Positions 1 through 32,433 of a DNA stretch of 32,433 nucleotides are shown here, in pieces. Location of the stretch: the NCBI GenBank assembly GCA_038126655.1, contig JAYPGD010000006.1, positions 1 through 32,433 on the forward strand, given 5' to 3'. This DNA is from Verrucomicrobiales bacterium (GTDB taxonomy: Bacteria > Verrucomicrobiota > Verrucomicrobiia > Limisphaerales > JAYPEY01). Both the position numbers and the translations under genes were made by a program. How positions within the stretch are numbered: the stretch's first letter is position 1; every line of letters starts with the position of its first letter. The notes under the pieces are model-generated. The model was given only the letters and a program-made list of their open reading frames with translations, was not told the DNA's origin and made no database searches.

Positions 1-25
1 CGATTGGAACAATTGGCGTTGGCAG

Positions 26-1123
26 ATGCAGAACCGGATCCATCGTCCGGAGCATTTGCTGGAGGCGATGCCGAATCTCACCGACCCAGAGCGCGCGGGT
101 GTTCGCCTGGCGAGCAAGAAGCTCGCGATGGGCATCACGCCGCACTATTTCAGTCTGATTGACCCGGAGGACGAGAACTGCCCGGTGCGGCGGCAGGTGA
201 TCCCGCGAATCGAGGAAACCGAGACTGCCACCTGGGAGATGGCGGACCCCTGCGGTGAGGATGCCCATTCTCCGGTTCCAGGGCTGGTGCATCGTTATCC
301 GGATCGCGTGTTGTTCCTCGTGACCGACCGTTGCGCTTCCTACTGTCGTTACTGCACGCGTTCACGACTGGTCAGCAATGCGGCGGGTTACGACTTCCAT
401 CCGGAGTTCGACCGGCAGATCCAATACATCAAGGACAACCCGCAGATCCGCGATGTGTTGCTGAGCGGAGGCGATCCATTGCTGCTGAGCGATGGGAAGC
501 TGGAGCGCGTGTTGGGCGAGTTGCGCGCCATCCCGCATGTCGAGTTCCTGCGCATCGGGTCGCGTATTCCGATCTTCATGCCGCAGCGGATCACGTCGGA
601 GTTGTGCGATCTGCTGAAGCGCTTTCATCCGCTGTTTGTCAGTGTGCATGCGAATCATCCGCGGGAATTGACCGCCGAGGTTCGCGATGGGTTGGCGAGG
701 TTGGCCGATGCCGGCATTCCCTTGGGCAACCAGTCCGTGCTGCTGCGTCACGTGAATGACGACGCCACGGTGATGAAGGCCCTGATCCAGAAGCTCCTGA
801 TGTGTCGGGTGAAGCCGTATTACCTGTATCAATGCGATCTGATCGCGGGGTCGGCGCATCTGCGCGCCAGCGTCCGGGAGGGGATCAAACTGATGGAGCA
901 ACTGCGCGGGCACACGACGGGTTATGCAATTCCGCAGTATGTGATCGACGCCCCGGGCGGCGGCGGCAAGATTCCCATCAATCCGGAATACATTCTTCAG
1001 CGCAACGACGACCGTGTCGTGGTGCGCAACTTCGAAGGGAAGGTCTTTGAGTATCCGGAAGCGGCCGACGGGACGCCACTGACGGCCGCGCCCAAGGAGA
1101 TCGAGGAGCCGGAGTTGGTCTGA
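26..1123 (+). CDS. KamA-family radical SAM protein (lysine 2,3-aminomutase-like)
   Basis: ATG at 26. Radical-SAM CxxxCxxC motif CASYCRYC, then LLSGGDPLLL and KamA-type motifs KPYYLYQCDLIAGSAHLR and IPQYVIDAPGGGGK. 365 aa. KamA versus EpmB subtype cannot be resolved by eye. Confidence 0.88.
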   Translation: MQNRIHRPEHLLEAMPNLTDPERAGVRLASKKLAMGITPHYFSLIDPEDENCPVRRQVIPRIEETETATWEMADPCGEDAHSPVPGLVHRYPDRVLFLVTDRCASYCRYCTRSRLVSNAAGYDFHPEFDRQIQYIKDNPQIRDVLLSGGDPLLLSDGKLERVLGELRAIPHVEFLRIGSRIPIFMPQRITSELCDLLKRFHPLFVSVHANHPRELTAEVRDGLARLADAGIPLGNQSVLLRHVNDDATVMKALIQKLLMCRVKPYYLYQCDLIAGSAHLRASVREGIKLMEQLRGHTTGYAIPQYVIDAPGGGGKIPINPEYILQRNDDRVVVRNFEGKVFEYPEAADGTPLTAAPKEIEEPELV

Positions 1124-1130
1124 TCCGGTC

Positions 1131-1781
1131 ATGCCCCGCGAATCCCTGAAGAACAAGATCGCCCGGACGGCGTCCATCATCGACGGGCTCAAGCGCGCCT
1201 ACCCGGACGCGCATTGCGAATTGAATTTCACCACGCCGCTGGAGTTGCTGGTCGCCACGATCCTGTCCGCCCAATGCACGGATGTGCAGGTGAACATCGT
1301 CACGGAGACGCTTTTCAAGAAATACCGGTCCGCCAAGGCGTTTGCTGGGGTGGATCTTTCGGAACTGGAGAATGACATCCGCCGCATTGGTCTGTTCCGG
1401 AACAAGGCGAAGAACATCCGGGCCTGTTGCCTGAAGTTGATGGAGTTTCACGGAGGGGAAGTCCCCCAATCGATGGAGGAACTCGTGGCCTTGGACGGAG
1501 TTGGGCGCAAGACGGCGAATGTCGTCCTGGGCAATGCGTTCAACATCAATCACGGCGTGGTCGTGGACACGCATGTCGCGCGGTTGAGCGGCCTGCTGAA
1601 ACTGACCGGCGCGAAGACGCCGGAGAAGATCGAGAAGGATCTGATGAAGCTCGTGCCGCGGGAGGAGTGGACCTTGTTCAGTCACTGGCTGATCTGGCAC
1701 GGCCGGCGGCGTTGCCCGGCGCGACGTCCGGATTGTGGCGCTTGCGAAATCAGCGGGTTGTGTCCTTCGGCGACCCTGTAG
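1131..1781 (+). CDS. nth: Endonuclease III (DNA glycosylase/AP lyase)
   Basis: ATG at 1131, 7 nt after the upstream stop. LVATILSAQCTD motif, helix-hairpin-helix LDGVGRKTANVVL, and a C-terminal 4Fe-4S ligand pattern C-x6-C-x2-C-x5-C (CPARRPDCGACEISGLC). Confidence 0.93.
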   Translation: MPRESLKNKIARTASIIDGLKRAYPDAHCELNFTTPLELLVATILSAQCTDVQVNIVTETLFKKYRSAKAFAGVDLSELENDIRRIGLFRNKAKNIRACCLKLMEFHGGEVPQSMEELVALDGVGRKTANVVLGNAFNINHGVVVDTHVARLSGLLKLTGAKTPEKIEKDLMKLVPREEWTLFSHWLIWHGRRRCPARRPDCGACEISGLCPSATL

Positions 1782-1796
1782 TTCGTTTGCCGTCCG

Positions 1797-2486
1797 ATGG
1801 CCGAGCATTGGCAGTTCGTTGATACGGGTGCAGGACGTCCCGCGTGGAACATGGCCTTCGATGAGGCCCTGCTCTTCAGCGTCAGCGATGTCGCCTGTCC
1901 GACACTGCGGTTCTACTCATGGACCATTCCCGCGGCGACGTTCGGCTACTTCCAGAAATATGAAGAAGTCGCCGCGATGACGCCGCTGCGGCCGTTGATC
2001 CGGAGGCCGACGGGCGGCGGCGTGGTTCCGCACGAGAACGATTGGACCTATTCGTTGGCGATTCCAGTCGGACACGAATGGCATCGGATGCAAGCGGCGG
2101 AGAGTTATCGCCGCCTGCATGAATGGGTGGCTGAAGCGCTTCGCATTGCGGGCGAGGACGCCAGTCTGGCGGAATGCTGTGAATCGACGGGGCCGGGGCA
2201 GTGCTTTATTGGCGCCGAGATGCACGATGTGCTGGTGAGCGGCCGAAAGGCGGCCGGCGCAGCGCAACGCAGAAACAAGCTCGGACTCCTGATTCAAGGG
2301 TCCGTTCAGGCTGACGGAATGACGGCGTCACGTTCTCAATGGGTGTCGGCGATGCAGGCGGCGGCAATCCAGAGGTTCGGCGTTTTGTCTTTCGAGGACC
2401 TGCCGCAGCCTGAAGCCATTGGAGCGCGCGCGAGAGAGTTGGAGGAAGGGAAGTACATCCGAGACGAACATACCCGCCGCCGGTGA
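1797..2486 (+). CDS. Lipoate-protein ligase / octanoyltransferase family protein (BPL_LplA_LipB domain)
   Basis: ATG at 1797. 229 aa with an LplA-like layout, N-terminal NMAFDEALL and the catalytic-lysine region GRKAAGAAQRR...LIQGSV. The subfamily (LplA, LipM or other) is not resolvable. Confidence 0.72.
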   Translation: MAEHWQFVDTGAGRPAWNMAFDEALLFSVSDVACPTLRFYSWTIPAATFGYFQKYEEVAAMTPLRPLIRRPTGGGVVPHENDWTYSLAIPVGHEWHRMQAAESYRRLHEWVAEALRIAGEDASLAECCESTGPGQCFIGAEMHDVLVSGRKAAGAAQRRNKLGLLIQGSVQADGMTASRSQWVSAMQAAAIQRFGVLSFEDLPQPEAIGARARELEEGKYIRDEHTRRR

Positions 2487-2529
2487 CCGGTCAGGCGCGC
2501 CACGCAGGGCACTCGGCCGGGCCGTCCGC

Positions 2530-3204
2530 TCAGGCCCGCCCGGGCCCGGGAGCGTCTGTGCCTGTCACGATCGCGATGCCGCTGGAGCAGCCAAGCCGTG
2601 TCGCTCCGGCGTCGATCATGGCCAGGGCGGTCTTGGCGTCGCGAATGCCGCCCGATGCCTTGACCCCGGCGGCCTGTCCCACCGCCTGGCGCATGGCGGC
2701 CACATCCTCGACGGTGGCACCTCCGCCGCCGAATCCGGTGGAGGTTTTCACGAAGTGGGCCTCGGCCTTGAGGGCCAGGGAACAGGCGCGGGTGATCTCG
2801 TCGCGGGTAAGGAGGCAGGTTTCGAGAATGACCTTCACGACCCGGTCCTCCGCAGCTTCGACGATGTCGCGGATTTCGCGCACGACATAATCGTCGTCGC
2901 CATCCTTGAAGCGCCCGACATTCAGGACCATGTCGATCTCATTGGCGCCGAGATCGACGGCAGTTTCCGTTTCGTAGCGTTTGGCGTCGGCGTCCATGGC
3001 TCCGAGGGGGAATCCCACGACGCTGCAGACCTGGACGTCGCTGTCTTCGAGGAGGTGATAGGCGAGGGCGACGCGGGAGCTGTTGACGCAGACGCTGAAG
3101 AACTTGTGCTCAACCGCCTCGGCGCAGAGCTTCTCGATGTCGGCGCGCGCGGCGTCGGGTTTGAGGTTGGTGTGATCGATGTAGCGTGCAAGGTCTTGCG
3201 ACAT
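2530..3204 (-). CDS. deoC: Deoxyribose-phosphate aldolase
   Basis: The track ORF is 2530..3390, but the conserved DeoC sequence begins at the internal ATG at 3204 (MSQDLARYIDHTNLKP). Motifs VGFPLG, EIDMVLN and the Schiff-base lysine region FVKTSTGFG and VKASGGIR are present. The 62-aa upstream extension is Arg/Pro-rich with no homology. Confidence 0.9.
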   Translation of the reverse strand: MSQDLARYIDHTNLKPDAARADIEKLCAEAVEHKFFSVCVNSSRVALAYHLLEDSDVQVCSVVGFPLGAMDADAKRYETETAVDLGANEIDMVLNVGRFKDGDDDYVVREIRDIVEAAEDRVVKVILETCLLTRDEITRACSLALKAEAHFVKTSTGFGGGGATVEDVAAMRQAVGQAAGVKASGGIRDAKTALAMIDAGATRLGCSSGIAIVTGTDAPGPGRA

Positions 3205-3316
3205 GCGGCGAGAGTGCATGGCCGCCGGCGGGGCGGCAATTCGGAAACAGACGGGAGTCCTGCGAAAGGGCAGGAATCCGCTTGCTTCAAATTGCCTGGG
3301 TCGAAACCCTGTGATC

Positions 3317-4246
3317 ATGACGACGGAAGCATTCCGCGAACGGCTGTTGGGTTGTCTGGGCGGCCCCTGGCCGGAGCCCTGCGATCTCAACGTCCGGCAT
3401 CGGGAGACGATTCAAAAGGAGGGCTATCGGATCGAATCGCTCTACTATCACGCGGAATCCAACGACGCGATTCCGGCGATGTTGCTGATCCCGGACGGCG
3501 TGACGGCGGAGGATCCGGCGCCGGCGATTGCGGTCTGGCACCAGCACGCGGGGCAGTGGCATCTGGGGAAGACGGAGCCGGCCGGGCTTGCGGGCAATCC
3601 GATGCATCACACCGGCGCCGCGCTGGCAAAGGAAGGCTATGTGGTGCTTTGTCCGGATGCGTTGTGTTTTGAGGAACGCGCGGACAAGCGGCTGAATGGG
3701 CGCAACTTCGAGCGATTCGAGTTTCTACGCTACGTCGTCGAGGGCAAGTGCATGGCGTGGAAGAACATCCTGGACATGCGGCGCGCGGTGGACTTCCTCC
3801 TCAGTCGTCCGGAAGTGGACGCGAAGAACATCGGTTGCTACGGGCATTCCATGGGGTCGACGCACCTGTGGCTGGTCGGGCCGTGGGAGGAGCGCTTGAA
3901 GTGCCTGGTCGGAAACTGTTGCCTGCCGACATATCGCGGGATTCACCGGGAGAAACTGCTGCACTGCTTTCCGAACTTCGTGCCGGGGTTGTATGAGTTT
4001 GGCGATACGCCCGACATGGCGGCGTTGATCGCGCCGCGCGCGTTGCATCTGAATTTTGGCGATCAGGATCGAGGGACGCCGATCGATGATGTGCAATGGA
4101 GCGTGGAGCGGATCGCGGCGGGGTATGACAGGGCGGGCGCGGCGGAGAAGTTTACCTGGTTCGTTGAGAAGGACACCGGTCATGTGCTGTCGGTGGAGAT
4201 GTGGAAGCGAGTGAAAGACATGTTCGCGCGACATCTGCGGGGCTGA
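3317..4246 (+). CDS. Alpha/beta hydrolase (dienelactone-hydrolase / esterase-like)
   Basis: Internal ATG at 3317 (MTTEAFRERL) chosen, because the ORF start at 3203 would overlap the deoC start. Nucleophile elbow GHSMGS. The late His (DTGHV) is consistent with a Ser-Asp-His triad. Confidence 0.7.
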   Translation: MTTEAFRERLLGCLGGPWPEPCDLNVRHRETIQKEGYRIESLYYHAESNDAIPAMLLIPDGVTAEDPAPAIAVWHQHAGQWHLGKTEPAGLAGNPMHHTGAALAKEGYVVLCPDALCFEERADKRLNGRNFERFEFLRYVVEGKCMAWKNILDMRRAVDFLLSRPEVDAKNIGCYGHSMGSTHLWLVGPWEERLKCLVGNCCLPTYRGIHREKLLHCFPNFVPGLYEFGDTPDMAALIAPRALHLNFGDQDRGTPIDDVQWSVERIAAGYDRAGAAEKFTWFVEKDTGHVLSVEMWKRVKDMFARHLRG

Positions 4247-4299
4247 CGGAGACTCCGTTTGCCTTGCTCGTTGAAGCGCCGGATTGCTAGTTTGCCGGG

Positions 4300-5754
4300 A
4301 TGAAACGTCCTGAAGGTTCCCGCCCGATCGTCACGCTTCTCCTTGCGCTTCTGTTCGTCTGTCATGGTTTCGCCGCTTCGAAGAAGCCCAACATCCTGCT
4401 GATTGTCTCGGATGATCAGGGGTATCGGGACGCCGGCGCCTTTGGCTCGCCGGACATCATCACGCCGAATCTTGATCGGTTGGCGGCGGCGGGCGTTCGC
4501 CTGACGAGTTTCTATGTCACGTGGCCGGCCTGCACGCCCTCGCGCGGCAGTCTTTTGACGGGGCGTTATCCGCAGCGCAATGGGACCTACGACATGTATC
4601 GCAACGAGGCCCCGGATTACGACTACCTCTACAAGCCGGGCGAGTATCGCTACACGTTTGAACGGGTCGGCGGCATGGACACCCGGGAAATCCTGCTGCC
4701 GAAGGTCCTGAAGCAGGCCGGTTACTACAGCGGCATCTACGGGAAGTGGGACCTGGGAATCCACAAACGCTTCCTTCCGCTGGCGCGCGGCTTCGATGAT
4801 TTCTATGGTTTTGTGAACACGGGCATCGACTACTACACGCACGAGCGCTACGGCGTGCATTCGATGTTCCGCAACAACGCGCGGACCGAGGAGGACCGCG
4901 GAACCTACTGCACCTACCTGTTTGAGCGGGAGGCGTTGCGTTTTCTGGATCAGCGTCATGAGAAGCCGTTCTTCCTTTACGTGCCCTTCAATGCGCCGCA
5001 CAGCGCCTCCAATCTGGATCGCGAGATCCGCAATGGCGGCGCGCAGGCGCCGGACAAGTACAAGGCGATGTATCCCGCGCCGAAGCGTCCGACGCACACC
5101 AGGCGCATGATCAAGGGGAGGGAATGGCTGGTTCCGAACAGCGACCTGCGGAAGGTGCGTTACCAGGCTTCGGTCACGGCGATGGACGATTCCATCGGGA
5201 AGATTTTGGATCGATTGGAAAAGCACGGCCATGCGGAGGACACGATCGTGATCTTTTTCTCGGATAACGGGGGCAGCGGGGCGGCGGACAACTGGCCGTT
5301 GAGAGGGCGCAAGGGGCAGATGTTCGAGGGCGGCATTCGCGTGCCCTGTATCGTGCGTTGGCCCGGGCGGATTCCCGCCGGCACGGTCACGGACGAGTTC
5401 CTGACATCGATGGAAATCTTTCCGACGCTCTGCAAGGCTGTTGGAGCCGAGCTTCCCAAAGGCGTTGTTTACGACGGTTTCGACATGCTGCCGGTGTTGC
5501 GCGGCGAGTCAAAATCTCCGCGTCAGGAGATGTTCTGGCAGCGGCGACTGGACAGAGGCGCGCGCGTCGGCATGTGGAAGTGGGTGGAGAGCAGTCGCGG
5601 GGGCGGTTTGTTTGATCTGGCGACAGATATCGGGGAGAAGAATGACCTGTCGAAGAAGCGACCGGAGGTCCTGAAGAGGATCAAGGGTCGTTTTGCCAAC
5701 TGGGAGAAGGCGATGGAAGCGGCGGAGCCGCGCGGACCGTTCCGGGACTATTGA
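4300..5754 (+). CDS. Secreted sulfatase (formylglycine-dependent arylsulfatase family)
   Basis: Signal peptide (LLLALLFVCHGFAAS). Metal-binding SDDQG, the formylglycine C-x-P-x-R motif CTPSRGSLLTGR, and downstream GKWDLG and FSDNGG motifs. Confidence 0.92.
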   Translation: MKRPEGSRPIVTLLLALLFVCHGFAASKKPNILLIVSDDQGYRDAGAFGSPDIITPNLDRLAAAGVRLTSFYVTWPACTPSRGSLLTGRYPQRNGTYDMYRNEAPDYDYLYKPGEYRYTFERVGGMDTREILLPKVLKQAGYYSGIYGKWDLGIHKRFLPLARGFDDFYGFVNTGIDYYTHERYGVHSMFRNNARTEEDRGTYCTYLFEREALRFLDQRHEKPFFLYVPFNAPHSASNLDREIRNGGAQAPDKYKAMYPAPKRPTHTRRMIKGREWLVPNSDLRKVRYQASVTAMDDSIGKILDRLEKHGHAEDTIVIFFSDNGGSGAADNWPLRGRKGQMFEGGIRVPCIVRWPGRIPAGTVTDEFLTSMEIFPTLCKAVGAELPKGVVYDGFDMLPVLRGESKSPRQEMFWQRRLDRGARVGMWKWVESSRGGGLFDLATDIGEKNDLSKKRPEVLKRIKGRFANWEKAMEAAEPRGPFRDY

Positions 5755-5764
5755 GCGCTTCGGA

Positions 5765-6577
5765 TCAGCCGCCGTCCTTTTCCCCGGACACCCCGCCTCC
5801 CGCCTTGGGCTTGGCGTCGGCGGCATTTTCCTCCAGCACGAGGGCGCGGAATTCCCAGCCCTTGTTCGGAGCCAGGTTGCCGTTGTAGTCGGCGGTCTCG
5901 CCGAGCGGTTGGCCGCCCGAGTCAAAGAGGTCGAATTCCACCTTCACGTTGAAATACTGGACGGGGTCGTGATTGGTCACGACGCCGACAACGTAGACCA
6001 GTCCGCCTTCCTGCGCGCGTTGGATGTTGTGGCTCAGCAGTTCGAGGCCTTCGCCGCCGCCGCCTCCTCCGCCTTCGCCGCCGCCGCCTTTCTTGAGGAC
6101 GACGACAGTGATCAGAATGGCGATGCCGATGAGCACGACGACGCCCACGCCGATGAGGGTGAACATCAGCGCGTTGGATTTGCCTCGCGGGCTGGGGATG
6201 CGGGCCTTGTAGAGTTGTTGGCCTGGCGCGCGACCGGGAACGGGAGGTGAAGGCCGCTGCGCCGCTGGTTGGGGATGCGCCGCCGGGGCTGGCGAGGGGG
6301 CTGGAGCCGGAGCTCCTGCGGCCGCCAAGACGGTCTGGGCGCCGCAGTGGGGGCACGCAATGGTTGATCCGGCGGCCGCCGCGGGAAAGGAGATGCGTCC
6401 GTTACAGCTGGAGCAGGCTCCCTTGATGGTGTCGCTTGCCGCCGCGTTGGGATCGGTCAACGGAGTGGGCTTGCTGCAGTGCGGGCAGGCGATCGTGCTG
6501 CCCAACGCTCCTGTCGGAAACTTGATGTTCCCGTTGCAGTGCACGCAGGACCCTTTGATATAGTCAGCGTCGCTCAT
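5765..6577 (-). CDS. Membrane protein with three tandem zinc-ribbon units, one TM and an FxLYD-like C-terminal domain
   Basis: ATG at 6577. Three repeats of G[SA]C..CNG.I.FP..A.GSTIACPHC. Pro/Ala linker, TM FTLIGVGVVVLIGIAILITVVVL, poly-Gly tract, then a beta-rich domain containing VKVEFDLFDSGGQPLG, which resembles the FxLYD motif as I recall that family. Confidence 0.7.
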   Translation of the reverse strand: MSDADYIKGSCVHCNGNIKFPTGALGSTIACPHCSKPTPLTDPNAAASDTIKGACSSCNGRISFPAAAAGSTIACPHCGAQTVLAAAGAPAPAPSPAPAAHPQPAAQRPSPPVPGRAPGQQLYKARIPSPRGKSNALMFTLIGVGVVVLIGIAILITVVVLKKGGGGEGGGGGGGEGLELLSHNIQRAQEGGLVYVVGVVTNHDPVQYFNVKVEFDLFDSGGQPLGETADYNGNLAPNKGWEFRALVLEENAADAKPKAGGGVSGEKDGG

Positions 6578-6783
6578 GTAGAGTTGATTCCCGCGCGCAG
6601 TTCAAACAGCGGCCCGCCGGGGCTGGCGGCGATGCGGCCTCAAGGTTTCGCCTACGTTGCGGAAAGGACGTTTTGTCGCAAGAACCCGACAAGCCAGCAA
6701 ACATTTTTCTGATAAAAGGGGTACATTTCTTGATGCGGGGGCAAGCGAGGACTGTCTGCTTTTGGCTGGACCGGCGGGGACGG

Positions 6784-7767
6784 CTATTCCGCAAGTCGGG
6801 CCCGGTAGAAGCGAAGCGGCATGCCGGCGGAGGCCTTGTCCAGGTGATCGATGACTCCGTCGGCGGACGAGGCGGCCTTCAGGGGCGTCCATGAGACGAG
6901 GTCTTCGGATGCTTCGATGGAGTAGGTTCTGCCGGCGAGACCGACGAGACGCAGCAGGGCGCTCCCATCCATTTGGCGGGAAAGGATCTGGATGGCGGGT
7001 GTGGGATCGGGCGGCGGTTGCGCGGTGATCCGATAATCGTCGAACACCATGAAATTGTCTCCTGGCGCATTGGCGTCGATGTAGTACCAGACCGCGTCGA
7101 TGTCGCCCAGGTCAAGGGCCGCGTTCGTGGTGGTGATCGGTTGATCTTCGACCAGGACGGCGTTGCCCATGTTCGCCGACCAGCGATTCGCGCTGAAATC
7201 CATCACAATCTCGAGCGCGTAGACAGTTTCGTTCTCAAACACGTAGGGGGTGGGCTGAAATCCGGCGTCGTCGTCGAGCGCATAGCAGATTTCCGTGGTG
7301 GCGTTGTTGAAGCTGAGCGTGAACAGGCGGTGGCCGGCTGAGTTGTAGACGCTCCATCGGAAGTCGTCGCGATTCCCGTTGGTCGAGTCCGCGATCTCCA
7401 TGGCGACGGAAAAGACGACAACGGGCTTCCCTTCCGCAAGGGCGTCGTAATTGACGGGGCGCCAGAGGGAGAAGGACTGTTCGCCCTGGGTCAGGGGCGG
7501 ATGGAAACCGACATAGGCTTGGGAGCCGCCCCCAGGAAAGCGTTCGGAGAGGATCCCGTTGCCGCCCGATCCTTCGGAGATCCAGCCGTTTTGTCCGCTG
7601 ATCTCATTGGCCTCATTGTAGCCCTCGTCGGTTTCAAATGCGGTCGTATAGACCGTGGTCGGGTCGGCCCCGATGGCGGGGTTGGCGAAGAGGGACAGCG
7701 CCAATGCCAGTCCGCCCGCCAGTGCGGTCAGTGAGATGCCGCCGCGATGACCTGCCCTTCGCTTCAT
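6784..7767 (-). CDS. Secreted hypothetical protein (jelly-roll-like N-domain plus C-terminal beta-sandwich ending RFYRA)
   Basis: ATG at 7767 preferred, since GGAGG lies 6 nt upstream; an alternative ATG is at 7791. Signal peptide ...ALSLFANPAIGADP. The C-terminal ...RTYSIEASEDLVSWTPL...LRFYRARL pattern is common at the C-termini of PVC secreted proteins (from recollection). Confidence 0.68.
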   Translation of the reverse strand: MKRRAGHRGGISLTALAGGLALALSLFANPAIGADPTTVYTTAFETDEGYNEANEISGQNGWISEGSGGNGILSERFPGGGSQAYVGFHPPLTQGEQSFSLWRPVNYDALAEGKPVVVFSVAMEIADSTNGNRDDFRWSVYNSAGHRLFTLSFNNATTEICYALDDDAGFQPTPYVFENETVYALEIVMDFSANRWSANMGNAVLVEDQPITTTNAALDLGDIDAVWYYIDANAPGDNFMVFDDYRITAQPPPDPTPAIQILSRQMDGSALLRLVGLAGRTYSIEASEDLVSWTPLKAASSADGVIDHLDKASAGMPLRFYRARLAE

Positions 7768-7780
7768 GCGCAACCTCCGA

Positions 7781-10513
7781 TCAGTTGACATTCTGGCGAG
7801 GTCGCGTCGTGGGCGGGGTTCCCGGGCGCGACGGAGGCGTTCTTGTGCGTGAGGGCGTGGAACGCGATTGTGGCGCGACGGACCTCGGGGTCGGCCGGTT
7901 GAACGTCGGACGGGACGGAGCCGGCCGCGGCGTCACCGACCTCGGCGTCGACGACGGGGAGGACTGAACGCGGGACTGCGGCGCGATGCGTGCGGGGCTG
8001 GTCGACCGGGTTGGCCGGTTGAACGTGGGGCGCGACGAACTGCGGGTGGTCGGCGCGATGGAGAAGCTTCGTCGCCCGGACGAGGAGGGGGGCGCGACGA
8101 TGCGGCTGGATTGCGACCGTGTTTCGGATTGATTGAGACTGTTGAAGGGCTGTGATTGCGTCCTGAACTGCGTGGAACGCGAGGTCTGGAAACCAGAGCT
8201 TTGTCGGGGGGAGGATTGGGCTGCCGGGCTGGGCGAGACCGGAGCGCGTCGGACAACCGTCCTGGTGGAGGTCGGACGGCTGGGCGATGGAGTGGCGCCT
8301 TGTCTTGTGGTCGGGCTGAAGCTGGGATTGGAGGTCGGCCGATTGGAGATGGAAGGGGCCGCCGATGGGCTTGATCGCCGCGGTTGGCCGGGCGAACGCA
8401 AGATGCTCAATGGCTGGGGCGTCGCCGGCTGTCTGGGCGTGGAGGTCACCGGGGCCGGCGGCGACAGAGGCTTGGGCGCGCTCGGGCCGGTCGCCTGCGG
8501 CCTTGGTGAAGCGGCGGACGAGGTGACCGGACGCGGCGTGGAGGTGACCGGCCTGGCGGCGGACCTGACCGGTTGAGGAGCGGTCAGTGTGCGCGAGGGA
8601 GCCTTGAGCGGCTGCGGCGAGGAGGTGACTGGCCGCGGAGTGGACCGCGCGCCATCCGGCGATCTCGGGACTGTTCTCCTTGCGCTTGTGGTCGATTGAC
8701 CGCCGGCGCCTGTTTGGAACGCCGCGATGCCCTTGGGGAGGGGCTTGGGGCGCTTTCCGGGCAGGGACAGAGCTGGTCGCGCGCCTGACTTGGGGCGTTT
8801 GGTTGCAGAGGAGAGGTTGCTTTTGCCGGATGTTTCCGCCTTGGCGGCTCCGGACCGGCTTCCTCCGACGATCATGCGTTGGGAGGCGGGGGAGGCGCTG
8901 GTGCGGCTGCGATTCAATTCGGAGCGTTCCCGGGAGCCGGTTCGAGCGCCGGCGAGCGTGCGGCCTCCCTTGTCCGCGGCAGCCGCTGCGGCGTCAGACG
9001 AAATCCTGGCGGCCGCGGAAGAACGCGACGTTCCGGTTGTGTCCGCTGATCTACCGCTCCGCCTGCCGGCTTCGCTGGAGCGGTCGCCGGAGCCTTGGCG
9101 GGGGCCGCCGCGGTAGATGGCGAGGTCGGAACCGTTGCGCACGACGCGGTCTGGACGGACGATCGAACGGTTTCCGGCGGGACGGTCGGCGATCTTCACC
9201 CTTCGGATCTCCTGGCGCGAGAGCTTGGCGATTTCATCCTTGGGGACGCCGCTGTTGACGAAGGTCTTCTGCCGGTTCGCGTGATGATGGTTGATCACCG
9301 AGGATTCATGATGGACATGCTGGATGCGGTCGCGAGCGACGAAGTGCCGGTGCGGATGGTGGGAATGGAAATGACGCAGGGGGACGTAGGTGTAGTGATT
9401 CGAGGAGAGTCCCCATTCGAAGTGAACGCCCACGGTCGAATCGTGATAGCTGAAACCAAAGCCGCTGCGGTAGCGGGCTGCCGGGGGCAGGGGAGCCCAT
9501 CCGCAGTAGGCGCTTGAACGTCGCCAACTGACCCAGGCCGGGCCCCAGGTGCGCCCCGGCGTCCAGACCCAGCCATGGAGTGTGTGCCGATGCCAGCGAC
9601 CGTAATGGAAGGGCGCCCAGCCCCAGGAGTAGTCCGACTGCCAATACCAGCCTTGATCCGTGTAGAGCCAGCGGCCGCGGTTGGCGTAGGGGCGCCATCC
9701 GGAATCGATCACCGCCACAGTGGGCTGCCAACACAAGCCGTAGGGCGCGACTTCCACCCAAGCGCCGTAGGGAGCCAGGACGGGCTGGAAATAGGTCACG
9801 GGTTCCGCGACCTCGTAAACGACGGTCTGGGTCTGGACGACGGGTTGTTGGACCGCAACCGTTTGCTGTTCGACCACAACCGGCGCGGGCGCGGCCTGCG
9901 CGACGTTCGGCGTTTCCACGACAACTTGAGGGGCGGTTGTTCCGGCGGGGGAGGCGATGGTTTCCCTTTGCGCCTGCGCCGCCTGGTAATCGGCGACCGT
10001 CTGTTCCGGCGCGGGCGCCTTCTGGATCAGGGCATTGATGACGTCGGTCGAAACGCCGATGTCGGCAAGGTAGATCAGCTCGTCCGCAGTGGGGTGAAAG
10101 GCCGTCGGTGAGTTGTTGATATAATTGAGAATCACCTCGTCGCCAACCTGCGCCTGCGCGAGTTTGACGACCTCGGACACTCCCGGAGACAGCTCGATCG
10201 GTTGAGCCTCGCCCGCGTCCGCTGGCGGGGGAACCGGCGCAACAGGAGCGACAGCAGGCTCAGGTTCCACCGCTGCGGGGTGCGGCGCGGATTGGACGAC
10301 CACAGCGGTCGCGGACGCGACCTCCTGAGGCCGGGTGACGGTCGCGCGGACGCCCCCGGCGTCCTGCTGCGCGACCTGGGGGATCTGCGCGTGTCGATGC
10401 ACCCTGTGCGGAGGATGTGTCGATGCGTATTCGTGATGATGACAGGCGGAGGAAAGCGAGAAGAGACTGACGCCGAGAAGCAGCGCAATTCCTTGGGTGA
10501 CGCGTTTTTTCAT
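7781..10513 (-). CDS. Envelope protein with a W/Y/G-rich YXWGXW-type repeat region and a ~450-aa S/P/T/R-rich disordered tail
   Basis: ATG at 10513. Signal peptide with a possible lipobox (LFSLSSAC). Core region GWRPYANRGRWLYTDQGWYWQSDYSWGWAPFHYGRWHRHTLHGWVWTPGRTWGPAWVSW. The C-terminal half is low complexity with internal repeats (SRPTFNRPT x2, RPVTS[ST]P x3). Confidence 0.8.
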   Translation of the reverse strand: MKKRVTQGIALLLGVSLFSLSSACHHHEYASTHPPHRVHRHAQIPQVAQQDAGGVRATVTRPQEVASATAVVVQSAPHPAAVEPEPAVAPVAPVPPPADAGEAQPIELSPGVSEVVKLAQAQVGDEVILNYINNSPTAFHPTADELIYLADIGVSTDVINALIQKAPAPEQTVADYQAAQAQRETIASPAGTTAPQVVVETPNVAQAAPAPVVVEQQTVAVQQPVVQTQTVVYEVAEPVTYFQPVLAPYGAWVEVAPYGLCWQPTVAVIDSGWRPYANRGRWLYTDQGWYWQSDYSWGWAPFHYGRWHRHTLHGWVWTPGRTWGPAWVSWRRSSAYCGWAPLPPAARYRSGFGFSYHDSTVGVHFEWGLSSNHYTYVPLRHFHSHHPHRHFVARDRIQHVHHESSVINHHHANRQKTFVNSGVPKDEIAKLSRQEIRRVKIADRPAGNRSIVRPDRVVRNGSDLAIYRGGPRQGSGDRSSEAGRRSGRSADTTGTSRSSAAARISSDAAAAAADKGGRTLAGARTGSRERSELNRSRTSASPASQRMIVGGSRSGAAKAETSGKSNLSSATKRPKSGARPALSLPGKRPKPLPKGIAAFQTGAGGQSTTSARRTVPRSPDGARSTPRPVTSSPQPLKAPSRTLTAPQPVRSAARPVTSTPRPVTSSAASPRPQATGPSAPKPLSPPAPVTSTPRQPATPQPLSILRSPGQPRRSSPSAAPSISNRPTSNPSFSPTTRQGATPSPSRPTSTRTVVRRAPVSPSPAAQSSPRQSSGFQTSRSTQFRTQSQPFNSLNQSETRSQSSRIVAPPSSSGRRSFSIAPTTRSSSRPTFNRPTRSTSPARIAPQSRVQSSPSSTPRSVTPRPAPSRPTFNRPTPRSVAPQSRSTPSRTRTPPSRPGTPPTTRPRQNVN

Positions 10514-10623
10514 TAGACTGACTCCGGTAGAGGGTGATTGTCTGACCGTCGTTTCCGCCGACGTCGCGCGTTCCTGACAATTGTCCCGACTGGGCGGATC
10601 GGCGGGCTATTCAAGGCTCGGCC

Positions 10624-10668
10624 ATAAATTAGTCTTTTTTTTCTTATTAATTAAAAAAGTGAATATCA
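10624..10668. other. AT-rich island in a divergent intergenic region
   Basis: ataaattagtcttttttttcttattaattaaaaaagtgaatatca is about 80% AT in an otherwise GC-rich window. It contains the palindrome ttaattaa flanked by ctttttt/aaaaaag. It lies between the 910-aa gene start (10513, minus) and tRNA-Ser (10795, plus). Confidence 0.3.
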
Positions 10669-10794
10669 GGCGTTGTTGGAGACGTCAGGGAGTGAGGGTG
10701 TCGAAGCGCGAATCCTGCGCGATGCTTGAAAAAACATTGCGTCGAGCGGTTGGGTCCTACACAGTGTCGGACCCTCGGTTTTCCTGGCAGTTAT

Positions 10795-10884
10795 GGAGAG
10801 GTGGCTGAGTGGTTTAAGGCGCGCGCCTGGAAAGCGCGTGCACTGGAAACGGTGTCGCGGGTTCGAATCCCGCCCTCTCCGCCA
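10795..10884 (+). tRNA. tRNA-Ser (anticodon GGA)
   Basis: Acceptor stem GGAGAGG/CCTCTCC. Anticodon stem CGCGC/GCGCG with loop CUGGAAA (GGA). Long variable arm (tgcactggaaacggtgtc) typical of class II tRNA. T-arm GCGGGTTCGAATCCCGC, discriminator G and encoded CCA. Confidence 0.93.
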
Positions 10885-10917
10885 GCCTTCGCCTGTATGG
10901 AACGGAGGCGAAGGCTG
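10883..10917 (+). terminator. Hairpin immediately 3' of tRNA-Ser (possible terminator or processing structure)
   Basis: gccttcgcc (10885-10893) pairs perfectly with ggcgaaggc (10907-10915) across a 13-nt loop, and the stem extends to 11 bp. There is no following T-run, so a terminator function is uncertain. Confidence 0.3.
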
Positions 10918-10983
10918 CCGCTCCCAAGCTTCAGATGCGCAGGCGGGCTTGGCCCCGATTTGAAGGAGGCTACGGCTCGGCAA
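10902..10983 (+). repeat. Copy A of an ~82-bp direct repeat
   Basis: acggaggcgaaggctgccgctcccaagcttcagatgcgcaggcgggcttggccccgatttgaaggaggctacggctcggcaa. It repeats 118 bp downstream at about 90% identity. Confidence 0.85.
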
Positions 10984-11019
10984 GCCAGCCAAGGAAAGAG
11001 AAACATCCCCGAAAGTGGG

Positions 11020-11102
11020 ACGGAGGCGAAGGCTGCCGCTCCCAAGCTTCAGATGCGCAGGCGGGCGTTGGCCCGGATCCGAAGGAGGCTGCTTCTCGGC
11101 AA
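11020..11102 (+). repeat. Copy B of an ~82-bp direct repeat
   Basis: acggaggcgaaggctgccgctcccaagcttcagatgcgcaggcgggcgttggcccggatccgaaggaggctgcttctcggcaa. The first 46 nt are identical to copy A and the 3' part diverges. Confidence 0.85.
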
Positions 11103-11158
11103 CGATGCGTTGCATTTCACCAGGGTGACTCCATGATTTCCCCACTGACCACTGACCC

Positions 11159-11926
11159 ATGCGCGAGGAAACCGACCAGCTTGCCGCCTTGATCCGCGAT
11201 GCGCGTTCGATCCTGCTCTTTACCGGGGCGGGTATTTCCACGGGGAGCGGCATTCCAGATTTTCGCGGTCCCGACGGTGTGTGGCAACGTCGTCAGCCGG
11301 TTTATTATCAGGATTTCATGTCCTCGGAAGCTGCGCGGATCGAGCATTGGGATTACAAGCTTGAAGGCTGGGCGGCCTTTCGTGATGCGCGACCGAATCC
11401 GGCGCACGAGGCCTGCGTGGCTTTGGAGCAGGCGGGCCGACTCAGGCTTCTGGTGACCCAGAACATCGACGGCCTGCATCAGCGGGCGGGCGCGAGCCGG
11501 GAGAAACTGGTCGAAATCCATGGGACCAACAGCGAAGTTGAATGCCAGACCTGCGGCGCGCGGAGCGATCCCGAGGGGGCATTCCAGGAGTTTGAGTCGA
11601 CGCGGAAGCCGCCGCGATGCGGGTGCGGCGGGTGGCTCAAGCCTGCGACCATCAGTTTTGGCCAGAATCTCAGGTCCGAAGATCTGCGAAGGGCGGAAGA
11701 AGGCGCGCTGGCCGCGGATCTGGCGATTGCCCTGGGATCGAGTCTCTCAGTGACGCCGGCTTCGAGTTTTCCGCTGATGGCGGCCATGAACGGCGCGCAG
11801 TATGCGATTGTGAATCGAGGGAACACCGATCACGACCGTCGTCCTGAAGTGACCCTTCGAATCGAGGGGGATGTGAGCGAGCTGTTTCCGGCGGCCGTTG
11901 GGATGGCCTTGTCCGAGGAAGCCTGA
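11159..11926 (+). CDS. cobB: Sir2-family NAD-dependent protein deacylase
   Basis: GAGISTGSGIPDFRG, VTQNIDGLH, zinc module CQTCG...CGCGG, and the late GSSLSV motif. 255 aa. Confidence 0.9.
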   Translation: MREETDQLAALIRDARSILLFTGAGISTGSGIPDFRGPDGVWQRRQPVYYQDFMSSEAARIEHWDYKLEGWAAFRDARPNPAHEACVALEQAGRLRLLVTQNIDGLHQRAGASREKLVEIHGTNSEVECQTCGARSDPEGAFQEFESTRKPPRCGCGGWLKPATISFGQNLRSEDLRRAEEGALAADLAIALGSSLSVTPASSFPLMAAMNGAQYAIVNRGNTDHDRRPEVTLRIEGDVSELFPAAVGMALSEEA

Positions 11927-12032
11927 CCGGTTCGGGGAGCGGGTTGTTGGAAGGGGATCGAGATCGGCGGAAACGCCTCCCCAACAAAAGTTTGACACCG
12001 GCGGTGCAGAGACCTAGTTTCACCCCCTCATT

Positions 12033-12674
12033 ATGGCCGACGACAGTAATGTAACCACAGGTGGCGTTCCGCCGAAACCGGGCGACGACTCGAAAGTGAA
12101 ACCGAAGAAGGAGACGGTGCGCATCAGCCTGCCGCCGAAACCGAAGGAGACGGTTCGCATCGGCCTGCCCGCGAAGAAACCGGGCGCGCCGGCAGCTCCT
12201 GCGCCCGCGGCTCCTGCGGCTTCCGCCGCCGGGGGAGGCGGAGCTCCGCCGAAACCCGCGGGCAAACCCGGCGCCACGGTCAAGATCGGTCTTCCGCCCA
12301 AGCCGGCCGGCGCCGCGGCCGCCAAGCCCGGCGGGAAGCCTCCGGCTCCGGGATCCACTGTGAAGATTTCCATGCCGCCGCCTCCCGCGGGCGGCGCCAA
12401 ACCTGCCGCAGCTGCGCCCCCCGCAGCCCCGGCAAAGCCGGGGGCCAAACCGGCCGGCCCCGCCAGCCCGGCGTTGGCCAAACCGGGCGGCAAGCCCGGA
12501 GCCAAGCCCGCCGCTGCCGCGGAAAAGGGCAAGAAGGCCAAGAAGGCCAAGCCCGCCGGCGTCGCCAGCATCAGCTTGGTGGACAAAATTCTCGCGATCC
12601 TGGTCCTGTTGGTGAGCATCGGCGTCCTGGTTCGCGTCCTCATGCTCGCGGAGATTATCAAGACCGCCGCCTGA
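12033..12674 (+). CDS. Pro/Ala/Lys-rich repeat protein with a C-terminal TM anchor
   Basis: ATG at 12033. Four copies of [ES]TV[RK]I[SG][LM]PP[KP]P (ETVRISLPPKP, ETVRIGLPAKKP, ATVKIGLPPKP, STVKISMPPPP) separated by PA-rich spacers. C-terminal hydrophobic helix ILAILVLLVSIGVLVRVLML. It is co-oriented with trxA, 33 nt downstream. The antisense ORFs are Gly/Arg junk. Confidence 0.6.
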   Translation: MADDSNVTTGGVPPKPGDDSKVKPKKETVRISLPPKPKETVRIGLPAKKPGAPAAPAPAAPAASAAGGGGAPPKPAGKPGATVKIGLPPKPAGAAAAKPGGKPPAPGSTVKISMPPPPAGGAKPAAAAPPAAPAKPGAKPAGPASPALAKPGGKPGAKPAAAAEKGKKAKKAKPAGVASISLVDKILAILVLLVSIGVLVRVLMLAEIIKTAA

Positions 12675-12707
12675 TCCGGCCCACAACCTCAATCCAGTTT
12701 TTCATTC

Positions 12708-13040
12708 ATGGCTGCTGCAAACATTCTCGAATTGACCGACGACAATTTCGATGCCGAGGTGAAGTCGTCCGACCAGCCGGTGCTGGTGGATTTCTGGGCT
12801 CCTTGGTGCGGTCCCTGCAAGATGTTGGGGCCGATCCTGGATGAGCTTGCCGGCGAATTTGAAGGCAAGGCCAAGATCGGGAAGGTCAACATCGACGAGC
12901 ATCAGGGCGTCGCCGGACAATTTGGAGTCAGCTCGATTCCGACCATCCTGATCTTCAAGGGCGGCGAGGTCGTTGAGCAGCATGTCGGCCTCAAGCCGAA
13001 GGCGGCGCTGGCCGACAGCTTGAACAACGCCGCGGGTTGA
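12708..13040 (+). CDS. trxA: Thioredoxin
   Basis: 110 aa. Active site WAPWCGPCK. Canonical VDFWA...IPTILIFKGGE layout. Confidence 0.95.
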   Translation: MAAANILELTDDNFDAEVKSSDQPVLVDFWAPWCGPCKMLGPILDELAGEFEGKAKIGKVNIDEHQGVAGQFGVSSIPTILIFKGGEVVEQHVGLKPKAALADSLNNAAG

Positions 13041-13066
13041 TCCGCGGCGTCAAGGCGGGCCCTCTC

Positions 13067-14071
13067 ATGCCTGTCATCGTCACCCCCGGTTACCTTTCCT
13101 GCAGGGGGGAAATGTATTTCCAGATGGCCTCCCAGGTCGAGGCGGGCATTCCCATTGCCAACGTCTTCCGCAATCAACTGGAGAATCCCCTGCACACCTC
13201 TTTTGCCGCTCCCTTGAAGACCATCGTCGGTTGTCTCGAACAGGGATATCCGGTGGCCGACTCACTGGAGGCTGAGCCGGGCTGGCTTCCCAGGTTCGAC
13301 ATGTCGCTCATCCGGGCCGGCGAGAAGAGCGGTCGATTGGATGAATGCTTTCGGCTCCTGGCCGAGTATTATCGGGAACGCTCGGAGCTGAGCAAGCGGG
13401 TGATCGGGGAGTCGATCTATCCGGCGTTGGTTGTTCACATGGCGATCGTGGTCTTTCCGCCTGGCGCCCTGATCAGTCTGATCCAGGGCGACTGGTTGCC
13501 GTTTTTCATTCAGAAGGGAGTCATTTTCGGCGCGCTTTATGCGGTTCTTCTGTCGTTGGCCTACGTGACCCAGCGGGAAGGCGGCGGCCTTTGGCAGTCC
13601 GCGATGGAAAAGGTGTTTCATCGCGTGCCCTTGTTGGGGACGGCGCGGCGTCATCTGGCGTTCAGTCGGTTGGCCCTGGCGCTGGAGGCCTTGATCAACG
13701 CGGGGGTGGGAATCGTCCAGGCCTGGCCCCTGGCGGCGAGGGCCTGCGGTTCGCCCACGATTGAGCGCGCGGCCCTGAGGTCGATCCCCAAGATGAATGA
13801 AGGCTGGATGCCTTCCGACGCGATCAAGGAGAGCGACGTATTTCCCTCGCACTTCATCGGGCTCTACCAGACCGGCGAGCACAGCGGCAAGATGGACGAA
13901 ACCCTGCGTCGTTTGCATGCCTACTATCAGGAGGACGGTTTCCGAAAGTTGAAGCACTTTGCGTTCTGGGCTCCGAATGCGGTCTATGGAGCCGTGGCCA
14001 TCTTCATCGTCTGGCGCATCTACGTGTTCTGGACAGACCACTTCAAGCAGATCACGGATTCGATGGGATGA
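13067..14071 (+). CDS. Type II secretion system F-family (GspF/PilC-like) inner membrane protein
   Basis: Two T2SSF-type repeats, each ending in the family signature (LIRAGEKSGRLDECFRLLAEYY and LYQTGEHSGKMDETLRRLHAYY), each followed by hydrophobic helices. ATG at 13067 chosen; the track start at 13037 is a TTG overlapping the trxA stop. Confidence 0.72.
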   Translation: MPVIVTPGYLSCRGEMYFQMASQVEAGIPIANVFRNQLENPLHTSFAAPLKTIVGCLEQGYPVADSLEAEPGWLPRFDMSLIRAGEKSGRLDECFRLLAEYYRERSELSKRVIGESIYPALVVHMAIVVFPPGALISLIQGDWLPFFIQKGVIFGALYAVLLSLAYVTQREGGGLWQSAMEKVFHRVPLLGTARRHLAFSRLALALEALINAGVGIVQAWPLAARACGSPTIERAALRSIPKMNEGWMPSDAIKESDVFPSHFIGLYQTGEHSGKMDETLRRLHAYYQEDGFRKLKHFAFWAPNAVYGAVAIFIVWRIYVFWTDHFKQITDSMG

Positions 14072-15219
14072 CGCTCGAGGATCTTCATTCGGACGAGGAA
14101 CTGCGGTTGAGGGAGTTTCCCGTGGCGCGCGAGAAGATCTTTGTCGCGCACGGCGGCGTCTGTCCGATCCCGAACCGGGTGGCGACGGCGATAGAGGACT
14201 ACGCCCGTCATTCCACGATGGGCGACCAGGAGACCTTGGCGCCCGCCTTTGCCATGAATCGCACGCGCGAACTGGCGGCGCGACTGATCGGGGCGGAAAC
14301 CGGCGAGGTCGCCCTGGTCGGCCCCACGTCGCTGGCGTTGAGTCTGGTGGCGGGAGGGTTGGAGTTTGAAGCGGGCGACAACGTGATTGCCTGCATGGAC
14401 GATTATCCCTCCAACGTCTATCCGTGGATGGCGTTGCGCGAAAAGGGCGTGGAGGTCCGCTTCATTGAGACGTCCGCCTTTGGCGCGATTCAGCCGGAGG
14501 ATGTGTTCCAGTTGGTGGACGAGCGCACGCGGTTGGCGGCCTTGGCGTCCTGTCACTATGCCACCGGGTTTCGGTTGGATCACGAGACGATCGGTCGGGA
14601 ATTACGCAAGCGCGGCGTCCTGTTCTGCCTCGACGCGATTCAGACAGTGGGCGCGTTGCCCACGACGGTGGAGCAGGTGGATTTTCTGGCGGCGGACTCC
14701 CACAAGTGGATGCTCGGTCCCTGCGCGGCCGGGATCTTTTATGTGCGCCGGGAGGTTCAGGAGCGGTTGCGCCCGCCGCTTCATGGTTGGCACAATATTG
14801 AATGCCCCGACTTCGTTGCGCAGGAAGAACTGAAATTCAAGCCGGATGCGCGCCGGTATGAGGTTGGCAGCGCGAACCTCCTGGGATTGGTCGGGCTGCA
14901 CGCCGCGTTGGAACTGATTCAAGAGATCGGCGTGGAGAACATTGCGGCCGAGTTGCTGCGGAAGCGGAACTGGCTGGCTCCGGCATTGGTGAACAAGGGG
15001 TATGAGGTCATGCACAGGGATGCGTCCGAGATGAACTGCAGCGGCGTGGTGACCGTGCAGCGGTCCGGCGCGGACATGTACGCCCTGCACGCCGCGCTTG
15101 CGGAAAACAATGTGATGGCCTCGGTGCGGTCGGACAGGGAAGGGCGGAAGCATCTCCGATTCTCGCCGCATTATTACAACACCGACGCCGAGATGAACCG
15201 GATTCTAGAACTGCTCTGA
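14068..15219 (+). CDS. Class V aminotransferase / cysteine-desulfurase-family PLP enzyme
   Basis: ATG at 14068 overlaps the upstream stop (ATGA). PLP-lysine motif DFLAADSHKWMLGP. The overall class V layout is present. There is no NifS-type C-terminal active-site Cys loop visible, so the substrate is unknown. Confidence 0.82.
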   Translation: MTLEDLHSDEELRLREFPVAREKIFVAHGGVCPIPNRVATAIEDYARHSTMGDQETLAPAFAMNRTRELAARLIGAETGEVALVGPTSLALSLVAGGLEFEAGDNVIACMDDYPSNVYPWMALREKGVEVRFIETSAFGAIQPEDVFQLVDERTRLAALASCHYATGFRLDHETIGRELRKRGVLFCLDAIQTVGALPTTVEQVDFLAADSHKWMLGPCAAGIFYVRREVQERLRPPLHGWHNIECPDFVAQEELKFKPDARRYEVGSANLLGLVGLHAALELIQEIGVENIAAELLRKRNWLAPALVNKGYEVMHRDASEMNCSGVVTVQRSGADMYALHAALAENNVMASVRSDREGRKHLRFSPHYYNTDAEMNRILELL

Positions 15220-15231
15220 ACGGCCGGGAAA

Positions 15232-15804
15232 TCAGTCCTTCCGGAGCTCGAGAAAGTTCTTCAGCAGCTTGCGGCCCTCTTCCGACAGGATGCTTTCTGG
15301 ATGGAATTGAACGCCCCAGATGGGGAGTTCCCGGTGTCGCATTCCCATGATCTCGCCTTCGTCCGTCTCGGCCGTGACCTCGAGGCATTCGGGCACGCTG
15401 TCGGGTTTGATGACCAACGAATGGTAGCGCGTGCCGACCAGGGGATTCGGGAGATCTTTGAACAGATCCTCGCCGTTGTGTTTTATGGGCGAGGTCTTGC
15501 CGTGCATCATCCGGTGGTTGACGACGATCTCCGCGCCGAAGGTCGCGCCGATGCACTGATGCCCGAGGCAGACGCCGAGAAGCGGCCTGTTCGGGCCGAA
15601 CTCGCGGATGATGTCATTCGAAAGCCCGGCCTCCTTCGGACTGCAGGGACCGGGCGAGATCAGGATGCGCTCGGGATCGAGATCGCGGACTTCGTCGACG
15701 GAGGTCTGATCGTTGCGGCGGATCTCCATCTCCACGCCCATCTCGCCCAGGTATTGCACGAGGTTGAACGTGAACGAATCGTAGTTGTCGATGACCAGAA
15801 TCAT
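15232..15804 (-). CDS. trpG: Anthranilate / aminodeoxychorismate synthase glutamine amidotransferase component II
   Basis: [20 protein letters not shown]-terminus. Catalytic GVCLGHQ. The FHPES region supplies the His/Glu of the triad. 190 aa. trpG and pabA cannot be distinguished by eye. Confidence 0.93.
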
Positions 15805-15924
15805 GTTTCGAATGGGGAGGGAAGGTATTCAATCCCGACCGCGGCGCAATGAAAATGCGACAGGTTGGCGGCGACCGGCGTTGACGCCGGCCTCAACCGC
15901 GGAAAACCTCGGGAACTTCGGCGA

Positions 15925-16812
15925 TCAGTTCGCGAACCCCTGTTGTCGCAGCCAGAAGACGCAGTCCTTTGTCCAGGGGTGACGTTTGGCGGGGTTGTAG
16001 TCGCGACTGCCCAGCGCCACGCCGTGCCTGCCCTCCTGGTAGATATGCAGGTCGAAGGGGACGTTCTTCTCGCGCAGGGCCGAGGCGAACAACAGGGCGT
16101 TTTCCACCGGCACGGCCTGGTCCGCAACGGTATGGAAGATAAAGGTTGGCGGCGTGTTCCGGGTGACCTGTTTCTCGCAGGAGAGTTTGTCGTGCAATGC
16201 TTTGGAAGGGTTGTCGCCCAGCAGGTTTCGACGCGATCCCTTGTGGGTGAACTCGCCCATGCTGATGACCGGATAGCAGAGGACGGCGGCGTCAGGACGG
16301 GAACTGACGCGGTCGATCCTGTCCGGCGCGGACGCATTGCCGGCGTCAAAGAGGGTTGTAGCGGTCGCCGCGAGATGGCCGCCGGCGGAGGTTCCAAGAA
16401 TGCCGATCTTGTCCGGATTCAGCCCCCATTCCTTCGCGTGGGCGCGGACATGCCGGATGGCGCGCTGCGCGTCATTCAACATGGCGGGGTGACGATAGCC
16501 GTGCCGGCCCAGGCGGTAGCGGAGCACGAAGCCGGCGATGCCGCGCTCGTTCAGCCAACGGCCGAAGTGGGTTCCCTCGTAGTCCATCATCAGCGCGCCG
16601 TAGCCGCCTCCGGGGCAGATGATCATGGCGGCGCCGGTTGACTGGGCCTTGTCCGGCCAGAGGGGAATCAGGGAAGGGATGTCGGTCGGCTTGTCGCCCT
16701 TGGCTCCAGGCGCGCCATCCGGCCAGAGGGGAAATTCCGTGGCGGGTCTTTCGGCGGCGGCAAGGCAGACGGGAAGCAGCAGGAGAAGGAGGGCGGTCTG
16801 GAGTTTCTTCAT
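15925..16812 (-). CDS. Secreted alpha/beta hydrolase (esterase, fold-3 / BD-FAE-like)
   Basis: Internal ATG at 16812 (MKKLQTALLLLLLPVCLAAAE signal peptide) chosen, because the track start at 17061 would overlap the upstream gene. Oxyanion region PGGGYG and nucleophile elbow GTSAGGH. Confidence 0.8.
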   Translation of the reverse strand: MKKLQTALLLLLLPVCLAAAERPATEFPLWPDGAPGAKGDKPTDIPSLIPLWPDKAQSTGAAMIICPGGGYGALMMDYEGTHFGRWLNERGIAGFVLRYRLGRHGYRHPAMLNDAQRAIRHVRAHAKEWGLNPDKIGILGTSAGGHLAATATTLFDAGNASAPDRIDRVSSRPDAAVLCYPVISMGEFTHKGSRRNLLGDNPSKALHDKLSCEKQVTRNTPPTFIFHTVADQAVPVENALLFASALREKNVPFDLHIYQEGRHGVALGSRDYNPAKRHPWTKDCVFWLRQQGFAN

Positions 16813-16858
16813 TGCGCCAGATGAAGCCAGAAACCCGGCCAAGGCGCAACCGGAAGGA

Positions 16859-17815
16859 TCAGCGCAGCGCGGCCACGCGGAATTCGTGCACCAGTTTGGG
16901 GCGTTCGCCAGCGCGGACGACCCCGGTAAAGTCCCGTGATTTGCCGCGCACCAGCACGCGGACGACGAAGCGCGTGGGATCGGGCGCGCCGTTGCTGCGG
17001 TAGTGATGCACGAACACGCGATACCGGCCGGCCGGAGCGCCTTTCTCGGGCCAGTAGACATTCTCCACCGGTTTCTGGGTGAGCGGGCGCTGGGCGTTGC
17101 GATCGATGTCGAGTTCGCCGCCGGAACGGACCTTGCGGTTGAGGTAGAAGATCTGGTCGCCGCGCGGATCGAAGACGTGGAGGTCGAGATCGTTCACGTT
17201 GTTCCACATGAGCGAGATGCGGATGTCGCCGGAGCGGGCGCCGGCCGCGGCGAGTCGGGCCTCGAAGCTGTCGCTGAGCATGACGATGTTGGTCATGCGG
17301 GGCAGGTCGGCGAGGGTGAGGCTGCCCATGTTTGCATCCATTTCCATGGGGGAGGAACTGCCGGAGTTCTCCGGCAGGGACATCTCGCCCTCGCCGGCGC
17401 GGGAGACGACCTCGCCGGCCATGGCCGCTTTCTGGTCGTTGCCGGGATTGCGTCGGCGATCCGGATTGCCCATGGCGCCGAACTCGATCGCCTGTTCCTC
17501 CTCGAGGCTGGCGGGGCCGGACATCTGGTTGCCAAAGACCGCGCCCGCGCCGCCGCCGGCTCCAGCGCGCAGGGAGGGGAACAGGATCCAGAGAATCACG
17601 ATGGCCAGCATGATCAGGACAGAGGCGGTGGTGATGGTCTTGTCCTGCCAGGGTTTGCGGTATTCGTCGTTGGGATCGAGGCCGTTGTCCGGCAGCGCGG
17701 CGGAAAGGTCGGTGAACTGCAACGGGACGCCGCAATGGGGGCAGTCGACGACGGTCACGCCGGCCTCGTCAAGGAGGTCGATCAATTGTCCGCAACTGTA
17801 GCAGCACTGTTGCAT
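16859..17815 (-). CDS. Zinc-ribbon / TM / DUF2135 (YfaP)-like domain protein (cluster gene 7)
   Basis: N-terminal CYSCG...CPHCG zinc ribbon. TM ASVLIMLAIVILWILF. C-terminal domain ISLMWNNVNDLDLHVFDPRGDQIFYLNRKVRSGGELDIDRN...GRYRVFVHHY matches the DLDLHV...GG.LD.D signature I associate with DUF2135/YfaP. Confidence 0.75.
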   Translation of the reverse strand: MQQCCYSCGQLIDLLDEAGVTVVDCPHCGVPLQFTDLSAALPDNGLDPNDEYRKPWQDKTITTASVLIMLAIVILWILFPSLRAGAGGGAGAVFGNQMSGPASLEEEQAIEFGAMGNPDRRRNPGNDQKAAMAGEVVSRAGEGEMSLPENSGSSSPMEMDANMGSLTLADLPRMTNIVMLSDSFEARLAAAGARSGDIRISLMWNNVNDLDLHVFDPRGDQIFYLNRKVRSGGELDIDRNAQRPLTQKPVENVYWPEKGAPAGRYRVFVHHYRSNGAPDPTRFVVRVLVRGKSRDFTGVVRAGERPKLVHEFRVAALR

Positions 17816-17821
17816 GGCAGA

Positions 17822-18760
17822 CTAAAGTGGCGGGGGCGGGGGCGCGCCGCCGCCAAATCCCATCATGATGCGGGCGTCGTCTTCCAGCGGCGCCCAGGAG
17901 AGTTCGACGCCGAGGCGGCTGGCCGCTTCCTTGGCGATGTTGAACTGGCCGAAGGAATCGCCATAGACGCGGAAGACCAGATAGGCGTTTCGCGGGAGTT
18001 GTTTGTAGTAGTTCAACAGGCCCCGAAGATTGTTGGAGGGGTCGACGCCCTTGCCGGGGACGGGGCTGAGTTCACGGAGGTCCTGTCCGGCGGTCTGGAG
18101 TTGGATCATGCCGCTGTTGAAGCCGCTGGAGGCTCCTCGAGCGTAGAGTTGCACGGGGTAGATCCGGCCATAGCGGACGAGGATCTCCACGGGTTCCTTG
18201 GAGGTCTCGTGCTCGCGGGGGAGGCGGAGTTTGCGGACCCGTTGATTCATTTCCTGGGTCAGGCGCTTCTGGAGGTCGTCGAGTTCCGCGGCGAGTTCGG
18301 CATTGCGCTTTTGTTCCTCCTCCTCCTGTTTGGCCATCAATTGGTTCTCGGCTTCGCGTTCCTTCTTCATCTGCTCCATCTGCTCGACGGATTCCGCGGT
18401 CTGGACCAGTTCTTCCTGGGCGGTTTGCAGTTCCTTCTTCAAATCGTCGAAGGCGTCGGCGACGTCTTCGCGTCGTTCCAGCAGTTTGATCTGTTCGGAG
18501 CGGCCGGGGTCGCCGAGTTGGGCGGCGAGCTTCTGATTGAAGATTTGCGCCTGGTTCAGCTCCTCCTTCGCCTGTTGCAGCTTCTTCTCCAGCATTTCCT
18601 TCGCCTTGATGTCCGCTTCGGTGACCGTCTTCGCTGTTTCCGAATCACGCGCGATCAAGGAGATCAGCAGCGCGATCAGGATGATGCCGCCAAAGAGGTT
18701 GCACATCGTGTCGAGCAACATCTCAAGACTGTCGGACTGTTCTGGCAGGCGGCGGGGCAT
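17822..18760 (-). CDS. ExbD/TolR/MotB-like protein with coiled-coil spacer (cluster gene 6, paralog of gene 5)
   Basis: N-terminal TM with an embedded Asp (LEMLLDTMCNLFGGIILIALLI, D17). About 150 aa of heptad-like charged helix (EELNQAQ..., KKELQTAQEEL...). C-terminal globular region AYLVFRVYGDSFGQFNIAKEAASRLGVELSWAPLEDD resembles an ExbD-type periplasmic domain. Confidence 0.72.
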   Translation of the reverse strand: MPRRLPEQSDSLEMLLDTMCNLFGGIILIALLISLIARDSETAKTVTEADIKAKEMLEKKLQQAKEELNQAQIFNQKLAAQLGDPGRSEQIKLLERREDVADAFDDLKKELQTAQEELVQTAESVEQMEQMKKEREAENQLMAKQEEEEQKRNAELAAELDDLQKRLTQEMNQRVRKLRLPREHETSKEPVEILVRYGRIYPVQLYARGASSGFNSGMIQLQTAGQDLRELSPVPGKGVDPSNNLRGLLNYYKQLPRNAYLVFRVYGDSFGQFNIAKEAASRLGVELSWAPLEDDARIMMGFGGGAPPPPPL

Positions 18761-18812
18761 GGCGGCGACGGGGCGGAGACCCGTGATGGCAAAGGGTCAA
18801 TGGCAAATGGCT

Positions 18813-18875
18813 GCTGGCTGCTGGTTGCTGGTTGCTGGTTGCTGGTTGCTGGTTGCTGGTTGCTGGTTGCTGGTT
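18813..18875. repeat. Tandem heptanucleotide repeat (GCTGGTT)n
   Basis: One degenerate unit (gctggct) followed by 8 perfect gctggtt units at 18820-18875, in the 153-nt spacer between cluster genes 5 and 6. Confidence 0.95.
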
Positions 18876-18879
18876 GTCC

Positions 18880-18913
18880 GCCTTCGCTCGGAAGCTACGG
18901 CGTGACAAGCTGG
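18880..18913. repeat. GC-rich REP-like element abutting the gene-5 stop codon
   Basis: gccttcgctcggaagctacggcgtgacaagctgg. It shares the core GCTACGGCnnGnCAAGC and the 8-mer gccttcgc with the elements next to tRNA-Ser (10885-10985). Confidence 0.55.
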
Positions 18914-19765
18914 TTACCGGTTTCCTGCGCCTGGCGTGTCTCCGAACATGAGTAGTTTGTCTTCCTCGATGGCGTCGTAGCCCACGGTGAAGCCGGCTTC
19001 AAGGGCCTTGGCCTTGCAAAAATTGAACAAGCGGATGCCGGAGGGGCGGACGTAGAAGACGAGGTGGGCAGCCTGCGGATTCCACTTGCGCATGGCGGTG
19101 AGGAAATCGCCCGGGGCGGTGGAGCCCTTGAATTCCATCTTGGTTTCCGGCGCCGCGAACTTCTCCACACTGGCGCCGTCCTTGGACACGACGATCATGA
19201 GGTTGTCCTTGGTCTGGGGTGTGTTGTCCGGGATCAGCCAGAGTTGGTTCTTGGCGCGGATGATGGATTCCATGCGCTTCTTCATGTCGAGAACGGTGGT
19301 CTGCATGTTCTCGTTCTCGTCCTCGAGTTCGCTCAGGGATTCCTTCTCCTTGTCGTTCTTGGTCAAGCCGAGTTGCGCGGCGAGGGCGGCGGCTTCGAAT
19401 TGCTTGTGCTGGAGTTTCTTCTGCGTGAGTTCCAGTTCGCGTTTCACGTCGCTGACCTGCCGTTTGATGGTGTCGATCTCCTGGTCGAGGCGTTCGGTGT
19501 TCGGCGCGGAGGCGGCGTCGGTGAGCAGCATTTGCCGGGCCTTGTTCTCCGAGTTGACCCGACTCAGTTCCTCCAGGATTTCGTTCAACTCGGTCATCAA
19601 CGGATCCTCCCGTGTGCCGTCGCCCTTGGAGAAGGCGGAGGGATTGTTGATGAAGAGCGTCAGAATGAGTGTGACGAGGATCAGGATGCCGGTGATCGCC
19701 GTAATGATATCCTGAAAGGCAAAGAAACTGACCTTCTGGGCGGCGATTTTGCGACGACGGGCCAT
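18914..19765 (-). CDS. ExbD/TolR/MotB-like protein with coiled-coil spacer (cluster gene 5)
   Basis: N-terminal basic stretch, then a TM with an embedded Asp (FFAFQDIITAITGILILVTLILTLF, D19). Long charged helical region. C-terminal AHLVFYVRPSGIRLFNFCKAKALEAGFTVGYDAIEED aligns with the C-terminus of the 17822-18760 product. Confidence 0.72.
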   Translation of the reverse strand: MARRRKIAAQKVSFFAFQDIITAITGILILVTLILTLFINNPSAFSKGDGTREDPLMTELNEILEELSRVNSENKARQMLLTDAASAPNTERLDQEIDTIKRQVSDVKRELELTQKKLQHKQFEAAALAAQLGLTKNDKEKESLSELEDENENMQTTVLDMKKRMESIIRAKNQLWLIPDNTPQTKDNLMIVVSKDGASVEKFAAPETKMEFKGSTAPGDFLTAMRKWNPQAAHLVFYVRPSGIRLFNFCKAKALEAGFTVGYDAIEEDKLLMFGDTPGAGNR

Positions 19766-19820
19766 GGACGTACAGAGCGTTCAGGTGGTGGAGGCGGGGC
19801 GGGGGGGATGCTGGTGAAAA

Positions 19821-19877
19821 GCTCCAAATCCCAAGCTCCAAATCCCAGACAAATCCCAGGTTCCAAGCTCCAAATGG
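19821..19877. repeat. Short tandem/interspersed repeat (GCTCCAAATCCCAR)
   Basis: gctccaaatcccaa (19821-19834), gctccaaatcccag (19835-19848), the partial copy acaaatcccagg, then gctccaaatgg (19867-19877). It lies in the 190-nt spacer between cluster genes 4 and 5 and is preceded by a G-run (19793-19807). Confidence 0.85.
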
Positions 19878-19955
19878 CGTTGGCGCGCCCCTCTGCGGAG
19901 GGGGGCTGATGAAGGGCGGCGTCGGCGGCCGCTGAAGCTCGGGGTTTTCACGCTT

Positions 19956-20924
19956 TCAGCCTTTTCTTTCGCCCCCTCCGTGGTCCTCATGATCATGCCG
20001 CTCGAGGCGGAGTTTGGACATGATATGGGAGTGGCAGTAGTCGTTGCACTCGTCAAGGAAGGCCGTCTCCTTCTGCTGGATGAAGGTGATGGCAAGCTGG
20101 ATGATCAGGGCCAGCACCAGCGCCACAAGCGTCGTTTCAAACGCCGAGGCCAGGCCGCCTGTGACTTCCTGAAGGCTGCCCTTGATGGCGTTCAGATCGT
20201 CGGAGGATTGCAGGGTGTTGGTGAACCCGCCAATGGCCAGGCTGAGTCCGCGCACCGTGCCGATGAAGCCGATGACCGGGATCGACCACACCATGCCGTT
20301 GACCAATGTGAAGCTGGAAGCCATCTGGTCCTCGTCGTTTTCCGCCTGCGACTTGATGATCGTGGACACCTCGGTGATGCCGCCGAGGTTGCTGAGATTG
20401 CTCAGGGCGCGCTCGATGCGGTTGAACAACACGAAGTGCCGCGGATGGTCGACGAGGTTGTGGATGCGGTTCAGCACGGTCTTGGCCGTGGCCTCGGTGA
20501 TGACGAAGTCGGCCTGCTGGGGCACGGCGGTCAGGTCCAGCGCCTTGGCCTGGAAGGACACCTTGCGCGACTTCAGGAACAGGATGGTGATCGACCAGAA
20601 GAAGAAGAAGGCGCAGGGGCCGGTGAACCAGGTGTTGTCCTTGCGGATCAGCGGCAGGGTGAACTTGTGCGCCGAGTCGATGGGATCGAGCGCGAAGACG
20701 ATCAACGCGAAGAAGGCCGCGGTCAGCGCCATGGCGAGCACGAAGCTCAGGACCTTGTTGACGTTGCTGTAGCGGCCGCCGCGAAAGAAGCCGAAGCGGT
20801 TCTCAATGTCCTGTTCGATCCAGCTCAGGCTCTCGACGCCCTTGGTCGAAATGTCGTCGATGGGCGAGCGTCCCGCTTTGGTTTGTTTCTTTGGTGAAGG
20901 TTCCATTTGTTCATCCGTGTCCAT
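19956..20924 (-). CDS. MotA/TolQ/ExbB-family proton channel protein (cluster gene 4)
   Basis: Four predicted TMs. Family signature IPVIGFIGTVRGL (compare the ExbB/TolQ LGLLGTVxGI) followed by GLASAFETTLVALVLALIIQLAITF (compare GIAEAL..T..GL). 322 aa, with no long C-terminal tail. Confidence 0.88.
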   Translation of the reverse strand: MDTDEQMEPSPKKQTKAGRSPIDDISTKGVESLSWIEQDIENRFGFFRGGRYSNVNKVLSFVLAMALTAAFFALIVFALDPIDSAHKFTLPLIRKDNTWFTGPCAFFFFWSITILFLKSRKVSFQAKALDLTAVPQQADFVITEATAKTVLNRIHNLVDHPRHFVLFNRIERALSNLSNLGGITEVSTIIKSQAENDEDQMASSFTLVNGMVWSIPVIGFIGTVRGLSLAIGGFTNTLQSSDDLNAIKGSLQEVTGGLASAFETTLVALVLALIIQLAITFIQQKETAFLDECNDYCHSHIMSKLRLERHDHEDHGGGERKG

Positions 20925-20933
20925 CCGTGGTTG

Positions 20934-21482
20934 CTACTTCATGGCAAAGCCGCGGCCGTCGCGCCAGACGAAGATGACTTCGATGGCGGGCCAGAAGCCG
21001 AGCCAGAGGGTGGTCCAGCCGAGTGATACGAAGGTGAGCGCAATCGCAATCTGCAGGGCGCCGATCAGCCAACGGCTCGCGTAGAGGTTGTGCAATCCCA
21101 AACCGACGCCCGCGTAGACCAAGGCTGCGGGGGCTTCGGCGGCGGCGAACAAGGCGATGATCAGGCTGAGCGCGGGATAAAGCAGGCCGACCGTCGCGTA
21201 GGCCATGCGCCAGCGGCGGGAAAGTCCTCGGGCCGCGGCGGTCGTTGCGGCTTCCTCTTCAGCTTCCGGCGTGGGAAGGACAATCGCCTTTCGTTTGAGC
21301 GCGCGGGAGATCTTGCCGGTGGCGTCGATGAATTCCCGGAGTGTGACCCAGCTGCCTTCATGCTGGATCTCGTGCCAGAGGCCGATTTCGTGCGCGTCCA
21401 GCCTTTCCTCAATGTCCGCAATGCTGAAGTCGCCGGTCTCCCGGCCGCGCCAGCGCATCGGATAGGTGGGCGTATCGGTCAT
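20934..21482 (-). CDS. GYF_2 (DUF4339)-like domain protein with four TM helices (cluster gene 3)
   Basis: ATG at 21482 overlaps the upstream stop (ATGA). The N-terminal W-x-G...G-FS...L...I...W-x-L-EF pattern (MRWRGRETGDFSIADIEERLDAHEIGLWHEIQHEGSWVTLREFI) is typical of bacterial GYF_2 domains. Four hydrophobic helices follow. Confidence 0.72.
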   Translation of the reverse strand: MTDTPTYPMRWRGRETGDFSIADIEERLDAHEIGLWHEIQHEGSWVTLREFIDATGKISRALKRKAIVLPTPEAEEEAATTAAARGLSRRWRMAYATVGLLYPALSLIIALFAAAEAPAALVYAGVGLGLHNLYASRWLIGALQIAIALTFVSLGWTTLWLGFWPAIEVIFVWRDGRGFAMK

Positions 21483-24451
21483 TCGACGAAAAGTTGGGGG
21501 AGGTATTTCGGATTCTCAGCGACGTCCGGGTCGTAGCCCGCGGAGCCGGCAATGATGCGGACGAGTTTCTGTCGATCGTCGGGAAACACGAACAGGGGGG
21601 AGAAAGGCAGCGGTTGGCGGACGGTGGAGTAGTCCCGGGCGGCCTGGTCGTAGCGGTAGATCAGGGCGGGACGCTTGGTCTCGCCGGCCCAACCCCAGAG
21701 TTCGCCGAGATTCATCGCGGCGTCCGCGACTGCGGTGGGTATCTTTGTGTCGGGGTCGACGTAGCCGACGAACTGGAAGCCGCCCTCCGCGGCGCGGGTG
21801 GTCAGCTTGTGCAGGAAGACGGCCTGCTTCTTGATCTCCACCTTGGACGCCTCGTTGAAATAGGCCGCCATCGGCGCGGTGAAGCGTTGGATGCGCTGCG
21901 GCACGATCCAATCGCCGGGTTGGATGTCGAGCACGCCCTGGTCGAGCAGTTTCTTGCGGAGCGGCTTCAGGGCCGGCGCCCATTGCAGGGCGAAGCTGTC
22001 CGGGCGGACATCCGTCAATTCGAAGAGACGTTGCAGCAGGTAGGCGCGAAAGACGGGGTTGGCGGTCTTGTCGCGGTGCAGGCTGTCGATGAGTTCGAGC
22101 ACGCCGGTCGTGTAGCTGGAATCGGTCCCATCGGCCAGGGCTGCTAGTCCGGTCTCGACGAACAGCTGTTTCTCCGGCGAGGGCCCCTGTTCCTCGAGGA
22201 CAAAGTCGGCTTCGGGAAACTGACGGTTCTCAAAGCGAATTTCATCAGGGGAGACCGCGGGGTCGTAGGCGTCGCCGGCGGGACGGCCGAATTTGTCCTT
22301 TTCGATTTCGCCGCGGATGTAGATCACGCGCGTGCGGTCCGGATCGGTGGTCGGTCGCTTCTTCTCCAGGATGCGGATGCGGGTCAGGGTGTTGAGGGAT
22401 TCGTCTTCGGCCAGCAGGCTGAGCGCGGCGCGTTCGGCCGCGGAAACCTGGGAGGGCGACTCGACCAGGGGAGCCTTGTTCTCGATGGTCCCGCGGATGC
22501 CGTCGTTCTTCCAGGCCAGGAGGTCGTGGATCATGTCCGGGATCTGCGGGTTGGCCGCGGTGACCTCGCGGGAGCGTCGGACGTTCTCAATCGGGGCGAA
22601 ATCGCTGGTCTGGAACTGCCGCAGGGTGGAGACGAAGTTGGGCAGGGTGTCGGGATCGGCGAGGCTCTTCTGAACCGTCTCCCAGGTTTCGATCTTGCGT
22701 TTGAATTCGTCGAATTTCCGGTTCAGGGCCTGAAAGCGGAAGGTGAGTTCGGAGGTGACCTTGAGTTCCTCGAGTTGCGGCGAGGCCAGGGCCTGGAGGA
22801 CGGGGAGATTGGCCTCGATCTCCTTCAGTCCGGCGCGGATGGCGTCTTCCCCCTTCTGGAGATCCAGTGAATCGCCAGCGATCTTCTCGACCTTGTACAG
22901 TTCCTCGCCGAAGCGCGCGCTTCGGGCCTCGCGTTCCCCGAAGAGCCAGGCTTCCCATTGATTGCGGCATTCAATGAGGCGGTCCTCGACGTCCGGCGCA
23001 AAGTCGGCCGCAACGGCCTGTTGGAGCGCCTCCGCCTCGGCGAAGTGCTTCAGATATTGCTCCGGCGAGAACTCGACGAAGCCGTCCTCGCCCTGCTGCA
23101 GGATCCAGAGGGCCTTCTCCTCGGCGAGGCGGCGGATCTTGTCTTCGCGTTCGATGAAGGAATTGGCCTTGGCGAGCGCGGCGTTGAGGCTGGGGATGGC
23201 AAGGAGGTTGACGTCGTTGGTGACGATCTGCTCGCGGAAGCGATGCGCTGCGACCGGTTGACGTTGGCGGCCGTATTGTTCCAGTTCGGCGGCGAGTTGA
23301 TTGGCCCGTCGATTGGCTCGGACGATGGTGACCGCGGCGATGGTGACGGCCATGACAATCAGGGTGACGGTCACCAACGCCAGCTTGTTCATGCGCTCCC
23401 GTTGGCGCACCTGGTAGCGGACCAACCGGAAATATTTGTCGAACTTCTCCTCGAACTCCTCGGGGACGGCGCGTTCGAAGCGCTGAAGCTCCTGCCATTT
23501 CTTGGCCAAGGCCTCGAAATCGGCTCTAAGTTCCGCCACGGGGCGTCTGCGGACGGCGAGGTATTTTTCCTCGCAGACATTGATGATGTGCTGCAGTTCG
23601 CCGAACGCCTTCTTGTAACGCCGGTCTTCCTCGGTTTCCTCGGCTCGTCGCTTGATCCATTCGCGGGCTTCCCTGAGCGCGCCGAGTTCCTTCTCGTCGA
23701 GATCGAGCTGAAACTCGGAGCGCAGCGTGTCCACGCGGTCGGCGACCTTGCGGGCGTCTTCCCAGCGGTCCTTGTCGCGGAGTTCGGCGAGTTGTCGCAA
23801 TCGGGCGCGGACGCGCACGGTTTGGGCGCGGCGCCAGAGATCGAGATCCTGGCCGGGGGAGAATTCCAACCGTTCCAGGGCCGCGAGAATTCCCAGGGTC
23901 GCGCCCTCGTCGTCTTTCTCCACGGCGGCTTCGAGCTTCTCCAGACGCGCGCGCGCAAACTTCTTTTCCAGGCGGGCGGCTTCCGCGGCGGCGTCGGCAT
24001 TGTCCGGCTTCAGCCGTCCGATCAACCTCAGGATGGCCAGGGCGCGGTCGTCGCGCCCTGACAGGATGGCCTGGCGATAGTCCCGGTAGAGCGGGTGCCC
24101 GGCGTCGATGTCCTTGGAGAATTCCTCGTTCAACGCATGGACGTGGTCGTCGTTGAAGGCCTTGGGGACCGGGTGGTCCTTGCCTTCGCAGTGCGTCCGC
24201 CATTGGCGTTCCTCGCGGAATCCGAGAACGGAGATCATGTCCAGCGCGGCCGGCGCGGCTTCGGCGAGATGGAGTCCAGCGGCGACCTGGCCGCCGCGGA
24301 TCAGCGCCACGGATTGTTCAAGACGCAGGTTGACTGCTCGGCAGACCTCCGCGTATTCGCGAGCCAGCTTGAGATCCTGGAACTGGCGTCGCGGATCGCC
24401 GAGTGAATCGACAATCTGCTGCACCAGGCGTCTGGCTTCGGCGATATCCAT
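21479..24451 (-). CDS. 990-aa bitopic protein: ~355-aa helical/charged N-domain, single TM, ~610-aa C-domain (cluster gene 2)
   Basis: ATG at 24451, 5 nt after the upstream stop. The N-terminal region is rich in Arg/Glu/Leu helices. TM LALVTVTLIVMAVTIAAVTIV covers residues ~356-377 (nt ~23321-23386). I recognise no family motif. Confidence 0.8.
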   Translation of the reverse strand: MDIAEARRLVQQIVDSLGDPRRQFQDLKLAREYAEVCRAVNLRLEQSVALIRGGQVAAGLHLAEAAPAALDMISVLGFREERQWRTHCEGKDHPVPKAFNDDHVHALNEEFSKDIDAGHPLYRDYRQAILSGRDDRALAILRLIGRLKPDNADAAAEAARLEKKFARARLEKLEAAVEKDDEGATLGILAALERLEFSPGQDLDLWRRAQTVRVRARLRQLAELRDKDRWEDARKVADRVDTLRSEFQLDLDEKELGALREAREWIKRRAEETEEDRRYKKAFGELQHIINVCEEKYLAVRRRPVAELRADFEALAKKWQELQRFERAVPEEFEEKFDKYFRLVRYQVRQRERMNKLALVTVTLIVMAVTIAAVTIVRANRRANQLAAELEQYGRQRQPVAAHRFREQIVTNDVNLLAIPSLNAALAKANSFIEREDKIRRLAEEKALWILQQGEDGFVEFSPEQYLKHFAEAEALQQAVAADFAPDVEDRLIECRNQWEAWLFGEREARSARFGEELYKVEKIAGDSLDLQKGEDAIRAGLKEIEANLPVLQALASPQLEELKVTSELTFRFQALNRKFDEFKRKIETWETVQKSLADPDTLPNFVSTLRQFQTSDFAPIENVRRSREVTAANPQIPDMIHDLLAWKNDGIRGTIENKAPLVESPSQVSAAERAALSLLAEDESLNTLTRIRILEKKRPTTDPDRTRVIYIRGEIEKDKFGRPAGDAYDPAVSPDEIRFENRQFPEADFVLEEQGPSPEKQLFVETGLAALADGTDSSYTTGVLELIDSLHRDKTANPVFRAYLLQRLFELTDVRPDSFALQWAPALKPLRKKLLDQGVLDIQPGDWIVPQRIQRFTAPMAAYFNEASKVEIKKQAVFLHKLTTRAAEGGFQFVGYVDPDTKIPTAVADAAMNLGELWGWAGETKRPALIYRYDQAARDYSTVRQPLPFSPLFVFPDDRQKLVRIIAGSAGYDPDVAENPKYLPQLFVE

Positions 24452-24456
24452 GGCAA

Positions 24457-26409
24457 TCAGGTCAGTTTCAAATCCGGCTCCATTTGCGCGAGCAGCCAGA
24501 GCAGCGGAGCGTCGACGCCGGTCGGCTCCATGCGCGCCGGATCCGGGGCAAGGCGTTCGTTGTCAATTCGTGTCGGGGAATGGCCGAATGAGCTGGCGGC
24601 GAAGTAGCGGACTTCCGAGGAAATCGATTCGGCGGCGGCGACGATCTTGGGGCAGGTCTCGCGCAGCAGGTCGCGCAGTTTGTCCGAATTGGCGTCGATG
24701 GCCTCGAGGTCGAGACGCTGGTCCGCGATGACGGGCTTCTGGTCCTGCCCGGAGAAGGCGTTCGACCAAGCGTCGTGTTTGCCGACGACCAGCGCGAGCG
24801 GGGTGTCGAGTTTGCGGTCGGGGGAAAGCTTGAGATGCCGCTGGGCGCGTAACAGCGTCTCCGCCAGCAGGGTCTCCTGCCGGTCGAGCGGCTTGCCCGC
24901 GGATTGCGGATCGACCTGGCCGTTGAGGAGTTTCCGGAAGTTGGAATTGCTGAAGGGATCGAACAGATACAGGAGTCCGGCCGCGTGCGCGATATGTTGC
25001 GTCCCGGGTGAATCGGGGGTGTCGGCGCCGGGCAGGAAGTCGGAGCCCTGGTTGTCGAAGAACGCGAGGGAGAAGGGGGCGAATGCCCGCGCGGGGGAGC
25101 TGACACGGCCAACGAAGGGGCGCGGCAATCGGACCATGCGACCGTAGCGTGAGACCGAATCGTAGGAGCCGTCGTCAACGACGGTCGGAGGGATGTGTGC
25201 TTCTTCCGGAGATCTGGCGCTGGCCAACGCGCGTTGCCGGGCGTTGATGGCTTCGTTCGATTCCGGATCCGCGTCCTGCAGGCTGATTTCGAACTCGCGG
25301 TGCAGCGTCTCCGGCAGGCTGCGGAGCAGGGCGGAGAGATAGTGGGATTTGCCCGAACCGACGTCGCCGATCAGGGGGATCATGCGCTGGGGCATTCCGA
25401 CAAATCCCGCGGGGAGTCGACGATGGCAATGCGGACAGGCAAGGTCGGGGCAGGGGAGGCTGAATTCATCGAGCGCCAATCCTTCGTCGTTGAAGCGCGT
25501 CGGCAGGAATCGTTTGGCCGCTGTTTCTCCGAGCAGCGGGTCGCCGCGCAGCGAATCATGAACTGCGATGTGCAGGATGTCTCCCGCGTCGAAACGCAGC
25601 CAGCAGGACGGGCACTGGAGCGGGCCTTGGTCGGGAAGCGCGGCGGGCGCGTCGCGCTTGAGATCCTCCCAGGTCACGTGGATCTCCTCGGTCGGTTCAG
25701 GCGCGGCCGGAGCGGCCGGCGTGGCGACCGGGATGCCGACCGGCACGGCCTCGGTTCCGTCGGATTGCGCGGGCGCCGCCGTGGGAATCGGAGGGAGATT
25801 GGATTCAGATTCCTGTTCGGAAAGGATCACCGGGGTGATCACCTCGGCGGCGGGAATGACGAATACGGTCCCGCCCTCGTCTTCCCCTTCGATATCGACG
25901 TCCGGGAAATCGTCGTCGGCAAAGGCGAAGTCATCCGACGCGGGTTTGCCGCTGCCGTCGTGGCCGAATTCATCCCAGAGATTCTGCAGATGAAACCCGG
26001 CTTTCACGCCCATGGGGCGGACGGCGGAGCGGTGGTGGCGTCGGTTCTCGCGGGCGACGCGGCAGAGGTTCAGCGCGGGCATGGGGCCGTCGCGCGCCTC
26101 GGTCATGGAGTCCTGCAGGAACCACTTGGTGTGATCCAGTCGCGAAAGCCAGGTCTCGAGATTCTTGCCGCCGCGCAGGGCGATGAAATGTCGGCCCACC
26201 TTCACTGCGTAATCCTCGCCCAGCGCGAGCTCGGTGTAGTTGACGGCCTCGCCGTTGACGAGGAGTTGGGAGCCGGGGCGCTTGTTGGTCAGGCTGACGC
26301 CGAAGCCCTTGAGCAGCTTGAGTTCGCAGTCGATCCCCTCCTCGCCGTCGCCCAGGTCCAGATCCGCGCCCGCTCCGCAGCCTATGTTTAAGGAGTTCTT
26401 GTACGCCAA
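24457..26409 (-). CDS. Divergent FHA / GYF-like / zinc-ribbon / P-loop GTPase protein (cluster gene 1)
   Basis: Residues 1-80 have an FHA-like topology (GSQLLVNGEAV...LGEDYAVKVGRHFIAL) but lack the canonical GR and SxxH residues. Residues ~95-147 are GYF-like (WFLQDSMTEARDGPMPALNL...). An acidic and then Pro-rich linker follows. CPSC...CPHC cysteine pairs are at residues 266-328. G1 is GDVGSGKS (nt 25345-25368), G3 is FFDNQG, G4 is VVGKHD and a G5-like AASS is present. The start codon is TTG at 26409 with no in-frame ATG nearby, so the start is uncertain. Confidence 0.78.
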   Translation of the reverse strand: MAYKNSLNIGCGAGADLDLGDGEEGIDCELKLLKGFGVSLTNKRPGSQLLVNGEAVNYTELALGEDYAVKVGRHFIALRGGKNLETWLSRLDHTKWFLQDSMTEARDGPMPALNLCRVARENRRHHRSAVRPMGVKAGFHLQNLWDEFGHDGSGKPASDDFAFADDDFPDVDIEGEDEGGTVFVIPAAEVITPVILSEQESESNLPPIPTAAPAQSDGTEAVPVGIPVATPAAPAAPEPTEEIHVTWEDLKRDAPAALPDQGPLQCPSCWLRFDAGDILHIAVHDSLRGDPLLGETAAKRFLPTRFNDEGLALDEFSLPCPDLACPHCHRRLPAGFVGMPQRMIPLIGDVGSGKSHYLSALLRSLPETLHREFEISLQDADPESNEAINARQRALASARSPEEAHIPPTVVDDGSYDSVSRYGRMVRLPRPFVGRVSSPARAFAPFSLAFFDNQGSDFLPGADTPDSPGTQHIAHAAGLLYLFDPFSNSNFRKLLNGQVDPQSAGKPLDRQETLLAETLLRAQRHLKLSPDRKLDTPLALVVGKHDAWSNAFSGQDQKPVIADQRLDLEAIDANSDKLRDLLRETCPKIVAAAESISSEVRYFAASSFGHSPTRIDNERLAPDPARMEPTGVDAPLLWLLAQMEPDLKLT

Positions 26410-26449
26410 GGCATGGGATCACGAAACACAGTCGTAGATGGCCCAGGCA

Positions 26450-26480
26450 ATTTTTTCAGACAACGTCGACATGAATTCAA
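26450..26480 (-). promoter_or_regulatory. Weak sigma70-like promoter candidate for the cluster
   Basis: On the minus strand, TTGAAT (26480-26475), a 19-nt spacer, then TGaAAAAAT (extended -10-like, hexamer at 26455-26450), about 40 nt upstream of the TTG start. The spacing is suboptimal and promoter rules for this lineage are unknown. Confidence 0.2.
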
Positions 26481-26684
26481 AGGCGTCTCAGCGCGGCAGG
26501 AAGGTAGAACCGAAACGGTTGCGGGGCAAGGAGAAGGAGGCGGGGCGGAATGGGTTCCGAGGGGCGGACGAACGCTCAACGTTCAAATTTAAGCTCGCAA
26601 CGTCAAACTGACCGGACCCTTGGGTTTGAAGTTGAACGCAAAGCGGTTGACGCTCGTCTTCTGCGCGGTGCGCGCCGACTTTCC

Positions 26685-28475
26685 TCAGTGATATTCCTGC
26701 ACGGTCTTCACTGAATAACCGTTTTTGCGCAGGGCGGCGATGCCTTCGGCGACGGCCTTGGCGCTGCTGAGCGTGGTCATGATCGGCGTGTTGGTGTAGA
26801 CCGCCGTCGTGCGGATCTTGACTTCGTCGGCGCGGGGCGACTGGCCTGAAGGCGTGTTGACCACGAGTTGCAGTTCGTTGTTCTTGAGGAGGTCGAGGGC
26901 ATTGGGGCGGCCTTCGGAGAGTTTCATCAACTTGCGGACCTTCAGTCCCGCTTCCTCAAGCGTCTTGGCCGTGCCGCTGGTGGAGACGATTTCGAAGCCC
27001 AGGTCCGCGAACATCTTCGCGATTTCGGCGACGTGCTGTTTGTGCATGTCGCTGACGCTGATGAAAATGCTGCCCGAATCCGGCAGCGCGGAGCCGGCGG
27101 CCATCTGGGATTTGGCGTAGGCGATGCCGGCGTCGGCGTCGAGTCCCATGACCTCGCCGGTGGAACGCATTTCGGGGGAGAGCAGGATGTCCTGGCCGTG
27201 GAAGCGGTTGAAGGGGAAGACGGATTCCTTGACCGCCCAATACTTGGGCCAGATCTCGTCGGTGAATTCCAGTTCCTTGAGCGTCTTGCCGGCCATGACC
27301 TGGGCCGCGAGTTTGGCCAGCGGGCGGCCGATGGCCTTGCTGACGAAGGGCACGGTGCGCGAGGCGCGGGGATTGACCTCCAGCACGTAGACGACATCGT
27401 CTTTCACCGCGTATTGCACATTCATCAGACCGATGACCTTGAGTTCCTTGGCCATGGCGTGCGTGTATTCGCGCAGGGTCTGGATGGTCTTCTCGGAAAG
27501 CGTGTGCGGCGGCAGCACCATGGCCGCGTCGCCGGAATGCACGCCGGCGAATTCGACATGCTCCAACATGCCGCCGACCACGATGGTCCCGTCGTCCGGA
27601 TTGTCGAACCTGCCGACGTCAGCGATGCAATCGACGTCGATCTCGGTGGCGTCTTCAAGGAACTTGTCCACGAGCACGGGGCGTTCGGGCGAGGCCTCGA
27701 CCGCGTAGCGCATGTATTCGTGCAGTTCGGAGTCGGAGTAGACGATCTGCATGGCGCGACCGCCGAGGACGAAGGAGGGGCGGACCAGCACGGGATAACC
27801 GAGGCGTTGGGCGTGTTCGATGGCCTCCTCCTCGTTCACGGCCAGGCCGTTGGGCGGCTGCGGGATCTCGAGCTTGTCGAGCATCGCGGCGAAGAGCTTG
27901 CGGTCCTCGGCGAGTTCGATGCTCTGCGGGGAGGTGCCGATGATGTTGACGCCGTTGGCCTGGAGGCCGAGCGCGAGGTTGAGCGGGGTTTGTCCGCCGA
28001 ATTGCGCGATCGCGCCCCAGCAGTTCTCGCGTTCGTAGATGTGCAGGACATCCTCCAGCGTGAGCGGTTCGAAGAACAGCTTGTCGCTGGTGTCGTAGTC
28101 GGTCGAGACGGTCTCCGGGTTGGAGTTGACCATCAGGGTCTCGAAGCCGTCGTCCTTCAACGCGAAGGCCGCGTGCACGCAGCAGTAATCGAATTCAATG
28201 CCCTGGCCGATCCGGTTGGGTCCGCCGCCGAGGATCATCACCTTCTTCTTGTCGCTCGGTGTGATCTCGTCGTCGCCGCGATCGTAGGAGGAATAGAAAT
28301 AGGGCGTGTAGGCCTCGAATTCCGCGGCGCAGGTGTCGACGAGTCGATAACTGGGCACGAGGCCGGCGGCCTTGCGTTCGGCGCGGATTTCGTCCTCGGT
28401 CCGGCCGGTCAGATGGGCGATCTGCTTGTCGGAGAATCCGAGGGATTTTGCTTTGGCTAAGAGTTCTTGATCCAT
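26685..28475 (-). CDS. carB: Carbamoyl-phosphate synthase large subunit, C-terminal half only (carbamoyl-phosphate synthetic ATP-grasp plus MGS-like allosteric domain)
   Basis: LAKAKSLGFSDKQIA (end of the oligomerisation domain), VMILGGGPNRIGQGIEFDYCCVHA, ATP-grasp motifs (VLVRPSFVLGGRAM, VLEVNPRASRTVPF) and the MGS-like tail (IFISVSD...VSTSGTAKTL). ATG at 28475 (MDQELL) preferred over the track start at 28574. There is no room upstream for the N-terminal ~500 aa. Confidence 0.9.
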   Translation of the reverse strand: MDQELLAKAKSLGFSDKQIAHLTGRTEDEIRAERKAAGLVPSYRLVDTCAAEFEAYTPYFYSSYDRGDDEITPSDKKKVMILGGGPNRIGQGIEFDYCCVHAAFALKDDGFETLMVNSNPETVSTDYDTSDKLFFEPLTLEDVLHIYERENCWGAIAQFGGQTPLNLALGLQANGVNIIGTSPQSIELAEDRKLFAAMLDKLEIPQPPNGLAVNEEEAIEHAQRLGYPVLVRPSFVLGGRAMQIVYSDSELHEYMRYAVEASPERPVLVDKFLEDATEIDVDCIADVGRFDNPDDGTIVVGGMLEHVEFAGVHSGDAAMVLPPHTLSEKTIQTLREYTHAMAKELKVIGLMNVQYAVKDDVVYVLEVNPRASRTVPFVSKAIGRPLAKLAAQVMAGKTLKELEFTDEIWPKYWAVKESVFPFNRFHGQDILLSPEMRSTGEVMGLDADAGIAYAKSQMAAGSALPDSGSIFISVSDMHKQHVAEIAKMFADLGFEIVSTSGTAKTLEEAGLKVRKLMKLSEGRPNALDLLKNNELQLVVNTPSGQSPRADEVKIRTTAVYTNTPIMTTLSSAKAVAEGIAALRKNGYSVKTVQEYH

Positions 28476-28789
28476 GGTGCCGTCAGGGGAAAAACAAACG
28501 GCGCGAAGTAAGCCTGAAAGCGGGGGAAGTGTCGAGCGCTTTGCGTTGGATCGGTCGGGTTTCGACTGATTCAAGCGGGGCGCGATTGCAACTGGGGGGA
28601 GCGCGGTTGTGTCCCGTCTTCGGGACCAGCCGCAGGGACTTGGGGATCGGATTCGCGCGCGGCCAGACCTGGACGCCGGCGCTTTGCTGCGCTGCTGCGG
28701 CTGGTCTCCGAAACAGCCGCGCTCCGTTCACCTTGCCTTGTCCCGGTTCCAATCACGTCCGTTCAAGTGTCAGTGTTTGCCGGCGCGAT

Positions 28790-29368
28790 TCAGCTCGGCA
28801 ACGGCTCGGAGACATTGATGCCGTGTTGGAGGCAGTATTGGCCGTATATGGAGTATTTGGCCGCCATGGCCGGCAGCGAGGCGATTTCCTTTTCCGTCAA
28901 TTCGCGCACGACCTTGCCGGGGGAGCCCAGGACGAGGGAGCGGGACGGAATCTTGCGGCCCATCGACACCAGGGTGTTCGCCCCGATGATGCAATGATCC
29001 CCGATCACGGCGCCGTCGAGGATGGTGGAGCCCATGCCTATCAGGCATTCGTCGCCTACGGCGCAGGCGTGCACGACGGCGCTGTGGCCGACGGTGACGC
29101 GGTCGCCGACGATGCAGGGGAAATCGTCGGAAATGTGCAGGACAGCGTTGTCCTGGATGTTGGTGTCGGAGCCGACTTCGATGCGGTTGATGTCGCCGCG
29201 CAGCACGGCGTTGTACCAGATGTTGGCCCGGTCGCCCAAGGTCACGTCGCCGACCACCACGGCGCCCCGGGCGATATAGACATCGGCGCCCAATGTCGGC
29301 GGCTTGCGGAGAAAGGCGTCCAGTCGGTCGATCACGTCGCTCATGGGGTCCGTTAAACGCGTTGGCAT
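28790..29368 (-). CDS. Gamma-carbonic-anhydrase-family / left-handed beta-helix (hexapeptide) protein
   Basis: Hexapeptide-repeat run (IARGAVVVGDVTLGDRANIWYNAVLRGDINRIEVGSDTNIQDNAVLH...VGHSAVVH) with His residues at gamma-CA-like positions. ATG at 29368 chosen; 29344 is also possible. The track start at 29380 is a TTG inside the upstream terminator T-run. Confidence 0.86.
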   Translation of the reverse strand: MPTRLTDPMSDVIDRLDAFLRKPPTLGADVYIARGAVVVGDVTLGDRANIWYNAVLRGDINRIEVGSDTNIQDNAVLHISDDFPCIVGDRVTVGHSAVVHACAVGDECLIGMGSTILDGAVIGDHCIIGANTLVSMGRKIPSRSLVLGSPGKVVRELTEKEIASLPAMAAKYSIYGQYCLQHGINVSEPLPS

Positions 29369-29378
29369 CGGGGCGGGC

Positions 29379-29430
29379 AAACAAAAAAAGAAAACGCCGC
29401 CCGCCCCGGGGGAGGGACGGACGGCGCCGC
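29379..29430 (-). terminator. Rho-independent terminator of the 29475-30029 gene
   Basis: The minus strand reads GC-rich hairpin cgccgtccgtccc-tccccc-gggcgggcggcg, followed by ttttctttttttgtttg. Confidence 0.65.
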
Positions 29431-29474
29431 GTCGCCAGACACGCAGGCTTCGCGCCTGTTTCTACTGCGGGGGG

Positions 29475-30029
29475 TCAATGTCTTCCATGGCCGTGTCCGC
29501 GGCCATGCCCGCGGCCGGGCTGATATCCATGACGGTGGTGGGTGTAATGCCGGTGTCCGCTTCCGAAACCGATGTGGAAGCTGAGGCCCGAACGAACCGG
29601 GGCGTAGACCGGACGGTGGACCACGACGGGCGTCGGGCAGACGACCGGGGCATGGCGAACCACCACGGGGGCGGGTTGATAAACCACCGGCGCCTGCTGG
29701 TAGACGACGGTGGCGGGTTGATAGACCACGCGCTTTTCCACGACCACGGGCTGTTGCACGACGACCGGGGCGGGTTGTCGGACCACAACGGGCTGTTGCA
29801 CGACGACCGGCGTCGTCCGGTAGGCCGGCGAGGTGTAGGTCGTGGTGGTGGTCTGCGTGTAGACCGGAGCGCTCCGATGGTGATGAATGGTCTTGGCGAG
29901 CACGGCGCCGGCGACGACGCCGGTCAACACCTTGCCTGCGGTGGCCCATTCCTTGTCGCCGGCCTGGGCCGGTTGGGTTCCGGCCGCAGTGAGCGCGGCC
30001 GCTGTCAGAAGTAAAATTGTCTTTTTCAT
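29475..30029 (-). CDS. Secreted low-complexity protein with QP/V-rich periodic repeats and a His/Gly/Arg-rich C-terminus
   Basis: Signal peptide MKKTILLLTAAALTAAGTQPAQA. Repeats PVVVQQPVVVRQPAPVVVQQPVVV...VVYQPA.... A 23-bp perfect DNA direct repeat lies at 29746-29768 and 29788-29810. The C-terminal tail is GHRHYTHHRHGYQPGRGHGRGHGHGRH. Confidence 0.68.
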   Translation of the reverse strand: MKKTILLLTAAALTAAGTQPAQAGDKEWATAGKVLTGVVAGAVLAKTIHHHRSAPVYTQTTTTTYTSPAYRTTPVVVQQPVVVRQPAPVVVQQPVVVEKRVVYQPATVVYQQAPVVYQPAPVVVRHAPVVCPTPVVVHRPVYAPVRSGLSFHIGFGSGHRHYTHHRHGYQPGRGHGRGHGHGRH

Positions 30030-30117
30030 GATGAACCTTTCGGTTTATGTCGTTCGCAGAGTTCGACGCAGGCGCCGGTTCGGCCTATTCAATAAAGAAG
30101 TCATTCGAATCCTCCCC

Positions 30118-31071
30118 ATGAGCGCGCCTGACAATTCCGCCACGACGCCGACGCCTGACGCGCCGGGCGGCGGGAAGCGGCGTCTGCCGCGTTCGTTCAA
30201 GGAGTTGACTCCCTGCAATCATTTCAACCCGCGCACGTTCTTTCACGAGATGGTGTGGAAGGCCTGGCTCACACGGCGGCATGGCGAGCATCTCGAACCG
30301 GAGTTTCCCGAGATCGATGAAGGCCAGGTGGCGTTGACCTGGATCGGACACGCCTCCTTCCTGGTTCAGCACACGGACCTGAATGTGTTGATCGATCCGA
30401 ATTTTGCGAATTGGCTGTTCCTGTTGAAACGCATCAAGCGCGCCGGGATGAAGATCCAACATCTTCCGCCGATCGACCTGGTGCTGTTGACGCACGCGCA
30501 CTTCGATCATTTTCACAAGCCGACGCTTAAGAAGCTGCCCTCGCCGAAGGTTGGCGTCATGCCGTGGGGGATGGCGGACCTGGCGCGCGGACTCGGTTTC
30601 AAGGAGATCGTTGAGCTGAAGTGGTGGGAAAGCTACAACCACGGCGACTGGAAGGTGACGCTCACGCCGAGCAAGCACTGGGGCGCGCGAACCCTCCGCG
30701 ACACGCACCGCGGCTATGGCGGCTTCGTGTTGGAGCACCAGGGACGGACCCTCTACCACGCCGGCGACAGCGCCTACTACGATGGCTTCAAGGAGATCGG
30801 CGAACGCCTCGCGCCGGAAATTGCCCTGTTGCCGATCGGCGCCTATTACCCCGACACCTTCCGGACGACTCACATGGGGCCCGATGACGCGGTCAAGGTG
30901 TTCAAGGACCTGAATTCCAAGTGGCTCGTCCCGATGCATTATGGGGCGTTCAAACTCTCCTTCGAGGAAATGGACGAACCGCCGCGCTGGCTGAAGAAGC
31001 TCGCCCATGCGGCCGGCATCAACGATCGGTTGAGGATGCTGGAGGAAGGTGTGCCCGAGGTGTTTGGTTGA
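30118..31071 (+). CDS. MBL-fold metallo-hydrolase (NAPE-PLD / UlaG-like beta-lactamase superfamily)
   Basis: ATG at 30118 chosen, because the track start at 29887 overlaps the convergent gene. Metal motif LLTHAHFDHF (HxHxDH), plus later HAGDS and PMHYG motifs. Confidence 0.85.
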   Translation: MSAPDNSATTPTPDAPGGGKRRLPRSFKELTPCNHFNPRTFFHEMVWKAWLTRRHGEHLEPEFPEIDEGQVALTWIGHASFLVQHTDLNVLIDPNFANWLFLLKRIKRAGMKIQHLPPIDLVLLTHAHFDHFHKPTLKKLPSPKVGVMPWGMADLARGLGFKEIVELKWWESYNHGDWKVTLTPSKHWGARTLRDTHRGYGGFVLEHQGRTLYHAGDSAYYDGFKEIGERLAPEIALLPIGAYYPDTFRTTHMGPDDAVKVFKDLNSKWLVPMHYGAFKLSFEEMDEPPRWLKKLAHAAGINDRLRMLEEGVPEVFG

Positions 31072-31228
31072 CGAGGCATCGTTGACAGGCGCCCTTCGCA
31101 GAGGGGCTCGCGCGCGCTGTTGACCGTGGCCTCGCCTTGCTTGCTTGAGGCTGTTCGTGTTGCGCCGCGCGCTTGGCAAATGGGGGCGGTTGAGGGAGGA
31201 TTCGCGTCAATCCAGAACCAGACCCGCC

Positions 31229-32433
31229 ATGCCTTCATCCCAATCCGATTTCCATTCCATACCTGAATCCGACGAGCAGCGCTCATCGAGCGCGCTTCCG
31301 CGGCGCGACTTCCTGAAGCTTTCCGGCGCGGCGGCGACCGCCGCCGCGGTGGGCAGATTCGCTCTGTCTTCCGCATTGGCGCAGCGAGCGGATCGGATCC
31401 AATTCAATCAGCCGGATTCCCTGGTGGTCCCGCATGACTGGGAGTCGTTGAACCCGGGCTATTGGCAGATCAAGGACGGCGCGTTGCGTCGGCGATTCGG
31501 CAACTACGGAGATCGCGCGCGTTCGACCGGGTTTCCGTTTCATTACGAGACGCACAGGCGGAATGGCGGCGTGATGAACACGGACTACGATCCGTCGCCG
31601 CCCATCGGGGTGATCTACCGGCGGGATCAGAAATACTCTGAAGGCCGCTACACCATCTCGGCGACGTTCACCTTTCGCGGGGTCGCGGATGTCCGGAGGG
31701 AAGGCGATTCGGATGCCTGGAAGATGTTTCAGCCCGGTTATGGGTTGATGGGCATTGCGCTCGGCGCCAAAAGCGTCTTCGAAAGCTATGGCAAGGTCCG
31801 CAACTCCACGGTGATCGGTTGGTCCGACGACGGGCAATTCGGCTTTGTCAGTCTGCCGAAGGGCGCGCGGAACAAGGGGGGGAGGAAGGCTGCCCTGACG
31901 GACGCGCCGCCGATCAAGCCCGGCGACAAGATTGCGATCATGATCGCGGTCGAATTGACCGATCGGCAGAACGCTACGGTGAAGGCGCGGCTTTCGGGGC
32001 CGGGCGGGCAGACGAAGGAGATTCGTCGGACGGTCCCGCGCCGGTTTGTCGACGGCTATGTCGGCGTTGCCGCGCGCGGATTGACGGACTTTGAACTGAA
32101 CGAGATCGATGTCCTGTCTCGTGAATCGATCGCCCAGGAGGAGGATTCTCCCGCCAATGACTGCCTCGTCTGCTATCCGCTGGGCGACACATTGAAACAG
32201 GGCGCACATGGGAAATGGAGCGTTCGCTTTGTGGGACTGTTTGCGTCCGATGGAAAGAAGGCGGAGCTGCGCATTGCGGACACGCCGAATCCCCAGGGCG
32301 GATGGAAAACGGTCCCTGTTGCCGGTCGCGCAAAGATCGTGAATCACAAGTGGCGGCGGAACACGGCGGTCATTCACGCGACGCTGCCGGCGAATCCCGC
32401 GGACAAGGAGCTTTACTACACGGTCTGGAAGGA
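31229..32433 (+). CDS. Tat-signal secreted protein, 3' end truncated by the window edge
   Basis: I translated this frame by hand. It is open from the ATG at 31229 to the window end (401 codons, no stop). The twin-arginine motif is PRRDFLKLSGAAATAAAV...ALA. It is absent from the ORF track because there is no stop in the window. The antisense 364-aa ORF is Arg-rich junk. Confidence 0.7.
   Translation, partial: MPSSQSDFHSIPESDEQRSSSALPRRDFLKLSGAAATAAAVGRFALSSALAQRADRIQFNQPDSLVVPHDWESLNPGYWQIKDGALRRRFGNYGDRARSTGFPFHYETHRRNGGVMNTDYDPSPPIGVIYRRDQKYSEGRYTISATFTFRGVADVRREGDSDAWKMFQPGYGLMGIALGAKSVFESYGKVRNSTVIGWSDDGQFGFVSLPKGARNKGGRKAALTDAPPIKPGDKIAIMIAVELTDRQNATVKARLSGPGGQTKEIRRTVPRRFVDGYVGVAARGLTDFELNEIDVLSRESIAQEEDSPANDCLVCYPLGDTLKQGAHGKWSVRFVGLFASDGKKAELRIADTPNPQGGWKTVPVAGRAKIVNHKWRRNTAVIHATLPANPADKELYYTVWK

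Follow-up and report, generated by a model that had tools for sequence, protein, structure and literature searches.

Seven co-oriented minus-strand genes (g1 to g7) in the 32,433-nt stretch of DNA analyzed here (the window) are interpreted, with moderate confidence, as one conserved Verrucomicrobiota trans-envelope machine built around an ion-driven motor of the 5:2 type and switched by a GTPase. Gene content, family memberships, conservation, and predicted topology were established directly. We infer 5:2 assembly, ion flow, rotation, GTPase gating, and, for the cellular role, a housekeeping process of the envelope or surface in preference to phage defence. Specifically, g4 would form a MotA/ExbB-like pentameric channel into which a g5-g6 heterodimer inserts via the Asp-bearing N-terminal helices of both proteins. 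In the periplasm, a helical region of ~125 to 130 residues and a small α/β head would replace the short ExbD- or OmpA-type part, so that the B pair itself could serve as shaft or force transducer. The bitopic, helical g2 and the membrane-anchored GYF protein g3 would link the motor to the cytoplasm. There, the putative switch is the DO-family GTPase g1, fused to interaction modules (FHA, GYF, and zinc ribbon), which, with GAP1-N2 in most lineages, may determine the timing or the site of motor assembly or engagement.

Gene layout and conservation

ORF mapping placed the seven genes at 16859-26409, with gaps from g1 to g7 (5 nt, a 4-nt overlap, 9, 190, 153, and 6 nt) exactly as reported in a first-pass annotation of the window, whose account of the overall anatomy also holds (Table 1).

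Table 1. Features of the cluster in transcription order (positions in the window)
Feature	Position	Strand	Description
g1	24457-26409	-	650 aa, TTG start; cytoplasmic; FHA-like / GYF-like / Pro-rich linker / 4-Cys zinc ribbon / DO-type TRAFAC GTPase
g1 P-loop GDVGSGKS	25336-25374	-	
g1 DxxG	25024-25068	-	Ser where family has Glu
g1 GKHD	24766-24792	-	
g2	21479-24451	-	990 aa; bitopic, mostly helical scaffold
g2 TM segment	23297-23389	-	~355 aa on cytoplasmic side; ~610 aa periplasmic, with two small β domains
g3	20934-21482	-	182 aa; N-terminal bacterial GYF domain (21309-21461), small multi-TM anchor, TM2-like in window lineage
g4	19956-20924	-	322 aa; MotA/ExbB/TolQ-family channel subunit
g4 TM3 motif PVIGFIGTVRGL	20241-20279	-	
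g4 TM4 motif ASAFETT	20127-20156	-	
g4 C-terminal motif DECNDYCH	20007-20069	-	invariant
g4-g5 spacer	19766-19955	-	190 nt; 14-nt direct repeat at 19819-19847
g5	18914-19765	-	283 aa; candidate B-type subunit; short basic N-terminus, TM helix, helical region, C-terminal α/β domain
g5 Asp19	19709-19711	-	in TM helix, invariant
g5 C-terminal α/β domain	18917-19240	-	
g5-g6 spacer	18761-18913	-	153 nt; heptanucleotide tandem array CAACCAG x ~10 (18808-18876)
g6	17822-18760	-	312 aa; second candidate B-type subunit; TM helix, helical stretch, C-terminal domain, Pro-rich tail
g6 Asp17	18710-18712	-	in TM helix, at least 90% conserved
g6 C-terminal domain	17825-18205	-	β-β-α-β-α-β
g7	16859-17815	-	318 aa; zinc ribbon (17714-17815) / TM (17570-17644) / disordered linker / DUF2135-like C-terminal domain (16862-17260)

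At least 567 species genomes, mostly of Verrucomicrobiota, contain the g4 family, and the MotA protein (g4) is 45 to 70% identical across orders. Counting loci with enough flanking sequence, g5 and g6 immediately follow g4 in 58/62, and overlaps of stop and start codons are frequent there; g2 is upstream of the MotA gene in 52/55 and g1 upstream of g4 in 40/44. Unbiased clustering of all ORFs from 82 related loci recovered only the cluster families and GAP1 as conserved around the MotA gene, in the order g1-GAP1-g2-g3-g4-g5-g6, whereas the flanking genes are not conserved. Of the seven families, six co-occur. The g7 family, present in only 14 of the 46 loci with enough downstream sequence, is a lineage-restricted add-on, which leaves g1-(GAP1)-g2-g3-g4-g5-g6 as the conserved unit; 9/16 of the g7 relatives match DUF2135 (best E value, 5.4e-5). 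In the window, housekeeping genes flank the cluster and no integrase or transposase domain was detected among the ORFs scanned, nor was any copy of the g4 family found on viral contigs. Vertical, chromosomal inheritance is the best reading of these data.

Channel subunit and paired B-type candidates

The MotA/ExbB assignment of g4 was confirmed by a Pfam MotA_ExbB match above the gathering score (E value, 2.5e-10; 40.6 bits versus a cut-off of 22.9), and both previously noted motifs, IGFIGTVRGL and ASAFETT, were located in the protein. It retains the channel signature PxxGxxGT and the second Thr, with P216, G219, G222, T223, E263, and T265 invariant in 21 diverse orthologs. TolQ is its top relative among solved structures, with an E value of only 0.13; g4 is very divergent from all solved A subunits. 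In PADLOC, its top matches are ZorA models (E value, 4.5e-7). The closest nonorthologous relatives of g4 carry long ZorA-like helical tails, and one of them adjoins a kinase-CHAT-FGE-sulfatase protein.

The initial proposal that g5 and g6 are paralogous and each carry a TM aspartate is supported by hhalign (probability, 99.5%; E value, 1e-22) and by the conservation of both residues. Asp19 of g5 is invariant along with F15, F17, and T22 in 31 to 36 orthologs. Both proteins are predicted to be N-in, and the Asp sits at the start of the TM segment, where B subunits typically have one. In the AF2 model of g6 (pLDDT 84), the helical stretch of ~125 residues consists of two main helices (48-81 and 85-173) followed by a C-terminal domain with pLDDT >90; alignment to g6 places a helical region of ~130 aa in g5. 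The previous label of ExbD/MotB-like failed in every sequence-profile test: HMMER profiles against PDB, Pfam, and hhalign, applied also to short relatives, revealed no homology to ExbD, TolR, or MotB, and in fold comparison TolR ranked 27th, below significance (E value, 0.39). Pfam detected no VWA domain either. What remains in favor of the label is the position, the topology, the Asp, and the β-β-α-β-α-β order of the g6 C-terminal domain, which matches that of ExbD (2PFU). Some g5/g6 relatives placed after MotA-like genes are ExbD-sized (155 and 227 aa) and lack the coiled coil.

The two long spacers allow separate transcription or function of the flanking parts. The g4-g5 spacer is short or absent in most relatives, and at the equivalent g5-g6 site a sister species carries an array of another heptamer. 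Together with the lack of detectable ExbD/TolR/MotB homology, these spacers could indicate independent modules that merely lie side by side, i.e., a GTPase/GYF/MotA-like set (g1 to g4) and a coiled-coil pair plus g7, with g5 and g6 not acting as stator subunits. Loci L001 and L002, in which g1 to g4 are followed by unrelated genes (in L001, g5/g6 do not adjoin g4), and L079, with an insertion between g4 and g5, fit such an arrangement. We nonetheless regard it as very improbable, given the near-constant g4-g5-g6 adjacency with its frequent stop/start overlap, the conserved TM Asp, the g5-like/g6-like pair that trails even distant MotA-like relatives, and the absence of coding-strand terminator-like sites from both spacers.

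The GTPase and its membrane partners

All three nucleotide-binding motifs of g1 (P-loop, DxxG, and GKxD) are intact, and topology prediction revealed no TM segment. The window protein itself has just a weak Pfam match to DO-GTPase1 (E value, 0.017), whereas its relatives match DO-GTPase2 (34/35), FHA (17/35), and GYF_2 (4/35) and share the zinc ribbon CPxCW...ACPHC. On these profiles, g1 is assigned to the DO-GTPase family. The gene neighboring g1 in relatives encodes GAP1-N2 (25/25), and in most relatives such a gene is placed between g1 and g2. The first-pass annotation had correctly linked the motor to a signaling GTPase but missed that this is no orphan: it is a DO-GTPase whose usual partner is encoded in the cluster of most relatives, and the cytoplasmic half of the cluster is thus the DO-GTPase/GAP1-N2 system predicted in 2020. 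The clade of the window lacks both GAP1 and the Walker-B Glu of the GTPase, so GTPase cycling may be altered or lost in this organism.

The AF2 model of g2 is mostly helical (pLDDT 85), and charge distribution in 54 orthologs (K+R, 5.3 on the N side versus 2.2 on the C side) supports an N-in topology. Neither Pfam, NCBIfam, nor PADLOC matched g2, and Foldseek against PDB returned generic helical repeats only, none at an E value of ≤1e-3. In g3, the GYF motif W..G..GP...W..L is conserved and 10/29 relatives match GYF_2, on a membrane anchor that varies with the lineage (TM2, DUF4190, CD225, or RDD).

Comparison with known systems

Searches of Pfam, NCBIfam, and PADLOC bore out the reported absence of OmpA-like, TonB/TolA/TolB/Pal, and Zorya C/D/E modules. 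The cluster is not Zorya, Tol-Pal, or Ton; its cytoplasmic half has the published DO-GTPase/GAP1-N2 prediction as its counterpart.

With Tol-Pal/Ton, the cluster shares a MotA/ExbB/TolQ-family channel with conserved Thr residues and an Asp-bearing single-pass partner, and TolQ is the top, though weak, solved match of g4. Unlike these systems, it has two different B-type proteins, a GTPase module, and no TolB or Pal; the TM segments of g2 and g7 contain no His and hence no SHLS motif, so a TolA/TonB-type protein is also lacking. A role as direct force transducers has been put forward for heterologous pairs of Asp-bearing "transpore helix" proteins encoded beside TolQ-like genes (Origin and Evolution of Bacterial Periplasmic Force Transducers, PMC12204202). 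These vWA motors are similar in their pentamer-entering Asp helices fused to non-ExbD periplasmic modules, their heterologous pairing, and their Verrucomicrobia hosts. However, the periplasmic part of g5/g6 combines a coiled coil with a small α/β domain and contains no vWA, and that study reports no GTPase, GYF, or 990-aa partner.

The DO-GTPase/GAP1-N2 "GTPase-centric" systems are computational predictions only (Kaur, Burroughs, Iyer & Aravind, eLife 2020; PMC7159879), whose sole published interpretation is as conflict (defence) systems. Among the genes linked to them is one for a GYF protein with a TM-rich region, and verrucomicrobia are among the host phyla; MotA, ExbB, TolQ, and ExbD are not mentioned in the text or in one supplementary file. 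The g1 family agrees in its DO-GTPase2 domain with an N-terminal zinc ribbon and in the GAP1-N2 gene directly downstream in relatives. The cluster differs in lacking variable effectors and a separate FNIII-repeat protein and, in the window, GAP1 and the family-defining Walker-B Glu.

Alternatively, the cluster could be an anti-phage or other conflict system, with the DO-GTPase (and GAP1-N2) as the sensor of invasion and the MotA-like motor as effector or signal transducer, like ZorAB in Zorya. The MotA-family A subunit, the ZorA models heading the defence-library matches of g4, and its ZorA-tailed relatives, one beside a protein typical of conflict systems, point that way. Nevertheless, g4 is tail-less at 322 aa, g5/g6 lack the ZorB-type peptidoglycan-binding domain, ZorC/D/E-type proteins are missing, and it is the periplasmic B proteins, rather than the cytoplasmic side of A, that carry the long coiled coil. 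Other PADLOC matches were weak (P-loop on g1, coiled coil on g5/g6), and a variable effector such as a nuclease, protease, or pore is missing. Defence systems are usually patchy and variable, whereas the gene set and its arrangement recur here across orders; in the window the flanks are housekeeping genes, and viral contigs yielded no copy. This phylum-wide fixed synteny is at odds with a conflict role, which we deem unlikely; of the three functions first suggested (Zorya-like phage defence, envelope maintenance, and surface motility), Zorya-like defence is the least consistent with it.

A GTPase-switched envelope motor has an experimentally studied counterpart in Myxococcus xanthus, where MglA-GTP switches the AglRQS-powered Agl-Glt machine via the ZnR-linker-GYF module of GltJ (PMC11135422). 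The earlier statement that Glt components are absent is correct at the gene level but overlooks this match in logic. If it extended to function, the cluster would be a surface-motility or adhesion machine whose motor moves or tensions envelope-spanning complexes while the GTPase sets polarity or assembly sites. We consider this unlikely, even slightly more so than a conflict role: none of the seven proteins matched Glt outer-membrane/periplasmic, MglA/MglB-type, or AglZ-like families in Pfam and NCBIfam, and the GTPase is of the DO-type TRAFAC rather than the Ras-like MglA family. Moreover, the cluster occurs in many lineages not known to glide. Further differences concern the fusion of GYF and ZnR, in reverse order, to the GTPase itself and the long coiled coils of the B-type proteins. 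The common ground is architectural: a motor, PMF-driven in Myxococcus, of one MotA/TolQ-like protein and two different B subunits (the TolR-like AglQ/AglS in Myxococcus), bitopic proteins that extend far into both cytoplasm and periplasm, ZnR and GYF modules on the cytoplasmic side, and a GTPase that exerts control together with its regulator (PMC11135422). Agl-Glt/MglA is the closest working parallel of the GTPase-switched machine proposed here.

Layout, surroundings and conservation of the cluster

A re-check of the open reading frames recovered the anatomy described in the first-pass annotation, i.e., seven co-oriented minus-strand genes (g1 to g7, in order of transcription) with the same coordinates and spacers. 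From g1 to g7, the spacers measure 5 nt, a 4-nt overlap, 9 nt, 190 nt, 153 nt, and 6 nt, and the TTG start of g1 lies at the place where its orthologs also begin. Ordinary metabolic genes flank the cluster: upstream lies one for the large subunit of carbamoyl-phosphate synthase, and downstream lie esterase, glutamine amidotransferase, aminotransferase, and T2SS-F-like genes. Neither integrase or transposase domains nor defence-system matches were found among the flanking ORFs scanned, and the G+C content is uniform across the cluster region. A promoter and terminator scan of the cluster gave results no better than those from shuffled sequence, and the only Rfam match was a tRNA unrelated to the cluster. 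The 190- and 153-nt spacers, together with one relative in which g5/g6 lie elsewhere, leave room for separate transcription.

Coordinates of the cluster genes and of further features in the window
Feature	Position	Strand	Description
DUF6600 protein gene	7781-10513	minus	910 aa, function unknown, unrelated to the cluster
tRNA gene	10795-10881	plus	unrelated to the cluster
g7	16859-17815	minus	318 aa
Pro-rich tail of g6	17825-17850		PPPPL or PPPQ in orthologs
g6	17822-18760	minus	312 aa
Heptanucleotide array, g5-g6 spacer	18808-18876		CAACCAG (coding strand), ~10 copies
g5	18914-19765	minus	283 aa
14-nt direct repeat, g4-g5 spacer	19819-19847		GGGATTTGGAGCTT, 2.1 copies
g4	19956-20924	minus	322 aa
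g4 C-terminal tail motif	20007-20069		E..FLDECNDYCH
g3	20934-21482	minus	182 aa
g2	21479-24451	minus	990 aa
g1-g2 spacer	24452-24456		5 nt
g1	24457-26409	minus	650 aa, TTG start
g1 Walker B region	25024-25068		FFDNQGSDF
carB ORF	26685-28574	minus	partial match to the large-subunit model

Some features of the spacers and flanks stand apart from the gene content. The g5-g6 spacer carries a perfect tandem array just upstream of g6, the sole such array in the window. At the same site, a sister species (L004:12186-12274) has 12.7 copies of a different heptamer, CAGTAGT, and the number is down to 2.3 copies in a relative further away. As a fast-evolving microsatellite, the array could change how g6 is expressed. 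The g4-g5 spacer, which contains a direct repeat, is unusually long, most relatives having almost none. The carB ORF covers the large-subunit model from position 478 to 1058 only, and because the N-terminal half was not found directly upstream, the gene may be split in this organism.

The g4 family numbers more than 1000 close cluster representatives (55-97 % identity) and 195 representatives at E <= 1e-30 in a 50 %-identity library, and a scan of one genome per species placed a g4 relative in at least 567 species. Among the matches listed, almost all belong to Verrucomicrobiota, in several orders, with a few from Desulfamplus and Planctomycetes; many record titles are MAG labels, some of them clearly mis-assigned. 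An exact-sequence look-up of g4 returned no other contig, and no relatives were found on IMG/VR viral contigs. Neighbours were counted in 80 genome loci, using those with enough flank for each gene. The g5 and g6 genes lie directly downstream of g4 in 58 of 62 loci, g2 lies upstream in 52 of 55 and g1 in 40 of 44, and most loci have a g3-sized gene between g2 and g4. The finding is real and reproducible across hundreds of genomes. Joint recurrence of the seven families, which the first-pass annotation had proposed as a check, held for g1, g2, the g3-sized gene, and g4 to g6 but not for g7, whose family is present in only 14 of 46 loci. Unbiased all-against-all clustering of ORFs revealed no further conserved neighbours or variable families around this core, and the flanks differ from locus to locus. 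In Desulfamplus magnetovallimortis (L079; NZ_LT828556.1, 1732-16459), a species of Desulfobacterota, the genes keep this order: GTPase, GAP1, a 982-aa protein, and a MotA-like protein are followed by the g5/g6 pair, which is preceded by a 3.8-kb insertion. This arrangement suggests horizontal transfer out of Verrucomicrobiota and makes the species a possible experimental host.

The channel subunit and its two candidate B-type partners

Only g4 matches a curated model at threshold on its own sequence, namely Pfam MotA_ExbB (PF01618; E 2.5e-10, 40.6 bits against a gathering cut-off of 22.9). Members of the MotA/ExbB/TolQ channel family line the pore with a PxxGxxGT motif, carried by the penultimate TM segment, and with a Thr of the last TM segment. 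Both occur in g4, where P216, G219, G222, and T223 (PVIGFIGTVRGL) as well as A261, F262, E263, and T265 (AFETT) are invariant in 21 diverse orthologs. The score and these signatures bear out the earlier assignment of g4 to this family. Its best solved A-subunit relative is TolQ, at E 0.13, and g4 lies far from every solved A subunit. The cytoplasmic C-terminal tail of g4 contains a motif, E..FLDECNDYCH, that is invariant or nearly so: in the same 21 orthologs, DECNDYC is invariant, C293 and C297 included, and H298 is at least 90 % conserved. The motif is not known from MotA, ExbB, or TolQ and could bind a metal or dock a partner.

Outside its orthologs, g4 has its nearest relatives (P0300-P0402) among MotA-like proteins of 450-1030 aa that are 33-36 % identical to it, carry a long helical tail at the C-terminus, and match ZorA weakly. 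At all three loci examined (L084, L085, and L086), g5-like and/or g6-like genes come after such a tailed gene; two of them encode only 155 and 227 aa and are therefore ExbD-sized, without a coiled coil. This succession points to a wider uncharacterised stator superfamily and provides one piece of support for an ExbD-like reading of g5 and g6. The g5-like copy at these loci has Ser in place of the Asp of g5, and one of the three adjoins a gene for a giant kinase-CHAT-FGE-sulfatase protein.

As proposed in the first-pass annotation, g5 and g6 are paralogous (277 columns aligned by hhalign at 99.5 % probability and E 1e-22). They share a layout in which a short basic N-terminus is followed by a single TM helix, whose cytoplasmic end bears an Asp, then by a long helical region and a conserved C-terminal domain. 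This Asp is invariant in g5 (D19, within FFAFQDIIT) and at least 90 % conserved in g6 (D17, within LLLDTMCN). The AF2 model of g6 (pLDDT 84) has helices at 48-81 and 85-173 that, if extended, would span ~18-19 nm (0.15 nm for each residue). The C-terminal domain of the model (pLDDT above 90) follows a β-β-α-β-α-β order, as does the periplasmic domain of ExbD (2PFU). The proposed "ExbD/MotB-like" character of both proteins is in line with the TM Asp, the predicted N-in topology of the single N-terminal TM helix, and the position directly after the A-subunit gene, but found no counterpart in profile homology. Pfam searches of the window proteins and of 36 g6-family members returned no ExbD/TolR (PF02472) or MotB plug/OmpA match. 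Against the PDB, the full-length g6 HMMER profile retrieved coiled-coil noise only, the profile of the N-terminal 50 residues of g5 retrieved nothing, and the short coil-less g5/g6 relatives yielded no ExbD, TolR, or MotB match. Alignment of the g6 profile to Escherichia coli ExbD and TolR by hhalign gave no match, and tblastn of ExbD/TolR against all loci was negative or non-significant. In a Foldseek search of the PDB with the g6 model, S11 and RNase H-like folds came first (E above 0.03), and TolR 5by4 ranked 27th, at a non-significant E of 0.39. Since no formal homology test gave significant support, "ExbD-like" is used here as a positional and architectural label, not as family membership. 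Orthologs of g6 end in a conserved Pro-rich tail, predicted to be periplasmic, and some g5 orthologs have a long Pro/Ser-rich C-terminal extension with a conserved SWWQRLLEW at its end.

The GTPase, its GAP1-N2 partner and the accessory proteins

No TM segment is predicted in g1. Its family comprises, in order, an FHA-like domain, a GYF-like domain, a variable Pro-rich linker, a four-Cys zinc ribbon (CPxCW...ACPHC), and a P-loop GTPase with GxxxxGK[ST], DxxG, and GKxD motifs. Among 35 family members, Pfam detected DO-GTPase2 (PF19993) in 34 (best E 3.4e-9), FHA in 17, and GYF_2 in 4. The window g1 is 35-47 % identical to the members matching DO-GTPase2, and on its own it matches only DO-GTPase1 (E 0.017). 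These comparisons place g1 among the DO-family GTPases, so that it is no orphan but belongs to a published, albeit purely predicted, family.

In nearly every relative spanning g1, a gene of ~800 aa separates g1 from g2, and its product contained a GAP1-N2 domain (PF20013) in all 25 cases tested (best E 6e-24). The canonical unit is therefore g1-GAP1-g2-g3-g4-g5-g6. In the window, g1 and g2 nearly abut, and tblastn across its whole length revealed no GAP1. This gene is absent at five loci, namely the window plus the four most closely related to it (L004, L021, L001/L002, and L006), and at the same five loci the Walker-B Glu that defines the family (hhhDxxGE) is replaced. Relatives read FYDNAGEHF in this region versus FFDNQGSDF in the window, with GEHF changed to GSDF, GGDF, or GDDF across the GAP1-less loci. 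Loss of the partner and loss of the catalytic residue appear coupled, and this natural variant offers a ready comparison for how the switch works.

The 990-aa g2 has one TM segment, and the positive-inside rule (K+R 5.3 versus 2.2 in 54 orthologs) puts its ~355 N-terminal residues in the cytoplasm. Its AF2 model (pLDDT 85) is mostly helical with two small beta domains, and Foldseek against the PDB returned generic helical-repeat matches only, with no significant neighbour. The g3 product combines a bacterial GYF domain with a membrane anchor that differs by lineage (TM2, DUF4190, CD225, or RDD). In g7, finally, a disordered linker joins a zinc ribbon and TM segment to a DUF2135-like domain. 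DUF2135 was matched in 9 of 16 family members, and the g7 profile retrieved nothing from the PDB.

Proposed mechanism and comparison with known stator systems

MotA/ExbB-type 5:2 motors power flagella, uptake by Ton, division through Tol-Pal, gliding, and Zorya defence, and with every new set of partners the same engine has turned out to have a further use. The set reported here, with two long coiled-coil B-type proteins, a scaffold (g2) that has no structural relative in the PDB by Foldseek, GYF modules, and a DO-family GTPase, has no characterised match, and its core appears fixed across the whole poorly studied phylum Verrucomicrobiota.

ZorA has a long C-terminal helical tail, whereas g4 stops ~40 residues past its last TM segment, and PADLOC ZorA models match its TM core only. 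Zorya identity was rejected on the lack of this tail, of a peptidoglycan-binding domain in g5/g6, and of ZorC/D/E; PADLOC, Pfam, and NCBIfam found neither a ZorB-type peptidoglycan-binding domain nor ZorC/D, ZorE, or other effectors in the seven proteins. Tol-Pal and Ton identities were likewise discarded, because Pfam and NCBIfam detected no TolA/TonB (TonB_C/TolA_C), TolB, or Pal, and the single-pass TM helices of g2 and g7 lack His, unlike the SHLS helix of the Tol-Pal/Ton transducers. The same two libraries found no Gld or Agl-Glt genes and, in the seven proteins, no MglA (Ras-like), MglB, AglZ, or Glt periplasmic/outer-membrane families. These searches agree with the first-pass annotation, which had noted the absence of all known output modules (OmpA-like, TonB, Tol-Pal, ZorC/D/E, and Glt/Gld) and of any characterised stator-driven counterpart. 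The cluster is no diverged version of a stator system characterised so far.

Kaur et al. (eLife 2020) described DO-GTPase and GAP1-N2 as the core of predicted "GTPase-centric" systems, noting zinc ribbons at the N-terminus, an association with membranes, hosts among the Verrucomicrobia, and a linked gene whose GYF domains sit on a TM-rich region, and read them as conflict systems (PMC7159879). MotA, ExbB, TolQ, and ExbD are unmentioned in the text and one supplementary file of that study, and our literature search found the family names in no other paper. Searches for DO-GTPase/GAP1 together with MotA and of stator-diversity surveys, including PMC12505986, found no description of the cluster; the link of this GTPase family to a MotA-type motor appears undescribed so far. 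The window differs from these systems in having no GAP1-N2 beside the GTPase and no Walker-B Glu. Their FNIII-repeat component had no match in the window proteins, Ig-type matches occurring only inside 5 of 25 GAP1 relatives. The conflict-system precedent and the ZorA-like relatives of g4 would fit a role in defence, but we consider this role unlikely: DO-GTPase/GAP1-N2 systems have variable effectors, whereas ORF clustering found no variable families around this core, whose gene content and order are fixed across orders, with high conservation and a housekeeping genomic context. For these reasons, a cell-biological role is favoured.

In Myxococcus, MglA-GTP and a Pro-rich partner bind to the ZnR-linker-GYF module of GltJ, which turns on the gliding complex powered by AglRQS and brings in the GAP that turns it off; AglRQS itself has one A-type and two different B-type subunits (PMC11135422). 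The likeness of the cluster to Agl-Glt, i.e., one MotA/TolQ-like protein with two different TolR-like candidates and zinc-ribbon, linker, and GYF elements, concerns the domain set and the logic of its arrangement only. On the basis of these parallels, we rank first a GTPase-switched, ion-driven envelope machine, a reading to which we give an even chance. In such a machine, g4 would form the pentameric channel around two central Asp helices contributed by a g5/g6 heterodimer, whose paired coiled coil and alpha/beta heads would project across the periplasm, and ion flow would turn or tension this B pair itself. The g2 scaffold would join periplasm to cytoplasm, where its N-terminal helical domain, the g3 GYF domain, and the g7 zinc ribbon would meet g1, a putative combination of phosphopeptide reader (FHA), proline-motif reader (GYF), flexible Pro-rich linker, zinc ribbon, and GTPase. 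More tentatively, the cluster could represent a hitherto unrecognised class of ion-driven 5:2 envelope motors belonging to the core of Verrucomicrobiota. Its obligate-heterodimer B subunits would form a long periplasmic coiled-coil drive shaft, and a dedicated GTPase with FHA, GYF, and zinc-ribbon modules, joined by GAP1-N2 in most lineages, would switch the motor on or off or position it. Such a motor would be a housekeeping counterpart of Tol-Pal or Agl-Glt, and the DO-GTPase/GAP1-N2 "conflict system" of Verrucomicrobiota would be reassigned to cell-envelope biology. Should the model of a GTPase-switched machine hold, control of a PMF motor by a GTPase could be tested directly outside Myxococcus, and the experimentally untouched DO-GTPase/GAP1-N2 module would gain a function; the cluster may also reveal what powers an envelope process in Verrucomicrobiota. 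A study of force transducers proposed that TolQ-like pentamers, Verrucomicrobia included, directly accommodate "transpore helix" proteins that bear an Asp, occur as heterologous pairs, and carry vWA domains (PMC12204202); the g5/g6 pair would follow the same idea with a different periplasmic module.

Follow-up and report, generated by a model that had tools for sequence, protein, structure and literature searches.

The window analyzed here, a 32,433-nucleotide stretch of a Verrucomicrobiales genome, carries an operon read from the minus strand, to which all feature coordinates below refer. Its leading gene was delimited as an open reading frame at 24457..26409, encoding 650 amino acids counted from a TTG codon; a plus-strand reading of 24457-26409 was ruled out, its translation yielding stops only. 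The second gene (21479..24451) encodes a 990-amino-acid protein in which one predicted transmembrane (TM) helix, at residues 353-380, separates a helical region of about 350 residues at the N terminus from a C-terminal region of about 610 residues; no Pfam family matches the protein, which is conserved together with the GTPase encoded by the first gene. Next come a 182-amino-acid membrane protein (20934..21482), orthologous to the TM2-domain proteins of related operons, and a channel protein of the MotA/ExbB/TolQ family (19956..20924; PF01618, E = 2.5e-10, 40.6 bits against a cutoff of 22.9). Two single-pass coiled-coil proteins, called B1 (18914..19765) and B2 (17822..18760), each have a conserved Asp where the TM helix begins (SFFAFQDIIT in B1, kept in 29 of 31 orthologs; LLDTMCN in B2, kept in 28 of 33). 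The last protein, of 318 amino acids (16859..17815), combines a CxxC...CxxC pair at its N terminus with a single TM helix, and ends part of the related operons. All of the partner proteins have predicted TM helices, and gene spacing in the window is tight (a 5-nt gap, a 4-nt overlap, and a 9-nt gap). Housekeeping genes flank the operon. An Rfam scan of the window returned a tRNA elsewhere in the window and nothing further, and an NCBIfam scan gave nothing informative. The idea of an error-ridden assembly, based on a seemingly fragmented carB, was unsupported, the upstream open reading frame being a separate hexapeptide-transferase gene.

A preliminary description of the leading gene had taken the TTG as its start codon and had seen no alternative ATG, a reading that fails. 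The closest orthologs are 671 amino acids long (650 plus 21) and initiate at an ATG equivalent to window positions 26470-26472, 63 nt upstream of the TTG; the same ATG is present, in frame, in the window. Orthologs P0001-P0004, of 670-671 amino acids, share the N terminus MST(L/S)(S/T)EKIAW, and the window frame opened by this ATG begins "MSTLSEKIAWAIYDCVS*", stopping at an in-frame TGA at codon 18 (26419..26421), where all orthologs have the Gly codon GGA. The TTG call is an artifact because the GGA-to-TGA change breaks the frame downstream of the true ATG, the TTG being merely the first start-type codon past the TGA. The full gene as found in the orthologs spans 24457..26472, with 671 codons from the ATG to a TGA stop at 24457-24459, and the 21 residues upstream of the TTG hold the first beta-strand of the predicted FHA fold and run into the second. 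Recoding of the in-frame TGA as Gly or Sec was ruled out, since TGA terminates 11 of the 15 confident window genes and a single substitution turns GGA into TGA. About 30 nt before the ATG lies a promoter-like motif (26501..26540), consisting of CCTTCTCCTTGC(C), 17 nt, and TACCTT, which is kept among diverged orthologous loci; an E. coli-type consensus promoter scan did not call it, and the promoter and terminator scan was uninformative.

The N terminus had been read as a degenerate FHA domain, and predicted structure, profile comparison, and residue alignment all bear this out. An AlphaFold model of the N-terminal 176 residues had a pLDDT of 89 (89.4) and the expected 11-stranded beta-sandwich; its top 50 PDB matches were all FHA domains, and FhaA, GarA, and OdhI superimposed on it with target-normalized TM-scores of 0.72-0.78 and an rmsd of 2.1-2.9 Å. 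Searched against the PDB, a profile of the N-terminal module gave the FHA domains of KIF13B (E = 2e-5; unrounded, 2.1e-5) and KIF13A (E = 1.5e-4) as its best matches, and it also reaches multi-FHA proteins, which are FHA by Pfam at 8e-66, at about 1e-10. Single orthologs fall just short of the Pfam cutoff for FHA (PF00498; 19.3 versus 20.7 bits). The domain occupies 26167..26448, residues 9-102 of the 671-amino-acid form, and all three phosphothreonine-binding positions are substituted when aligned with FhaA (iGRG...GVSrrH): the family has G-S/A at the Arg (Cys in the window, within IGCGAGADL at residues 9-17 of the 650-residue numbering), Ala or Glu at the Ser, and His or Asp at the His, the window clade reading EEGID in the Ser/His region. 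On the predicted structure, the N terminus folds as an FHA domain without a phosphothreonine pocket. The kinesin-3 proteins KIF13A/B have likewise replaced the canonical Arg and Ser (IGS... and PEH in the aligned KIF13B), and the cytoplasmic domain of the type III secretion protein YscD is among the structural matches of the module; these are unrelated proteins in different contexts, however, and the window clade additionally lacks the His. Noncanonical FHA domains of the KIF13A/B and YscD type serve as phospho-independent interaction modules.

Following the FHA fold is a small domain (25963..26136) containing the segments WFLQDS (residues 96-101) and DGPMPALNL (residues 107-115 of the 650-residue numbering), on which a GYF-like identity had been proposed. 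That proposal stands on topology and on the only family matched, and falls short on formal score. The segment is predicted to fold as beta-beta-alpha-beta-beta-alpha (strands at 113-120 and 127-131, a helix at 133-142, a strand at 150-154, a short strand, and a helix at 162-169), with W, GP, L, G, and F conserved. In isolation it matched a sole Pfam family, GYF_2 (PF14237), in six of nine orthologs (best 20.2 bits, E = 5e-4), none of the nine segments reaching the gathering score of 25.8 bits; the window-clade fragment gave no match. A profile of the segment run against PDB sequences found no GYF chain and did not retrieve GltJ, and the structural search yielded no visible GYF match because the FHA half dominated the N-terminal query. 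A GYF_2-like identity, judged from subthreshold matches and a predicted fold, is probable. The same FHA-GYF module recurs ahead of TIR-containing, ABC, and AAA+ proteins. Behind it, an acidic and then Pro/Ala-rich linker (25654..25941) is predicted from its composition and a pLDDT below 50 over residues 178-273 to be disordered; the acidic tract covers residues 159-180 and the Pro-rich tracts residues 205-213 and 231-239 of the 650-residue numbering.

The linker leads into a putative zinc-binding Cys4 module (25405..25626; CPSCW, 55 residues, and CPHC, with pLDDT > 90), the two Cys pairs falling at residues 266-269 (CPSC) and 325-328 (CPHC) of the 650-residue form. Its placement directly ahead of the P-loop, as first described, was upheld, with all four Cys invariant in 76 homologs, together with a W, L, D, G, and R of the module; the insert also holds the near-invariant motif HDSLRGDP.LG...RF.PTRFN. 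The remainder (24469..25395) is, by its motifs and predicted structure, a TRAFAC-type GTPase domain with inserts. It contains G1 GDVGSGKS (residues 348-355, including K354; 25345-25368), G3 DNQG (residues 452-455, including D452; 25045-25056), G4 GKHD (residues 543-546; 24772-24783), and a G5-like AASS (residues 604-607; 24589-24600), as well as an invariant switch-I Thr of G2, T409 (25183-25185), that was absent from the earlier motif list. Every motif on that list was recovered in the 650-residue translation at the residues given for it, and the long spacings it had reported were likewise found (104 amino acids from G1 to G3 and 91 from G3 to G4). These motifs are not a product of chance, since the G..GKS of G1 (GxxxxGKS), the switch-I Thr, D..G, and K.D are invariant across the 76 homologs. 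The assignment to GTPases rather than ABC or AAA proteins is borne out by the C-terminal predicted structure, whose top 50 Foldseek PDB matches all belonged to the TRAFAC GTPases and which aligned to Ras with a TM-score of about 0.65, normalized to Ras length. A whole-protein profile run against PDB sequences returned nothing meaningful. The gene encodes a real multidomain protein, predicted from its motifs and modeled fold to be a GTP-binding switch.

The DO-GTPase/GAP1 family was defined by Kaur et al. in 2020 as a biological-conflict system, the hallmarks of the GTPase being a Walker B Glu, one or two N-terminal zinc ribbons, and a GAP1 protein with N, M, and C domains that is either fused to the GTPase or the product of the gene directly after it (PMC7159879). 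The tie to conflict-system GTPases that had been suggested for the window protein proved correct: 73 of the 76 homologs matched DO-GTPase2 (PF19993) at E <= 0.01, several of them (P0012, P0014, P0016, P0018, and P0021) scoring 27.2-30.7 bits against a gathering score of 27 bits, and the neighbors are strong GAP1-N2 proteins. The window protein itself had no PF19993 match at E <= 0.1, its only match being to DO-GTPase1 (PF19975; E = 0.017, 14.8 bits). Within DO-GTPase2 (Kaur et al. 2020), this family forms a branch that has diverged. Like the described systems, the window protein places a predicted zinc ribbon ahead of a TRAFAC GTPase, has relatives that match PF19993 and are followed by GAP1-N2 as the next gene, and has partners rich in TM segments. 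The predicted zinc ribbon here is the one Cys4 module, shorter relatives having a second, classical ribbon in front; the FHA and GYF-like module takes the place of that usual first ribbon in the window protein. Beyond its missing PF19993 match, the window protein departs from those systems in two of the family's hallmarks: it has no Walker B Glu, and no GAP1 gene lies next to its own. The domain combination, first described as an unusual fusion, is not rare within Verrucomicrobiota, and at least 560 species-level genomes, nearly all labeled as that phylum, carry the family.

Across 89 related loci the conserved order is GTPase, GAP1-N2, the approximately 990-amino-acid single-pass protein, and TM2, with GAP1-N2 found in 78 of the 89 and recognized as the next gene at E = 1e-18 to 1e-24. 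One GAP1 protein of the related loci contains Ig-type domains (Ig_3 and I-set). MotA, B1, and B2 accompany this core in 27 of the 89 loci, and Opitutae-type loci stop at the TM2 gene; the motor may therefore be accessory.

In the window clade, a tblastn search for GAP1-N2 in the window, the clade loci, and the 10-kb flanks of clade members found none, and the rest of the operon is kept. The 990-amino-acid protein was considered as a diverged or fused GAP1 and ruled out (hhalign probability of 0.1; no GAP1 domains by Pfam). The clade also differs at Walker B: the window reads LAFFDNQGSD and the GAP1-less clade throughout DN[QGA]G[SAGD]D, versus DNAGEH or DNAGET in 80 of the 82 loci outside it. 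We infer that the Glu of DNAGE[HT] is the family Walker B Glu of Kaur et al.; the lost Glu is at the position equivalent to Ras Gln61. The closest outgroup, P0010, retains both GAP1 and the Glu, and two orphan GTPase genes without adjacent partners retain the Glu. GAP1 loss and Glu loss are confined to one clade and so represent a single evolutionary event rather than independent replication. Compensation for GAP1 loss by the long Pro-rich linker was ruled out, the linker of the GAP1-bearing P0010 being equally long and more Pro rich. Deletion of the cognate GAP1-N2 gene from the operon in the window lineage, together with a DNAGEH-to-DNQGSD change removing the Glu, would leave a switch whose GTP hydrolysis probably is slower or otherwise changed and does not depend on GAP1.

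The observations are best accommodated by a model, which we regard as somewhat favored, in which the gene product is a cytoplasmic subunit, the nucleotide switch, of a multiprotein system that is embedded in the membrane and conserved across Verrucomicrobiota; it would gate a MotA/ExbB-type motor, in this lineage without GAP1. The N-terminal third would be an adaptor, with the pocketless FHA fold and the GYF_2-like domain tethered by the disordered acidic and Pro-rich linker. GTP binding and hydrolysis would alter the contacts that the zinc module and the adaptor domains (FHA and GYF-like) make with the cytoplasmic regions of the coencoded membrane proteins, namely, the single-pass protein of 990 amino acids, the TM2 protein, and the channel of the MotA/ExbB type, and would in this way gate a motor driven by the proton motive force. 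Gene order suggests this coupling of GTPase and motor, and the TM Asp pattern suggests that the two different single-pass partners, B1 and B2, may fill the role of ExbD/TolR.

A candidate parallel, in domain repertoire rather than demonstrated homology, is the Agl-Glt focal-adhesion gliding machinery of Myxococcus xanthus, in which the Ras-like GTPase MglA acts on the AglR5-AglQ-AglS motor by way of GltJ and GltG, through their zinc ribbon, GYF, and FHA domains (PMC11761067). The toolkit in common would comprise a Ras-like GTPase, one or more FHA domains, a GYF domain (probable in the window protein), a zinc ribbon, and a disordered linker, along with a MotA/TolQ-type channel accompanied by two different TolR-like subunits (here the candidates B1 and B2) and large single-pass proteins (PMC11761067). 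In the window, however, a single soluble protein unites the FHA, GYF-like, zinc ribbon, and GTPase domains, whereas in Myxococcus they are spread over MglA, GltJ, and GltG, and no TonB-C-like domain, outer membrane components, or MglB-like GAP was identified here. The Zorya ZorAB and Tol/Ton/Mot 5:2 motors similarly combine a MotA/ExbB-family channel (PF01618) with TM-Asp partners. They differ in that no ZorB, ZorC, ZorD, or OmpA-type peptidoglycan-binding domain was found here, and in that the two unlike coiled-coil B subunits showed no homology to ExbD, TolR, MotB, or ZorB in Pfam, NCBIfam, and PADLOC searches.

The same gene set might instead serve conflict, with the protein as the regulatory GTPase of an anti-phage or abortive-infection system that sets the threshold for membrane-acting effectors, the MotA/ExbB-like module acting as in Zorya. 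This is the role proposed by Kaur et al. for all DO-GTPase/GAP1 systems, with verrucomicrobiae named among the host phyla and GYF-domain partners mentioned for planctomycete systems (PMC7159879). One related locus ends in a gene for GYF_2 plus bPH_2, and one relative, P0112, bears an N-terminal TIR domain ahead of the same FHA-GYF-zinc ribbon-GTPase architecture. The MotA-like protein matches ZorA weakly in PADLOC (best E = 4.5e-7), but those matches span the shared MotA/ExbB core only, and PADLOC found no ZorB, ZorC, ZorD, or ZorE, nor anything else beyond generic MotA/ExbB homology and a weak DndF match to the P-loop. Described GAP1-N2 type neighborhoods include an FNIII-repeat component and variable effector genes (PMC7159879), whereas the window operon and the Pfam-scanned related loci had no FNIII match, the set of genes that follows the GTPase stays constant across the 89 loci, and the additional genes are the MotA/ExbB-like protein and the two Asp-bearing single-pass proteins. 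The text of PMC7159879 and the supplement searched with it mention neither MotA, ExbB, or TolQ nor two such single-pass proteins. A literature search on GAP1-N2 and DO-GTPase returned one relevant comparative-genomics paper (2020) and found no experimental test. Weighing further against a conflict role, the operon keeps its synteny throughout many orders of Verrucomicrobiota, in at least 560 species-level genomes, and in the window it sits between housekeeping genes with no mobile-element genes recognized. We consider a conflict function rather unlikely.

A further possibility is that the window copy is decaying, the stop being real and, with radical substitutions and the loss of GAP1 and the Glu, leaving the switch nonfunctional in the source organism. 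The in-frame TGA belongs to a cluster of seven substitutions in 43 nt (26379..26421) relative to two contigs that are otherwise 99.7% identical, and six of the seven alter the protein (Gly to stop, D to Y, P to S, F to L, T to N, and S to C), with the PF of "PF.IG" among the conserved residues affected. If the TGA is real, the product would be a 650-amino-acid protein with a truncated FHA domain. Five of the seven changes, however, are G>T or C>A, a clustered pattern against two independent assemblies that resembles a local consensus or oxidative-damage artifact; the premature TGA is either an error introduced by sequencing or assembly or a lesion that arose recently. The other 650 codons are 99% identical to those of intact orthologs, with no further stops or frameshifts, and the downstream genes are intact. 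The GAP1-less, Glu-less state is common to orthologs down to 64% identity and is under selection, because those orthologs keep all other GTPase motifs. Decay is accordingly quite improbable. That the C-terminal P-loop domain is an AAA, ABC, or KAP ATPase, as weak single-sequence matches covering the P-loop only might suggest (AAA_22, E = 0.043; Hda, E = 0.013; DndF in PADLOC, E = 0.03), is effectively refuted by the uniformly GTPase structural matches, by the invariant switch-I Thr, DxxG, and [G]KxD guanine-specificity motif in canonical order, and by the relatives that match DO-GTPase2.

The gene in the window is a variant of a described, computationally defined family and leads a conserved membrane operon of Verrucomicrobia. 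In some members of a large, syntenic verrucomicrobial branch, the DO-GTPase/GAP1 core is linked to a putative ion-driven motor of the MotA/ExbB type, a link that prompts one to ask whether such systems serve defense or are machines of the envelope. Relatives occur in Akkermansia, a genus for which genetic tools exist. In this branch an FHA-GYF adaptor module substitutes for the first zinc ribbon of DO-GTPases, and one clade has lost GAP1 and altered the catalytic-position Glu together, which provides a direct hypothesis on how GAP1 acts upon the GTPase. More speculatively, and in a form that we think doubtful, the verrucomicrobial "conflict system" may be a vertically inherited envelope machine in which an FHA/GYF/zinc-ribbon GTPase would gate a proton-driven motor of the MotA/ExbB type having two unlike TolR-like subunits, an independent, fused reinvention of the MglA-GltJ/GltG-AglRQS logic seen in myxobacterial focal adhesions. 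If so, the window clade would be a natural experiment in which the deletion of GAP1 went along with a substitution of the Glu that corresponds to Ras Gln61, and that Glu would be indicated as the GAP1-dependent catalytic residue.

The minus-strand ORF at 24457..26409 encodes 650 aa if TTG is taken as its start; a plus-strand reading of the same interval was rejected, its translation being full of stops. A preliminary description had read from this ORF an FHA-shaped N terminus, a GYF-like segment, acidic and Pro-rich tracts, two Cys pairs, and a set of GTPase motifs, and all of these features were found at the residue numbers it had assigned, with spacings in the window protein of 104 aa between G1 and G3 and 91 aa between G3 and G4. 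In an alignment of 76 homologues (30 to 99% identity), both Cys pairs and the Trp following the first pair, the G..GKS of G1, the Asp and Gly of DxxG, and the Lys and Asp of GKxD were invariant, as was T409 (numbered as in the window protein), a Thr of switch I that the preliminary list did not include. Judged by this invariance, the listed motifs are not due to chance, and the original observation is real and for the most part well interpreted.

The proposed TTG start with no alternative ATG was wrong. An in-frame ATG lies at 26470-26472 (minus strand), seventeen codons ahead of an in-frame TGA (26419-26421, minus strand) that stands twelve nucleotides upstream of the TTG and misled the choice of start. 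The nearest orthologues (P0001 to P0004; 82 to 99% identical, 670 to 671 aa) begin at the corresponding ATG and carry Gly at the position of the TGA. Upstream of the ATG, a motif comprising CCTTCTCCTTGCC, 17 nt, and TACCTT (26501-26540, minus strand) recurs as a conserved element in orthologous loci at protein identities of only ~66 to 84%; it could be a promoter, and a scan with an E. coli-type consensus did not call it as one. Because of the orthologue starts, the Gly at the TGA site, and the conserved upstream motif, the true gene is, on comparative grounds, 24457..26472 (minus strand). The 21 residues missing from the TTG form contain, in the model, the first beta-strand of the FHA sandwich and lead into the second. 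Gene calling has truncated the N terminus of one database protein, P0005 (644 aa, start called at “MADKNPF”): the same upstream ATG and the strand “IAWAIYDCVSG” lie ahead of its called start (locus L007, 8248-8310).

The window DNA is 99.65 to 99.70% identical to two independent assemblies encoding P0001, and seven substitutions relative to them fall within 43 nt (26379-26421, minus strand), one turning GGA into TGA and others altering the protein at five more conserved residues. G>T or C>A accounts for five of the seven, a bias compatible with an oxidative-damage or consensus artefact. Recoding was rejected, since TGA is the usual stop codon in the window; the window copy probably has either a sequencing artefact, in the form of an error in the local consensus, or a nonsense lesion of recent origin. 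A second small cluster, four mismatches in 28 nt relative to locus L010, lies at 27306-27333 in the carB-like gene, the remainder of the 5.2-kb overlap being almost identical.

An AlphaFold2 model of an intact orthologue (mean pLDDT, 81.7) has two ordered blocks, residues 9-170 and 280-671; between them, across the acidic and Pro/Ala-rich tract (residues 178-273), the pLDDT falls below 50. The top 50 Foldseek matches of the C-terminal block in the PDB were exclusively TRAFAC GTPases (aEF1A/EF-Tu, atlastin, Ras, Rag, G-alpha, Arl, and GBP), with a TM-score of ~0.65 to Ras, normalised to Ras length. These matches exclude an ABC or AAA identity, which the preliminary description had named as its own refutation, and the predicted GTPase fold and intact nucleotide-binding motifs bear out the C-terminal GTPase that it had proposed. 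The Cys pairs are separated by a 55-residue insert in which HDSLRGDP.LG...RF.PTRFN is nearly invariant among the 76 homologues, so that, judged from sequence, the Cys4 module is larger than a minimal ribbon.

Modelled separately, the N-terminal 176 residues (pLDDT, 89.4) matched FHA domains in all of the top 50 PDB hits, including FhaA, GarA/OdhI, Ki67, KIF13A, YscD, and EmbR, with TM-scores up to 0.78 and rmsd values of 2.1 to 2.9 Å over ~100 residues. A profile of the FHA-GYF module matched KIF13A and KIF13B at their FHA domains (KIF13B, E = 2.1e-5) and, searched against 1.84 billion representatives, reached proteins confirmed by Pfam as multi-FHA. The phosphothreonine-pocket residues were judged from a HMMER alignment to FhaA (“iGRG...GVSrrH”), in which the Arg position is Ser, Ala, or Gly in homologues and Cys in the window, the Ser position is Ala or Glu in the window protein's family, and the His position is additionally lost in the window's clade (EEGID). 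Structure matches, profile matches, and this alignment together confirm the suspected degenerate FHA domain, a fold without its phosphothreonine pocket. The GYF identity of the adjoining segment is less well supported than that of the FHA domain. Its predicted beta-beta-alpha-beta-beta-alpha topology and conserved W/GP/L/G/F pattern both fit GYF, and GYF_2 was the sole Pfam family matched when the segment was scanned alone, but these matches, in six of nine orthologues, were always below the cut-off (best, 20.2 versus 25.8 bits), and a Pfam scan of the window-clade segment gave no GYF_2 match.

The tandem module is uncommon: a threshold of E <= 1e-3 yields 270 clusters from the same 1.84 billion representatives, and one of E <= 1e-10 yields 77. 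Complete modules, among the matches listed, mostly form the N terminus of 570- to 710-aa proteins of the same GTPase family; the module also precedes an ABC transporter (P0102) and an AAA+ ATPase (P0141). It is present in 44 of 91 fetched GTPase loci, the others having a classical zinc ribbon instead.

Searched alone against Pfam, the window protein gave only a weak DO-GTPase1 match (E = 0.017). PF19993 (DO-GTPase2) was matched by 73 of the 76 homologues at E <= 0.01, several above the curated cut-off; these matches centre on the Walker B signature region, and the window protein lacks one because that region has been lost in its lineage. Directly downstream in related loci lies a gene for a strong GAP1-N2 protein (E = 1e-18 to 1e-24). 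Kaur et al. (2020, PMC7159879) describe DO-GTPases as TRAFAC GTPases that share a conserved glutamate in Walker B, bear one or two zinc ribbons at the N terminus, and often have transmembrane partners, with verrucomicrobiae among several host phyla. Since the homologues and their neighbours fit this family, the link to conflict-system GTPases drawn in the preliminary description was right. Within the paper collection searched, no further paper on the DO-GTPase family was found. The kind is already known, having been defined purely computationally; new relative to the described family are the FHA-GYF adaptor fusion, the motor association, and the loss of GAP1 and the Walker B Glu.

Among species-representative genomes, a scan recovered at least 560 relatives, nearly all labelled Verrucomicrobiota, across Opitutae, Verrucomicrobiales, Limisphaerales, Chthoniobacteraceae, and Akkermansia. 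In Akkermansia glycaniphila, locus L078 has the core of GTPase, GAP1, and 990-aa genes. Across 89 non-duplicate loci, the GTPase gene is followed by genes for GAP1-N2 (at least 78 loci), a single-pass protein of ~975 to 1000 aa (at least 73), and a small membrane protein of TM2 type (at least 50), and then, in at least 27, by a MotA/ExbB-family gene and two single-pass coiled-coil genes, B1 and B2; these counts are lower bounds because many loci end at contig edges. Some loci close with a gene for a zinc-ribbon single-pass protein. In the window, the junctions between successive operon genes, starting from the GTPase gene, are a gap of 5 nt, an overlap of 4 nt, and a gap of 9 nt. After the operon, 6 nt beyond the previous gene, comes a gene (16859-17815, minus strand) for a 318-aa protein with an N-terminal CxxC...CxxC pair, one TM helix, and no Pfam match. 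This gene closes 15 of the 89 loci, and each of those 15 also has the motor genes. The 182-aa TM2-type protein (20934-21482, minus strand) has the N terminus MRWRGRETGDFSIADIEERL...GSWVTLREFI, which is GYF_2-like by eye; Pfam at E <= 0.1 gave no supporting match.

The Pfam match of the window's MotA/ExbB protein exceeds the cut-off. A conserved Asp stands where the TM helix begins in both B1 (SFFAFQDIIT, 29 of 31) and B2 (LLDTMCN, 28 of 33), the hallmark position of ExbD, TolR, and MotB. Since no homology of B1 or B2 to those three families was detected, a 5:2 motor whose B subunits pair as a heterodimer is something we infer. In locus L049 (11212-13791), a rearranged or degraded operon variant, the 990-aa, TM2, and MotA genes are missing, and B1 and B2 come immediately after a short GAP1-N2 fragment.

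Neither the window nor any locus of its clade, which extends to orthologues of 64% identity, has the GAP1-N2 gene, and the rest of the operon is kept. The 990-aa product of the operon's second gene was rejected as a disguised GAP1 by sequence comparison. Exactly this clade has DN[QGA]G[SAGD]D in the Walker B region, versus DNAGE[HT] in 80 of 82 other loci. Aligned with Ras DTAGQE, a placement based on the canonical G3 motif, the lost Glu would correspond to catalytic Gln61. In the closest outgroup, P0010, the FHA-GYF module is likewise present, the Pro-rich linker is just as long, and both DNAGEH and GAP1-N2 are retained; because the clade has neither, GAP1 and the Glu were lost on one branch. 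This shared loss, a single evolutionary event, suggests that GAP1 and the Walker B Glu work together. Two orphan FHA-GYF-ZnR-GTPase genes without adjacent partners (loci L076 and L054, Chthoniobacteraceae) retain the Glu, with DNAGEH intact; the first is followed by an unrelated xylose-isomerase-like TIM-barrel gene, a glycosyltransferase, and an integrase and the second by unrelated ATP synthase subunit genes.

The main rival is the original reading of DO-GTPase and GAP1 as a conflict system, which gains from a weak ZorA similarity and from P0112, a relative whose architecture differs solely by a TIR domain ahead of the module (its ZnR-GTPase is 37% identical to that of the window). However, gene content is constant, syntenic distribution is broad, and the window's flanks are housekeeping genes: the C-terminal half of carB, a hexapeptide transferase, a metallo-beta-lactamase-fold hydrolase, an esterase, an aminotransferase, a T2SS-F protein, and a sulfatase. 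What is present of carB, the gene for the large subunit of carbamoyl-phosphate synthase (26685-28574, minus strand), begins within the oligomerisation domain, and the ORF upstream is the unrelated hexapeptide transferase, which suggests that the window's carB is split. A tRNA gene lies at 10795-10881 (plus strand; Rfam RF00005, 59.9 bits).

The closest functional parallel found is the Myxococcus Agl-Glt machine, the likeness lying in the domain toolkit. There, MglA-GTP binds the GltJ linker between ZnR and GYF domains, GltG has cytoplasmic FHA domains, and the motor consists of AglR5 and two different TolR-like subunits (PMC11761067). Whereas Agl-Glt spreads its parts over proteins, four are fused in one protein here, and the parallel is drawn from domain repertoire. 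The window protein combines a conserved Cys4 module, an FHA fold without a phosphothreonine pocket, and a flexible linker, and it is co-encoded with membrane proteins that include a MotA/ExbB channel. We propose that it may be a membrane-proximal switch, whose nucleotide state would, by way of the zinc module and FHA/GYF adaptors, control a complex of the co-encoded membrane proteins, which in the window's sub-branch may include an ion-driven motor.
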